Shown here one piece after another: positions 1 to 51,090 of a stretch of 51,090 bases of DNA. The notes under the pieces are model-generated. The model worked only from the letters and a program-made list of their open reading frames with translations, was not told the DNA's origin and ran no database searches. A program made the position numbers and the translations under genes. Within the stretch, counting starts at the first letter, position 1, and each line of letters begins with the position of its first letter. This DNA is from Thermoleophilaceae bacterium (GTDB lineage: Bacteria > Actinomycetota > Thermoleophilia > Solirubrobacterales > Thermoleophilaceae). The stretch lies in assembly GCA_050998555.1 (NCBI GenBank), contig JBPCQB010000110.1, forward strand, positions 1-51,090, given 5' to 3'.

Positions 1-174
1 CAACTTTCTGGCCGACCACACCGTCGCGACACAGCGGCGCCCCCACGAGGCCGAGTCCGATCGCGGGGTCGAGCGCGTGCGCCGCGGCGCGGTGGGTGAG
101 GGCCGTGGCGCTACGGCGGGCGCCGGCGCGCTCCTGCGCCGTCTGCGGACAGCGGCGACCACACGCCGGCGCAC

Positions 175-960
175 GTGATCCCCCGGGTCTTCCACCGCAT
201 CTGGCTGGGCGAGGAGCCCATGCCGGAGGAGTTCGTGGCCTACGGCGAGACCTGGCGCCGGCACCACCCCGACTGGACGATGGAGCTGTGGACGGAGGAG
301 CGCCTGCCCGCCCTGCGCCATCCCGACGCCTTCGAGCGCGGCCGCAACCACTCGGAGCGCTCGAACGTCCTGCGCTACGAGCTCCTGTGGCAGCTCGGTG
401 GCGTCTACATCGATACCGACATGGAGTGCCTGCGCCCGATCGATCCGCTGCTCGACAGCGTGTGTGCGTTCGCCGGCAGCACGCGGCCGGGACGCATCGG
501 CTCGGCGATCGTCGGCTCGGTGCCGGGCCATCCCGCCTTCGAACGAGCCGTCGAGCTCGTGCCCCAGGGAGTCGCCGGAGGTGGGCGCCAGACCGAGGAG
601 ACGGGCCCCGGGTTCCTGACCGCGATCCTGGCGGACTTCCCCGACGTCACGGTGTTCCCCGCCGCGTACTTCTATCCCTATCGCCACGACGAGAAGCATC
701 TCCGCGGCCAGGAGTTCCCCGACGCCTACGCCGTCCACCACTGGACGAAGACGTGGGAGAGCTACGACGAGCTGCGGGCGCGCGTCGAGCGGCTGCAGCG
801 CAAGCTTGGACGGCGCGAGGCCCGGCTCGAGGAGGTCAAGCGGGCGCGCGACCGCGCCGTCTCGCGGCGGAAGGCGATCGAGGGGTCCCGGTGGTGGCGC
901 CTCGGCGGCGCTGCCGCGGCGGCGGCCCGGGCGGTACGGCGCCGCTCGGGCCGAGCGTGA
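175..960 (+). CDS. GT32-type glycosyltransferase (sugar-binding region with DXD motif) with C-terminal coiled-coil/basic tail, paralog 1 of 3
   Basis: GTG start. IPRVFHRIWLG N-terminus and RNHSERSNVLRYELLWQLGGVYIDTDMEC (DTD = DXD) are typical of the Och1/TcdA-like Gly_transf_sug region. R/E/L-rich heptad-like tail ends in SRWWRLGG. Clear paralogs at 9609..10421 and 11395..12216. Confidence 0.85.
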   Translation: MIPRVFHRIWLGEEPMPEEFVAYGETWRRHHPDWTMELWTEERLPALRHPDAFERGRNHSERSNVLRYELLWQLGGVYIDTDMECLRPIDPLLDSVCAFAGSTRPGRIGSAIVGSVPGHPAFERAVELVPQGVAGGGRQTEETGPGFLTAILADFPDVTVFPAAYFYPYRHDEKHLRGQEFPDAYAVHHWTKTWESYDELRARVERLQRKLGRREARLEEVKRARDRAVSRRKAIEGSRWWRLGGAAAAAARAVRRRSGRA

Positions 961-1015
961 CCAAGGACGTGAGGGCTTCCCTTTGTGGCCACCACTTACC
1001 GCTAATGTGACCATT

Positions 1016-1297
1016 ATGCGTGAAGTGGGTGTCCGCGAGCTCAAGTCCTCGCTCAGCGAGATCCTGCGACTTGCCTCCTCCGGAAAGCCCGTACGCGTGA
1101 CCGTGCACGGGCGACCGGTCGCCGACATCGTTCCCGCCGGCACCGTCGCGACCACCGATGACCGTCTGCGGAGTCTCGCCGCCGACGGGCGGCTTGTCTC
1201 GCCGGTCCGCCCGCGACCCCCGCGAGCCCCCCGGCTGGTTCGGGCATCCGGCACCGCTGCCGAGCTCGTGATCGGCGAGCGGGACGCCGAGCGCTGA
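1016..1297 (+). CDS. Phd/YefM-family type II antitoxin
   Basis: Internal ATG at 1016 of ORF 806..1297. MREVGVRELKSSLSEILRLASSGKPVRVTVHGRPVADIVP is a typical prevent-host-death antitoxin N-terminus. Its stop overlaps the start region of a PIN-domain reading frame. Confidence 0.8.
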   Translation: MREVGVRELKSSLSEILRLASSGKPVRVTVHGRPVADIVPAGTVATTDDRLRSLAADGRLVSPVRPRPPRAPRLVRASGTAAELVIGERDAER

Positions 1298-1612
1298 ACC
1301 TCTACCTCGACGCGAGCGCGCTCGTGAAGCGCTACGTGGCCGAATCGGGGAGCGAGCTCGTGCGGAGCGCCATGCGCGACGCCGAAGGTTGGTTCACCTG
1401 TCGCGTCGGGTACGTCGAGACGGTGCGGGCCGTCGGACGACGAGGCCGCCGAGCTGTCACTGGTCCACGACCTACGCAGCCTCGACGCCCTCCATCTCGC
1501 TGCCGCATCGCTTCTGCCGACCCACGACCTCGTCCTTGCCACCTGGGACAGCCGGCTACACGCCGCCACGATCGCCGTCGGGCTGCGAGTGCTCCCCGAC
1601 GTGCTGCCGTAG
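1294..1612 (+). pseudogene. vapC: Decayed VapC (PIN-domain) toxin: frameshifted and internally shortened
   Basis: Frame 1 reads LNLYLDASALVKRYVAESGSELVRSAMRDAEGWFTCRVGYVETVRAVG (PIN N-terminal D and E). From ~1436 the PIN continuation is only in frame 2: SDDEAAELSLVHDLRSLDALHLAAASLLPTHDLVLATWDSRLHAATIAVGLRVLPDVLP, stop at 1610-1612. About 30 residues expected between the two blocks are missing. No canonical start (CTG at 1294, GTG at 1324). Confidence 0.55.
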
Positions 1613-1630
1613 CGGTCCTCCTGGACGAGC

Positions 1631-3193
1631 TCATCGAGCAGACCGGGCGCCGACCGCCCGGCCCGCCACGCGACGACCGGTACGCATCGCTCGGCGGCCA
1701 CGACGGGTGTGCCGCCGCATCACCTTCCCAGCCGCGGAGCGCGTTTCCGGTGAGCTGAGCCACAACGCCGTCGCGGGGAGCCAGAGCGCCGCGCGCAGGG
1801 CGAGGGACCGAAGGACGACCCACGGACCGGGCGCCGGCGCCGGCTTCGTCGCCTCGATGGCGTCGGCCATCACCGCGCTGGCCGCGACCTCCTCCCCGTG
1901 CGGTCGCACGAAGGAGCGCAGGAAGCGCTCGCGCATGGCGGCCGTGTGCTCGGGGGCGTGAAGGGCGTCGCCGAGCTGGGCCACGTGCTCCTCGAGGCCC
2001 TCGGCGCTGATCAGGAAGCCGCCGTGGTCGGGCAGGAGGTAGCGGAAGTGCAGGGTGGCGGCCTGGGTCTCGGCGAAGTCCTCGGGCTGGACGGTGAGCA
2101 CGGGCCGGCCCACGATCGCAGCCTCGATCATCACGGTGGTGTTGATGGCCACGACGGCGGCACTGTGGTGCAGCGAGTCGAAGAGATCACTCCTCGTCTC
2201 CGAGGTGGTCGAGGAGCGCTGTCCGCTCGGCCACAGGGCCACGTTGTCGAAGGCCGGTGGCCCGAGCTCGCGCCAGCCCGCGGCGTTGACCGTGGGGTGG
2301 GGGCGAATCAGCACCCCCAGCCCGGCCACCCGGGGGTCCGGGCTCGCCCGTAGGGCGGCGATCCAGCGGCTCACGAACGCGTGCTCCTCGGCCGCCCGCA
2401 CGATGTTGTGCGCCGAGCCCGCCCAGAGCACGAGCTCTCGCTCCGGGTCGAGGCCGAGGCGCGCGCAGAACTCGTCCCGGGGCACGCTCGGGGCGCGACC
2501 GAACCAGCGATCGAAGGGGTGCGCGCCGGTGACTCGGATGCGCTCGGAAGGGACGAGGTGCAGCTCCCGCGCCTCCGCCGCCTGGGTCTCGTTCCAAACG
2601 AGCACGCGGTCGGGGTGGGCGCGGATCAGACCCTTGGTGGTCAGGTGGTCCCAGCTCGCCACCGCGAGCACCGACGGGATGCCGAGGGCGCGGGCGCTCT
2701 TGACGACATCGGTCTGGTCGGGGCGGGTCACGAGCGGCGTGAGCATCACGACGTCCGGCCTGTGCGCGGCGATGAGCTCCTCGACCTCGCCCGAGCTCGG
2801 GATCGCCCTCTCCAGCGCTAGCCCCACGCCCAGCAGCCCCCGGCTGGCCCGGGGACCGAGCCCCTCGACCGCGCGCAGCACCCGCAGCGGGCGCGGCAGG
2901 TGGTCGATGCGCTCGCGCAGGTACCCGGCCTCGAGGCGGCGGTCGAGGTAACGGGCGTAGTCGCGGGTCTCGCGGAGCAGGGTGGCGATCGGCGCCCAGC
3001 GGTCGTGGCGCTTGAGCCGCGCCCGCACCGTCGGCACCCGATCGGCCACGGGCGCGAGCTCGGAGGCGAGGCGCCCGTCAGCGCGATGGTGGTGCACAAG
3101 GGTCACGCGGTGGCCGCGCTCGGCGAGCTCGCGCACCGCGCTGTCGAAGAGCCGCATGAGGCTCGGCGACTGCATGTTGAACAGGATGTGCAA
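1631..3193 (-). CDS. Uncharacterised GT-B-like glycosyl/sugar-phosphate transferase, paralog 1 of 3 (SWDHLTTKG and RPHP motifs)
   Basis: C-terminal 520 aa of ORF 1631..4000. Probable TTG start at 3193 gives MHILFNMQSP..RELAERGHRVTLV, colinear with MRILFVLKG..VERGHRVHV of the 32242..34008 paralog. Shared blocks are PDVVMLTPLV, ASWDHLTTKGLI, WNETQ, VLIRPHPT and HSAAVVAINTTVMIEAAIVGRPV. The start lies 14 nt after the upstream stop. Confidence 0.7.
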   Translation of the reverse strand: MHILFNMQSPSLMRLFDSAVRELAERGHRVTLVHHHRADGRLASELAPVADRVPTVRARLKRHDRWAPIATLLRETRDYARYLDRRLEAGYLRERIDHLPRPLRVLRAVEGLGPRASRGLLGVGLALERAIPSSGEVEELIAAHRPDVVMLTPLVTRPDQTDVVKSARALGIPSVLAVASWDHLTTKGLIRAHPDRVLVWNETQAAEARELHLVPSERIRVTGAHPFDRWFGRAPSVPRDEFCARLGLDPERELVLWAGSAHNIVRAAEEHAFVSRWIAALRASPDPRVAGLGVLIRPHPTVNAAGWRELGPPAFDNVALWPSGQRSSTTSETRSDLFDSLHHSAAVVAINTTVMIEAAIVGRPVLTVQPEDFAETQAATLHFRYLLPDHGGFLISAEGLEEHVAQLGDALHAPEHTAAMRERFLRSFVRPHGEEVAASAVMADAIEATKPAPAPGPWVVLRSLALRAALWLPATALWLSSPETRSAAGKVMRRHTRRGRRAMRTGRRVAGRAVGARSAR

Positions 3194-3207
3194 GGGGCGC
3201 CGCGAGG

Positions 3208-4284
3208 CTACGACCGGGCTCGCAGCCCTCGCGCCCGGGCACGGACATCGCGGACGAGGCCGGCGAGCGCGCCGCCGGTGGGCTTCTCGGCGCGCCGCTC
3301 GGCCTTGCGCGCGCGCTTCTCGAGCTGGGCGGCGGCCTTCCTGGTGCTCTCCCACTCGTCGATCGCCAGCATCATGTCGTCGAGAAGGTCGGCCAGCTCG
3401 ACGTCCCGTCGCGCCCCGGCGCGCGGGTCGCCCGGCGCTCCCGGCGGTGCGTCGCCGCGGGCGCGCTCGAAGAAGCCGCGCAGGCGTTCGTCCACCACGA
3501 AGCGGCCGTCGCTCACGCCCCTCTCGACGGCGTCGTCGTCCACGAGGCGCTCGTCGACGTAGTACTGGGCGACGCTGCGCACGCCGTCTCGATGGGCGCG
3601 GTAGCGGGCGACCTGGGAGGATCCCTCGAACCCGGCCCGCTCGAGGGCCGCGCCGTGGTGCACCTTCTTGCGCGCGAAGCTCTCGAGCGCACGGGCCTGG
3701 TAGTGGAAGATCACTATCGGGTGCCACCCCGGCACCGCCTCGAGACCCTCTCCCTGCAGGCGGTTGTTGCTGCGCTCGACCACCACCTCGGCGTTCGCGC
3801 GGTGTGCCCGCTTCGGGTGACCCTGCAGGCCGCGGGGATGGCGCGGCGAGCGGAAGTTGCGGACGAGCATCCGGTCGGCGAAGAAGTCCGTGGTCTCGGG
3901 CCGGGCCACGAAGCCCGAGCGGGGGGCGGCCAGCGCCCCCACCTGCGGGGGGATCGCCGCGAAGACGTCCTTGAGCGTCAGCGACGGGGCCCGCGGCCAC
4001 CAGAACTCGTCGGCGTCGTTGTTGATCACCCAGTCGGCTCCGAAGTCGGTGGCGGCCATCCGCGCCATCTGGGTCACCCAGTCGGACTGCCTGAGGTCAC
4101 CCGTCTGCTCGATCACGTGCAGTCGTCCCTCGCTGCGGTAGCGCTCGAGGATCTCGGGCGTCGAGTCCCGGGACTCGTTGTCCATGGCCACGACGAAGTC
4201 GACGCCCTGCCCGAAGTGGAAGTCGAGGTTCGCCTCGAGGATGTCCTCCTCGTCGCGGACGAGGAGCGTCATGACGAGCTTCAC
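3208..4284 (-). CDS. GT2 (Glyco_tranf_2_4-like) glycosyltransferase with coiled-coil tail, paralog 1 of 6
   Basis: GTG start. MKLVMTLLVRDEEDILEANLDFHFGQGVDFVVAMDNESRDST, then DWVINNDADEFWWP (DxD-type motif). C-terminal R/E/A-rich predicted coiled coil. Confidence 0.85.
   Translation of the reverse strand: MKLVMTLLVRDEEDILEANLDFHFGQGVDFVVAMDNESRDSTPEILERYRSEGRLHVIEQTGDLRQSDWVTQMARMAATDFGADWVINNDADEFWWPRAPSLTLKDVFAAIPPQVGALAAPRSGFVARPETTDFFADRMLVRNFRSPRHPRGLQGHPKRAHRANAEVVVERSNNRLQGEGLEAVPGWHPIVIFHYQARALESFARKKVHHGAALERAGFEGSSQVARYRAHRDGVRSVAQYYVDERLVDDDAVERGVSDGRFVVDERLRGFFERARGDAPPGAPGDPRAGARRDVELADLLDDMMLAIDEWESTRKAAAQLEKRARKAERRAEKPTGGALAGLVRDVRARARGLRARS
3988..4068. repeat. Near-identical 81-nt segment shared between GT2 paralogs (copy A)
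   Basis: 79/81 nt identical to 5146..5226. Encodes MARMAATDFGADWVINNDADEFWWPR on the - strand. Confidence 0.8.
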
Positions 4285-4332
4285 GGGGAGAGGATCAAGA
4301 GACGGCGTGGCGGCGCGACGACGCTCGCGATT

Positions 4333-5442
4333 CTAGTCCCGGCGCAGCGGCGACCGGAGCCGGCGCGACGCCCGGTTGAGCCACGATCCCCGCAGGGCCT
4401 CGAGCCGTCGCTCGGCCCGGTCGCGCCCACGCGCGGCCTTCTCGACCGCGGCCTGCGCCTTCGCGGCCGAGCGGTCGAGCTCCGCGCGCTCCTTGAGCGA
4501 GAGGGCCAGGTCGTCCAGCATGTCGGCCCGCTCGAAGCCGGCCCCGCCCGTGGAGGGGCCTGCGGTCTGCCCGGGCCCGGGGTGGCCACGCCGAGCCGCC
4601 ACCGCGGCGGCGCCGGGCACCGACTCCGGCACGCGGTCGAAGAAGGAGCGCAGCCGCTCGTCGACCACGAGGCGCCCGTCGTCGAGCCCGGCGGCCACCT
4701 CCGCCTCGTCCACGACGAAGGTCTCCGCGAAGGCCCGGGCGAGCGAGCGCTCGCCGGCGAGGTGCTGGCGGTAGCGCTCTACCTGGGTCGAGCCTCCCTC
4801 GAGCGTGCGCTCGAGGGCGGCCCCGTGGTGGAGCTTCTTGGCCTCGAAGCGGGCCGCGTCGCGCGCGGGGTAGTGGAAGATGATCACCGGGTGCCAGCCG
4901 GGGACGGGCACGAGTCCTTCCCCCTCGATCCGGTGGTTGCTCCGGCCCACGGTGACCTGCGCGAGCCCGCGGTGGGCGAGCTTCGGGTGGGCCGGCACCG
5001 CTCCACGGGCGGGTCGTACGTCGCGGTAGGTCATCCGGTCGACGAAGAACTCCGACTCGTCGGGCGGAGTCAGGAAGCGCGCCCGTGGAGCCGCCAGCGC
5101 CCCGACCTCGGGAGGGATCGCCTCGAACACCGTCCTCAAGGTGCCGGCCCGCGGCCACCAGAACTCGTCGGCGTCGTTGTTGATCACCCAGTCGGCGCCG
5201 AAGTCGGTGGCGGCCATCCTCGCCATGCGCGTGACCCACTCGGCCTGGCGTAGGTCTCCGTGCTGCTCGATGAGGTGGAGGTGCCCCTGGCGCTCGTGCC
5301 GGCGCAGGATCTCGAGGGTGCCGTCGGTCGAGGCGTTGTCGGTGGCGATGACGAAGTCGACGCCCTGGCCCAGGTGAAAGGCGAGGTTCGCGTCGAGGAC
5401 GTCCTCCTCGTCGCGGACCAGCAGGGTCATCACGAGCCTCAT
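4333..5442 (-). CDS. GT2 (Glyco_tranf_2_4-like) glycosyltransferase with coiled-coil tail, paralog 2 of 6
   Basis: ATG start. MRLVMTLLVRDEEDVLDANLAFHLGQGVDFVIATDNASTDGT, ADWVINNDADEFWWP. The tail ERAELDRSAAKAQAAVEKAARGRDRAERRLEALRGSWLNR looks like a coiled coil. Confidence 0.85.
   Translation of the reverse strand: MRLVMTLLVRDEEDVLDANLAFHLGQGVDFVIATDNASTDGTLEILRRHERQGHLHLIEQHGDLRQAEWVTRMARMAATDFGADWVINNDADEFWWPRAGTLRTVFEAIPPEVGALAAPRARFLTPPDESEFFVDRMTYRDVRPARGAVPAHPKLAHRGLAQVTVGRSNHRIEGEGLVPVPGWHPVIIFHYPARDAARFEAKKLHHGAALERTLEGGSTQVERYRQHLAGERSLARAFAETFVVDEAEVAAGLDDGRLVVDERLRSFFDRVPESVPGAAAVAARRGHPGPGQTAGPSTGGAGFERADMLDDLALSLKERAELDRSAAKAQAAVEKAARGRDRAERRLEALRGSWLNRASRRLRSPLRRD
5146..5232. 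repeat. Near-identical segment shared between GT2 paralogs (copy B)
   Basis: 79/81 identical to 3988..4068. 5153..5232 matches 6311..6390 with about 5 mismatches, including an identical 30-nt run ...gtcggtggcggccatcctcgccatgcgcgt. Confidence 0.8.
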
Positions 5443-5463
5443 CGGAGGTCGGATCGCCGACGC

Positions 5464-6603
5464 CTAGCGGGAGCGAAGGCGCCGGGCGAGGGCGGCCACC
5501 GCGACGGCGGCACCGCGCGTGCGGCCGTCGGCGCCCCCGGCGGCCTTCAGGCGCCGCTCCGCCTCCTGGCGGCGATCGCGCTCCTCGTCGCGGGCGCGCT
5601 CGGCACTCTCGATCCGCCGGCGGAGCTTTCGCTCCTCGCGGAAGAGCTGGCCCCCGTACTGAGCGATCGAGCCGAGCATCCTCGCCTCACGTTCGACGTC
5701 CTCGAGCGGCCGAGCGCTCTCGAGCGGCGCCTCGGGCTCGTCCCCCGGGGCGAGGTCCCAGAGGTCGCGACGAGCCGGGCGGCCGTGCTCCTCGAAGAAG
5801 CGCTTGAGCCTCATGTCGATCACCATGCTGCCGGCTCGCACGCCGGCCTCCACCTCGGCGTCCGCGGGCGCGAGCTCCTCGTATCGGCGTCGCAGCTCTC
5901 CGCGCTCGAGCTCGGCGTAGTCGGCGCCGTAGTTCTTCTCCTTGAGACCGCCCTCCCGCTTGGCCAGCGTCGTCTGCCTGGTCCGGCGCTCGAACTGCAG
6001 GTAGGAGCGCACCGGGAAGTGCAGGATCTGGATCGGGTACCACCCGCCGAGCAAGCCCAGCTCGGGGTGCTCGACCGCGTGGTTCCCACTGCCTACCGAG
6101 ATGTCCGCCCGGGCTCGGTGCGCGGTCTTCGGCAGGGGTGTTGGGACCCCGGTCCGGCGGTGCTTCGGCGAGTGGGTCCGACGCGCCACCATCCGGTCGG
6201 CGAAGAACCCGGCGTCCCCCGACCGGGGGAAGAAGTTCTGCTTCGGGGCCCGGATGATCCCGTACTCCCGGGGTATCTCTTCGAGCACCTCCTTCAGCGA
6301 GCCGCGGTCGGGCCACCAGAACTCGTCCGCGTCGTTGTTGATAACCCAATCCGCCCCGAAGTCGGTGGCGGCCATCCTCGCCATGCGCGTACGCCATGGG
6401 CCGTAGTCGGCATCGTGGGTCGGCTGGTCGATGAGATGGAGCACGTCCGCGCGCTCGTACTCGGCGAGCAGCTCCCTGGTCCCGTCGGCGGAGCCGTTGT
6501 CGGTGGCGATCACGAAGTCGACGCCGGACTCGAGGTGGTAGCGGAGGTTGGCCTCCACGACGTCCGCCTCGTCGCGAGCCAGCAGCGTCATGACGAGCTT
6601 CAT
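5464..6603 (-). CDS. GT2 (Glyco_tranf_2_4-like) glycosyltransferase with coiled-coil tail, paralog 3 of 6
   Basis: Internal ATG at 6603 of ORF 5464..7116 (MKLVMTLLARDEADVVEANLRYHLESGVDFVIATDNGSADGT). The ATGA overlaps the stop of the upstream gene. ADWVINNDADEFWWP motif and a charged heptad-like tail. Confidence 0.85.
   Translation of the reverse strand: MKLVMTLLARDEADVVEANLRYHLESGVDFVIATDNGSADGTRELLAEYERADVLHLIDQPTHDADYGPWRTRMARMAATDFGADWVINNDADEFWWPDRGSLKEVLEEIPREYGIIRAPKQNFFPRSGDAGFFADRMVARRTHSPKHRRTGVPTPLPKTAHRARADISVGSGNHAVEHPELGLLGGWYPIQILHFPVRSYLQFERRTRQTTLAKREGGLKEKNYGADYAELERGELRRRYEELAPADAEVEAGVRAGSMVIDMRLKRFFEEHGRPARRDLWDLAPGDEPEAPLESARPLEDVEREARMLGSIAQYGGQLFREERKLRRRIESAERARDEERDRRQEAERRLKAAGGADGRTRGAAVAVAALARRLRSR
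6311..6390. repeat. Near-identical segment shared between GT2 paralogs (copy C)
   Basis: See copy B. More diverged versions of the same block occur near 8349-8420, 18330-18385 and 23829-23900. Confidence 0.7.
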
Positions 6604-8639
6604 CGGGTCAACGTCCCGGGCGCGGCTCCACGAGTCGCGGCGCCGTTCTCGGACCCGCCGGCCGAGCCCTCGAAGACGACCCGATCGGGATCGAGCGTGG
6701 CGAGCCGGGCGAGGAGCCGGCGGGTGAGCGGCCGCGATGAGACCTCGGCCTGCGACGCCTCGTCCATCTCGGCCCGGAAGCCGCCGACCTCCGCCTTCCT
6801 GACCTTCAGCGCGTCGGGGTTGCCGTCCCAGTCGCCGTGGCCGAGTGGGGAGGGCTTGTGCGCTCCCCGTGGGTCGGCCTTCACCCCCGTCTCCGCGAGC
6901 TCTCGCCGGCGCATGGCGCCCACGTCGCTGGCCTCCATCGCGCGCCGGAAGGCCACGTCGTCGATCGGCTCGCCCAGCACGAACTCGAGGAAGCGCCGGA
7001 GCTCGGCCTCGGTCGAGCGCTTGAGCCCCTCGTAGGTGATGACCAGCGCCGAAGGGTGCGTCGAGGCGAGGTCGAGCAGGTCGTTCACGAACGCGGCCTG
7101 GCGCTCGATCCCCCACACCGGCGAGTCGATGAACTCGGGCAGCTCGCAGTCCACGAGGCGCTCGCGATCACGCGTCTGGTGGTACCAGGACACGGCAACG
7201 TCGCGGGGATCGCGCACGAGCACCACCACGCGCCGGCGACGGGCGACGGCCAGATGGCGCCGGAACGGCCGGCCCGGGTACTGCATGTGGCGCGCGTGCG
7301 AGAAGGCGAGCGAGGCGAGGCTGCGGTGCAGGCGCAGCTTGAAGGGCACCCCGCGCGTATCGGCCAGGTACTGGGAGAGGAAGTAGCGCAGCCAGGTGCG
7401 GCCGGACTTGGGGAACGAGAGCACCACTGTGTCGGCCTCGGCCATGCGCCGCCGCCGGCGCCAGTGCTCGACCGCCGGCACCCTGGGCTCGAGCCGGACG
7501 AGCAGCCGCCGTACCGCGTCGCGGCGACCGGCGCCGAGCGCTCGGCGCAGGCGCTTGCGGACCCGTCGGGCCCTCCGCCCGGCGATGGCGAGCACGGCCG
7601 TCAGCCCCGACGCAAACCGAGGCGCGAGGGCTCCCGAGGCCTCTCGCTCGGCGTTCTTCTCGGGCCGGCCGCGAGGCTCCCGCGGCTCCCGGGAGAGTCC
7701 CTGCTCGAGGCGCCTGCGCTGCCACTCTCCCGCGGAGATCGAGCCGGCCAGGGTCGCGCGGCGGGCCACCTCCTCCGCCTCTCGCTCCTGCGCCTCGGGC
7801 GCCTCGACCCCGCCGATCTCCCGCAGCCGCGGACTCGCGCCGAAGAAGCGCTGCAGCCGCCGGTCGATCACCAGCCGGCCCTCCTCGATTCCGCGTCCGA
7901 GCGCCGCCTCGTCGAGCAGCCCGTCCGCGTACTCCTCGGCGAGGCGGCCCTCCTCGAGGGCGCGGAACTCGGGCGTGGCGGCGGCGCGCCCGGAGGCCAT
8001 CCGACCCTCGTAGAGGTTGCGCAGCTTGCTCTCCCACTGCGCGAGCGAGCGCGCGGGGAAGTGCATGATCGAGATGGGGTACCAGCCGACGAGCGCCTCG
8101 AGCCCCGCGCCGGAGGCCGAGTGCGCGCCCTTGCCGATCACCACGTCGGCCCTCCCCCGGTGGGCCACCTTGGGGGGCAGCGCCTTGCTCCTCGTCTTCG
8201 CCTTCGACTGCAGGTCGCGGACCACCATACGGTCGACGAAGGAGGCACCCTCGCTCCCGTCGGAGAGGAAGTTCGAGCGCGGGACGCTGAGGATGCCGTA
8301 GGAAGCGGGGATCTCCTCCAGCACGTCCTTCAGCGTCCCGTGATCGGGCCACCAGAACTCGTCGGCGTCGCCGTTCAGGACCCAGTCGGCGCCGAATTCG
8401 GTGGCCGCGAGGCGCGCCATCCGGGTGACCCAGTCGGCCTGCGCGTAGTCGCGCCCCGGCTCGTGGATCAGGTGGAGGTGGCCCTCGCGGCGGTAGCGCT
8501 CGAGGACGTCGAGGGTCCCGTCCACCGAGCCGTTGTCGGTCGCGACCACGAGGTCGACGCCGCGCTCGAGGTGGTAGGCGATGTTCGCCTCGACGACGTC
8601 CTCCTCGTCCCGGGTGAGCAGGGTGAGCACGAGCTTCAT
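6600..8639 (-). CDS. Fusion protein: GT2 (Glyco_tranf_2_4-like, paralog 4 of 6), coiled-coil linker, PAPS-type sulfotransferase
   Basis: ATG at 8639 (MKLVLTLLTRDEEDVVEANIAYHLERGVDLVVATDNGSVDGT, ADWVLNGDADEFWWP). The same frame continues with no stop through a charged linker into VVLSFPKSGRTWLRYFL (5'-PSB loop) and LVRDPRDVAVSWYHQ (3'-PB motif). Stop at 6600. The sulfotransferase half is a paralog of 8636..9595. Confidence 0.8.
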   Translation of the reverse strand: MKLVLTLLTRDEEDVVEANIAYHLERGVDLVVATDNGSVDGTLDVLERYRREGHLHLIHEPGRDYAQADWVTRMARLAATEFGADWVLNGDADEFWWPDHGTLKDVLEEIPASYGILSVPRSNFLSDGSEGASFVDRMVVRDLQSKAKTRSKALPPKVAHRGRADVVIGKGAHSASGAGLEALVGWYPISIMHFPARSLAQWESKLRNLYEGRMASGRAAATPEFRALEEGRLAEEYADGLLDEAALGRGIEEGRLVIDRRLQRFFGASPRLREIGGVEAPEAQEREAEEVARRATLAGSISAGEWQRRRLEQGLSREPREPRGRPEKNAEREASGALAPRFASGLTAVLAIAGRRARRVRKRLRRALGAGRRDAVRRLLVRLEPRVPAVEHWRRRRRMAEADTVVLSFPKSGRTWLRYFLSQYLADTRGVPFKLRLHRSLASLAFSHARHMQYPGRPFRRHLAVARRRRVVVLVRDPRDVAVSWYHQTRDRERLVDCELPEFIDSPVWGIERQAAFVNDLLDLASTHPSALVITYEGLKRSTEAELRRFLEFVLGEPIDDVAFRRAMEASDVGAMRRRELAETGVKADPRGAHKPSPLGHGDWDGNPDALKVRKAEVGGFRAEMDEASQAEVSSRPLTRRLLARLATLDPDRVVFEGSAGGSENGAATRGAAPGTLTR

Positions 8640-9595
8640 GGCTCCTCCCCCGGCGACGATTGCGAGGCGAGCCCCGCGCCGGCACCAACGCCCACGAGCT
8701 CGTCGGCCCGCGCTCGGGACGCTGCGGCGTCGATCTCGGCGAGCCGCTCGAGCAGTCGGCGGGTCATCGGGCGCGAGGAGACATCCGCCTGGAGCGACTC
8801 GTCCATCTCGCTGCGGAAGCCGCCGACGGCCCCGCGCCGCACCTTGAGCCGCTCGGTCCGGCCGTCCCACTCCGCACGGCCGAGGCCCTTTCGCTGGGCG
8901 CCCTCGGAGGAGAGCTCCGTCTCCCACCGGCGCATGTTCGCGAAGTCGGATGCCTCCACCGCTCCCCGCAGATGGTGCTCGTCCACCGGCTCGTCCAAGG
9001 CGAAGCGCAGGAAGCGCCGCATCTCGCTCTCGGTCGAGCCGCGGAGGCGCTCGTAGCTCATCACGTGCACGTCGCCGGGGTGGCGATCGGCCACGTCGAG
9101 CAGGTCGAGCACGAAGGCGGACTGGCGCTCGATCCCGTAGAGCGGATGGTCGAGGAACTCCCGGAGCTCGAAGTCGACGTTGCCCGTCCGGTGGCGCGAG
9201 TGGTGGTAGTGGGAGACGGCGACGTCGCGCGGGTCCCGCACCATGACCACGAGGCGCTTGCCCATCAGCGCCTCCGGGAAGAGGGGCCCGCGCCGGGCGT
9301 TGTCCAGCAGGTGCTCGAACCCCACCGAGCCCGCGCTGCGGTTGAGGCCCGTGTCGACCGGGACCCCGGCCCTCAGGGAGAGGTAGTGGGCGAGGGCGTA
9401 GCGCATCCACGTCCTGCCCGACTTGGGGAAGGAGACGACCACGACGTCGGTCTTCTCGAGCCGCCGGCGCTTGCGCCGGCGGTCGAGGACGGGCACCCGG
9501 CGCTCGAGCGTGCGCTCGAGCCGGCGGGCGGCCGTCCCCAGAGGGCGAACTCGCTTGCGAGCGCGCCGGACGAGCTTGCGCATGCGCCGGGCCAC
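8636..9595 (-). CDS. PAPS-dependent sulfotransferase (Sulfotransfer_1-like)
   Basis: GTG start. VVVSFPKSGRTWMRYALAHYL (PSB loop) and MVRDPRDVAVSHYHH (3'-PB). Arg-rich N-terminal segment. The stop overlaps the ATG of the downstream GT2 fusion (ATGA). Confidence 0.85.
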   Translation of the reverse strand: MARRMRKLVRRARKRVRPLGTAARRLERTLERRVPVLDRRRKRRRLEKTDVVVVSFPKSGRTWMRYALAHYLSLRAGVPVDTGLNRSAGSVGFEHLLDNARRGPLFPEALMGKRLVVMVRDPRDVAVSHYHHSRHRTGNVDFELREFLDHPLYGIERQSAFVLDLLDVADRHPGDVHVMSYERLRGSTESEMRRFLRFALDEPVDEHHLRGAVEASDFANMRRWETELSSEGAQRKGLGRAEWDGRTERLKVRRGAVGGFRSEMDESLQADVSSRPMTRRLLERLAEIDAAASRARADELVGVGAGAGLASQSSPGEEP

Positions 9596-9608
9596 CGCGC
9601 CGGCCTTC

Positions 9609-10421
9609 CTAGCGCTCGAGCGGTGCCAGCGCCCGCCCGCGGCGGCGACGGCGCCGGACGGACTCGGGCACGGCCCCCGCCACCCGGTGGCCGAGGCGGC
9701 GCCCCCACGTGCGCTCGATCGCCTCGAGCCTTGCCCTCAGCGCCGCGGCCTCGCGCTCAGCCTTCTCGGAGTGACGCTTGAACCTCTTGACGCGCTTCTG
9801 GAGCACCTCGACCTTGGCGCGGAGCTCCTCGCGGGACTCCCACGTCTTGGACCAGTGGTGGACGCCGTAGGCATCGGGGAACTCCTCGCCGGCGCGCCAC
9901 AGCTCGTTGAACGGGTAGGGGTAGAACAGCTCGTGGTCGAAGTAGGTCACGTCGGGATGGCCGGCCAGCATCTCGGCCAGGAACCCGGGGCCGTTCTCGT
10001 TCACCTGGAGCCCCGAGCCCGTGCGCTCGCGGACCCGGCGAACGCCCTCCTCGAAGGCGGGATGGTGGGCCTCGGCTCCGATGATCGCGCTGCCGAGGCG
10101 GCCCTCACGCTGGTAGCCCGCGAACACCGGGACCCCGTCGATCAGCGGCTCGATCGATCGCCTGCACTCCATGTCGGTGTCGATGTAGACCCCGCCCTGG
10201 GAGCGCAGCAGCTCGTAGCGCAGCACGTTCGAGCGCTCCGACTGGTTGCGCCCGCGTTCGAAGGCGGGCCGGCTCTCCCCGAGGTCCGGCAGATCCTCGT
10301 CGGTCCAGAGGCGCATCTCCCACCCCGGATGGTGGGCGCGCCACGTCTCCCCGTAGGCCACGAAGTCCTCGGGCATCGGCTCCGAGCCGAGCCATATGCG
10401 ATGGAAGATGCGAGGGATCAC
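9609..10421 (-). CDS. GT32-type glycosyltransferase (DXD) with coiled-coil tail, paralog 2 of 3
   Basis: MIPRIFHRIWLGSEPMPEDF, RNQSERSNVLRYELLRSQGGVYIDTDMEC. Tail is REELRAKVEVLQKRVKRFKRHSEKAEREAAALRARLEAIERTWGRR. The GTG start overlaps the stop of the upstream epimerase (GTGA). Confidence 0.85.
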   Translation of the reverse strand: MIPRIFHRIWLGSEPMPEDFVAYGETWRAHHPGWEMRLWTDEDLPDLGESRPAFERGRNQSERSNVLRYELLRSQGGVYIDTDMECRRSIEPLIDGVPVFAGYQREGRLGSAIIGAEAHHPAFEEGVRRVRERTGSGLQVNENGPGFLAEMLAGHPDVTYFDHELFYPYPFNELWRAGEEFPDAYGVHHWSKTWESREELRAKVEVLQKRVKRFKRHSEKAEREAAALRARLEAIERTWGRRLGHRVAGAVPESVRRRRRRGRALAPLER

Positions 10422-11392
10422 AGCGGTGCCTCAGCGTGCTCCGCGGTGCGCGTGGTCATCCACAGAAGCTGGGCCGCGAGGCCCTCCTGGAGCGACGTCT
10501 CCGCGGTCCAGCCGAGCTCCCGGGCCGCGAGCGAGGAGTCGGCGTGGGTGTGGCGCGCATCGCCCATCGTCGCGTCCTCGCGCTCCACCCTCACCTCGCG
10601 GTCGAGCAGCGTGCCCAGCATGGCGATGACCGCGTTCAGCTCCACCGGCTCCCCCCCGCCGATGTTGTACACGGCCCCGGGCCGACCGCGGGCGGCCGCG
10701 AACGTCGCGGCCACGACGTCGTCCACGTAGGTGAAGTCGCGCACCTGGCGCCCGTCGCCGAAGACGTGAAGCGGCTCCCCGGCGAGGGCTCGAGAGAGGA
10801 AGCGAAGGAAGGCCATGTCCGGGCGCTGGCGGGGTCCGTAGGCCGTGAAGTAGCGGAGCCCGACCACCGGGACCCCGTGGTTGCGGTGGTAGACGTTCGC
10901 GATCTCCTCGGTGGCCAGCTTGGTCATGCCGTACGGGGACACGGGCTGCCGCGGCGTGTCCTCGGTGGTCGGCGCGGTGAGCGCGTTGCCGTACACCGAC
11001 GAGGACGACGCGTAGACGAACGAAGAGACGGGCCGGGCCACCGCCTCCTCGAGCAGGCGCTGGGTGGCGAGGACGTTCCAGCGGACGTAGCGCTCGAAGC
11101 CCTTCCCGAACGAGCTCCGCACGCCGGCCTGGGCGGCCAGGTGGAAGACGTCGTCGACCCCGTCGAGCAGGCCGTCGAGCGAGTCGGCGCTCAGGTCGAG
11201 CTCGTGCAGGGAGAAGCCCGGGTGCTCGCGCGCGCGGGTGAGGTTCTCCTCCTTGAGCTCGCGCGGGTAGTAGTCGGTGAAGCAGTCGACCCCGACCACC
11301 TCGCGTCCCTCCGCGAGCAGCCGCTCGACGAGCCACGAGCCGATGAAGCCGGCGCAGCCGGTGACAAGCGCGCGGTCGGCGGAGCGCGCCAC
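10418..11392 (-). CDS. NAD-dependent nucleotide-sugar epimerase/dehydratase (extended SDR, GalE / UDP-glucuronate 4-epimerase-like)
   Basis: GTG at 11392, 2 nt after the upstream stop. ALVTGCAGFIGSWLVERL Rossmann motif and SPYGMTK catalytic YxxxK. The rest of ORF 10418..12118 upstream of this is overlap with the GT32 gene. Confidence 0.9.
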   Translation of the reverse strand: MARSADRALVTGCAGFIGSWLVERLLAEGREVVGVDCFTDYYPRELKEENLTRAREHPGFSLHELDLSADSLDGLLDGVDDVFHLAAQAGVRSSFGKGFERYVRWNVLATQRLLEEAVARPVSSFVYASSSSVYGNALTAPTTEDTPRQPVSPYGMTKLATEEIANVYHRNHGVPVVGLRYFTAYGPRQRPDMAFLRFLSRALAGEPLHVFGDGRQVRDFTYVDDVVAATFAAARGRPGAVYNIGGGEPVELNAVIAMLGTLLDREVRVEREDATMGDARHTHADSSLAARELGWTAETSLQEGLAAQLLWMTTRTAEHAEAPL

Positions 11393-11394
11393 GG

Positions 11395-12216
11395 CTACGT
11401 CCTCGTCCGCGGCGCGACGCCGGGGCGCCGGCGCACCGCACCGCTCACCCGAGCGAGCGCCGCCCGCACCCGGGTGACGGGCCGTCGGGTCCGTCGGGCG
11501 TCGCCGGCTTCGAGCGCGGCCAGCCGGGCCCGTGCGTCGGCCTGGCCCCGGCGGGCCTCGTCGCGCTGGGCCCTCATCCTCGCCACCTTCGCCTCGAGTC
11601 GCTCGACGCGCCGCGCGAGGTCGTCGGCGCCCTCCTCCCACGTCCTCGCCCAGTGGTGGACCGCGTAGGCCTCCGGGAACTCCTCGCCGCGGCGATGACG
11701 CTCCTTGTAGGTATAGGGGTAGAAGGTCTCCGAGCCGAAGATCGTCACGTCGGGGAACTCGGCCAGCACCTCGGTGAGGAAGCCGGGGCCGGTGGCGTTG
11801 GTCTGCTTGCCGACGCCCACCCGCTCGCCCACCAGCTCGACGGCGCGAGCCATCGCCGGGTGCCCGGGGACCGATCCGATCACGGCGCTCCCCACCCGGC
11901 CGGGGACGGTCGTGGCGGCGAACGCATCGTGCCCGTCGACGAGATCGTCGATCGGGCGCAGGCACTCCACGTCGGTGTCCACGTAGAGGCCGCCCTGGGC
12001 GTCGAGCAGCTCGTAGCGGATCACGTTCGAGCGCTCGGACTGGTTGCGCGAGCGCTCGAGCACCGCGCCGTTCACGAGCTCGGGCAGCCGCTCGTCGGTC
12101 CACAGCTCCATCCGCCACTCCGGGTGGTGGCGCCGCCAGGTCTCCCCGTATTCGACGAACTCCTCGGGCATGGGGTCCGAGCCCAGCCAGATGCGATGTA
12201 TCACGCGCGGGATCAA
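11395..12216 (-). CDS. GT32-type glycosyltransferase (DXD) with coiled-coil tail, paralog 3 of 3
   Basis: Probable TTG start at 12216 (LIPRVIHRIWLGSDPMPEEF). RNQSERSNVIRYELLDAQGGLYVDTDVEC. Tail is DDLARRVERLEAKVARMRAQRDEARRGQADARARLAALE. Confidence 0.8.
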   Translation of the reverse strand: MIPRVIHRIWLGSDPMPEEFVEYGETWRRHHPEWRMELWTDERLPELVNGAVLERSRNQSERSNVIRYELLDAQGGLYVDTDVECLRPIDDLVDGHDAFAATTVPGRVGSAVIGSVPGHPAMARAVELVGERVGVGKQTNATGPGFLTEVLAEFPDVTIFGSETFYPYTYKERHRRGEEFPEAYAVHHWARTWEEGADDLARRVERLEAKVARMRAQRDEARRGQADARARLAALEAGDARRTRRPVTRVRAALARVSGAVRRRPGVAPRTRT

Positions 12217-12236
12217 GCTTCCGACCCTAGACCCCG

Positions 12237-13043
12237 CTAGGCGAAGATCGGAGCGGTGTGGTCCATGGAGGTGAGGGGCCCTTCGGTGAGCCGCATCCCG
12301 AAGAACGGGAGCAGACGCTGCCCGGAGTAGATCGACAGGCTGCCCACCCCGCCGCTCGGCTCGAGCAGCCGGCGCACGCGGGGCACCTCGGCCGACAGGA
12401 CCCCGTGCCATGCCGACCACGGCGCCACGTCGAACGGGGCGCCCTCGGCCGAGAGCCCGTCGGGGCTCGTGACCACGAGCCGGGCCGAGGTGCCCGACCG
12501 GGTGGGGTTCAGCAGGACCACCTCGCTCTCGAGCTCGCGCGAGGCGACGATCCCCGGGACCACCTGGAGGTCATCGCGGGCCAGCAGCTTGGCCGCGCCC
12601 TGGATCGGGACCGTCGGCGCCAGGTACCCCCCGCCCCGCCGACCGTGGGCGTCGACCCACATGCCGAGGAACTTGGTGCCCTTGGGCGGCGCGGCGTCGA
12701 GGCGGATGGCGTGGACCTCGAGCACGCCGCCGTGCTCGGGGGGGTCCGGTAGCTCGAGGTCGTCGAGGCGCACCGCGCGCTGCTCCCCGAACCGCACGCG
12801 ACCCGCCTCGCGCTCCCACTCCGGCGTCGGCGACCCCGCGTATCCGCGCAGGACGAAGCGGAACTCGGCCTCCGGGTCCACCGTGGCGTGGTACGGGGTG
12901 AGCACCACCGTGACCGAGTAGTCCTCAGGACGGGGCCACCACGCGTAGCAGGGCAGCCAGCCCGAGGGCTCCTCGCGGCGGTCGGCCTCTACAGGTGCTG
13001 TGCTCGCCACAGGTCGGCGCTCGGGTCGTAGCGGATCATCCAT
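12237..13043 (-). CDS. Hypothetical protein, distant paralog of the C-terminal domain of the upstream BFD-domain protein
   Basis: The only ATG in frame downstream of the ORF head is at 13043 (MDDPLRPE), overlapping the upstream gene by 55 nt. High GC3. Block order (beta-rich VTVVLTPY, VVLLNPT, ends ..SMDHTAPIFA) resembles residues ~120-352 of 12989..14047. No family recognised. Start uncertain. Confidence 0.5.
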   Translation of the reverse strand: MDDPLRPERRPVASTAPVEADRREEPSGWLPCYAWWPRPEDYSVTVVLTPYHATVDPEAEFRFVLRGYAGSPTPEWEREAGRVRFGEQRAVRLDDLELPDPPEHGGVLEVHAIRLDAAPPKGTKFLGMWVDAHGRRGGGYLAPTVPIQGAAKLLARDDLQVVPGIVASRELESEVVLLNPTRSGTSARLVVTSPDGLSAEGAPFDVAPWSAWHGVLSAEVPRVRRLLEPSGGVGSLSIYSGQRLLPFFGMRLTEGPLTSMDHTAPIFA

Positions 13044-14047
13044 CCGGCCACCTTGTGCGTGGACGGGCTCAGCCTCACGGTGCCCGCGCTGAGGCCGGTG
13101 CCGATGGCGGGAAAGTGCTCGTGCAGGGGCACGCACGCGCTCTGGTCGAGCTCGAGGGGAGGGAGCGGCGCCCGCTCCTCGCTACCGGCGTCGTCCTGCC
13201 AGACGAGCTCGTGGTGGTCGAGGGGCACGGGCTGGGTGTTCGTGAGGAACATGTAGGCCTCCTCCGGCCGCGGGGAGAATCCCACCGGGAACACCCAGTA
13301 GTAGTTGCGCTTCAGCTCGGTGGCCGCGCCCTCCCGGGTCGGGGCGCTCTTCTCGTGCGTCGAGGTGATGCCGGTGGGGGTGATGAAGTGGAAGTACGGG
13401 CGGAACGAGGCCAGCTGCTCCGCCTCGATCACGAGCTTCACCACGCCGACGCCCTCCCACGGGACATCGGGGGGGAGGGCGTCGCGCACGTCGAGCACCG
13501 CCGAGTGCCGGGGCTCGACGCGCACCTGGGTGACGCCGAGCCGCGCGCCGGAGAGATCGAGCAGATCCGCGCGGAGGGACACGGACTTCTGACGCACCGC
13601 ACGCGAGTCCACCTCGTCGTAGGAGTTGAAGAGGATCAGCCGCGTGGTCACGTCGCGTCCGCGGTAGCCCGAGAGCACGGGCATGTACATGCGGCGAGGC
13701 AGCAGGCCGTCCTCTCCGCCCCGTCCCCGCCCGGACCGCAGGGTGCGTCGCAGCCGCTCCCATCGGGAGGGCTGGTAGGCGGGAAGGGTGACCACCGACG
13801 AGCGCACGTAGGCCTCGCCCAGGCGCTGCTCGAGCAGTCCCTCGATCTCCGACCGGCAGCCGAAGCACCGCGTGCAGGCGGTGGTCAGGCGCTGCACGTC
13901 GGCCAGGGAGTGGGCGCCGTCGCGGTCGACGGCCTCCTCCACGCGGGAGTACGGGACTCGGCGGCAGTGGCACAGCGTGCCGGCGGGATCGGCGACGAGC
14001 ACCGAAGGGCCGGCGGGGGCTGGTTCTCCGGTGGCGGGACTAGACAT
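12989..14047 (-). CDS. BFD-like [2Fe-2S]-binding domain protein with C-terminal domain of unknown function
   Basis: ATG start. CHCRRVPYSRVEEAVDRDGAHSLADVQRLTTACTRCFGCRSEIEGLL fits the CxC...CxxC bacterioferritin-associated-ferredoxin pattern. The remaining ~230 aa have no motif I recognise. Confidence 0.65.
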   Translation of the reverse strand: MSSPATGEPAPAGPSVLVADPAGTLCHCRRVPYSRVEEAVDRDGAHSLADVQRLTTACTRCFGCRSEIEGLLEQRLGEAYVRSSVVTLPAYQPSRWERLRRTLRSGRGRGGEDGLLPRRMYMPVLSGYRGRDVTTRLILFNSYDEVDSRAVRQKSVSLRADLLDLSGARLGVTQVRVEPRHSAVLDVRDALPPDVPWEGVGVVKLVIEAEQLASFRPYFHFITPTGITSTHEKSAPTREGAATELKRNYYWVFPVGFSPRPEEAYMFLTNTQPVPLDHHELVWQDDAGSEERAPLPPLELDQSACVPLHEHFPAIGTGLSAGTVRLSPSTHKVAGWMIRYDPSADLWRAQHL

Positions 14048-14104
14048 GCTCGATGGGTACCTGGGTCACCCGCGGGGAGGGTAGAAGCCGAGGCGCACTC
14101 GGGA

Positions 14105-15487
14105 TCAGGCTCCGTCGGGATCGAAGATGTCTCTCGCCGTCACGGCGAGAACTTCGTCGGCGTGCTCGACTTCGTCGCGCGCGGCGACCGCGAAGCGCGG
14201 CGCCGACTCGAGTCGCGGCAGTGCCTCAGCCCTGTGCTCGAGGGTGCGCCGGATCGCCGAGGCGTCGGCGGTCCTCGCCCACTTCGCCTCGCCGATCAGC
14301 CGTGCGGCACGACCGCGACCCGCGAGCGCGACGCAGTCGATCTCCACGGGCGGCTGGTCGCTCCAGAACGATCCGACGGCCACCACGCCCTCGCCGAGCT
14401 CGCCGGCACCCGCGATGCGTCGTACGTGATCTCGGAAGGCCGATTCCCAGCGCGCGCCCATGTGATCGTCCAGGCTCTGTTCGAGCACGGGCAGGACGCT
14501 CGATCCGAGGCCTCGCTCGATCTCCGCGCGGTAGGGCTCGAGCACACCGAGCCAGAACGCGAGGAAGTTGTCTGCGATCCGGTACAGGCGTCGGCGGGTG
14601 CTCCGCGGGCTCGCAGTCACCGGGACCATGCGCTCTACGAGGCGGAGCTCGATCAGGCGGTCGAGGGTGCGGGCGGGCTCGGCGCGCACCGCCTGCTCGA
14701 TCTCGTTGTGCTTGGTGCGGCCGGCGGCGATCGCTCGGAGCACCGGTCCGCCGAGGCTGCCGCTCTCGCCCTCGGTGGCCAGCACGAGCTGCCCCTCGTT
14801 CAGGAGCTGGCCGCCAGGGGTGGCCACCAGGCGCGCGAGGTTGTCGCGGACGCTACCGGTCTCGTCCCACCACTCGAGGTAGAGCGGCACTCCACCCACC
14901 AGCCCCCACACCAGCGCGCGTTCCCTGGGCTCGAGCCCCCTGAGCATGGCCGCCGCCTCGTGCGGGCGAAATGGGTGGAGGAGAAGCGACAGGTCGATCC
15001 GCCCGTACAGCGGCGCTCGCTCCTCCTGGATCCCCTCCATCGTCCGCACGGCGGAGCCGCAGAGGAGGATGCGGAGCTGCGTACGCCCCCGCGCCCGGTC
15101 CCAGAAGGCGCGTAGCAGACTCGGGAGCTCTGGACTGGCCCGGAGGAGCTCGGGGAACTCGTCGAGGACGAGGAGAAGCGGCCCATCCGTCGCGGCGGTG
15201 GCAAGGGCGTCGAGGGCGTCTCCCCAATCGACGAACGGTCGCGCGGCCAGGTCGCGCAGGCCGCCGCCGGCTACAGCGTCGCCCGCGGCGCGTGACAGCG
15301 CTCTGAGCTCGTCCTCGAGCGGCCGTCCGGCCCCGGTGTGGAAGACCGTCCGGTATCCGTGCGCGAAGACCTCGAGCAGAACGGTCTTGCCCACGCGGCG
15401 CCGACCCCAGAGCAGCCCGAGCCGCGCGCCCGGCTGGTCCCACCAGCGCTCGAGCGCGGCGAGCTCTTGCGTGCGGTTGACGAACAC
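14105..15487 (-). CDS. AAA-type ATPase (archaeal-ATPase / ATPase_2 family) with DUF234-like C-terminal domain
   Basis: GTG start. FVNRTQELAALERWW, Walker A GRRRVGKT, Walker B LLLVLDEFPEL. C-terminal part has VEIDCVAL...LIGEAKW, typical of the restriction-endonuclease-like DUF234 end. Confidence 0.85.
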   Translation of the reverse strand: MFVNRTQELAALERWWDQPGARLGLLWGRRRVGKTVLLEVFAHGYRTVFHTGAGRPLEDELRALSRAAGDAVAGGGLRDLAARPFVDWGDALDALATAATDGPLLLVLDEFPELLRASPELPSLLRAFWDRARGRTQLRILLCGSAVRTMEGIQEERAPLYGRIDLSLLLHPFRPHEAAAMLRGLEPRERALVWGLVGGVPLYLEWWDETGSVRDNLARLVATPGGQLLNEGQLVLATEGESGSLGGPVLRAIAAGRTKHNEIEQAVRAEPARTLDRLIELRLVERMVPVTASPRSTRRRLYRIADNFLAFWLGVLEPYRAEIERGLGSSVLPVLEQSLDDHMGARWESAFRDHVRRIAGAGELGEGVVAVGSFWSDQPPVEIDCVALAGRGRAARLIGEAKWARTADASAIRRTLEHRAEALPRLESAPRFAVAARDEVEHADEVLAVTARDIFDPDGA

Positions 15488-15547
15488 GAGCGTAATAGGT
15501 TACCGACACCAGCCGTCGGTGACACTCGACGTCGGCGACGTTAGCGG

Positions 15548-15970
15548 TCAGCATCGATACTCCGACCGTCCCGCGCACGGCGCCACCACTCGCACGCTGC
15601 CGGAGGCCACGGTCGCGAGCCCGGCGTCGAGGGTCACGAGGCTTGCCCCGAGCGCCTCGGCGAGCGCGAGGTAGGCCGCGTCGTAGGGGCTCAGCGCGTG
15701 TCGCAACGCCCAGACACGTGGCAGCAGTGGATGGTGGGGCCACCGCCTGACGGCCAGGTCGTCCAGGTCCTCGAACGCGAGCTCCACCCGCTCTGGGGAC
15801 ACCTCCGCGCGCCGCACGAGCTTGCGCACCGCGCTGACCACCTCGAGGTCGAGCAGCTCGGGTGCGTGGAGGGGACGGTCCGCCTCGAGCAGCGCACGGC
15901 GAACCTCTCCGGCGCGCGGCTCCTCTCCCGCGAGGAGCGCGACGATCGCCGAAGCATCGACGACGATCAG
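15548..15970 (-). CDS. vapC: VapC PIN-domain toxin
   Basis: Reading from 15970 gives LIVVDASAIVALLAGEEPRAGEVRRALLEADRPLHAPELLDLEVVSAVRKL...SPYDAAYLALAEALGASLVTLD, which contains the PIN acidic residues. The only start-like codon overlapping the antitoxin stop is CTG (CTGA), so the exact start is uncertain. Confidence 0.75.
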   Translation of the reverse strand: MIVVDASAIVALLAGEEPRAGEVRRALLEADRPLHAPELLDLEVVSAVRKLVRRAEVSPERVELAFEDLDDLAVRRWPHHPLLPRVWALRHALSPYDAAYLALAEALGASLVTLDAGLATVASGSVRVVAPCAGRSEYRC

Positions 15971-16203
15971 CGGTCGCGGTCCTCGCGCACCAGCGCCTCC
16001 GGCGCCTCCGGCGCCTCCGGCAACCGCATGGGATCGCGGCCAGCCATGCGGGTGAGAACCTCCTCCATGGAGGGGGTGGCCACGTCCGCCTCGGCCAGCC
16101 GGAGCATGTACTGCGAAAGCGACGTCCCGTCGCGGAGCGCGCGCAGGCGGAGCTCCCGATGCACCGGCTCGGGCACGTTCCGAACTTGGATCATCTTCGA
16201 CAT
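15967..16203 (-). CDS. vapB: VapB-type antitoxin (ribbon-helix-helix, FitA/Arc-like)
   Basis: ATG at 16203. MSKMIQVRNVPEPVHRELRLRALRDGTSLSQYMLRLA is a typical RHH antitoxin N-terminus. Sits directly upstream of and overlapping vapC. Contains a 9-bp x3 coding repeat (PEAPEAPEA). Confidence 0.7.
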   Translation of the reverse strand: MSKMIQVRNVPEPVHRELRLRALRDGTSLSQYMLRLAEADVATPSMEEVLTRMAGRDPMRLPEAPEAPEALVREDRDR

Positions 16204-16233
16204 GTGACGCACACTAACGCATGTGCCGCACAC
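16201..16233. promoter_or_regulatory. Candidate VapB operator: two 14-nt direct repeats in the divergent vapB / methyltransferase control region
   Basis: catgtgacgcacac (16201-16214) and catgtgccgcacac (16220-16233) match 13/14 with 19-bp register. The first covers the vapB start codon, the second the ATG at 16221. Confidence 0.3.
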
Positions 16234-24243: not shown

Positions 24244-26238
24244 ATGGCCCAGAATCGAGACACCGGCATCGCCCTGGCCGCCCGCGTGCGTGTCCGGGCC
24301 GCCCGTATGGCGATCGATCGCCGGCGCGCGCTGGCCCTGGCGCGCGTCTCCCGGCGCCTCGCCCGCCGCGCGAAGCGGCTGCAGGACCGGCTGAAGCCCG
24401 CCGCGGGCGGCGCGGCCCGCCTGCCGCGCGAGCGCAAGCGCTTCGCCAAGGGCCCCTACACCGCCTGGGAGCACGTGCTCGACCGGGTGGGCAACGCCGA
24501 GGCGCTGCGCCTGCTGCTCGGCGCCGGGCTGTTCGGGCGCACCCTCCCCGCGCAGGCCGCGGTCCCCGACGGGGACCGGATACTCGTGCTCGTCCCCCAC
24601 CAGGACGACGAGGGCATCGGCGCGGCCGGCACCCTGCTGCTGAGCGCACGGGCCGGCAAGGCGGTGCGGATCGTCTACTACACCGACGGCGCCACCGGGT
24701 TCGGGGACCTCGGCCCGGAGGAGGTGGCCTGTGTCCGAACCGGCGAGGCGCGGCGGGCGTGGCGGCGGGTGCCCGGCGTGGTCCTCGACTTCCTCGGCCA
24801 CCCGGCCGGAAACCCGGGGCTCGCGCCGGAGGCGGTCGGCCAGCTCGCCGCGATCGTCGTCGAGTTCGATCCGGACACGGTGTTCGTGCCTACGTTCCTC
24901 GAAGAGCACTTCGAGCACCGGCTGCTCAACCGCTGGCTGCTCGAGCTCGACGCCGAGCGTCCGCTCGGCCCCGGCGTCGAGGTGTGGGGCTACCAGGTGA
25001 CCACGCGCGCGCCGGGCAACGCCGTGGTGGACGTGACCGAGGTACGGCGGCGCAAGCGCCGGCTGAACCGGGCCTGGCGGAGCCAGAACGCCTCTGTCGA
25101 CTACGCCCATCTGGCCATGGGTCAGGACATCGCCAACGGCTACTACCTGAAGGGCGGCGGAGCGCTGAAGTCCACCCGGCCGCACGCCGAGGTCTTCCAG
25201 CGCTTCGCCGCCCCGAAGTATCTGTCGCTCTGCGAGCGGTTCCTGGCCCTCGAGGAGTCCTTTGCGGCGACGGCGAGACCGCCCGACTTCCTGGTCGTCG
25301 GGCTCCAGAAGTCCGGCACGTACTGGCTGACGGCCCTGCTCGACGCCCACCCCCAGATCCGCTGCTTTCCCTCCCGGCCCGGGCACGCCGACGGCACGGG
25401 GGAGGCGCACTTCTTCGACGTGCTCGCCCGCATGGAGGACGACTTCCCCGCGTTCCACAGGAGCATGTCGCGAAAGCTCGATCGGTGGTTCGGCGACCTC
25501 TTGCCGGCCACCGAGCCCCGCGGAGAGGAGGAGCGAGCGGCGCTCCGGGAGCGGCTGCGCGACCGCTTCGCCGAGTACTGCGAGGACCAGCGCCGGCGCT
25601 CGGGCAAGCCGATCGTCGGCGAGAAGACCACCGAGACCGTCCACCACCTGGGCGCGGTCGAGTCCCTGTTCCCGGGCGTGAAGAAGGTGTGCATCCTGCG
25701 CGACCCCCGCGATCGCGTGGTCTCCTTCCACCACCAGGAGGTTCGCAAGGGCCGGCGGGAGGAGCGGCCGCTCGGCGCCGTCGACGTCGACGCCTACGCG
25801 GAGCGCGTCCGTCTCGACTACGAGGGCGTGCTCGGACTCGAGGATCCCTATCTCGTGCTCACCTACGAGGAGCTGGCCGGCGATCCGGTGCCCACGGTCT
25901 CGCGGCTGCTCGACTTCCTCGGGGCCTACTCGTCGTCCGACACCGCGCTCGAGCTCATCGAGCGCGCGAGCTTCGCGCGGCTGTCCGGCCGGGAGCCCGG
26001 CGCCGAGGACGCCGCCAGCCACCTCCGCAAGGGAGTGGTCGGCGACTGGACCACGGCGCTCGAGCCCGAGCTCGCGCGGCGCCTGACCGAGGCCGTCGAG
26101 GAGCCCACCCGGCGGGTCGAGGAGCGCCTCGGCATCGATCTCTCCGCGTACCGCACGGTCGGCGAGCCGCAGGCCCTCCGGGACGGGGGTCGCGCTCGGC
26201 CGCCGGTCCGCGCGCGTGCGGGTGCGCCCCACCGATGA
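24244..26238 (+). CDS. Bifunctional fusion: PIG-L/LmbE-family N-deacetylase plus PAPS-type sulfotransferase
   Basis: N-terminal Arg-rich helix, then ILVLVPHQDDEGIGAAGTLL (PIG-L PHxDDE motif, ~24570-25200). From ~25280 come FLVVGLQKSGTYWLTALL (PSB loop) and ILRDPRDRVVSFHHQ (3'-PB). Single ORF. Stop overlaps the next ATG. Confidence 0.8.
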   Translation: MAQNRDTGIALAARVRVRAARMAIDRRRALALARVSRRLARRAKRLQDRLKPAAGGAARLPRERKRFAKGPYTAWEHVLDRVGNAEALRLLLGAGLFGRTLPAQAAVPDGDRILVLVPHQDDEGIGAAGTLLLSARAGKAVRIVYYTDGATGFGDLGPEEVACVRTGEARRAWRRVPGVVLDFLGHPAGNPGLAPEAVGQLAAIVVEFDPDTVFVPTFLEEHFEHRLLNRWLLELDAERPLGPGVEVWGYQVTTRAPGNAVVDVTEVRRRKRRLNRAWRSQNASVDYAHLAMGQDIANGYYLKGGGALKSTRPHAEVFQRFAAPKYLSLCERFLALEESFAATARPPDFLVVGLQKSGTYWLTALLDAHPQIRCFPSRPGHADGTGEAHFFDVLARMEDDFPAFHRSMSRKLDRWFGDLLPATEPRGEEERAALRERLRDRFAEYCEDQRRRSGKPIVGEKTTETVHHLGAVESLFPGVKKVCILRDPRDRVVSFHHQEVRKGRREERPLGAVDVDAYAERVRLDYEGVLGLEDPYLVLTYEELAGDPVPTVSRLLDFLGAYSSSDTALELIERASFARLSGREPGAEDAASHLRKGVVGDWTTALEPELARRLTEAVEEPTRRVEERLGIDLSAYRTVGEPQALRDGGRARPPVRARAGAPHR

Positions 26239-27251
26239 GCCGGGCGGCCGCCCCGGCGATCCGCTCGAGGGTCGTGGAAGCGTTGGGCGGCCCGCGCCGC
26301 CCCCGCTCGTGCCCGGTATGCGGCTCGAAGACGCTGCTGACGCTGCTGCGCTACCGCGGAAAGGCCAAGCGCCTGCCCTACGCCGAGCGCCTCGCGCTCG
26401 TGGGATGCCAGTCCTGCGGCGTGGCGTTCTCCCATCCGCTTCCCTCGGAGCGCCAGCTCGCGGACTTCTACTCGTCGAGCTACTGGGGCGAGCAGAAGCT
26501 CTCCGGCTCGAGCGTCGAGAAGGCCGCGCGCCGCCACGCACGCAAGGTGGAGGCCGGGGCGCACAAGCTCGACCTGCTGAGCCCCTGGCTCGACCCGGGG
26601 GCGGAGCGAGGCCCGGGCGGCGAGGGCGAGGGTGCCGCCCGAAAGGCGCTCGACTTCGGCGCCGGCACCGGCGAGATCCTCGACGCCCTGACGGACCGCG
26701 GCTGGAGCACGTACGGGCTCGAGCCGAGCGACCTGGCGCGCGAGGACCTGGCCCGGCGCCACGCGGTGGTGGAGGCGGTGCCGCGAAAGGAGACCTTCGA
26801 CCTCGTCACGCTGCAGCACGTCCTCGAGCACCTGCGCGACCCGCTTGGGGTCGTGCGTAGCCTCGCCGACGCCCTGGTCCCCGGTGGTCACCTCTACGTC
26901 GCGGTGCCCGACCTCGGAGGGCTCGCCGAGCACCGCGACCTCCCCTACGTGGTGGAGAACGGAGCCCATCTCTTCTCGTTCACCCGGGCCGGACTGTCGT
27001 CGGTCCTCTCGCTGGCCGGCCTCGAGGTCGTGGCCCACCTCGACGGCCCGGAATGGGACGGCCACGTCCGGCGAAAGGGCCGGCGGCTGCGGTGCCTGGC
27101 CCGCAAGAGCGGCCGGGTCGCGCCGCTCCCCGCGAACGCGCTGGAAGAGGCCGAGGAGGCCGTGCGGGCCTACGCCGCCGCCGAGCGGGCGCAGGAGCGG
27201 GCCACCCCAGAGGCGGACGGCATCGGGACGCCGGCGGGGAGGGCCCTATGA
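26235..27251 (+). CDS. Class I SAM-dependent methyltransferase with N-terminal zinc ribbon, paralog 2 of 3
   Basis: ATG at 26235 (ATGA overlap) inside ORF 24063..27251. CPVCGSK...CQSCGVAFSHPLPSERQLADFY, LDFGAGTGEIL, DLVTLQHVLEHLRDPLGVVRSLADALVPGGHLYVAVP. Confidence 0.8.
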   Translation: MSRAAAPAIRSRVVEALGGPRRPRSCPVCGSKTLLTLLRYRGKAKRLPYAERLALVGCQSCGVAFSHPLPSERQLADFYSSSYWGEQKLSGSSVEKAARRHARKVEAGAHKLDLLSPWLDPGAERGPGGEGEGAARKALDFGAGTGEILDALTDRGWSTYGLEPSDLAREDLARRHAVVEAVPRKETFDLVTLQHVLEHLRDPLGVVRSLADALVPGGHLYVAVPDLGGLAEHRDLPYVVENGAHLFSFTRAGLSSVLSLAGLEVVAHLDGPEWDGHVRRKGRRLRCLARKSGRVAPLPANALEEAEEAVRAYAAAERAQERATPEADGIGTPAGRAL

Positions 27252-28438
27252 CCCTCGTGAGGGTCACGGGCGCTCCGGTGCTCGCGCACATGCGGGCGGC
27301 CTTCCCTGAGGGCGCGGACTGGGTCGAGCTCTCGAGCTGCCCGGTGTGCGGGCGCTCCGACGCGGTACGAGACGTCGGGCTCGTCGAGGGCGCGGACCAC
27401 GTCGAGCCCGGCGCGCCGGAGGCCCACGCCCTCGGTCCGGTGATGAGCGTGTGCCTGGACTGCGAGCACGGCTTCATCCGGCGGCGCCCGCGCCGGGCCT
27501 GGTTCGACGACTACTACGCCCGCGACTGGGACCGCGGCGGTCAGGAGGCCTTCGGCCGCAAGCGGGTGCGGGCGGACTTCAAGGTGGCCGACTTCGCGGG
27601 CTCGTCCCTCGAGCCGGGCTCTGCGGTGCTCGACGTGGGCGCCGGCTTCGGCAAGCAGGTGCTCGGCTTCCTCGAACGGGGGCACCGCCCGAGAGGCCTC
27701 GAGCGCTCCGAGCACCGCGCGCGGTTCGTGCGTGACGTCCTCGGCGTGCCGTGTGACTCGCGACCGCTCGAGGCCTTCGAGACCACCGAGTCGCTCGACC
27801 TCGTGTACCTCAACCACGTCCTCGAGCACGTCGACGACGCGGCCGAGGCGCTCGGCCGCGCCCGCGAGCTCCTCGCCGAGAGCGGGCTCCTCTACGTGGC
27901 CGTGCCGAACCTCTGGGCCGAGCACCCGCCGCAGACCTTCCATTTCGTCCCTCACCTCTCGGCCTTCACGCTCCGCTCACTCGAGCGGCTGCTCCGCGGC
28001 GCCGGGTTCGCCGTGGTGCGGGCGCAGGAGGGCAACGAGCTCCAGGTCCTGGCCCGGAAGGTGGCCGCGCCCGACGAGCACGCGCTCGACCGCTCCCCGC
28101 CTTCGGCCCGGGAGCGCTTCTGGTCGCGGATCGGCGACTGGGTGGGGCGGGCGTTCCCGAGCGACCCGGCTCCGCGTGTGCTCATCTGGGGCCCCTCGGA
28201 GCGCGAGAAGCACACCTACGACGCGCGGTCGGTGGCCTCGGGGCGCCTCCGGTACCTCCTCATGAGGGCCGTCCACCGCTCCCGGGAATCGATGGCCGGC
28301 CGGCTGCTCGACGAGCGGGTGCCGAGCTACCTGACGAGCGACCGCCTGCGCATGCTGCCTGTGCGGGCCTCGGACGGCGCGGGGCTGCCGGTGCGGGTGG
28401 TGCATCCGAGCGCCGAGGCCCCGGTCTGGGTCAAGTAG
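27248..28438 (+). CDS. Class I SAM-dependent methyltransferase with N-terminal zinc ribbon, divergent paralog 3 of 3
   Basis: ATG at 27248 (ATGA overlap). CPVCGRS...CLDCEHGFI, VLDVGAGFGKQVL, DLVYLNHVLEHVDDAAEALGRARELLAESGLLYVAVP. Has a ~100-aa extra C-terminal region. Confidence 0.75.
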   Translation: MTLVRVTGAPVLAHMRAAFPEGADWVELSSCPVCGRSDAVRDVGLVEGADHVEPGAPEAHALGPVMSVCLDCEHGFIRRRPRRAWFDDYYARDWDRGGQEAFGRKRVRADFKVADFAGSSLEPGSAVLDVGAGFGKQVLGFLERGHRPRGLERSEHRARFVRDVLGVPCDSRPLEAFETTESLDLVYLNHVLEHVDDAAEALGRARELLAESGLLYVAVPNLWAEHPPQTFHFVPHLSAFTLRSLERLLRGAGFAVVRAQEGNELQVLARKVAAPDEHALDRSPPSARERFWSRIGDWVGRAFPSDPAPRVLIWGPSEREKHTYDARSVASGRLRYLLMRAVHRSRESMAGRLLDERVPSYLTSDRLRMLPVRASDGAGLPVRVVHPSAEAPVWVK

Positions 28439-28461
28439 CGAGGGCTATCGTCCCCGCGGTC

Positions 28462-29502
28462 ATGGTCCCCGAAGCGCCCTACATCGAGGTCGGCGGACGC
28501 CTGCTCGGGGCGGGACATCCCGCGCTCGTGATCGCGGAGGTCGGCAACAACCACGACGGATCGATCGGCCAGGCCCGCGCCCTGATCGACGCCGCCGCCG
28601 AGGCGGGAGCCGGCGCGGTCAAGCTCCAGACCCACATCGCGGACGCCGAGATGCTCCCCTCGACGCCCACGCCCCCGCACTTCGACGAGCCCCGCTTCGA
28701 GTTCACGAAGCGGATGGAGCTCTCCGAGGACGCCCACCGCGAGCTGCGGGCGCGGGCCGAGGAGCGCGGCATGGTGTTCTTCTCCTCGCCGTTCTCGGTC
28801 GAGGCCGTGGCCCTGCTCGAGCGCCTCGAGGTGCCGATGTACAAGATCGCCTCGGGCGAGGTGACGAACCCGCCGCTGGTCGAGGCCATCGCCGAGACCG
28901 GCCGGCCCGTCCTCATCTCCACCGGAATGTCGGGGATGGAGGACGTCGAGCGCGCGGTGGCCATCCTTCGCAAGCATCACACGCCGTTCTGCGTGCTGCA
29001 GTGCACGTCCACCTACCCGTGCCCGCCCGAGGAGGTCAACCTCCGCGCGATGCGCACGCTCGGCGAGCGCTTCGCCTGTCCGGTCGGGCTGTCCGACCAC
29101 ACGCCGGACATTCACACCTCCATCGCGGCCGTCGCCCTCGGCGCCGTGTGCGTCGAGAAGCACTTCACGCTCGCAAAGCGCCTCTACGGGCCCGACCACC
29201 ACGCCTCGCTCGTGCCCGAGGAGCTCGCGCGGCTGGTGGACGGGGTGCGTCAGGTGGAGGCCGCGCTCGGGTCCGAGGAGAAGCACCGCGACCCGCGGCT
29301 GGACCCGGCGCGGGCGACCTTCGAGAAGAGCGTGGTGACCACGGTGGAGGTTCCCGAAGGCGCCGTCATCGAACGCTCCATGCTCACCACGAAGCGCCCC
29401 GGCAACGGCATCGCCGCCGCCCGCATCGACTCCGTGATCGGCCGGCGCAGCGCACGCGCGCTGGCGCCGAACCACCTCGTCGAGGAGCCCGACCTTGCCT
29501 GA
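28462..29502 (+). CDS. neuB: N-acetylneuraminate (nonulosonate) synthase
   Basis: HPALVIAEVGNNHDGSIGQARALIDAAAEAGAGAVKLQTH, MYKIASGEVTN, PVGLSDHT, plus a C-terminal SAF-like domain (VVTTVEVPEGAVIERSMLTTKRPG). Confidence 0.9.
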   Translation: MVPEAPYIEVGGRLLGAGHPALVIAEVGNNHDGSIGQARALIDAAAEAGAGAVKLQTHIADAEMLPSTPTPPHFDEPRFEFTKRMELSEDAHRELRARAEERGMVFFSSPFSVEAVALLERLEVPMYKIASGEVTNPPLVEAIAETGRPVLISTGMSGMEDVERAVAILRKHHTPFCVLQCTSTYPCPPEEVNLRAMRTLGERFACPVGLSDHTPDIHTSIAAVALGAVCVEKHFTLAKRLYGPDHHASLVPEELARLVDGVRQVEAALGSEEKHRDPRLDPARATFEKSVVTTVEVPEGAVIERSMLTTKRPGNGIAAARIDSVIGRRSARALAPNHLVEEPDLA

Positions 29503-30745
29503 CGCGGCGCCGCCGACGGTCGGCGACGCGGGCGCCAGCCGGGGTGCGCCCCGGAAGATCTGCGTGGTGGTGGCGAGCCGCGCGAACTACGCGCGGATCA
29601 AGACCCTCCTGCAGGCGGTGCGCGACCATCCGGATCTCGAGCTGCAGCTCATCGTCGCGGCCTCGGCCCTGCTCGAGCGCTTCGGCACCTCCGTGGACGT
29701 GATGGAGCGTGACGGGTTCACGCCCGACGCCACCATCCGCCTGATCATCGAGGGGGAGAACCCGACCACCATGGCCAAGTCCACGGGCCTCGGGCTCCTC
29801 GAGCTGCCCACGGTCTTCGAGATGCTCGACCCCGACGTCGTGGTCACGGTGGCCGACCGCTTCGAGACGCTCAGCACCGCGATCGCCGCCGCCTACATGA
29901 ACCTGCCCGTCGCCCACATCCAGGGCGGCGAGGTGTCGGGCTCGATCTACGAGTCGGTCCGCCACGCGGTCACCAAGCTCTCGCACCTGCACTTCCCGGC
30001 CACCGAGCTCTCCGCCCAGCGAGTGCTGGCGATGGGGGAGGACCCGGCCATGGTGTTCAACACCGGCTGCCCCTCGATCGACCTGGTGGCCGGGACCGAT
30101 CTCGGCACGCGCGCCGTGGCGCTCGAGCAGTTCGGCGGGACCGGCTCGCCCATCGATCCGGACAAGCCCTACGCGCTGATGATGCAGCACCCCGTGACCA
30201 CCGAGTTCGGCCAGGGCTTCGAGCAGATCAACGAGACGCTCGACGCGGTGGCCTCCCTCGGGATGCAGGCGCTCGTGTTCTGGCCCAACGTCGACGCCGG
30301 CTCCGAGCAGGTGGCCAAGGGCATCCGCCAGTTCCGCGAGAAGGGGCGCGACCACGGCTTTCACTTCTTCCGCAACCTCCCGGCCGAGGACTTCTTCCGG
30401 CTGATGGCCCACTGCGAGGTGATGGTGGGCAACTCCTCCGCCGGCCTGCGCGAGGGCGCCTACCTGGGCACCCCCGTCGTCACCGTCGGCTCACGCCAGC
30501 GAGGGCGCGAGTGCGGGGACAACGTGCGGTGGGTGGAGCACGACGCGGCCGCCATCGCCGAGGCGATCAGCGACCAGATCGCTCACGGCCGCTACGAGCG
30601 CGACGAGCTGTTCGGGGACGGCACCGCCGGCCAGAAGATCGCCGAGGTGCTGACCTGGGCGCGGCCGAGCGTCCAGAAGGAGCTGCATCTCGCCTCCGAG
30701 CTGAGCGACCCGCGGGCCGTCGGGGCGTCGGTGCCGTTGGCGTAG
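29495..30745 (+). CDS. neuC: UDP-N-acetylglucosamine 2-epimerase (hydrolysing)
   Basis: KICVVVASRANYARIKTLLQAV, VVTVADRFETL, VAHIQGGEVSGSIYESVRHAVTKLSHLHF, GNSSAGLREGAYLGTPVV. TTG is the only upstream start and overlaps neuB by 8 nt. Confidence 0.9.
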   Translation: MPDAAPPTVGDAGASRGAPRKICVVVASRANYARIKTLLQAVRDHPDLELQLIVAASALLERFGTSVDVMERDGFTPDATIRLIIEGENPTTMAKSTGLGLLELPTVFEMLDPDVVVTVADRFETLSTAIAAAYMNLPVAHIQGGEVSGSIYESVRHAVTKLSHLHFPATELSAQRVLAMGEDPAMVFNTGCPSIDLVAGTDLGTRAVALEQFGGTGSPIDPDKPYALMMQHPVTTEFGQGFEQINETLDAVASLGMQALVFWPNVDAGSEQVAKGIRQFREKGRDHGFHFFRNLPAEDFFRLMAHCEVMVGNSSAGLREGAYLGTPVVTVGSRQRGRECGDNVRWVEHDAAAIAEAISDQIAHGRYERDELFGDGTAGQKIAEVLTWARPSVQKELHLASELSDPRAVGASVPLA

Positions 30746-30818
30746 GGGGGCCTGCGGGGGATCGTGCGGCCGGGTCTGACCCGCCGCGAGCTGGGATGGC
30801 GCTTCGCGCACGGAGAGT

Positions 30819-31199
30819 TCAGCGAAGATGCTTTTCGATCGACGCGGCGTCTGCCACCTCGAGCTCGCCGCGAGCCACCGCCAGCACGAGAACCTCGGCC
30901 TCATCGACCGCGAGCTGAAGGTCGCGGCCGTTGAGGAGGCAGAACACCCGGGTCGCAGCCCAAGCCAACCGCTTGTTGCCGTCTACCAACGGGTGGTTGC
31001 GGGCGAGGGAATGCATGAGCGCCGCGGCCTTGTCCGCGAACCGGGGATAGGCGTCTTCACCGAAGACGGTGGTCTGGGGCCGCCCCGCGGCGGAGGCGAG
31101 CAGACCTCGATCGCGCACCGCGACCTCCCCGAGGACGCCGTCGGCGATCTCGAGAAGGTCGGCGACGCTCAGGTACTCGATCCGCCGATCCTCGAGCAT
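30819..31199 (-). CDS. doc: Doc (death-on-curing) Fic-family toxin
   Basis: HPLVDGNKRLAWAA matches the Doc variant of the Fic motif HxFx(D/E)GNKR. The ATG directly follows the antitoxin stop. Confidence 0.85.
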   Translation of the reverse strand: MLEDRRIEYLSVADLLEIADGVLGEVAVRDRGLLASAAGRPQTTVFGEDAYPRFADKAAALMHSLARNHPLVDGNKRLAWAATRVFCLLNGRDLQLAVDEAEVLVLAVARGELEVADAASIEKHLR

Positions 31200-31397
31200 T
31201 CACCGGCTGAGCCGGTCGAGGAGCTCGGCGTCCTCGGTGCGGACCTTCTCGATCGCAGCGCGCAGGCGCTCGGGACGACCCGAGACGTAGTCCGCGATGG
31301 CCGACTTGGCAACCTCCTGCATCGACCGCCCTTCCTCGGCAGCCTTTTGACGCAGGGCATCCGTTTCGCTGTCGCTGAGGCGCAGGTTCATAGCCAT
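31200..31397 (-). CDS. Ribbon-helix-helix (CopG/Phd-functional) antitoxin partner of Doc
   Basis: 65 aa. MAMNLRLSDSETDALRQKAAEEGRSMQEVAKSAIADYV is RHH-like. Immediately upstream of doc. Confidence 0.7.
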   Translation of the reverse strand: MAMNLRLSDSETDALRQKAAEEGRSMQEVAKSAIADYVSGRPERLRAAIEKVRTEDAELLDRLSR

Positions 31398-31405
31398 GCC
31401 GTTAA

Positions 31406-31422
31406 GGTACCACTGCGGTACC
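31406..31422. promoter_or_regulatory. Candidate antitoxin operator (GGTACC-N5-GGTACC)
   Basis: Two palindromic GGTACC hexamers 11 bp apart, 9-25 nt upstream of the RHH antitoxin start codon. Confidence 0.25.
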
Positions 31423-31633
31423 AGCCTCGGTAGCTCTATCGCTCAAGGTTGCACGCGGCAGGCGCTCTACATGAGATCAGCGGCGTGCGCGACGAGGTCA
31501 TCGCGCCGGCGCGTCTGCGAGCGAGGCCTGTGGAAACCCTCGTACGCGGCCTGGACGGCAGCGAGCGGCGCCGGGGGCAACCGCCCGCCCGGCGCCTCAC
31601 CCCGGAGACGACCGCCCAAATCCCGCGAACCGC

Positions 31634-32212
31634 CTACTTCTGCTGCTTCTCGTCCCCGCCCCCCGAGTCCTTCTTCTTGTCGTCCCCTGCATCCTTCGGC
31701 AGGCAGTCCCGCACCACGTCGCGCTGGTCTCCCTCCGGATCCCGCTGCCAGGCGCTGGCGAACGACCCGTCGCGGAAGCTCTTGATCGATCCCTTCTCCT
31801 CGCCGTTCGTGTCCCGGGCGTCGTCGTCGTTGCGGTGGGCGTAGACGTTCACCCGTATGCCGTCGACGGTGCCGACGATGGCGCCGGTGGACGACTCGGC
31901 CGGGAGGAGGTTGGCTCCCTCGGCATCCACGCTCACGCCCGTGGCGCCCTCCTTCTCCATGCAGCTGGCGATCTTCTGCAGGGCGCTCTCGTTAGGTGCG
32001 CTCCCACCGCTCTTCCCGCCTCCGCTGTCACCGTTCCCGCCGCCTCCGCCTCCGCCTCCGCCTCCGCCACCGTCGGGCGCCGGCGTCCCGCCGCCGCAGC
32101 CGGCGAGCACGGCAACGGCCATAAGGGCCGCCAGTGCCAGGGGACGCCGACGCCGGCCGGCCGTGACGGACCCGCGGATCTCCTCGTTCTCAGTGCTCAT
32201 GGTCATCTCCAT
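31634..32212 (-). CDS. Small acidic lipoprotein with poly-glycine linker
   Basis: Signal peptide with lipobox RRRRPLALAALMAVAVLAGC, followed by a G12 run. Candidate starts at 32212, 32206 and 32200; the last has GGAG 6 nt upstream. Lys-rich C-terminus with lower-GC codons. Confidence 0.65.
   Translation of the reverse strand: MEMTMSTENEEIRGSVTAGRRRRPLALAALMAVAVLAGCGGGTPAPDGGGGGGGGGGGGNGDSGGGKSGGSAPNESALQKIASCMEKEGATGVSVDAEGANLLPAESSTGAIVGTVDGIRVNVYAHRNDDDARDTNGEEKGSIKSFRDGSFASAWQRDPEGDQRDVVRDCLPKDAGDDKKKDSGGGDEKQQK
32037..32072. repeat. Coding hexanucleotide microsatellite (CCGCCT)n encoding the poly-Gly run of the lipoprotein
   Basis: Four perfect and one imperfect CCGCCT units at 32040-32069 on the + strand (GGC/GGA Gly codons on the - strand). 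Confidence 0.6.
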
Positions 32213-32241
32213 CTTCGTGTGTTGTGCTCTGAAACTAACCA

Positions 32242-34008
32242 TCAGGCCGCACCGGGCAGGCGGTCGGGAGCCTCCACCGGGGCCGACGCCGGGCCGTCGG
32301 GCGCCGCTCCGTTGGGCCCCGCTCCGTCGTCCGCGGGCGCGGTCCGGTGCCCCTGGGCGAGAGCTCGCTCGGCGGCCCCTCCCTCCCCAGCGCCCGGCGC
32401 CTTTCTCGCTCCGCGCTCCCCAAGCAGCGAGCCGAGCTCCGCCCACCGGCGGCGCGCGACCATTCCCGCGAGCCTAGCCCCCGATCGCCTCCACGCCGTG
32501 CGCCGCGCCCGAGCGCGCTTGCGCCTGATTCTCCACCGCTTGGCGTCCTCCTCCCGCCAGTAGGCGAGCTCGGCCAGCGGCCGGAGCACCAGCCGCGCGA
32601 GGGGCTCCGCCCCGGCGCGCCGCGGCGGGCGCAGGCGCGGGTCGGCGGCCACCGCCTCCACGGCGTCGGCCAGCCGCAGCGCGGCCGAGACCTCGATGCC
32701 TCCCGGCCGCACGAAGTCCTCGATGAACCGCCGTCCCGGCTCGGGGTCCTGCTCCCCGCGCAGGAGCACGGAGAGCTGGCCGACGTGCTGCTCGAGCGTC
32801 TCGGCCGTCTGCAGCAGCCCGCCGCTGACCTCGGTGAGGTAGTGGAAGTGCACGGTCTCGTTCTGGGAGTCGCTGAACTCCGGCGGCAGCAGCGAGTAGG
32901 AGGGCCGCCCGATCACCCCGGCGTCGATGAAGGCGCTCGTGTTCAGTCCCACGACGGCGGCGGAGTGCCAGACGGAGTCGAACAGGGTGGTCCGCCAGTC
33001 CACCCCCACCGGACTGGTGCCCGGCTCCGGCCAGATCGCCACCTCCTCCTGGTCGGGCAGGTCGAAGTCTCCGCGGCGCACCGGGCGCTTGGGATGGGGA
33101 CGGATGAGGACCCCGGCCTCGCGCACCGCCGCGTCGCCGTGCCGGCGCAGCTCGCGGACCCAGCGCTCGACGAACGGGACCTCGTCGCCGGAGATCAGCG
33201 CCGAGCCCAGGTAGAGGAGGTAGGGGCGGTCCGGCCGCAGGCCCACCCGGGCGCAGAACCCCTCGCGGGTCGTGCTCGGCCTCCAGTCGAACCAGTGGTC
33301 GAACGCCGCCGCTCCCACGGCTACCACCCGATCCTCGGGCACGCCGTGGAGGTCGACCGCCTCCCGGCGCTGGATCTCGTTCCAGACCGTCACGTTGTCG
33401 GGCTCGCCGCGGATGAGCCCCTTCGTGGTCAGGTGGTCCCAGGAGTAGGCGCTGTAGACGTTCGGGATGCCCAGGCGCTTGGCGGCGCGCAGGTGGTCGG
33501 CCTGCGGGGTCCCGAAGCGCACGAGCGGCGAGACCACCATCACGTCGGGCGCCTGCTCGGTGAGGAAGGCCTCGATCTCGGGGCTGGGCGGGACGGCGCG
33601 CTCCATCCACGCGAGCACGCCGCGCACCAGCCGGACCCCGGGCGCGGTGGCGAAGAGCCGCAGCGCCATCGTGCGGCGCACGGTGGCGGGAGCGAGCGTT
33701 CCCGCCCGCACCCACAGGCTGGGCGACGTGCGGTAGCGGGGGTGGTAGAAGCGCATGTAGTCGAGGCCGAGGCGAAGCTGGCCGGCGAGCGCGCGCCAGC
33801 GGTCGTCGGCGCGCCGGGCGGCCCACCCGCTCGTGAGCCCGGGCAGCTCGGCCTCGAGGCGCTCGATCAGCTCCCACTGGTGCGGCTGCTTGTTCGACTC
33901 GACCTCGAAGGCCACGTGCACCCGGTGCCCGCGCTCGACCAGGTGGCGCAGCGTGTACTCGAGGTTGCGCGCGTAGAGCGGGCCCTTGAGGACGAAGAGG
34001 ATCCGCAT
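32242..34008 (-). CDS. Uncharacterised GT-B-like transferase, paralog 2 of 3
   Basis: ATG at 34008 within ORF 32242..35847, overlapping the upstream stop by 1 nt (TGATG). MRILFVLKGPLYARNLEYTLRHLVERGHRVHV, PDVMVVSPLV, YSWDHLTTKGLI, WNEIQ, VLIRPHPK, HSAAVVGLNTSAFIDAGVIGRP. Confidence 0.75.
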   Translation of the reverse strand: MRILFVLKGPLYARNLEYTLRHLVERGHRVHVAFEVESNKQPHQWELIERLEAELPGLTSGWAARRADDRWRALAGQLRLGLDYMRFYHPRYRTSPSLWVRAGTLAPATVRRTMALRLFATAPGVRLVRGVLAWMERAVPPSPEIEAFLTEQAPDVMVVSPLVRFGTPQADHLRAAKRLGIPNVYSAYSWDHLTTKGLIRGEPDNVTVWNEIQRREAVDLHGVPEDRVVAVGAAAFDHWFDWRPSTTREGFCARVGLRPDRPYLLYLGSALISGDEVPFVERWVRELRRHGDAAVREAGVLIRPHPKRPVRRGDFDLPDQEEVAIWPEPGTSPVGVDWRTTLFDSVWHSAAVVGLNTSAFIDAGVIGRPSYSLLPPEFSDSQNETVHFHYLTEVSGGLLQTAETLEQHVGQLSVLLRGEQDPEPGRRFIEDFVRPGGIEVSAALRLADAVEAVAADPRLRPPRRAGAEPLARLVLRPLAELAYWREEDAKRWRIRRKRARARRTAWRRSGARLAGMVARRRWAELGSLLGERGARKAPGAGEGGAAERALAQGHRTAPADDGAGPNGAAPDGPASAPVEAPDRLPGAA

Positions 34009-35741
34009 CACTCGCCGCTGCGGGCCACGGGATCGCCCAGCTCCCGGGACGCGGGCTCGGGCAGGCCGCTGGCCGCGCCGTTCTCGCCGGGGGCCTCGAC
34101 GTCCATGGGGACGGCGACGAGGTCGGGCGTCCGCCCTCCTCGGTGCTCCCACCGGTGGCGCAGGCCGACCCAGACCACGTAGGCGTTGTGCACCGGGCGC
34201 AGGGCCAGCAGCAGCGCGGCGGGGAACACCGCCGCCCGGAGCACCGCGGTGGACGCTCCCGCGCGGCGGGGGGCCGGGGGCGGCTGCGCACACGCCTGCT
34301 CGACCGTCGCGACCAGGGCCGGGGTGGCGGCCCGGTCGAGACCGCGGGGGCGGACGAACGCCTTCACGAAGCTGCGCAGGCGCTCCCCGTAGTCGGCGCG
34401 CCCGGAAAGCACCGCGTCGAGCTGTCCCGCGTGCTCGTCGAGGCTCGAGGCCTCGGTGAGCAGGCCGGCGCCCTCGTCGGTCAGGTGGTGGAAGTGCAGC
34501 GTGCCCGACTGGGTGTCGCGGAACTCCGGCGCGAGCACCGTGAAGGCCGGTCGCCCGACGATCGCGCTCTCGATCAGCGCGCTCGTGTTCACGCCCACCA
34601 CGGCGACGCAGTGGAACATCGAGTCGAAGAAGTCGGCCTTCGCCTGCCGGGACAGGGGATCGGCGCCGGTGCGGGGCCAGACAGCCACGCCGCCGGCCCG
34701 GTCGAGGTCGGCGTCGCGCCACTGCTCGACGTTCTTCGGGTGCGGCCGGATCAGCACGCCCACCTCCCGCAGGCGCGGCGACTCGCTGGTGCGCAGGTGC
34801 GCCAGCCACTCCCGCACGAAGTCCACCTCGCGCGGGGCGATGAAGTAGGAGGAGCACAGGTACAGGAGGAAGGGACGGCCCTCGCTCAGGCCGACCTCGC
34901 GGCGGAACTCGTCCCCGTCGCGGCTGGGGGACCAGTCGAACCAGTGGTCGTAGCCGGGGGCGCCCGTCACCACCACCCCCTCCCGCGGCACCCCGTGCAG
35001 GTCGACGGCCTCGTCGCGCTGGGCCTCGTTCCACACGGTCACGAAGTCGGGCGCGTCGCGGATCAGGCCCTTGTTGGTCAGGTTGTCCCACGAGTGCACG
35101 CACAGCCCGGTGCGCACCCCGAGGCCCTTGGCGCAACGCAGGTAGGCCCCCTGCGGCGAGGCGATGTCCACGAGGGGCGTGACGAGCACGATGTCGGGGT
35201 CGCGCTCCCGCAGGAACCTGTTCACCGCCGCGCGCGTGGGCAACGAGCGCTCTACCCAGGACAGCGAGCGTCGCAGCCCACGCAGGCCGGTAGGAGTGCG
35301 CACGAGCGGTAGCCGGGCCAGGCGGCCGAGCCCGCCGCCGGCCTTCTTCTCGGCGCGGCGGCGAAGCTTCGGGGCGTCGCGGTAGCGAGGGTCGAGGTAG
35401 CGCAGGTAGTCGATCGCGCGGCCCACCTCCGCCTCCAGCCGGAACCACCCGCTCTCGAGGTTCCACAGGCCCTCCTCCCGCCACGGCACGCGTCCGTAGG
35501 TGATCCGGCCGGGGTACTCGCCCGAGAGGCGCTCGATCAGCTCCGCGCGTATCGGGGCTCCGGGGGGGTCGGTCTGAGAGCGGTCGAAGCCGACGTGCAC
35601 GGAGTGCCCGCGCTCGGCCAGCAGCCGCAGCGTGCTCTCGAAGTTGCGCGTGTAGACCTGGTGGCGCATGAAGAACACCACCCGCAGGGGGCGCTCGGCG
35701 CTCGCACGGAGCCCGTCGGGGTGGGGGCCCGCACCTGCCAT
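34008..35741 (-). CDS. Uncharacterised GT-B-like transferase, paralog 3 of 3
   Basis: ATG at 35741 overlaps the upstream stop by 1 nt. RVVFFMRHQVYTRNFESTLRLLAERGHSVHV, PDIVLVTPLV, HSWDNLTNKGLI, WNEAQ, VLIRPHPK, HCVAVVGVNTSALIESAIVGRP. Confidence 0.75.
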   Translation of the reverse strand: MAGAGPHPDGLRASAERPLRVVFFMRHQVYTRNFESTLRLLAERGHSVHVGFDRSQTDPPGAPIRAELIERLSGEYPGRITYGRVPWREEGLWNLESGWFRLEAEVGRAIDYLRYLDPRYRDAPKLRRRAEKKAGGGLGRLARLPLVRTPTGLRGLRRSLSWVERSLPTRAAVNRFLRERDPDIVLVTPLVDIASPQGAYLRCAKGLGVRTGLCVHSWDNLTNKGLIRDAPDFVTVWNEAQRDEAVDLHGVPREGVVVTGAPGYDHWFDWSPSRDGDEFRREVGLSEGRPFLLYLCSSYFIAPREVDFVREWLAHLRTSESPRLREVGVLIRPHPKNVEQWRDADLDRAGGVAVWPRTGADPLSRQAKADFFDSMFHCVAVVGVNTSALIESAIVGRPAFTVLAPEFRDTQSGTLHFHHLTDEGAGLLTEASSLDEHAGQLDAVLSGRADYGERLRSFVKAFVRPRGLDRAATPALVATVEQACAQPPPAPRRAGASTAVLRAAVFPAALLLALRPVHNAYVVWVGLRHRWEHRGGRTPDLVAVPMDVEAPGENGAASGLPEPASRELGDPVARSGE

Positions 35742-36940
35742 CAGGTGCGTACGGCCGTGGCCTCGTGGTAGAGCGGCGTGGCCCGCTCGTCGATGTAGGA
35801 GATCTCCTCGGGGGAGAGGAGCTCGCGGAACCGGGACAGGGGCTCACGGCTCACGCCGTGGCCCGTCACCCGGAAGGAGGAGTCCGCCTTGATGGGCATG
35901 CCGTTGAAGCTGGGGGTCAGGAGGCTGGGATGGAAGCTGATGTCGAGGTACTCGGCGAGGGAGCGCATGACCGTCTCGGTGTCGCTCACGAGGTCCTCGA
36001 AGGTCAACAACCGAAAGCGGTCTCCGTAGCCCTCCCGGGCGGCGAGCATCGCCCGCGAGGAGTCGATCCACAGCCCGACGGCCGTCGCCATGTCGCCGTA
36101 GTCGCGGGTACGTCCGGGTGAGGGGTTGACCTCCAGGTACCGGCGGGCGGAGAGGAACCAGGAGCGCGGGTCGCGGACGATGGAGATGAGCCGCCCGTCG
36201 GGGTAGGTGTCGAAGAACGTCCGCACGCTGTCCTCGTGCGCGTTCAGCCGGGCCGCGAAGGCCGAGACCCAGCGCTTGGGCGGTCCGTAGAGGTTGTGGT
36301 TGTCGAGCCACGCGTTGAAGTAGGAGGTCATGTAGCAGTCGAAGATCCCGCGCGGCGTGGTCGGTCGCCAGGCGGCCGCGCAGTGCTCGAAGATCGCCTT
36401 CTGCACGAGCGGGGGGAAGACGAACGGGAAGGTCTCCTCGCCGCTCTCGCGCACCTTCAGGTCCACCACCTTCGAGTAGCCCTCGGCGAAGCCCCGGGCG
36501 GTGGGTCGCTCGTAGAGCAGCCGGAACCACTCGTCGGGCCCAGTGGCCGGGTCGAGGGGCGGCCAGTCGTACTTCTTGGGGTATCCGGTGCGGAGCTCCT
36601 GCGGGTGGGCGTGGATCTCCGGGTGGCCGTCGAGCAGCTGCGAGAGGAGGGTGCCCCCGGAGCGCTGGATCTGCGAGACGAGCACGAGCGGCTGGCGGAT
36701 CTCGACCAGGTGGTCGGTGCGCTGGGCCACGATGCGCTCGTGCTCGCGGCGGCGCTCGGCGCCCGGCCCGCGACGCAGGCGGGGCCGGCCGTCCCCGACG
36801 GTGATCACGCGGCTCAGGCGCTCGCGCGCGACGGCCGCCAGGGCGCGCGGAAGCCGCCCGCGGACGGGTGTGTGCGGCGAGCCGGCGCGACCCTCCGAGG
36901 GTGTCGCCGCGGCGCCGTTTCGAGAGCTCGGGATCGGCAT
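35741..36940 (-). CDS. Sulfotransferase-family protein (Sulfotransfer_3-like)
   Basis: ATG at 36940 within ORF 35741..37390. LVLVSQIQRSGGTLLSQLL (P-loop-like PSB) and LISIVRDPRSWFLSARRY (3'-PB). A ~90-aa Arg-rich N-terminal extension means the true start may be further downstream. Confidence 0.75.
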   Translation of the reverse strand: MPIPSSRNGAAATPSEGRAGSPHTPVRGRLPRALAAVARERLSRVITVGDGRPRLRRGPGAERRREHERIVAQRTDHLVEIRQPLVLVSQIQRSGGTLLSQLLDGHPEIHAHPQELRTGYPKKYDWPPLDPATGPDEWFRLLYERPTARGFAEGYSKVVDLKVRESGEETFPFVFPPLVQKAIFEHCAAAWRPTTPRGIFDCYMTSYFNAWLDNHNLYGPPKRWVSAFAARLNAHEDSVRTFFDTYPDGRLISIVRDPRSWFLSARRYLEVNPSPGRTRDYGDMATAVGLWIDSSRAMLAAREGYGDRFRLLTFEDLVSDTETVMRSLAEYLDISFHPSLLTPSFNGMPIKADSSFRVTGHGVSREPLSRFRELLSPEEISYIDERATPLYHEATAVRT

Positions 36941-37039
36941 CAGCTGGGCTGCTCGGGGGCGCGGATCGGCTTTAGGGTAGTCGTGCCCCCCTGGCCCCTC
37001 AGGCGCCCGCGCCCGCCCTCGGCGTGCCAGTGTGGGACC

Positions 37040-38155
37040 GTGCGCGTGGGTTACGAGCTCACCGGCCTCGAGCTCGACGCGGCGGGCACGCGGCGCACCG
37101 TCGGCCGGCTCCGGCACGAGCTCGAGCCCGGTCCCGTCGATCTCGTGCCCCTCTCCCATCCGCGCCGGCCGCGGACACGCGGGCTCGGGAGCGTCGCGCG
37201 CGGCCTCTCGCGTGAGCTGGCCTACCTCCCGGTCGGGCTGCCCCGGCGGGCGGCGCGCCTGCGCCTCGACCTGCTGCACTGCCCCACGGCACTCGCGCCG
37301 GTGCGCTCTGCGATGCCATTGGTGGTGACCGTGCACGACGTGATGGCCCTCGAGCACCCGGGCTGGTTCACGCGCGCGAACGTCCTGCAACAGCGGCTGG
37401 TGCTGGGCGCCGCGGCGCGCGGCGCGGCGATGGTGATCTGCCCGTCGGCCTTCACCCGCGACCGCGTGGTGGAGCGGCTCCGGGTCGAGCGCTCCCGCAC
37501 GCGGGTGGTGCCCTGGGGAGTGGACGAGTCCTTCTCCCCCGGCCCGCGGGACGACGCCGCGCTCGAGCGCCTGGGCGTGACCGGGCGCTACCTGCTCACC
37601 GTGGGGACCCTCCAGCCCCGCAAGAACCTCGAGGCCGCGCTCGCGGCCTTCGAGCGGCTCCCCGCGGGCGACGGCGTCGAGCTGGTGGTGGCGGGCTCGC
37701 GCGGCTGGAGGGACGAGGCGCTCGTGGCCCGGATCGCCACCTCGCCCGCGGCCGGGCGGATCAGGCTCCCCGGCCGGGTCTCCGAGCCCGATCTCGTGGC
37801 CCTCTACCGCGGGGCGGAGTGCTTCGTCTATCCGTCGCGCTTCGAGGGCTTCGGGCTGCCCCCGCTCGAGGCCATGGCCTGCGGCACCCCGGTGGTGGCC
37901 GCGGACCGCACCAGCGTGCCCGAGGTGGTGGGGGACGCCGGCGTCCTGGTGGACCCCGACGACGGCGCCGCCCTGGCGGCCGCGTTGGCGCGGCTCCTGA
38001 GCTCAGGCTCCGCACGCGCCGAGGCCTCCGCGCGGGGGCGCGAGCGCGCGGCGCGCTTCACCTGGGCCCGGTGCGCGGAGGGCACGCTCGCCACCTACGC
38101 GGACGCCCTGGCGCGGGAGAGGCGGCGGAGCAGGAGGAGCACGAGCCGCCAGTAG
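37040..38155 (+). CDS. GT4-family (GT-B, retaining) glycosyltransferase
   Basis: GTG at 37040 within ORF 36236..38155. LLTVGTLQPRKNL, FVYPSRFEGFGLPPLEAMACGTPVVAADRTSVPEVVGDAGVLVDP (EX7E region). Confidence 0.85.
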   Translation: MRVGYELTGLELDAAGTRRTVGRLRHELEPGPVDLVPLSHPRRPRTRGLGSVARGLSRELAYLPVGLPRRAARLRLDLLHCPTALAPVRSAMPLVVTVHDVMALEHPGWFTRANVLQQRLVLGAAARGAAMVICPSAFTRDRVVERLRVERSRTRVVPWGVDESFSPGPRDDAALERLGVTGRYLLTVGTLQPRKNLEAALAAFERLPAGDGVELVVAGSRGWRDEALVARIATSPAAGRIRLPGRVSEPDLVALYRGAECFVYPSRFEGFGLPPLEAMACGTPVVAADRTSVPEVVGDAGVLVDPDDGAALAAALARLLSSGSARAEASARGRERAARFTWARCAEGTLATYADALARERRRSRRSTSRQ

Positions 38156-39171
38156 AGGCGCAGGAGCGCCCCGAGCGGCCGCAGCCGGCCGATACGGCCG
38201 AGGTAGCGCGACGACAGCTCGGGCACGAGCCAGGACGCGAACGTGGCCACGGGCAGCCTCGCCGTGCGCTGTATGGCACGCCGTTCCCGGAGAAGCCCGG
38301 GCAGGTCGGCCGCCACCTCGACCATGGCCTCGACCTTCTGTCGGCCCCACCCGGCGGCGAATGCCGCCGGAAGCAGAGCGAGCTCGGTGGCGATGAGCGC
38401 GGGTGCGAGCAGCACGAGCAGAGGCGTCGGGTAGACGCCCACCAGCACCCGCCAGCGGTTGGCCTCGAGGCGCCGCCACTTCGCCGCGCCCTTGGCGAAC
38501 TCGTACTCGTGATCGACCCGGGCGGTCGGCTCGACGCCCACCCGCTCGCCGGCCAGGCGCAGGCGCAGCGACAGATCCACGTCCTCGCAGTACATGAAGA
38601 ACCCGGGACGGAACCCGCCGGTGGCCTCCCAGGCCGCCCGCGTCACGGCGAGGCAGGCGCCGGACGCGAACCCCGCCTCCCTGCGCGTCGGGCCCGCCGC
38701 GTCGAGGCTCACTCCGGCTTCGCCGGCCCACGCGATCCCCGTGAAGTGCACGACGCCACCGCTCGTGTTCACCACCCGCCCTTCCTCCGCGGTCACGAGG
38801 CCCTGCCAGGCGGCCCAGCCGCGCTGGTCCTCCCACGGACGGCGGATGGCCGCCCCGAAGCCGGGGCTCGGAGCGGCGTCGGGGTTCAGGAGCAGCACTA
38901 TCTCCGTCCGGGTGAGGGCCGCGCCCTGGTTGGCCGCGGCGGCGAAGCCGGTGTTCGTGGGGTTCGCGACGACCTCCGCCGCCGGGGCCATCTCCCTCGC
39001 GGCGGCCAGCGTGCCGTCGCCCGAGGCGTTGTCCACCACCACGAGCTGGTCGTCGGGCCCGAGCTCGGCCAGCAGCGCGGGCAGGGTGCGGCGCAGCGCC
39101 GGCTCGCTGCGGTAGGTCACGATCACCACGCCGACGCCGGGGCGGGCCGGGGAGCGATCGGCGGGCCGCAC
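38095..39171 (-). CDS. GT2-family glycosyltransferase (WbbL/rhamnosyltransferase-like) with hydrophobic C-terminus
   Basis: GTG start. VGVVIVTYRSEPALRRTLPALL, LVVVDNASGDGT, LLLNPDA, FFMYCEDVDLSLRL. Confidence 0.85.
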   Translation of the reverse strand: MRPADRSPARPGVGVVIVTYRSEPALRRTLPALLAELGPDDQLVVVDNASGDGTLAAAREMAPAAEVVANPTNTGFAAAANQGAALTRTEIVLLLNPDAAPSPGFGAAIRRPWEDQRGWAAWQGLVTAEEGRVVNTSGGVVHFTGIAWAGEAGVSLDAAGPTRREAGFASGACLAVTRAAWEATGGFRPGFFMYCEDVDLSLRLRLAGERVGVEPTARVDHEYEFAKGAAKWRRLEANRWRVLVGVYPTPLLVLLAPALIATELALLPAAFAAGWGRQKVEAMVEVAADLPGLLRERRAIQRTARLPVATFASWLVPELSSRYLGRIGRLRPLGALLRLYWRLVLLLLRRLSRARASA

Positions 39172-39278
39172 CGGGGCGAGACTACGCGCGCCCGGGGCAC
39201 CGTCGAAGCGGCTCGCCCGGGTCGCGAGGACGCAGCTCGTCCGGCCTCGAGCCGCTGCTAGCTTCGCAACCCGCCGGG

Positions 39279-40712
39279 ATGCGGTTTCTGTTCACCACCC
39301 TGCAGTTCGTCGAGAGCGACTTCTACGGACGCGTGTCCGAGCGCCTGCGGGACTCAGGACACGAGGCCGTGCACCTCACGTTCTCCCGCCGGGCCGCGCG
39401 GCACCTGGCCCGCCGCGGCTTTCGCACCTTCTGCCTCCCGGACGTGATGGCCGAGGTCGGCGAGGGCCCTGGATCGGCGCACGAGGTCGAGCGCATCGAG
39501 CGCCGCTACGACATCCCCTCGCTGCGCGACGTCTACCGGTGCGACCCCGCGGTCGGCAGGCTCTCCGAGGCGCAGGCCGTGTCCCGCACGGTCCGCCACG
39601 TCCGCGCGCTCGAGCGCGTGATCGACGAGGTGCGGCCCGAGGTGATCGTCCCGGAGGTGGGCCGGGAGACCATGCGCGAGGTGGCCCTGCGCGTGGGCAC
39701 CGAGCGGGGCGCCACCGCGCTCTTCCTCGTCAACTCGCCGTTCCCGCGCCCGCTGCGGCTCTACGTCGACGCCTACGACGGGCCGATCGTGGCCCCGGAG
39801 GAGGTCCGGCCCCTGTCGCCTCCGGAGAGGGACGAGGTCGAGGGCTTCGTGTCCCGCTTCACCGAGCGGGCGAAGCCGATCCTCGCCTACCGGCGCACGT
39901 TCGTCACCGCGGGCAAGCTGCGCGACTTCGCGCGACACGTCGCCGTGCGTCTGCTCCACGAGCGCGACAACGACTACCTGCGGCCGTCGGCGTTCATCGT
40001 CAACTACGCGCGGCAGAAGGCACGCGAGGCGGGTGCGCGCCGTCTGTACGAGGAGGCGCACGGCGAGCGCCCCTTCGTCTACTTCCCCCTCCACGTGACC
40101 GACGACTACAAGATCGAGCGCGTGATCCCGCACTGCGCGGACCAGGAGTACCTGATCCGCCAGGTGGCGGACTACCTGCCCTCGGGGCACGACCTGGTGC
40201 TCAAGGAGCACCCGCACTCGCTGGGGCGCAATCCGGTGGGGATGCTCCGGCGCCTCACGCGCCTGCCCAACGTCAGGCTGGTCGATCCCTACACCAGCTC
40301 GCACGAGCTCATGCGGCGCGCCGCGGCGGTCACGGTCATCTCCTCCACCGTCGGCCTCGAGGCGCTGCTCTACGGCAAGGGCGTGCTGACCATGGGCCGG
40401 CCCTACTACGCGGGTTACGGCGTGACGCTCGACGTCGAGTCCTTCCGCGATCTCCCTCGAGCGGTGCCCGCGGTGCTCCACTTCCGGCCGGACCCCGAGC
40501 GTGTGCTCGAGTTCCTGCACGCCTGCATGCGCTCCACCTACGAGGGCCAGGTGGTCTGGCAGGACGACTCCGACGCGAACGCCTCCGCGGTGGCCGCGAC
40601 GCTCGAGCGCGCAGCGCGGGAGCAGGCCGCGCGGCCCGTGCCCGAGCGGGCCGGGGACGCGTCCCCCGAGTCCGAGCATCCGGTGGCCGTAGGCTTGGCG
40701 GGGAGCGTCTAG
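39279..40712 (+). CDS. Capsule_synth (KpsS/KpsC-like, GT107-type) CMP-ulosonic-acid transferase homologue
   Basis: PFVYFPLHVTDDYKIERV, LVLKEHPHS and VISSTVGLEALLYGKGVLTMGRPYYAGYG follow the KpsS/KpsC capsule biosynthesis pattern (F-PLQ..D.Q, K.HP, S..G.EAL..GK.V...G..Y). Confidence 0.65.
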   Translation: MRFLFTTLQFVESDFYGRVSERLRDSGHEAVHLTFSRRAARHLARRGFRTFCLPDVMAEVGEGPGSAHEVERIERRYDIPSLRDVYRCDPAVGRLSEAQAVSRTVRHVRALERVIDEVRPEVIVPEVGRETMREVALRVGTERGATALFLVNSPFPRPLRLYVDAYDGPIVAPEEVRPLSPPERDEVEGFVSRFTERAKPILAYRRTFVTAGKLRDFARHVAVRLLHERDNDYLRPSAFIVNYARQKAREAGARRLYEEAHGERPFVYFPLHVTDDYKIERVIPHCADQEYLIRQVADYLPSGHDLVLKEHPHSLGRNPVGMLRRLTRLPNVRLVDPYTSSHELMRRAAAVTVISSTVGLEALLYGKGVLTMGRPYYAGYGVTLDVESFRDLPRAVPAVLHFRPDPERVLEFLHACMRSTYEGQVVWQDDSDANASAVAATLERAAREQAARPVPERAGDASPESEHPVAVGLAGSV

Positions 40713-42311
40713 ATGAGGGCCACCATGAACGTCGGCAGCAACGGATCTGGGCCCACGCGGCGCAACCCGGCCGTCGTCGTCGTCGGGGCCGGCGTGTCCG
40801 GGCTGTGCATGGCCGTCAGGCTCAAACAGGCCGGTGTCGAGGACGTGACCATCCTCGAGAAGGCGAGCGACCTCGGCGGCACCTGGCGTGAGAACACCTA
40901 CCCGGGGCTCGTGTGCGACATCCCCTCGCGGATCTACTCCTACTCCTTCGAGCCGAACCCGGACTGGTCGCGTCCCTACTCCCCCGGTCCGGAGATCCAC
41001 GGCTACCTCGAGCGCGTCGCCCGCAAGCACGGCGTGCTCCCGCTGATCCGCTTCGGCAAGGAGGTCGAGGAGGGGCGCTGGGAGGACGGCCGCTGGACGG
41101 TGCGCACCACCGACGGCGAGACCACGCGCGCCGACTTCCTGATCTCCGCCTGCGGCTTCCTCCACCGCTGGCACACGCCGGACATCCCCGGCCTCGAGAC
41201 CTTCGAGGGACCGGCGTTCCACTCGGCGGACTGGGATCACGAGGCGCCGCTCAGCGGCCGCCGGGTGGGGGTGGTCGGCACCGGCTCGAGCGGCGTGCAG
41301 ATCGTCGGCGAGCTGGCCAACCGCGCGCGCAAGCTCACCCACTTCCAGCGCACGCCGCAGTGGATCCTGCCCACGCTCGACCGCAACTACTCGAGGCTGA
41401 CGCGCTTCCTGATGCGCCGCTTCCCTGCGCTCAACCGCCTGAGCTACCGCCTGTGGCTCTTCATGTTCGAGACCACCTACGGAGCGGCGTTCGTCGAGCC
41501 CGGACTGCGGCGGAAGATCGTGCAGGGCATCTGCCGCCTGCACCTGAGGACGGTGCGCGACCCTGAGCTACGCCGCAAGCTGACGCCCGACTACGAGCCG
41601 CTGTGCAAGCGGATCGTGGTCTCGACGCGGTTCTATCCGGCCGTCGAGCGACCAAACGTCGAGGTGGTGACCGAGGGCATCGAGCGCGTCGAGCCGGCGG
41701 GCGTGGTGACCGAGGACGGAAGGCACCACGAGCTCGACGTGCTCGTGCTGGCCACCGGGTTCGACGCCCACGCCTACGTCCGGCCCATGGACCTCGTCGG
41801 AGAGGACGGGCACACGCTCGAGGAGACGTGGAGCGGCGAGCCGTGGGCCTACCGCACGGTGGCGCTCCCGGGGTTCCCGAACTTCTTCATGCTGATGGGA
41901 CCGCACAGCCCGGTGGCCAACGCCTCGATCTTCTTCGTGGCCGAGACCCAGGTGGAGTACGTCCTCAAGTGGATCCGCCTGTGGCAGCAGGGCCGGGTGT
42001 CGAGCACGGTCCCCCGGCTCGAGCCCACCGAGCGCTTCCACCGCCAGATGGACGAGGCGATGCCCCGGACCGCGTGGGTCAGCGGCTGCGACTCCTGGTA
42101 CATGGGCGCGGACGGCAAGCCGGCGGTGTTCCCGTGGACCGCGAGCGCCCACCGGGAGATGCTGAGCGAGCTGCGGATGGACGAGTTCGACGTGCGGCCG
42201 GGGCCGGCGGTCGCGGCGGGTGGGCCCGGCGTGGCGGGCGAGGCCGTACCCGCGGTATCGGGTGAGCAGGACCCGGCGCCCGAGCGACGGGTGCCGAGCC
42301 CGCTGGCCTAG
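40713..42311 (+). CDS. Class B flavoprotein monooxygenase (Baeyer-Villiger / FMO type)
   Basis: The ATG directly follows the upstream TAG. FAD motif VVVVGAGVSGL, BVMO fingerprint FEGPAFHSADWD (FxGxxxHxxxWD), NADPH motif VGVVGTGSSGVQ, LVLATGFD. Confidence 0.85.
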   Translation: MRATMNVGSNGSGPTRRNPAVVVVGAGVSGLCMAVRLKQAGVEDVTILEKASDLGGTWRENTYPGLVCDIPSRIYSYSFEPNPDWSRPYSPGPEIHGYLERVARKHGVLPLIRFGKEVEEGRWEDGRWTVRTTDGETTRADFLISACGFLHRWHTPDIPGLETFEGPAFHSADWDHEAPLSGRRVGVVGTGSSGVQIVGELANRARKLTHFQRTPQWILPTLDRNYSRLTRFLMRRFPALNRLSYRLWLFMFETTYGAAFVEPGLRRKIVQGICRLHLRTVRDPELRRKLTPDYEPLCKRIVVSTRFYPAVERPNVEVVTEGIERVEPAGVVTEDGRHHELDVLVLATGFDAHAYVRPMDLVGEDGHTLEETWSGEPWAYRTVALPGFPNFFMLMGPHSPVANASIFFVAETQVEYVLKWIRLWQQGRVSSTVPRLEPTERFHRQMDEAMPRTAWVSGCDSWYMGADGKPAVFPWTASAHREMLSELRMDEFDVRPGPAVAAGGPGVAGEAVPAVSGEQDPAPERRVPSPLA

Positions 42312-42519
42312 CCGCTGCGGCGCAACATCGTCGTCGCGGTCTCGTATCGCCGGACCGCCGGCGAAGGCCCAGGGTGGAAGCATCCGGGCGCGCAGGCTAA
42401 CGTGGGGCGCCGGCCCGTTCCCGACCGCGCGCATCCGCGTTCGCCCACCGGCGTCGCCGCTCGCAGGTCCGCTCCCCGTCGGCGGCGAAACTTCTCGCTC
42501 GGATGGGCCTTTAAGAGTC

Positions 42520-43293
42520 ATGCGCTTCGCTGCCCCGTACAGCTTCTCCCACCTCGCCGCGGTCCCCGCCTACAACGAGGCGGCCACCGTCGGCGGCGTG
42601 GTGCGCGCGCTGCGCGAACAGGCGGCCGATTTCGACGTGCTCGTGATCGACGACGGCTCCACCGACGGCACGCAGGTGGTCGCCGAGTCGGCGGGCGCGC
42701 GGGTGGTGCGTCACCCGTTCAACCTGGGGATCGGCGGGGCGGTGCAGTCGGGCTTCTCGTTCGCCCTCGAGAACGGCTACGACTACATGGTCCAGGTCGA
42801 CGGCGACGGCCAGCACGACCCGGCCGAGATCAACCGCCTCGTGGAGGCCATGGACGAGGATCCTCGGCTCGACATGGTGTGCGGCTCGCGCTTCCTGACC
42901 AAGGACTACAAGTACCCGTCCCCGATCAGCCGCCGCACCGGCATACACATCTTCGCCTTCCTGCTGTCGCGGATCGTCCGCCAGCGCGTGAGCGATCCCA
43001 CCTCGGGCTTTCGGCTCTTCAACCGCCGGGCCATCGCCGTGTTCGCCCGCGACTACCCGCACGACTACCCGGAGGTCGAGGCGGTGCTCATGCTGCATTA
43101 CCACCGGCTGCGCATGAGGGAGGTGCCGGTGCGGATGTTCGCCCGCGGCGGAGGTGTCTCCTCGATCTCCTCGGGTAAGTCGATCTACTACATGGTCAAG
43201 GTGCTGCTCGCGATCTTCGTCGGGCTGGTGCGCGCCCGACCGGTGGTCGAGCCGGGCGACGAGGCCCCGGTGGCGGCGGCCGGGCGGATCTAG
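42520..43293 (+). CDS. GT2 polyprenyl-phosphate glycosyltransferase (GtrB/DPM1-like)
   Basis: ATG at 42520 within ORF 42220..43293. AAVPAYNEAATVGGVVRAL, VLVIDDGSTDGT, VQVDGDGQHDP, DPTSGFRLFNRRA, C-terminal TM. Confidence 0.85.
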   Translation: MRFAAPYSFSHLAAVPAYNEAATVGGVVRALREQAADFDVLVIDDGSTDGTQVVAESAGARVVRHPFNLGIGGAVQSGFSFALENGYDYMVQVDGDGQHDPAEINRLVEAMDEDPRLDMVCGSRFLTKDYKYPSPISRRTGIHIFAFLLSRIVRQRVSDPTSGFRLFNRRAIAVFARDYPHDYPEVEAVLMLHYHRLRMREVPVRMFARGGGVSSISSGKSIYYMVKVLLAIFVGLVRARPVVEPGDEAPVAAAGRI

Positions 43294-43295
43294 GG

Positions 43296-43739
43296 ATGAG
43301 CCTGAACTTCCAGCTCCTGGCCATCGCCGGCTCGGCGGGCCTGCTGCTCGTCGTGCTCGAGCTCGTTCGGCGCCGGCGCTTCCTCGAACGCTACGCGCTC
43401 GTCTGGATGGGGTGCGCGCTGGCCCTCCTCGCCCTCGCGGCGTGGCGCCCCGGCCTCGAGCTCGTGGCCGCCGTGCTCGGCATCGCCTACCCGCCCACCG
43501 CCCTCTTCCTGGTGGCCGGCGGCTTCGTGGGCCTGCTGCTCCTGCACTTCTCGATCGCGGTCTCGCGGCTCACCGACCAGACCAAGGTCCTGGCCCAGCG
43601 CCTGGCGCTGCTCGAGCAGCGCCAGCGCGAGGGCGAGGCGCCGAGCGTGCCGTCACCCGCGGCCTATCGCCCGCAGCCGGCCGCTGCGCGACCGCAGGGC
43701 CGCGAGCGCGAGCAGGTCGGGCGCGGCCAGGAGCGATGA
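43296..43739 (+). CDS. DUF2304-like small membrane protein (usual partner of GtrB-like GT2)
   Basis: LVRRRRFLERYALVWM plus 3-4 hydrophobic helices. Positioned 2 nt after the GT2 stop. The stop overlaps the next ATG. Confidence 0.7.
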   Translation: MSLNFQLLAIAGSAGLLLVVLELVRRRRFLERYALVWMGCALALLALAAWRPGLELVAAVLGIAYPPTALFLVAGGFVGLLLLHFSIAVSRLTDQTKVLAQRLALLEQRQREGEAPSVPSPAAYRPQPAAARPQGREREQVGRGQER

Positions 43740-44554
43740 CCGCGGCGGCGAGCGCCGCCGCGCCCCTCGAGGTCCCCGCGGTGTCCACGCGGCGTGTGCT
43801 CGGCGTCGACCTCGCGGCCACGGACTACGAGGGCGCCATGGACGTCATGGACGCCATGGTCGAGCGCCGGGCCCGCGGCTACGTGTGCGTGGTGGCCACC
43901 CACGCGGTGATGGTCGCCCAGGACGACCCCGAGATGCGCGCCGCCCTGTCGGCGTCGGCCCTCACCGTGCCCGACGGCATGCCGCTGGTGTGGGCGATGA
44001 ACGCGCTGGGCGAGCGGCTCGAGGACCGCGTCTACGGCCCGGACCTCATGCTCCGCTACACCGAGCGCTGCGCGCGTCACGGCCACCGGGTGTTCCTCTA
44101 CGGCGGGCGCGACGACGGCGCCCTGGCCGACCTCACCGACAACCTGCGCCGCCGCTTCGACGGGCTCGAGGTGGTGGGTGGCTACTCGCCGCCCTTCCGG
44201 GAGCTCAGGCCCGATGAGGAGAGCGACGTGATCGCGCGGATCGACGCCGCGCGGCCGGACGTGCTGTGGGTGGGGATCGGCGTGCCCAAGCAGGAGAAGT
44301 GGATGCTGCGCATGCGCCCCCGCCTCGAGGTGCCGGTGATGTGCGCGGTGGGCGCCGCGTTCGACTTCCACGCCGGGCTCGTTCCCCAGGCGCCGCCGTG
44401 GCTCCAGCGCCGCGGTCTCGAGTGGCTCTACCGGATGACCCGCGAGCCGCGCCGCCTGGCCCCGAGGTACCTGCGGTACAACCCGCGCTTCGCGGTGGGC
44501 GCCGCACGTCAGGTGGCCCGGGCGCGGCTGCGGGGCGCAGCGCCGGCCCGATGA
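43736..44554 (+). CDS. WecG/TagA/CpsF-family (GT26) glycosyltransferase
   Basis: ATG at 43736 (ATGA overlap). VLGVDLAATDYEGAM, TVPDGMPLVW, LWVGIGVPKQEKWM, LEWLYRMTREPRRL. Confidence 0.85.
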   Translation: MTAAASAAAPLEVPAVSTRRVLGVDLAATDYEGAMDVMDAMVERRARGYVCVVATHAVMVAQDDPEMRAALSASALTVPDGMPLVWAMNALGERLEDRVYGPDLMLRYTERCARHGHRVFLYGGRDDGALADLTDNLRRRFDGLEVVGGYSPPFRELRPDEESDVIARIDAARPDVLWVGIGVPKQEKWMLRMRPRLEVPVMCAVGAAFDFHAGLVPQAPPWLQRRGLEWLYRMTREPRRLAPRYLRYNPRFAVGAARQVARARLRGAAPAR

Positions 44555-45888
44555 CGGAATCGGTGAACGGCCCGGCCCGGCCCGGACCCTCCCCCGGGCC
44601 GCGCGCCCTCGGCGACCCGGCCCCCGTGAGCGAGTCGAGCGCTCCGGAGCGTGCCGACGTCGCCGTCGTCGGCCTCGGCCGCGTCGGGCTCCCCCTGGCC
44701 CTCTCCTTCGCCGACCGCGGCCTGACGGTGATCGGCGTCGAGCGCGATCCCGCCGTGCTCGAGAGCGTGCGCGCCGCGCAGATGCCCTTCCACGAGACCG
44801 GCACCCAGGAGGTGCTCGACCGGGTGAGCCGTGACGGCCGCCTGTCGCTCACCCGTCAGGTGACCGACGCCGCGGCGGCCGACCACGTCGTCCTCACCCT
44901 CGGCACGCCGGCCTTCGCCCAGATCGAGATCGACGTCTCGCAGGTGCGCGCCGTGCTCGACGAGCTGCTCCCCGCCCTGCGCCCCGGCCACGTGCTCACC
45001 CTGCGCTCGACGGTCGGCCCCGGCACCACCGAGTGGGTGGCCGGGTACCTCGAGCAGCGCTCCGGGCTGCGCGTGGGAGAGGACGTGTTCGTGGCCCACG
45101 TGCCCGAGCGGATCGCCGAGAACCACTTCCTCGAGGAGATCGCCACGCTGCCCTGCATCGTCGGCGGCGTCGGGGAGGCCTCGACCGAGCGCGCGGCCGA
45201 GCTGTTCGCTGCCTTCGGCACCGAGATCGTCCGCACCACGCCGGTGCAGGCCGAGCTCGCGAAGATCTGGACCAACATCCTCCGCTACGCGAACTTCGCG
45301 CTGCCCAACCTTCTGATGATGAACTGCGAGCAGTACGACGCGAACGTGTTCGAGGTCGTCGACCTGATCAACCGCGACTACCCGCGGGGAGGAATCGCCT
45401 CTCCCGGCCTGACCGCCGGCACCTGCCTGCGCAAGGACTTCGCGTTCTCCGAGGAGCGCTCGAGCGCGCCGGGGATGCTGCTGGCGGTCTCGCGCGTGCA
45501 CGAGACCGTGCCGCTGTTCCTCGTCGAGGGGCTCAAGCGCCGTCTCGGAGGCTCGCTGCGCGACCGCAGGGTCGCCGTGCTCGGCCTGACCTTCAAGCGC
45601 GACTCCGACGACACGCGCGACTCGCTCTCCTACAAGCTCGTGCGCCTGCTGGAGCGGGAGCTGGCCGTGGTGTCCCAGCACGACCCGTTCGTGCCGGCCG
45701 AGAGCGAGCCGCTCGAGGACGCGCTGAGCGGTGCCGACGCCGTCCTGGTGGCCACCAACCACAGCGCGTACGAGGGCCTGGTCGATCGCGTGCCCGCGGG
45801 CGCCGTGCTCATCGACCCGTGGAACGTGACCGGGTCGGGCCAGGTGTTCGCGGGCGCGAGCGAGCTCGCTCCCGCCCGCGTCCCGTGA
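44551..45888 (+). CDS. Nucleotide-sugar dehydrogenase (UDP-glucose/GDP-mannose dehydrogenase family, WecC-like)
   Basis: ATG at 44551 (ATGA overlap). VAVVGLGRVGLPLALSFADRG, AELAKIWTNILRY, catalytic Cys context LTAGTCLRKD, VAVLGLTFKRDSDDTRDS. Confidence 0.85.
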   Translation: MTESVNGPARPGPSPGPRALGDPAPVSESSAPERADVAVVGLGRVGLPLALSFADRGLTVIGVERDPAVLESVRAAQMPFHETGTQEVLDRVSRDGRLSLTRQVTDAAAADHVVLTLGTPAFAQIEIDVSQVRAVLDELLPALRPGHVLTLRSTVGPGTTEWVAGYLEQRSGLRVGEDVFVAHVPERIAENHFLEEIATLPCIVGGVGEASTERAAELFAAFGTEIVRTTPVQAELAKIWTNILRYANFALPNLLMMNCEQYDANVFEVVDLINRDYPRGGIASPGLTAGTCLRKDFAFSEERSSAPGMLLAVSRVHETVPLFLVEGLKRRLGGSLRDRRVAVLGLTFKRDSDDTRDSLSYKLVRLLERELAVVSQHDPFVPAESEPLEDALSGADAVLVATNHSAYEGLVDRVPAGAVLIDPWNVTGSGQVFAGASELAPARVP

Positions 45889-45900
45889 AGCTCGGCTTCC

Positions 45901-46599
45901 TCAGGCGATGAACCGCCCCGGGTCGTCCTCGAAGTCGGCCACGGCCTGCCCGTAGTCCTCGGGGTTGCCGATGTCGCGCCAGTACCCGTCGAAGCGGTGG
46001 GCGGCCACCGTCTCGCCCGCGGCCATGGCGCGCCCGAGCAGGTCCGGGAAGTCGACGCGCTCGCCGGGGTCGATCAACTCGACGATCCGCGGCTCGAACG
46101 CGTAGACGCCCATGCTCACCGTGTAGCGCAGCCGCGGCTTCTCCTCGAGGCGCACCACCGCCCCCGCGCCGTCGACGTGCACCACCCCGTACTCCACCTG
46201 CGTGGTCCGCTCGGTCACGGCCACGGTGGCCACGGCGCCCGACCCGCGGTGGCGGGCCAGCAGCTCGGCGAACGGCAGCGTGGTGAGCACGTCGCCGTTC
46301 ATGGCCACGAACGTCTCGTCGATCTCGGCGTTGCGAAGCGCGCCGGCGGTGCCGAGCGGCTCGCTCTCGTAGAGGAAGGAGATCGGGACGTCGTAGCGCT
46401 CGGAGCGCACCCAGGACTCGATCACGCCGCCCAGGTGGCCGACGGAGATGCTCACGTGCTCCGCGCCCGCGGCCACGAGCTGGCGCAGCAGCACGTCGAC
46501 GATCGGCCGGTCCCCGAGCGGCATTAGCGGCTTCGGCAGCACGGCCGTGTACGGGGCCAGGCGCGTGCCGCGACCGCCGGCCATGATCACCACCCTCAT
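45901..46599 (-). CDS. Sugar-1-phosphate nucleotidylyltransferase
   Basis: MRVVIMAGGRGTRLAPYTAVLPKPLMPLGDRPI, EPLGTAGAL, FDGYWRDIGNPEDY. Confidence 0.85.
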   Translation of the reverse strand: MRVVIMAGGRGTRLAPYTAVLPKPLMPLGDRPIVDVLLRQLVAAGAEHVSISVGHLGGVIESWVRSERYDVPISFLYESEPLGTAGALRNAEIDETFVAMNGDVLTTLPFAELLARHRGSGAVATVAVTERTTQVEYGVVHVDGAGAVVRLEEKPRLRYTVSMGVYAFEPRIVELIDPGERVDFPDLLGRAMAAGETVAAHRFDGYWRDIGNPEDYGQAVADFEDDPGRFIA

Positions 46600-46627
46600 C
46601 GCGAGCTCCCGGGGTCGGTGTCGGGCC

Positions 46628-47623
46628 TCACCGGACGTAGGCGTCGGTGAGCGCCAAGGCGGCGCGGTGGGCGTCCATCCACTCGATCACGGCCCGCAGC
46701 CCCTCCTCGAAGCTCGTGGCCGGTGCCCAGCCAAAGGCGGCGCGCATGCGGGCGCCGTCGCCCAGCAGCCGCAGCACCTCGCTGTGGCCGGGGCGCAGGC
46801 GCTCCTCGCGGGTCACCACGCGCAGCTCGCGACCGAGCTCGGCGGCCACCATCTCGACGATCGCGCCGATCGAGACGTCCGTCCCGGTGGCGACGTTGAA
46901 GGTCTCCCCTGCGTGCCCGTCGGCGCCCGCGAGCCGGACCAGCGCGTCGACGGTGTCGGCCACGAACACGTAGTCGCGGCGCGGGTCGGTCGCCCCGAGG
47001 TGCACCTCGTCGCGCACCAACGCCTGGCCGACGATGGTGGGGATGACCGCGCGCAGCGACTGTCGCGGCCCGAAGGTGTTGAACGGCCGGGCGATGACCA
47101 CCGGGAGGCCGTAGGCGGCGTGGAAGGTCTCGGCCAGCTTGTCGGCGCCCACCTTGCTGGCCGCGTACGGCGACTGGGCGCCGAGCGGGTGCTCCTCGTC
47201 CATGGGCACGCGGCGCGCCGTGCCGTAGACCTCGCTCGAGGACATCTGGACCATGCGCCGCACGCCCGACCCGCGCACGGCGGCCAGCACGTTGAGCGTG
47301 CCCAGCACGTTGGTGCTCACCACCTCGCGCGGCGCCTCGAACGAGTACGGCACGGAGATCGAGGCGCCGAGGTGAAGGACGGCGTCGCAGCCCGCCACCG
47401 CGTGGGCGACGAAGTCGGCGTCGGCCAGGTCACCGAAGCGCACGTCGAGTTCGCGGAGCAGGGCCCCGTCGAGGAGGGCGAGCAGCCCGAGCTCCCGCCG
47501 GGAGGTGTAGCGGCAAAAGGCGCGCACGCGGGCGCCCTCGCGCACCAGGCGCTCGCAGAGGTGACTGCCGATGAACCCTCCGGCGCCGGTCACGAGCACG
47601 GTCTGGCCCTCGAGGCCGCTCAT
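46628..47623 (-). CDS. NAD-dependent nucleotide-sugar 4,6-dehydratase/epimerase (extended SDR)
   Basis: ATG at 47623 (ATGA overlap with the upstream stop) within ORF 46628..48127. VLVTGAGGFIGSHLCERL, SSSEVYG, SPYAASKVGADKL. Confidence 0.85.
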   Translation of the reverse strand: MSGLEGQTVLVTGAGGFIGSHLCERLVREGARVRAFCRYTSRRELGLLALLDGALLRELDVRFGDLADADFVAHAVAGCDAVLHLGASISVPYSFEAPREVVSTNVLGTLNVLAAVRGSGVRRMVQMSSSEVYGTARRVPMDEEHPLGAQSPYAASKVGADKLAETFHAAYGLPVVIARPFNTFGPRQSLRAVIPTIVGQALVRDEVHLGATDPRRDYVFVADTVDALVRLAGADGHAGETFNVATGTDVSIGAIVEMVAAELGRELRVVTREERLRPGHSEVLRLLGDGARMRAAFGWAPATSFEEGLRAVIEWMDAHRAALALTDAYVR

Positions 47624-48531
47624 GGGGCCGCCACCCCCTCGGCCCGCGGCTCGTCGACGGCGGCGCGTGCGCGCCACTCCTCGAGGACGTCGGTCAGACT
47701 CTCCCCGAGCGAGCGGCGGGGCTCCCAGCCGGTGAGGGCGTGCAGGCGGCCGGGATCGCCCACCACACGCGGCGGGTCGAGCGCCCGCTCGAGGGCCGGG
47801 TCGCGCTCGACGCGCGGGTTCGCGGGGCTCAGGGCGATCATGGCGTCGAGAATCTCGCTCAGGGTGACCGCCCGTCCGGAGCACACGTTTACCGGGCCCT
47901 CGGCGGCGCTCGCGAGAAGGGCCAGGTAGGCGTCGGCCGCGTCTCGTACGTCGAGGAAGTCGCGCACCACGTCGAGCCGGCCGGTGCGGAGCGCGTCGTC
48001 GTGGCCTCGCTCGGCCTCGACGAGCCGGCGCGCCCATGCGGATACCGGCGCGCTGGGAGGCTGTCCGGGGCCGAGGAGGTTGAACGTGCGCGCCCAGATG
48101 ACGCAGGGGGCATCGCGGCCGGCGCACGCGAGCTCGAGCGCGGTCTTCGCGGCGCCGTAGGCGGCGACGGGGGCGAGCGGCGCCGATTCGGGCAGGCGGT
48201 CGAGCGCCGCCAGCCCGTACTGCGCGGCCGAGCCCGCGATCAGCACGGGCGCGTCAGGGCGCTCCTCAGCGAGGGCGGCGAGCAGGTTGGCGGCCATCCG
48301 GGCATCGTCCGCGAGGGCAGCGCAGGATCCGTCGGGCCCGGCCGGCCCGGCGCTCGCAAGGTGCACCACGGCGACGGGGCCAGCATCGGCGATCACCTCG
48401 CGCGCAGACTCGGGGCGGCGGAGATCCCCTCTCGCCGCCACCGCCGGTACCCCCGAAGCCTCGGCACAGGCGATCAGGTGGGTGCCGACGAAACCCTCGG
48501 CGCCCGTGACCAGAACCGGGCCGGAGCGCAT
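47620..48531 (-). CDS. NAD-dependent epimerase/reductase (SDR, GDP-4-keto-6-deoxyhexose reductase-like)
   Basis: ATG at 48531 within ORF 47620..48663. VLVTGAEGFVGTHL, AAYGAAKTALE, RDFLDVRD. Confidence 0.75.
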   Translation of the reverse strand: MRSGPVLVTGAEGFVGTHLIACAEASGVPAVAARGDLRRPESAREVIADAGPVAVVHLASAGPAGPDGSCAALADDARMAANLLAALAEERPDAPVLIAGSAAQYGLAALDRLPESAPLAPVAAYGAAKTALELACAGRDAPCVIWARTFNLLGPGQPPSAPVSAWARRLVEAERGHDDALRTGRLDVVRDFLDVRDAADAYLALLASAAEGPVNVCSGRAVTLSEILDAMIALSPANPRVERDPALERALDPPRVVGDPGRLHALTGWEPRRSLGESLTDVLEEWRARAAVDEPRAEGVAAP

Positions 48532-49040
48532 GGCGGCATCGTAATGGCGGAGTAGGCGGGTGCTTTTCGTCCGGCCTGTGGCGGTCCGTTCGACCGGGGA
48601 GCACTGACCGATGCCGGTCGGTGCTTCGCTACCGCGTCCCAGGATGAGTGGCCGCCAGCGCACTCCGTCGCTACATCGTTGCTCGGGTCCGGGTGTCTGC
48701 CCCGGGTAGATCCCGAATTGGTTGACCCTGTTGCGCAGTTGGCGGTGCGTCGGGGTCTCACGGCCGTCCTCGCTTTCGAGCGTGGCCCGGGCGTCGAACG
48801 TCGATCTCAGACGACCTGCTCATAGAGCAGAAGGCGGATCCCCCACTGCGGGAAGCCTACGGCGCGCCCGACGATCGACGCCTAACTGCTTGGTCGTCTT
48901 TGTTAACGACGGCGGCCGATCAGCCACCCCGAACGATGGTGGTGCAGCGACCGGATGAGACCGCCACCGTTTGCGAGACGTTCGCGGCGGACCGGCCGTC
49001 GCCGCCTCGAACGCGTCCACAACCCGTGCCGGGAATTAAC

Positions 49041-49074
49041 GTCTCACAGCGGTGCCGTCCGACGGGTTTGAGAC
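49041..49074. promoter_or_regulatory. Inverted repeat immediately upstream of the resolvase gene (possible res/recombination subsite or hairpin)
   Basis: GTCTCA (49041-46) and TGAGAC (49069-74) flank a nested CCGTC-c-GACGG palindrome. It ends 9 nt before the resolvase ATG. Confidence 0.2.
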
Positions 49075-49083
49075 AGTTCGCCG

Positions 49084-49662
49084 ATGGCGGCCCTCGGCTA
49101 CGCGCGGGTCTCGACGCTCGAGCAGGAAGCGACCCTCCAGCTCGACGCCCTCGAGGTGGCCGGATGCGAGCGCACCTACACCGATCGCTCCAGCGGAGCG
49201 CTCGCCGAGCGCCCCGAGCTCACCCGGGCCCTCGACCACCTGCGCGCGGGCGACGCGCTCGTCGTCTGGCGCCTCGACCGGCTCGGCCGGTCGCTGCGCC
49301 ACCTGGTGGAGACGGTGGGTGCACTCGAAGAGCGCAGCGTCGGGTTCCGCTCGCTCACCGAGTCGATAGACACGACGACGCCCGGCGGGCGGCTCGTCTT
49401 CCACGTCTTCGCCGCGCTCGCCGAGTTCGAGCGCGACCTGATCCGCGAGCGGACCCAGGCCGGGCTCGCCGCCGCCAGGGCGCGCGGGCGCCGCGGTGGG
49501 CGGCCGCCGGTTATGAGCGCCGAGAAGCTTGACGTCGCGCGGACGATGTACGAGTCGGGTGAGCACACCACGGCGAAGATCGCGGAGGTGCTCGGCGTGA
49601 GCCGCGCGACGCTCTATCGGCACCTCGGGGTCGAGCGCGCGAACGCCCGTGCGTCCGACTGA
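49084..49662 (+). CDS. Serine recombinase (resolvase/invertase family)
   Basis: MAALGYARVSTLEQ (catalytic Ser), DALVVWRLDRLGRS, FHVFAALAEFERDLIRERT, C-terminal HTH AKIAEVLGVSRATLYRHL. Confidence 0.9.
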   Translation: MAALGYARVSTLEQEATLQLDALEVAGCERTYTDRSSGALAERPELTRALDHLRAGDALVVWRLDRLGRSLRHLVETVGALEERSVGFRSLTESIDTTTPGGRLVFHVFAALAEFERDLIRERTQAGLAAARARGRRGGRPPVMSAEKLDVARTMYESGEHTTAKIAEVLGVSRATLYRHLGVERANARASD

Positions 49663-49904
49663 GACGGTCAGCTCTTCGAGATGTGGACTCCGTCAAGCGC
49701 CACCGACCTCGAGAACGCACGCCCGGGCGGGTGAGCTGAGGGAGCAAGGCGCAACCGGGCGGAACCCCCCGGCCATCTACGCGGTGAGCCCCGACTACAA
49801 CAAGACCGGCGCGACGGCGCTGCTCCTTCTCGCGCAAAGCGGCACGGGCAGCTTGAACGGGGTCGCGTCCCCCAACCGCTGTAAATAGCCGGAGCCGTCA
49901 AGGC

Positions 49905-50400
49905 AACGGCGTAGGTTCCCTCAAGTCCTGCAAGACAAAGGAGGACCTACGCCGTGAGACGTACCGTACCGCCGTCGCGGAAATTGAGGAGCAGATCGAC
50001 GCGTTGCTCGCCGTGGGAGTCGGCGAGAACCCCCGCGAGTCGTTGTCCGAGCTCGCCAAGCTCGGCGCCCGGCTGATCATTCAGCGTGCGGTCGAGGAGG
50101 AGTTCGACGCGTGGCTTGGCCGGGCGCGCTACGAGCGCCGGCCGGACGATCAGCGGGGCCTGCGCAACGGCTTTCGCCCCCGCAAGCTGCAGACCGCCGA
50201 GGGGGAGCTCTCGGTCGAGCTCCCGCAGGTGCGCGAGTGGGCCGAGCCGTTCGTCTCGAAGCTGTTCCCCCGCGGGACGATGCTGCTTCGCACCGAGCCG
50301 CTCAGGGCGATGGTATCGGCGCGTTCGTGCGTGGCTGTCGATGCGCGACCTCGAGTCACTCTGCGAGCAGGCCGGACTGGGGTCGGCGTGGTTAGGATCG
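49905..50400 (+). mobile_element. IS256-family (mutator-type) transposase remnant: N-terminal ~145 codons only, with frameshifts
   Basis: Frame 0 reads ESLSELAKLGARLIIQRAVEEEFDAWLGRARYERRPDDQRGLRNGFRPRKLQTAEGELSVELPQVREWAEPFVSKLFPRG. The expected continuation is split over two other frames (..IGAFVRG.. / ..LSMRDLESLCEQAGLG) and then stops resembling a transposase. The SD-preceded GTG at 49954 is out of frame with the conserved part. No catalytic DDE region is present. Confidence 0.6.
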
Positions 50401-50405
50401 CTTGC

Positions 50406-51090
50406 ATGGCGGCTGTCGGGGGAACTGCGGGGATCGGCTCGGCCATCGGGGAGCTCGCAGACGGTGTCCGCGACGCAACCGACGAGGCGCAGGCGCTCGG
50501 CTTGGGCGACAAGCAACTCGCACTCAGCGCGCTTGCTCGCCTGAGCTCACAGGCTGCAGACGCGCTGACGTCCTCACCTGCGGGACACGCCGCACCCGAA
50601 ACGGCGGACGTGTCCAACCTGGCGAGCGCCCTCAATCGCCAGAATGTCCTGAGATCCGACTCCCTGTTCGTCGCCGTCGTGAAGCAACTGCTTCCGCACA
50701 TCAGTCTTACGGCGGGAGCCCTCGTGGCCGCCGGTGTGCTCTACAACCTCGGAAAAAGCGTCGGCGAAGCCACGTTCCTCGCGCTCGCCGCTGTGCTCGC
50801 CGCCGGGAGCGGAGCTTTACTCGTAGCCATCGCGCGCGCGGCAGCCGCCTTGGGCCCCGCCTTGGGCCAGCAAGGCGAGGCGGTGGCCAGGGGGTTCGCG
50901 GAGCTCTTCAACGCCCCCGCCGCCGTGAAAAGCGTGCTTGCCAAGCACGTTGACCTTCCGGAGCGTGCGCTCTACGGAACACTGGGACGTACGCCTCCGT
51001 TTCGCCTGATTAACGCCATTGGGCCCATCGGGGGGACCGTCGTGCTCCTGGCCGTCGGGGTAATGCTCGTCGGCGGTATCGCCGGTTTCG
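50406..51090 (+). CDS. Partial ORF (3' end outside window): hypothetical multi-pass membrane protein
   Basis: Absent from the ORF track because it has no stop in the window. Open from the ATG at 50406 to the window end, with hydrophobic stretches LTAGALVAAGVLYNLG, ATFLALAAVLAAGSGALLVAIARAAAAL and GGTVVLLAVGVMLVGGIAGF. GC is lower than in the glycan locus. Start and even reality uncertain. Confidence 0.4.
   Translation, partial: MAAVGGTAGIGSAIGELADGVRDATDEAQALGLGDKQLALSALARLSSQAADALTSSPAGHAAPETADVSNLASALNRQNVLRSDSLFVAVVKQLLPHISLTAGALVAAGVLYNLGKSVGEATFLALAAVLAAGSGALLVAIARAAAALGPALGQQGEAVARGFAELFNAPAAVKSVLAKHVDLPERALYGTLGRTPPFRLINAIGPIGGTVVLLAVGVMLVGGIAGF

Follow-up and report, generated by a model that had tools for sequence, protein, structure and literature searches.

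Animals, algae and cyanobacteria are well-established producers of sulfated glycans, whereas documentation from other bacteria is poor. Described enzymes that couple two steps of glycan synthesis or modification in one polypeptide differ in their partner domains. In the Golgi-lumenal membrane protein NDST, a C-terminal PAPS-dependent sulfotransferase (ST) is joined to the enzyme that acts one step earlier, a deacetylase rather than an active glycosyltransferase (GT). Geobacillus WsaE and chlorovirus A064R reportedly join a GT to a methyltransferase, and two related chain terminators, E. coli O9a WbdD and Klebsiella O12 WbbB, cap the termini (with methyl/phosphate or Kdo) in ABC-transporter-dependent O-antigen synthesis, WbdD consisting of a kinase and a methyltransferase with a coiled coil and no GT domain. 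The fusion protein described here resembles NDST in carrying a C-terminal PAPS-type ST joined to what would be the enzyme of the preceding step, and WsaE, A064R and WbbB in that a single cytoplasmic polypeptide would both transfer the sugar and decorate or cap the product. It differs from WsaE, A064R, WbdD and WbbB in that the predicted modification is sulfation and in that its linker fails a crude coiled-coil check. Bacterial sulfated polysaccharides were still called exclusive to cyanobacteria in a 2026 paper (PMC13390465), and carbohydrate sulfotransferases are poorly annotated (PMC11625862). Our literature searches found no described or characterised bacterial GT-ST fusion; a brown-alga 'fusion' paper was rejected as a precedent because it concerns different gene pairs.

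The fusion gene lies in a 51,090-nucleotide stretch of DNA from a Thermoleophilaceae bacterium (hereafter, the window), where positions 6600-8639 of the minus strand form a single ORF of 679 aa, free of stops throughout. Only two database hits carry names; at 43-62% identity, they point to the class Thermoleophilia. From the N- to the C-terminus, it encodes a GT-A glycosyltransferase, a charged linker, an Arg-rich segment and a PAPS-type sulfotransferase, with approximately 355 aa contributed by the GT part and 325 aa by the ST part. The GC content at third codon positions remains between 0.83 and 1.0 in this frame across the entire ORF, including the linker. Thus, the initial annotation, which placed the GT, the linker and a second ST paralogue in one frame, was correct, and its coordinates for the fusion and for the free ST gene next to it (8636-9595, minus strand) are exact. 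The start of the fusion overlaps the stop of the free ST in an ATGA at 8636-8639, and at the other end, the fusion stop shares 4 nt (6600-6603) with the start of the GT gene that follows. An internal methionine, Met399 (7445), had been proposed for checking as an additional start, but was rejected given that it is not preceded by a Shine-Dalgarno sequence and that initiation there would remove the Arg-rich leader, the most constrained segment of the protein. No NCBIfam model matched any of the three proteins scanned (the fusion, the free ST and the GT paralogue at 5464-6603), and an exact-sequence look-up found no protein identical to the fusion in the public collection.

The N-terminal half matches the Glyco_tranf_2_4 profile (PF13704) over aa 10-105 with 54.9 bits, well above the gathering cut-off of 27.5, whereas the GT92 profile is marginal (23.2 versus 23) and Glycos_transf_2 falls slightly under its threshold (22 versus 23.3). 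The catalytic core (aa 1-270; 7830-8639, minus strand) is predicted to adopt a GT-A fold (AF2 pLDDT >90) and contains an intact DxD motif (D91-A-D93, 8361-8369) within the sequence DADEFWWP, which is invariant across the three aligned window paralogues, namely, the fusion and the two nearest downstream GTs; in the orthologue P0003, the motif reads DVD. The best Foldseek match of the modelled domain is the GT92 beta-1,4-galactan synthase GalS1 of poplar (PDB 8d3t; E 4.5e-8), followed by the GT2 enzyme SpsA of B. subtilis, SunS, WrtF and TarS. Although GalS1 and SpsA share the DxD-containing GT-A fold, their similarity to the fusion GT is so distant (identity of only 13-17%, target-normalised TM-scores of 0.41-0.47) that it provides no basis for inferring the donor or the acceptor. 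The N-terminal domain is GT2_4/GT92-like, and its DxD motif makes a metal-dependent enzyme with a nucleotide-sugar donor probable.

The sulfotransferase core occupies aa 401-650 (6690-7439, minus strand) and matches Sulfotransfer_1 (PF00685) over aa 402-584 with 51 bits against a gathering cut-off of 22; the free ST reaches 72 bits with the same profile. The 5'-PSB loop (P410-KSGRTW-416), His448 and the 3'-PB segment (R476-DPRDVAVS-484) are all present, and in sets of 46 and 24 family members, the columns of PKSGRTW, His448 and RDPRDVAVS show either no variation or a conservation of at least 90%. In the full-length AF2 model, the ST half was poor and domain packing uninformative, so that this half was modelled separately, yielding a mean pLDDT of 83.9 with a core above 90. 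All of the top 50 Foldseek matches to this model have the SULT fold (cytosolic SULTs, plant SOT16 and retinol dehydratase). The best sequence and fold matches from phmmer and Foldseek, cytosolic SULTs as well as the glycopeptide sulfotransferases Teg12 and Teg14, share the Sulfotransfer_1 family and the PAPS-binding loops with the fusion but lack its 50-aa Arg-rich leader and act on small molecules or peptides, whereas the genomic and fusion context of the present ST points to a glycan acceptor.

The two halves are joined via the charged tail of the GT and the helical, Arg-rich N-terminal leader of the ST. The former (aa 271-352; 7584-7829, minus strand) is the most variable part of the protein, with dN/dS of 0.47-0.57, and the indels that distinguish the orthologues preserve the frame. 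The initial annotation described this linker as a coiled coil, which is not demonstrable: aa 283-340 contain prolines at positions 319, 322, 326 and 340 as well as several glycines, a crude home-made heptad score is only 1-2.5 here, whereas the free GTs of the window reach 5.6-7.7 in their C-terminal tails, and AlphaFold predicts short helices with pLDDT of 50-75. By contrast, the proposed match between the linker and the Arg-rich leader of the free ST proved to reflect homology. Residues 357-649 of the fusion align with residues 2-288 of the free ST at 51% identity (E 1e-75), and the leader alone yields a Smith-Waterman score of 84, compared to 41 ± 6.4 for composition-preserving shuffles, none of which reached 84 in 2000 trials, so that the match cannot be attributed to mere Arg-richness. 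The position of the free ST's start codon is occupied in the fusion by an Arg codon (AGG), and no in-frame ATG, GTG or TTG was found near it. The leader (aa 353-400; 7440-7583, minus strand) is 40% Arg, is predicted to form, together with flanking residues, three helices (aa 342-367, 370-383 and 388-401) and shows the tightest constraint of all segments (dN/dS 0.10-0.25, dS not depressed). It probably serves in targeting or docking to an anionic membrane surface, an anionic polymer or partner enzymes. The C-terminal tail (aa 651-679; 6600-6689, minus strand, including the stop) is unconstrained: of the three divergent pairs, two show dN/dS of approximately 1, and pLDDT is below 50. Two further proposals were discarded: the hydrophobic patch GLTAVLAIAG (aa 345-354) is not kept in P0002 or P0003 and thus was rejected as a membrane anchor, and the ST leader is no more similar to the Arg-rich free-GT tails, or to the leader of a second ST fusion in the window (PIG-L-ST, see below), than composition predicts.

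The fused gene is present in three independent metagenomic contigs (L001-L003), one from a JGI metagenome and two from Logan assemblies of public sequencing runs (the source samples include JGI 3300012188, SRR13378646 and SRR22405819), which encode full-length orthologues (P0001-P0003) with 75-96% aa identity. The gene order in these contigs, DXD-GT, free ST, fusion and GT, is the same as in the window. With dS of up to about 0.5 among the four sequences, both domains and the leader evolve with dN/dS within 0.1-0.35 (0.2-0.35 for the GT domain and about 0.19 for the ST). Four independent sequences, in-frame indels and purifying selection on both halves confirm that the fusion is genuine and not an assembly artefact, a recent accident or a sequencing error.

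The setting of the fusion is a cell-envelope glycan gene cluster. Upstream of it, on the same strand, lies the free ST of 319 aa with its own Arg-rich leader, which starts with GTG preceded 7 nt upstream by AGGAAGG and has orthologues in the same position in L001, L002 and L003; directly upstream of the free ST is a DXD (Gly_transf_sug) glycosyltransferase (9609-10421, minus strand), a position kept in L001. Downstream, also on the minus strand, follow free GT paralogues of 379 aa (5464-6603, bearing a charged helix as well as a C-terminal tail rich in Arg), 369 aa (4333-5442) and 358 aa (3208-4284); overall, the free GTs span 358-390 aa. The initial annotation regarded the neighbours as the unfused version of the same pair. 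They are instead old paralogues, with 51% identity for the ST and 45-47% for the GTs. Two more ST genes in the window (24307-26238 and 35741-36808) bring the number of ST domains to at least four. The former is itself a natural deacetylase-sulfotransferase fusion (PIG-L and ST) and is the window's closer analogue of NDST. The cluster also encodes a TagA/WecG protein, nucleotide-sugar enzymes and sialic-acid genes (NeuB, NeuC, a CMP-transferase and a CMAH-like Rieske/MBL protein). A charged helix together with an Arg-rich tail or leader is found on nearly every enzyme of the cluster. Among the ORFs scanned with Pfam in the 51-kb window, neither a PAPS-synthesis gene nor an exporter was found.

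To the origin of the fusion, several observations are relevant. Each half of the fusion has full-length free homologues, the free ST being colinear with the fusion ST from residue 2 and the free GTs measuring 358-390 aa, and free forms are the rule in the GT and ST families alike. Furthermore, the fused clade branches from within the free GTs, and the nearest relative of the fusion ST (ST2) is the adjoining ST1. The prevalence of free forms and the nested position of the fused clade make fusion of neighbouring, translationally coupled genes a sensible origin: an ST-GT unit would have been duplicated within the tandem array of translationally coupled genes, after which a GT would have been joined in frame to the ST located downstream. 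The initial annotation attributed the fusion to loss of an intergenic stop between neighbouring genes; the stop loss itself cannot be reconstructed, and with ATGA-type overlaps, it would not suffice unless a frameshifting indel occurred. No split orthologue was found among 5.8 billion clusters, 1.84 billion representatives and the GTDB species genomes; in a scan of the latter with the ST alignment, the best matches were only 31-37% identical, with no close relative and no split orthologue. The comparison of orthologous loci proposed at the outset revealed no split genes, the fusion being intact in all three loci found. The nearest free GTs (P0011 and P0012), which occur in other contexts, were rejected as split orthologues given that they are only about 55% identical and that their neighbours are kinase-like genes or a distinct GT-ST3 fusion instead of this ST. 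With no split orthologue found, the fusion event is old, and its exact mechanism is beyond reconstruction.

Although the combination of GT2_4 with a leader-bearing Sulfotransfer_1 is known from four sequences only, which form one cluster at 50% identity, its description as unusual was overstated, since GT-ST fusions recur in sequence databases. The ST family of the fusion is joined to three other glycosyltransferase types in public data. TOD1_MUCI70-Sulfotransfer_1 fusions form eight clusters (for instance, P0121, P0123, P0213, P0221 and P0223), and P0121-type proteins include the closest outside relatives of the fusion ST (42-44% identity); P0315 combines GT4/GT1 with Sulfotransfer_1. Conversely, the GT family of the fusion is joined to other sulfotransferases and to methyltransferases (P0115). 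P0056, with a PAPS synthase gene nearby, is a Glyco_tranf_2_4-Sulfotransfer_3 fusion, whereas P0088 has the same two domains in reversed order. As a further case in point, a 918-aa protein of locus L087 is a fusion of homologues of two window genes, 34008-35681 and 35741-36808. All these GT-ST proteins differ from the window fusion in GT family, ST subfamily or domain order, and their GTs belong to separate clades, so that they represent independent fusion events. Such recurrence supports a functional link between the two activities.

Taken together with the conserved motifs and the cluster context, this makes it probable that the protein is a long-established bifunctional GT-ST enzyme, which would act in the cytoplasm, extending a lipid-linked wall glycan by a sugar and sulfating the product. 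The GT-A domain would pass a sugar to the growing, probably lipid-linked glycan, and the SULT-fold domain would use PAPS to sulfate the product, at either the new sugar or a neighbouring one, with both steps on the cytoplasmic side, ahead of export. Here, we infer the two activities, their shared substrate, the reaction order and the cytoplasmic, lipid-linked chemistry alike. The initial proposal that both activities act on the same growing glycan thus holds as a reasonable inference of functional coupling. The full-length AF2 model (pTM 0.54) provides no confident inter-domain geometry and hence leaves channelling between the active sites without structural support. In addition, at a related locus, the free GTs nearest to the fusion have kinase-like genes rather than STs as partners, indicating that the GT family is not tied to sulfation as such.

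Alternatively, the fusion might serve only to co-localise two enzymes of the same pathway that act on different residues or at different steps, setting a 1:1 stoichiometry and placing the ST where assembly takes place, with no hand-over of product. This reading accommodates the length of the linker (about 130 aa), its variability and its partial disorder, as well as the varied orders and combinations in which STs and GTs of these kinds are fused, and the charged helices and Arg-rich tails or leaders of nearly all cluster enzymes suggest common recruitment instead of pairwise coupling. Nevertheless, we consider it unlikely, given that repeated independent GT-ST fusions are a classic signature of consecutive steps; the difference from the bifunctional enzyme is one of degree only, and the two are inseparable by sequence.

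By analogy with WbdD and WbbB, the GT could also add a terminal residue and the ST a sulfate cap that stops polymerisation and/or marks the chain for export. The soluble GTs of the cluster bear C-terminal charged helices of coiled-coil character (by the crude score), the TagA/WecG-type linkage-unit enzyme is typical of wholly cytoplasm-built polymers, and the kinase-like genes beside GT-family members at the related locus would represent another anionic cap. However, the fusion linker itself is not coiled-coil-like, four ST domains per cluster are better suited to sulfation along the chain than to a lone cap, and the Pfam-scanned ORFs of the window, beyond which the cluster may extend, included neither an ABC transporter (Wzm/Wzt or TagGH-like) nor a cap-binding module. 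A role in chain termination therefore appears highly improbable. Finally, the possibility that the ORF is an assembly artefact, a sequencing error or the product of recent read-through with one half non-functional is effectively refuted: high-GC genomes do yield long spurious ORFs and the exact protein is absent from the public collection, but the fusion recurs in four independent sequences with in-frame linker indels, the catalytic motifs are intact in halves that are both under purifying selection, and the coding GC3 signal continues across the junction.

The GT-ST fusion is real and conserved and belongs to a recurrent type, and accordingly is a useful clue rather than a surprise; the surrounding cluster is of more interest than the fusion alone. 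In a broader, distinctly doubtful scenario, the fusion would be a station in the cytoplasmic assembly line of an actinobacterium for a heavily sulfated, glycosaminoglycan-like, sialylated wall polymer, with the charged-helix and Arg-rich modules tethering the enzymes. Glycosyl transfer would alternate with O-sulfation by the GT-ST fusion, the PIG-L-ST protein (24307-26238) would perform N-deacetylation and N-sulfation, and NeuB, NeuC, the CMP-transferase and the CMAH-like Rieske/MBL protein would provide for the addition and hydroxylation of sialic acid. If true, this assembly line would be a bacterial counterpart of the animal Golgi glycosaminoglycan machinery. The difficulty in assigning specificities to carbohydrate sulfotransferases lies in pairing each with its cognate glycosyltransferase, and a conserved GT-ST fusion offers such a pair ready-made; soluble bacterial GT-ST enzymes could, moreover, serve in the enzymatic synthesis of sulfated oligosaccharides. 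For this uncultured, high-GC lineage, the fusion draws attention to the cluster, which may encode the synthesis of a multiply sulfated wall polymer.

On the minus strand, a 319-aa free sulfotransferase (ST1; 8636-9595; Pfam Sulfotransfer_1, 72 bits) is followed, through an ATGA overlap, by an ORF of 679 aa (6600-8639), the stop codon of which is overlapped by 4 nt by the start of the next gene. The longer ORF carries an N-terminal Glyco_tranf_2_4 domain (GT2_4; aa 10-105, 54.9 bits versus a Pfam cut-off of 27.5) and a C-terminal Sulfotransfer_1 domain (ST2; aa 402-584, 51 bits versus a cut-off of 22), confirming the ORF pair and the single-frame glycosyltransferase-sulfotransferase (GT-ST) fusion reported in the initial annotation. 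At the GC content of the window (72%), shadow ORFs are abundant; GC3 of the fusion frame is 0.83-1.0 across all 679 codons, including the inter-domain part. The GT half retains a DADEFWWP motif (D91, D93), invariant in three aligned paralogues from the window, and is modelled as a GT-A fold (pLDDT >90). The closest structural neighbours of this model in the PDB are poplar GalS1 (GT92), SpsA, SunS/ThuS, WrtF and TarS; at the sequence level, the only PDB match is a weak one to GmaR. The ST half, modelled separately (pLDDT 83.9), structurally matches cytosolic SULTs, with additional sequence matches to Teg12 and Teg14, and keeps all family-invariant residues (PKSGRTW 410-416, His448 and RDPRD..S 476-484). 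Both domains are soluble, with neither a signal peptide nor a conserved transmembrane segment.

A word-indexed protein search recovered three full-length fused orthologues, P0001 (96%), P0002 (86%) and P0003 (75%), from separate assemblies: a JGI metagenome and two public sequencing runs assembled in Logan. In all three, the gene order is DXD-glycosyltransferase, free sulfotransferase, fusion and next GT, and in the codon alignment every linker indel (1-3 codons) is in frame. For the three more divergent pairs, Nei-Gojobori dN/dS is 0.2-0.35 in the GT core, 0.47-0.57 in the linker (aa 271-352), 0.10-0.25 in the Arg-rich leader (aa 353-400), where dS is not depressed, and about 0.19 in the ST core; for the last 29 residues it is 0.74-1.03 in two pairs and 0.18 in the third. 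The same fusion and gene order in three assemblies, the in-frame indels and the dN/dS values exclude an artefact or a recent read-through. Judging from the substitution patterns, selection maintains the protein sequence of both halves and of the leader. Between the window gene and its orthologue on contig L001 (2353-4401), dS is 0.13 in the GT core and 0.43 in the ST core, a mosaic divergence suggesting recombination within the gene.

The proposed match between the fusion linker and the Arg-rich leader of the free sulfotransferase holds: residues 2-288 of the latter align with aa 357-649 of the fusion at 51% identity (E 1e-75). Given that both leaders contain 35-40% Arg, the leader was tested by itself, yielding a local alignment score of 84 versus 41 +/- 6.4 in shuffles, with 0/2000 shuffles reaching 84. 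The leaders of P0002 and P0003 align with that of ST1 without gaps across the first 17 residues. In the model of the ST half, the leader is predicted to form three helices (aa 342-367, 370-383 and 388-401). By contrast, the term 'coiled-coil' is not demonstrable for the fusion, because linker aa 283-340 contain prolines (319, 322, 326 and 340) and several glycines and reach a heptad score of only 1-2.5; it fits the C-terminal tails of the free GT2_4 and DXD GTs of the window, which score 5.6-7.7 on the same crude home-made scale. Every free GT in the cluster ends in a charged helix and an Arg-rich tail, the helix being heptad-compatible by this score in the GTs at 175-960 (+), 3208-6603 (-), 9609-12216 (-), 18075-19205 (+) and 22973-24145 (-). 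This arrangement is common to two unrelated families, GT2_4 and DXD/Gly_transf_sug, and looks like a cluster-wide oligomerisation or targeting module. Arg-rich leaders begin ST1 and a PIG-L-sulfotransferase protein; outside the ST1/ST2 pair, such leaders and tails are similar in composition only.

As to its origin, the fusion had been attributed to loss of an intergenic stop between neighbouring genes. ST1 starts at a GTG preceded by AGGAAGG; this start aligns with an AGG Arg codon in the fusion, where no in-frame start codon is left. A GT of ~355 aa and an ST of ~325 aa cover the full 679 aa, which means that both partners were kept whole. A neighbour-joining tree built from the GT cores groups the four fusions into a single clade, which lies within the free GTs, and places other GT-ST fusions elsewhere. 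When 1.84 billion representatives were searched exhaustively with the ST half, one fusion cluster and one free-ST cluster (54%) came first, and the identities of the next hits dropped to 42-43%, indicating that ST1 and ST2 are local duplicates. The ST1-[GT-ST2]-GT order fits a scenario in which an ST-GT unit was duplicated and neighbours were then joined in frame. Joining of neighbours agrees with the data; no still-split orthologue was found in protein searches (1.84 billion representatives), GTDB, the contigs that carry the closest free GTs or the GT tree, so the joining event, be it loss of a stop or an indel, is inferred. The GT/ST array is dynamic: the gene downstream of the fusion is an orthologue of the window GT at 4333-5442 in contig L001 and of that at 5464-6603 in L002.

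The coupling of the two domains is less unusual than first claimed, since GT-ST fusions recur in both families. Among the 150 best ST-family representatives, 24 are longer than 420 aa, including eight TOD1_MUCI70 GT-ST, one GT4/GT1-ST, one Wzx-like-ST and about five methyltransferase-ST proteins; GT2_4-ST occurs there only in the cluster of the window fusion. Elsewhere, independent fusions join GT2_4 to a C-terminal (P0056) or N-terminal (P0088) Sulfotransfer_3 domain, to a Stf0-like domain (P0096), PIG-L (P0055), methyltransferases (P0115) and itself (P0004, P0005, P0025). A 918-aa protein of contig L087 (143-2899) combines homologues of two genes that are separate in the window, one for a putative BFO_1060-like GT of 557 aa (34008-35681, -; 57% identity) and one for a Sulfotransfer_3 enzyme (35741-36808, -; 56%); this second GT-ST pair is fused in the L087 lineage and split, with the opposite gene order, in the window. 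On contig L086 (1062-6643), a protein-kinase-like gene comes after each of the closest free GT relatives, in one case with a 4-nt overlap, which suggests GT-phosphorylation pairs parallel to the GT-sulfation ones. Partnering of GTs with enzymes that attach anionic groups looks like a theme. A literature search found no bacterial enzyme described as a GT-ST fusion. The fusion is real, conserved and uncharacterised, and belongs to a class of GT-plus-modifier proteins that is recurrent yet unstudied.

PAPS and nucleotide sugars are found in the cytoplasm, and TagA/WecG, encoded here at 43736-44554, is a marker of polymers built on undecaprenyl phosphate inside the cell. Based on these features and the soluble domains, the GT domain is proposed to glycosylate a lipid-linked intermediate and the ST domain to sulfate the glycosylated product before export, while the Arg-rich leader would target or dock the enzyme. 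A sulfate cap that ends the chain is made less likely by a linker without clear coiled-coil character, by the four ST domains and by the fact that no transporter was seen in the window. Co-localisation of the two presumed activities without product hand-over is not separable by sequence from sulfation of the GT product.

The surrounding glycan cluster spans at least 45 kb (own gene calls and Pfam) and includes six GT2_4 paralogues, three DXD GTs, further GT2, GT4 and BFO_1060-like GTs, nucleotide-sugar enzymes and three methyltransferases. A GT4/GT1-type GT with a EGFGLPPLEAMACG motif was delineated from the codon-position GC profile at ~37050-38155 (+). Neither a PAPS synthase nor an exporter was seen in the window by gene calls and Pfam; a PAPS synthase lies near the P0056 fusion. 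Non-glycan genes break the cluster at 12237-16212 (a BFD-like [2Fe-2S] protein, 12989-14002; ATPase_2/DUF234, 14105-15487; two small ORFs, 15548-16212) and at 49084-49662, an ORF starting MAALGYARVSTLEQ that is serine recombinase-like by eye. The GT matches include a Solirubrobacteraceae hit, which, taken with a Thermoleophilaceae match of the PIG-L-sulfotransferase protein, suggests that the DNA comes from a Thermoleophilia-like organism; no close relative was found among GTDB species genomes.

Sialic-acid-type genes for NeuB (28462-29502, +), a NeuC-type 2-epimerase (29564-30745, +) and a CMP-sugar cytidylyltransferase (17251-18069, +) accompany a protein with Rieske [2Fe-2S] and metallo-beta-lactamase folds (21004-22833, -). 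The same two domains are paired in animal CMP-Neu5Ac hydroxylase, and their occurrence in one cluster with these genes hints that a sialic-acid-like sugar is modified. The PIG-L-sulfotransferase protein (24307-26238, +; 643 aa) consists of an Arg-rich leader, a PIG-L/LmbE deacetylase domain (aa 93-211) and an ST domain (aa 325-599), which makes it a naturally occurring bacterial analogue, in architecture, of animal N-deacetylase/N-sulfotransferase (NDST). This architecture is found in at least 50 protein clusters (44-98% identity), with carriers including Thermoleophilaceae (62%), Vicinamibacterales, Acidobacteria and Thiohalobacter sp. IOR34; a literature search found no described link between LmbE-type deacetylases and bacterial N-sulfotransferases. 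With its combination of a deacetylase-sulfotransferase fusion, sialic-acid genes and multiple sulfation genes, the cluster as a whole is a more promising lead than the fusion.

What the first reader, a model, noticed from the sequence alone, without database searches (positions are those of the whole stretch)
24244..26238. PIG-L deacetylase fused to a sulfotransferase: an NDST-like N-deacetylase/N-sulfotransferase architecture in a bacterium
Seen in sequence: one ORF joins a PIG-L/LmbE domain (VLVPHQDDEGIGAAGTLL) to a complete PAPS-type sulfotransferase (VVGLQKSGTYWL and ILRDPRDRVVSFHH).

Inference:
- Functionally this mirrors eukaryotic heparan-sulfate NDST, which removes an N-acetyl group and then N-sulfates the free amine. 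Here it is built from unrelated domains.
- The gene heads the operon that continues into two methyltransferases and neuB-neuC. Candidate substrates are GlcNAc/ManNAc residues or the N-acyl group of the sialic acid.
- I am not aware of a described bacterial enzyme with this fusion.
Basis: partly seen in the sequence, partly recalled or inferred. Interest (0 to 1): 0.8.

Follow-up and report, generated by a model that had tools for sequence, protein, structure and literature searches.

The report
Fused sugar deacetylase-sulfotransferase in sialic-acid cluster
One bacterial gene joins an enzyme that strips acetyl groups from amino sugars to an enzyme that adds sulfate; this pairing recurs across many microbes next to sialic-acid-type sugar genes, making it the best current candidate for a microbial counterpart of the animal enzyme that starts heparan sulfate modification.

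Summary
ORF 24244-26238(+) is one uninterrupted 664-aa protein. It carries a PIG-L/LmbE deacetylase domain (aa ~105-335) and a PAPS-type sulfotransferase domain (aa ~346-640).

It is not an assembly artefact. At least 50 protein clusters from six or more phyla share the architecture, and the catalytic residues of both halves are invariant.

The gene heads a translationally coupled operon: fusion, two methyltransferases, neuB, neuC. This operon sits in a ~48 kb glycan island with three further sulfotransferases.

New here:
- The sulfotransferase subfamily is linked to nonulosonic (sialic-type) acid genes across bacteria, candidate-phyla (CPR) bacteria and archaea.
- It is repeatedly paired with a deacetylase. 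The partner is PIG-L (fused, split, or fused to a GT2) or an unrelated CE4 enzyme 0-51 bp away. This displacement by a non-homologous enzyme argues that the two steps are coupled.

The NDST analogy is therefore strengthened but not proven:
- N- versus O-sulfation cannot be read from sequence.
- The catalytic motif (E-x-H-F-F-D) resembles heparan sulfate 3-O-sulfotransferases more than NDST.
- Only the deacetylase half is unrelated to NDST; the sulfotransferase halves are homologous.

No paper describing the fusion was found in the library searched. I rate it a new variant of a known kind, interest 0.7.

The parts
24244..26238 (+). Fused PIG-L deacetylase / sulfotransferase gene, 664 aa
   Evidence: Single ORF. 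GC3 0.94. Pfam PIG-L + Sulfotransfer_1/3. 50 homologous clusters share the architecture.
24256..24393 (+). N-terminal Arg-rich helix (aa 5-50; 17 R/K against 3 D/E in the first 55 aa). Not a transmembrane segment.
   Evidence: AF2 helix 5-50. Maximum Kyte-Doolittle 19-residue hydropathy is 1.36, found elsewhere in the protein. My HMM of aa 1-104 (this helix plus the following conserved segment) hits only fused or split PIG-L-bearing loci (plus one marginal hit in a 1-kb fragment, L056).
24556..25248 (+). LmbE/PIG-L (CE14-type) metal-dependent N-deacetylase domain, aa ~105-335
   Evidence: Pfam PF02585. Foldseek: diacetylchitobiose deacetylase E 3e-10, TM (target) 0.69; also BC1534, LnmX, BshB, TT1542.
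24598..24612 (+). HQDDE motif. H119 and D122 are predicted metal ligands and D121 the general base.
   Evidence: H119, D121 and D122 are invariant in 51 sequences and in stand-alone relatives. The roles are assigned by analogy with MshB/BshB (established knowledge).
24916..24918 (+). His225, predicted third metal ligand
   Evidence: Invariant. The first His of the classical HxxH motif is not conserved; it is usually Pro.
25279..26163 (+). PAPS-type sulfotransferase domain, aa ~346-640
   Evidence: Pfam PF00685 88 bits and PF13469 80 bits. PDB sequence hits to SOT16/18. Foldseek hits to TPST2, SOT16, 3rnl and NDST1.
25300..25329 (+). 5'-phosphosulfate-binding loop GLQKSGTYWL (K356)
   Evidence: K356 and G358 invariant. 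Aligns to the TPST and SULT PSB loops.
25402..25419 (+). EAHFFD: candidate catalytic base E387 with H389 and D392
   Evidence: E387, H389, F391 and D392 are invariant in the fused family. The 3-OST-3A PDB hit spans this region.
25618..25635 (+). GEKTTE strand (E460, K461, T462, E464), followed by H467 and H468
   Evidence: G459, E460, K461, T462 and E464 are invariant, and H467/H468 nearly so. Resembles the 'EKT/EKS' strand of HS sulfotransferases and the 'KTH' strand of cytosolic SULTs (own knowledge).
25699..25725 (+). 3'-phosphate-binding motif RDPRDRVVS (R486, S494)
   Evidence: Invariant. Aligns with ILRDPSERVLS of HS3ST1 and RDPKD of SOT16.
26026..26049 (+). RKGVVGDW, the C-terminal PAPS-binding motif typical of cytosolic SULTs
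   Evidence: Aligned to RKGKVGDW of SOT16/18. R595, G597, G600 and W602 are nearly invariant.
26235..27251 (+). Methyltransferase 1 (Zn-ribbon + Methyltransf_23), start overlapping the fusion's stop codon (ATGA)
   Evidence: Sequence. Pfam 2.1e-24. Homologues recur beside fused and ST-only genes.
27248..28438 (+). Methyltransferase 2 (Methyltransf_23), start overlapping the MT1 stop codon
28462..29502 (+). NeuB-type nonulosonic acid synthase
   Evidence: Pfam NeuB 4.6e-84 + SAF. TIGR03569 NeuB_NnaB 371 bits, just under the cutoff of 399.65, against PseI 280 bits.
29495..30745 (+). NeuC-type hydrolysing UDP-GlcNAc 2-epimerase
   Evidence: Pfam Epimerase_2 1.9e-68. TIGR03568 NeuC_NnaA 380 bits, above the cutoff of 236.
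22973..24109 (-). Divergently transcribed GT2_4/GT92-like glycosyltransferase, 134 bp upstream of the fusion
   Evidence: Pfam Glyco_tranf_2_4 2.7e-17. Elsewhere GT2 is fused directly to this PIG-L subfamily (P0096 / L061).
17251..18069 (+). NeuA/PseF-like CMP-nonulosonate cytidylyltransferase
   Evidence: Pfam CTP_transf_3. TIGR03584 PseF 1.8e-28, below cutoff. A 64-73% identical homologue lies adjacent to fused genes in L020-23 and L031.
32242..35741 (-). Two paralogous TagF-like (PF04464-related) proteins, 32242-33930 and 34008-35741. Candidate nonulosonate or CMP-sugar transferases.
   Evidence: Homologues lie beside fused or split genes in L004, L006 (three copies), L017, L019, L021, L029 and L058-60. 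Homologues in L032, L058 and L060 hit Pfam Glyphos_transf. 34008-35741 gives a weak BFO_1060 hit.
1631..3193 (-). Third TagF-like / BFO_1060-family glycosyltransferase
   Evidence: NCBIfam NF046086 E 1.9e-14. tblastn to the L032 TagF-like protein 5e-21. BFO_1060 is a putative Tannerella nonulosonate transferase (PMC5420450).
35741..37390 (-). Additional sulfotransferase (Sulfotransfer_3) with a ~240-aa N-terminal extension
   Evidence: Pfam. A 58% identical homologue sits beside the fused paralogues in L017.
6600..9595 (-). Two more sulfotransferases: a GT2_4+Sulfotransfer_1 fusion (6600-8639) and Sulfotransfer_1 (8636-9595)
   Evidence: Pfam. Both are a different subfamily from the fusion's ST.

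Best explanation
The gene encodes a soluble cytoplasmic, bifunctional glycan-tailoring enzyme. Its N-terminal half is an LmbE/PIG-L-type metal-dependent amidase. I infer that it removes the N-acetyl group from an amino sugar. That sugar is either a HexNAc residue placed by a neighbouring GT2 glycosyltransferase or the nonulosonic (sialic-type) acid made by NeuC/NeuB. Its C-terminal half is a PAPS-dependent sulfotransferase, which I infer acts next on the same sugar. The most economical chemistry is sulfation of the newly freed amine to a sulfamate, the same two-step logic as animal NDST. The product would be part of a methylated, multiply sulfated, nonulosonate-containing surface glycan. That glycan would be assembled in the cytoplasm by the ~48 kb island, which carries GT2/GT32/GT4 enzymes, TagF/BFO_1060-like transferases, three further sulfotransferases and three methyltransferases.

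Shown here: the fusion, its conservation, intact catalytic motifs, operon coupling, and the recurrent deacetylase + sulfotransferase + NeuABC neighbourhood.

Inferred: the substrate, the order of the two steps, and N- rather than O-sulfation.
For: 1. Both domains are real and catalytically plausible. Pfam hits are strong. The AF2 model has pLDDT 85 with LmbE and sulfotransferase folds. Invariant residues are H119/D121/D122/H225 in the deacetylase and K356, E387/H389/D392, R486/S494 in the sulfotransferase; R595/G597 are nearly invariant.
2. The fusion is conserved in 50 clusters across phyla.
3. Rosetta-stone evidence. The same two subfamilies occur as adjacent separate genes in L058 (17-bp gap) and L043. 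In the cultured Desulfatibacillum aliphaticivorans a GT2-PIG-L gene overlaps the ST gene (L061).
4. Non-homologous displacement. ST relatives that lack PIG-L have a CE4 Polysacc_deac_1 deacetylase 0-51 bp away in L010, L011/32, L013/57, L033, L049 and L051, and one 1141 bp away in L012/41. L063 has one in the same cluster, about 4.7 kb from the ST gene. The deacetylase + ST pair is thus kept while the deacetylase family changes.
5. STs with no deacetylase nearby form a separate group with a different active-site signature: QRSG and (E/D)-V-(H/D)-F-F-N.
6. Linkage to nonulosonate genes. NeuA/B/C lie in the operon or within a few kb in the window, L020-23, L029, L031, L058, L060, L061 and nearly all ST-only loci with enough flank.
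7. PAPS supply and PAP removal genes occur in related clusters: ATP sulfurylase, APS kinase and a CysQ-like Inositol_P protein.
8. There is no transmembrane segment, which fits cytoplasmic PAPS use.
9. Chemical precedents. Free-amine CMP-nonulosonates, and a deacetylase in the corresponding cluster, are reported for Ca. Kuenenia (preprint 10.64898/2026.04.20.719630). A nitrous-acid assay reports N-linked sulfate exceeding O-linked sulfate in nonulosonate-rich microbial EPS, with the enzymes unknown (PMC10483923).
Against: - No feature of the sequence separates N- from O-sulfotransferases.
- The E-x-H-F-F-D motif matches HS 3-O-sulfotransferase, an O-sulfotransferase, better than NST. The tool-only PDB hits to 3-OSTs are weak (E 0.01-0.3).
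- By overall sequence and fold the ST is closest to cytosolic SULTs and TPST, all O-sulfotransferases.
- Group C relatives work without any detectable deacetylase.
- In L011/32, L015/16 and L025/28 a formyltransferase lies next to or near the deacetylase or fusion. In those loci the freed amine may be re-acylated rather than sulfated.
- Several fused loci show no NeuABC within 10 kb: L002, L004, L007, L014, L015/16, L018, L019, L025/28.
- pTM is 0.58, so the relative position of the two active sites is not defined.
Confidence: 0.45

Rival explanations
1. Same bifunctional tailoring enzyme and same pathway, but the sulfotransferase O-sulfates a hydroxyl of the nonulosonic acid or of a neighbouring sugar. 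The deacetylase acts on the same molecule for another purpose: leaving a free, positively charged amine, or preparing it for re-acylation (formyl, glyceroyl) or N-methylation by the downstream methyltransferases.
For: - The catalytic motif E-A-H-F-F-D aligns with the O-sulfotransferase HS3ST1.
- The nearest solved relatives are O-sulfotransferases: SOT16/18, SULT1A1 and TPST2.
- Group C ST relatives sit in NeuABC clusters with no detectable deacetylase.
- Formyltransferases flank the deacetylase or fusion in L011/32 and L015/16.
- Ca. Kuenenia makes free-amine or N-formyl nonulosonates from a cluster with a deacetylase and a formyltransferase.
- Two methyltransferases are translationally coupled to the fusion.
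- 8- and 9-O-sulfated sialic acids are the known natural sulfated forms in animals (PMC13634767 and PMC9304399, listed).
Against: - It does not explain why a deacetylase of either of two unrelated families is kept immediately beside, or fused to, this ST subgroup.
- Formyltransferase is found in only 3-4 distinct loci.
- Methyltransferases accompany STs whether or not a deacetylase is present, so they are not tied to the freed amine.
Confidence: 0.38
2. The enzyme works on a small-molecule glycoside, such as a mycothiol- or bacillithiol-like thiol, an aminoglycoside or a glycolipid head group, rather than on a surface glycan. Its position in the glycan island would then be incidental.
For: All biochemically characterised LmbE/PIG-L enzymes act on small GlcNAc glycosides: MshB, BshB, PIG-L, Dac and the teicoplanin deacetylases (established knowledge). 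These are also the top structural hits. NCBIfam gives a weak BshB1 hit, 2e-9.
Against: - The BshB1 score of 37.5 bits is far below the cutoff of 182.5.
- No thiol or aminoglycoside pathway genes appear in the window.
- The gene is translationally coupled to MT-MT-neuB-neuC.
- Across dozens of loci the neighbours are glycosyltransferases, NeuABC, ABC or Wzx-type exporters and sulfate-activation genes.
Confidence: 0.07
3. One of the two domains is a catalytically dead scaffold. In that case the protein is effectively only a sulfotransferase or only a deacetylase, with the other half used for substrate binding.
For: - The first His of the classical LmbE HxxH motif is not conserved; it is Pro in most members.
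- Pseudo-enzyme evolution does occur in this family. ST-only paralogues beside fused genes in L020-24 and L030 have lost the Glu, His and Asp residues (GSPPAR(L/F)FH).
Against: In the fused family itself every residue expected for metal binding and catalysis (H119, D121, D122, H225) and for PAPS binding and catalysis (K356, E387, H389, D392, R486, S494) is invariant across 51 sequences at 42-97% identity.
Confidence: 0.08
4. The fusion is an artefact of sequencing or assembly, for example a lost stop codon or a frameshift joining two adjacent genes.
For: Split versions exist in other lineages (L058, L043, L006).
Against: - The same 664-aa protein cluster is seen in three independent sources.
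- 50 clusters from many phyla are fused, with a conserved linker.
- Coding signal is continuous across the junction.
Confidence: 0.01

Closest known systems
Animal heparan sulfate N-deacetylase/N-sulfotransferases (NDST1-4)
   Same: - One polypeptide with a metal-dependent N-deacetylase at the N-terminal side and a PAPS sulfotransferase at the C-terminal side.
- The sulfotransferase halves are homologous. Both are Pfam PF00685 (NDST membership from my own knowledge), and NDST1 8chs is recovered by Foldseek.
- Other sulfotransferases sit in the same pathway. This recalls N-sulfation followed by O-sulfation in heparan sulfate biosynthesis.
   Different: - The deacetylase fold is unrelated: LmbE/CE14 Rossmann-like here against a CE4-like (beta/alpha)7 barrel with an Agd3-like N-terminal domain in NDST1 (PMC10864358).
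- There is no membrane anchor.
- The catalytic motif is E-A-H-F-F-D, not NST's E-I-Q-F-F-N (recalled).
- The genomic context is nonulosonate and methylated glycan genes, and no heparosan synthase was identified.
- N-sulfation is untested.
- In CPR bacteria and archaea the partner of the related ST is a CE4 deacetylase encoded as a separate gene. That gives the same fold pair as NDST, but unfused.
LmbE/PIG-L (CE14) deacetylases: MshB, BshB, PIG-L, Pyrococcus diacetylchitobiose deacetylase, teicoplanin Orf2*/Dbv21
   Same: - The fold and the metal-binding H-x-D-D...H pattern.
- The pathway logic in which a glycosyltransferase adds GlcNAc and the deacetylase follows it. This is seen here as GT2-PIG-L fusions (P0096 / L061).
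   Different: - A distinct subfamily with a conserved ~45-residue N-terminal extension (including W75, G95 and G98).
- The family consensus is 'PxEH' in place of 'HPDH'.
- All NCBIfam equivalog scores are far below cutoff.
- Fused or adjacent to a sulfotransferase. None of the top PDB hits, and no characterised member that I know of, has a sulfotransferase domain.
Heparan sulfate 3-O-sulfotransferases and the Glu-base branch of Sulfotransfer_1 (3-OST, NST, TPST)
   Same: - The PSB loop; the E-x-H-F-F-D motif about 31 residues after the PSB lysine; an 'EKT' strand; and ILRDPxxRxxS.
- TPST2 is the best structural match for the ST half.
   Different: - Overall identity is only ~21%.
- The C-terminal RKGxxGDW motif is of the cytosolic-SULT type.
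- A ~12-residue insert (FPSRPGHADGTG) lies between 'LDAHPxIRC' and the catalytic Glu.
- The acceptor is unknown.
Nonulosonate tailoring in prokaryotes (Ca. Kuenenia deacetylase + formyltransferase cluster; Campylobacter ptm genes) and vertebrate sialate O-sulfotransferases
   Same: - Modification genes embedded among neuB, neuC and neuA-type genes.
- De-N-acetylated nonulosonates are documented at the CMP-sugar level.
- Sulfated sialic acids exist in animals.
   Different: - I found no report of a sulfated prokaryotic nonulosonate, nor of a sulfotransferase in a neu/leg/pse cluster.
- The SugarBase formula filter excluded compositions containing both N and S, so such sugars would have been missed.
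- The vertebrate enzymes (WSCD1/2; own knowledge) have a different architecture.

Membership tests
PIG-L / LmbE (Pfam PF02585, CE14) deacetylases | Profile match above the curated threshold | tested here: met
   PF02585 58.3 bits against a cutoff of 28.2, aa 114-232.
PIG-L / LmbE (Pfam PF02585, CE14) deacetylases | Metal-binding His-x-Asp-Asp near the N-terminus plus a downstream His | tested here: met
   H119, D121, D122 and H225 are invariant in 51 fused and 11 stand-alone relatives. The first His of HxxH is not conserved.
PIG-L / LmbE (Pfam PF02585, CE14) deacetylases | LmbE Rossmann-like fold | tested here: met
   AF2 pLDDT mostly 80-95 over aa 110-335. Foldseek probability 1.0 to Dac, BC1534, BshB and TT1542, TM (target) 0.67-0.76.
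PIG-L / LmbE (Pfam PF02585, CE14) deacetylases | N-deacetylase activity on a GlcNAc-type substrate | not testable with these tools
   Needs an enzyme assay.
PAPS-dependent sulfotransferases (Pfam PF00685 / PF13469) | Profile match above the curated threshold | tested here: met
   PF00685 88.2 bits against 22; PF13469 80.2 bits against 27.
PAPS-dependent sulfotransferases (Pfam PF00685 / PF13469) | 5'-PSB loop Lys and 3'-PB Arg...Ser | tested here: met
   K356, R486 and S494 are invariant and align to the same motifs of SOT16, TPST2 and HS3ST1.
PAPS-dependent sulfotransferases (Pfam PF00685 / PF13469) | Catalytic base (His in SULTs; Glu in NST, 3-OST and TPST) | tested here: inconclusive
E460, E464, H467 and H468 are also conserved. 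No coordinates were available for measuring geometry.
Animal NDST (bifunctional HS N-deacetylase/N-sulfotransferase) | Deacetylase and sulfotransferase in one chain, deacetylase first | tested here: met
   Domain order PIG-L then ST.
Animal NDST (bifunctional HS N-deacetylase/N-sulfotransferase) | Deacetylase domain of the HSNSD / CE4-like (beta/alpha)7 barrel type | tested here: not met
   The domain has the LmbE fold. NDST1's domain is a (beta/alpha)7 barrel related to Agd3 (PMC10864358). Foldseek aligns NDST1 only poorly: rank 40, TM 0.27 over a 642-column alignment.
Animal NDST (bifunctional HS N-deacetylase/N-sulfotransferase) | Type II membrane protein acting on heparosan (GlcA-GlcNAc)n | tested here: not met
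   No hydrophobic segment. No heparosan synthase was recognised among the window's genes, though specific KfiA/KfiC models were not run.
Animal NDST (bifunctional HS N-deacetylase/N-sulfotransferase) | Sulfate is transferred to the amine freed by the deacetylase | not testable with these tools
   Only the conserved deacetylase-ST pairing supports this. It needs biochemistry.
Nonulosonic acid (neu/leg/pse-type) biosynthesis cluster | NeuB-type synthase, NeuC-type hydrolysing epimerase and CMP-nonulosonate synthetase in the locus | tested here: met
   NeuB: Pfam 282 bits, and TIGR03569 371 bits just under its cutoff. NeuC: TIGR03568 380 bits against a cutoff of 236. NeuA-like: CTP_transf_3, with PseF 99.7 bits below its cutoff. 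The type of nonulosonate is not resolved.
Nonulosonic acid (neu/leg/pse-type) biosynthesis cluster | The fusion's relatives co-localise with such genes elsewhere | tested here: met
   Fused, with NeuABC nearby: L020-23, L029, L031. Split, with NeuABC nearby: L058, L060, L061. ST-only: nearly every locus with enough flank. Exception: 8 distinct fused loci (10 locus ids) show none within 10 kb.

The most novel reading that the evidence does not exclude
This family would be the first natural prokaryotic N-deacetylase/N-sulfotransferase. Together with its split PIG-L + ST and CE4 + ST versions, it would make N-sulfated amino sugars (N-sulfoglucosamine-type residues, or an N-sulfo-neuraminic-type acid) in nonulosonate-bearing surface glycans. 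Its hosts range from Actinomycetota to CPR bacteria and DPANN archaea. It would be a convergent re-invention of the step that starts heparan sulfate modification in animals. It would also be the missing enzyme behind the N-linked sulfate measured in microbial extracellular polymers.
Probability: 0.4. Interest if true: 0.85.

Novelty: new variant of a known kind. Interest (0 to 1): 0.7.

Why it matters
1. No natural bacterial NDST is known to the groups now engineering artificial ones for microbial heparin production (PMC13353177, PMC11069525). A soluble prokaryotic enzyme, already fused, that deacetylates and then N-sulfates would be directly useful to them.

2. Sulfated and sialylated polymers co-occur in environmental biofilms. 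[quoted passage not shown] This family gives a concrete gene to test.

3. The neighbourhood analysis predicts a class of sugars not yet reported in prokaryotes: sulfated, often methylated, sometimes de-N-acetylated nonulosonic acids or their glycans. These would occur in many uncultured lineages, including CPR bacteria and Woesearchaeota. Current nucleotide-sugar surveys would have filtered them out.

4. Two cultured organisms make the question testable now. Thiohalobacter sp. IOR34 has the full fusion. Desulfatibacillum aliphaticivorans has GT2-PIG-L followed by the ST gene.

Tried and rejected
- **Assembly artefact or frameshift.** Rejected.
- **PDB searches with sub-fragments.** I tried to get a tool-printed alignment of the E-x-H-F-F-D region to 3-OST or NST. 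The 69-aa fragment gave only a weak 3-OST-3A hit (E 0.05), outside the top five alignments printed. The 57-aa fragment gave nothing relevant. That result is a lead, not proof.
- **PDB sequence search with the TagF-like protein 34008-35741.** No meaningful hits.
- **PDB search with the Rieske-MBL protein.** Only generic Rieske hits.
- **Sigma-70 promoter and intrinsic terminator scan of 23900-31400.** Nothing found, as expected for a 73% GC genome.
- **Literature searches.** 'PIG-L + sulfotransferase', 'LmbE + sulfotransferase', 'sulfotransferase + neuB/nonulosonic', and N-sulfated bacterial glycans. No description of this fusion or of a sulfotransferase in a nonulosonate cluster.
- **Natural CE4-ST fusion among 35 group-B ST relatives.** None; all are ~300 aa.
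- **PIG-L genes of this subfamily in ST-only loci.** None found with my subfamily HMM. This led to the CE4 finding.
- **Mycothiol/bacillithiol-type role.** Considered and rejected. The BshB1 score is far below cutoff and no pathway genes are present.
- **Organism of origin.** Not identified. The window is a whole 51,090-bp NCBI contig without names in the collection. The closest named homologue is a Thermoleophilaceae MAG at 62% identity.

Full report
**1. The observation**

The window is 73% GC throughout. The ORF listing gives one ORF at 24244..26238(+) of 664 aa. In its frame the third-codon-position GC is 0.94 overall. In 120-nt windows it stays between 0.88 and 1.00 from ~24274 to ~26160, including the domain junction near 25200-25280.

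Pfam places three domains, all far above their curated cutoffs:
- PIG-L at aa 114-232 (E 1.5e-15)
- Sulfotransfer_1 at aa 346-620 (E 7.5e-25)
- Sulfotransfer_3 at aa 349-560

**2. Not an artefact, and not unique**

The exact protein cluster occurs in NCBI (the window is a complete 51,090-bp contig), ENA and Logan assemblies. A search of 5.8 billion proteins returned 50 clusters at 42-97% identity. All are 532-709 aa and all carry PF02585+PF13469+PF00685. Their sources name them only 'sulfotransferase' or 'LmbE family N-acetylglucosaminyl deacetylase'.

Species-representative genomes place the fusion in Thermoleophilaceae, Hyphomicrobiales, Phycisphaerales, Azospirillaceae, Vicinamibacterales and other Acidobacteria MAGs. 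It is also in the isolate Thiohalobacter sp. IOR34.

At 50% identity the full-length fusion collapses to about five clusters. Stand-alone relatives of each half are much more numerous.

**3. Anatomy**

An AlphaFold2 model built on 51 sequences has mean pLDDT 85 and pTM 0.58. It shows the following parts.

- *N-terminal helix (aa 5-50).* It is Arg-rich and is not a membrane span: the maximum Kyte-Doolittle 19-residue value is 1.36.
- *LmbE fold (aa ~110-335).* The best structural matches are Pyrococcus diacetylchitobiose deacetylase (E 3e-10, TM 0.69), BC1534, LnmX, BshB and TT1542.
- *Sulfotransferase fold (aa ~346-640).* The best matches are TPST2, plant SOT16/18, 3rnl and the olefin-synthase ST. 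NDST1 appears only at rank 40.

Across the 51 sequences the invariant residues include:
- H119, D121, D122 and H225, the LmbE metal and base set;
- K356 in the 5'-PSB loop;
- E387, H389, F391 and D392;
- G459, E460, K461, T462 and E464;
- R486..S494 in the 3'-PB motif.

R595, G597, G600 and W602 (RKGxxGDW) are nearly invariant.

The first His of the classical LmbE HxxH motif is not conserved. The deacetylase half belongs to a distinct subfamily. Its ~300-aa stand-alone members share a conserved ~45-residue segment before HQDDE (aa ~57-105).

A BLASTP comparison with human HS3ST1 gave E 1e-8. It aligned GTGE-A-H-FF-D with ENE-V-H-FF-D (Glu90/His92/Asp95) and ILRDPRDRVVS with ILRDPSERVLS. Tool-only PDB hits to 3-OSTs are weak (E 0.01-0.3). 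By overall sequence the ST is nearest to cytosolic SULTs (4e-10).

**4. Local context**

The fusion's TGA overlaps the ATG of a Zn-ribbon Methyltransf_23 gene (26235-27251). That gene overlaps a second methyltransferase (27248-28438). neuB (28462-29502) follows and overlaps neuC (29495-30745). NeuC passes the TIGR03568 cutoff. NeuB scores best with NeuB_NnaB, just under its cutoff. A GT2_4 gene is transcribed divergently 134 bp upstream.

The rest of the window is one glycan island. It holds:
- five GT2_4/GT92-like glycosyltransferases (one of them fused to a sulfotransferase), three DXD glycosyltransferases, a GT4, two further GT2 enzymes and a WecG-type glycosyltransferase;
- a Capsule_synth protein;
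- a NeuA/PseF-like cytidylyltransferase;
- three further sulfotransferase domains: the one fused to a GT2_4 (6600-8639), plus 8636-9595 and 35741-37390;
- a third methyltransferase;
- sugar dehydratases and dehydrogenases;
- three paralogues of a TagF-like family.

It ends in a resolvase and a transposase.

**5. What relatives show**

I fetched 63 loci. I searched them with the window's proteins and with HMMs of each half. Five points follow.

(a) *Link to nonulosonate genes.* Stand-alone relatives of the ST half (32-40% identical) lie next to NeuA/NeuB/NeuC homologues in almost every locus with enough flank. The named hosts include Parcubacteria, Patescibacteria and Woesearchaeota. Fused genes also sit beside NeuA (L020-23, L031) or directly before NeuB-NeuC (L029). 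Eight distinct fused loci (10 locus ids, two pairs being duplicates) show none within 10 kb.

(b) *Split and alternative fusions.* In L058 the two halves are separate adjacent genes with a 17-bp gap, among TagF-like genes, methyltransferases and NeuB. In Desulfatibacillum aliphaticivorans a GT2-PIG-L fusion overlaps the ST gene. It is followed by 2-hydroxyacid dehydrogenase, NeuA, a methyltransferase, NeuB and NeuC. GT2-ST and GT2-PIG-L architectures also exist elsewhere.

(c) *Displacement by an unrelated deacetylase.* ST-only loci contain no PIG-L of this subfamily. Six distinct loci instead have a CE4 Polysacc_deac_1 deacetylase 0-51 bp from the ST, and a seventh has one 1141 bp away with NeuB in between. 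L063 has one in the same cluster. The deacetylase + sulfotransferase pair is thus preserved while the deacetylase family is swapped. I regard this as the strongest argument that the two reactions are coupled. CE4 + Sulfotransfer_1 is also the fold pair of animal NDST.

(d) *A deacetylase-free group.* STs with no deacetylase nearby form a separate group. They have QRSG instead of QKSG and (E/D)-V-(H/D)-F-F-N instead of E-(A/G)-H-x-F-D. They are usually followed by a pyruvate-kinase/ATP-sulfurylase(/APS-kinase) fusion.

(e) *Sulfate supply.* APS kinase, ATP sulfurylase and CysQ-like genes in these clusters show that sulfation is built into the pathway.

The TagF-like family recurs beside fused and split genes. 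One window paralogue hits the BFO_1060 family at 1.9e-14. That family holds the putative Tannerella nonulosonate transferases (PMC5420450).

**6. Mechanism**

Shown here:
- a conserved soluble protein with two intact active sites;
- translational coupling to methyltransferases and NeuB/NeuC;
- a conserved genomic module of deacetylase + ST + NeuABC + methyltransferase + TagF-like transferase + sulfate activation.

Inferred: the deacetylase exposes an amine on a HexNAc or nonulosonate, and the ST then sulfates the same sugar.

Evidence for N-sulfation:
- the fusion itself, the split pairs and the CE4 displacement;
- the separate active-site signature of the deacetylase-free STs;
- chemical reports of free-amine nonulosonates;
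- the report of N-linked sulfate in nonulosonate-rich microbial polymers.

Evidence for O-sulfation:
- the 3-OST-like motif;
- nearest relatives that are all O-sulfotransferases;
- the existence of deacetylase-free relatives;
- formyltransferases next to the deacetylase in a few loci, which suggest re-acylation of the amine.

I put N-sulfation at about 0.4-0.45 and O-sulfation with independent deacetylation at about 0.38. The GT2-PIG-L fusions tilt the substrate towards a HexNAc residue just added by a GT2, the same logic as PIG-A/PIG-L, MshA/MshB and PgaC/PgaB. A nonulosonate substrate is not excluded.

**7. Comparison with the known**

It works like NDST in domain order and, possibly, in chemistry. 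It is not a member of that family:
- the deacetylase fold differs (PMC10864358);
- there is no membrane anchor;
- no heparosan genes were recognised.

Each half is a bona fide member of its superfamily (PIG-L; Sulfotransfer_1). Both fall outside every curated equivalog.

Groups working on microbial heparin are building artificial bacterial NDSTs (PMC13353177). This implies that no natural one is known to them.

**8. Verdict**

The fusion is real, conserved and uncharacterised. It is a new domain architecture made from known families, set in a gene module not previously described. That module predicts sulfated nonulosonate-containing glycans across many prokaryotic lineages. The function is not proven. 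Two cultured organisms make it testable. Interest 0.7; novelty: new variant of a known kind.

Noticed in passing
window 21004-22938 (-): A 644-aa protein with an N-terminal Rieske [2Fe-2S] domain, a metallo-beta-lactamase fold and a C-terminal DUF1858. As far as I recall, Rieske + MBL is the architecture of CMP-Neu5Ac hydroxylase (CMAH). Prokaryotic CMAH homologues, including actinobacterial ones, are reported (PMC5767959). Sitting two genes from the neuB operon, it could make an N-glycolyl nonulosonate. No homologue was seen in any of the first 57 fetched loci (L001-L057), and the PDB search gave only generic Rieske hits.
   Followed up: partly
window 6600-8639 (-) and 8636-9595 (-): A second fusion in the same island: a GT2_4 glycosyltransferase (aa 10-105) joined to Sulfotransfer_1 (aa 402-584). 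It is immediately followed by another Sulfotransfer_1 gene. Both STs belong to a different subfamily from the finding's ST. Similar GT2+ST proteins, including giants of ~1,240 aa (1238 and 1247 aa) with two GT2 and two ST domains, exist elsewhere.
   Followed up: partly
window 1631-3193 (-), 32242-33930 (-), 34008-35741 (-): Three paralogues of a ~500-570-aa family with almost no Pfam signal in the window. Their homologues elsewhere hit Glyphos_transf (TagF-like), and one window copy hits the BFO_1060 nonulosonate-transferase family (E 1.9e-14). They are the most constant neighbours of the fused and split deacetylase/ST genes, with up to three tandem copies in L006. They are candidate CMP-nonulosonate transferases or polymerases.
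   Followed up: partly
L020, L021/L023, L024, L030 (metagenome loci): Close relatives carry two tandem full-length fusion paralogues (L020, L021/23, also L017). L020-24 and L030 also carry ST-only paralogues (54-59% identical) in which the catalytic E-x-H-x-F-D is replaced by P-A-R-(L/F)-F-H, while the PAPS-binding motifs are kept. These are probably inactive or repurposed sulfotransferase-like proteins.
   Followed up: partly
L037 10368-12638, L042, L052, L062, L063 8932-11718: Next to the ST-methyltransferase pair in CPR-type loci lies a fusion of a pyruvate-kinase barrel with PUA_2 + ATP sulfurylase. In L063 the fusion also carries APS kinase, and L062 has PK + APS kinase. A glycolytic-enzyme domain is thus joined to the sulfate-activation enzymes, inside nonulosonate clusters that need PEP. 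The reason for the PK fusion is unexplained.
   Followed up: no
window 14105-16245 and 30819-31199: Defence or toxin-antitoxin-like genes interrupt the glycan island: ATPase_2+DUF234 (14105-15487, -), a PIN-domain fragment (15548-15841, -) and a Fic/Doc toxin (30819-31199, -) immediately after neuC. The island ends with a resolvase (49084-49662) and a Mutator-family transposase (50004-51089). This suggests a mobile or recombining locus.
   Followed up: no
window 39279-42311 (+): A Capsule_synth (KpsS/KpsC-like) gene is followed, with no gap, by a flavin-containing monooxygenase-like gene. The best NCBIfam hit is a Baeyer-Villiger-type pentalenolactone D synthase, far below cutoff. An FMO inside a glycan cluster is unusual. 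A possible role in N-oxygenation of an amino sugar was not examined.
   Followed up: no
L061 (Desulfatibacillum aliphaticivorans AUCT01000001.1) 2479-3840: In the same cluster as the GT2-PIG-L + ST pair there is a GT2 + CTP_transf_3 (cytidylyltransferase) fusion. It joins a glycosyltransferase directly to a CMP-sugar synthetase.
   Followed up: no
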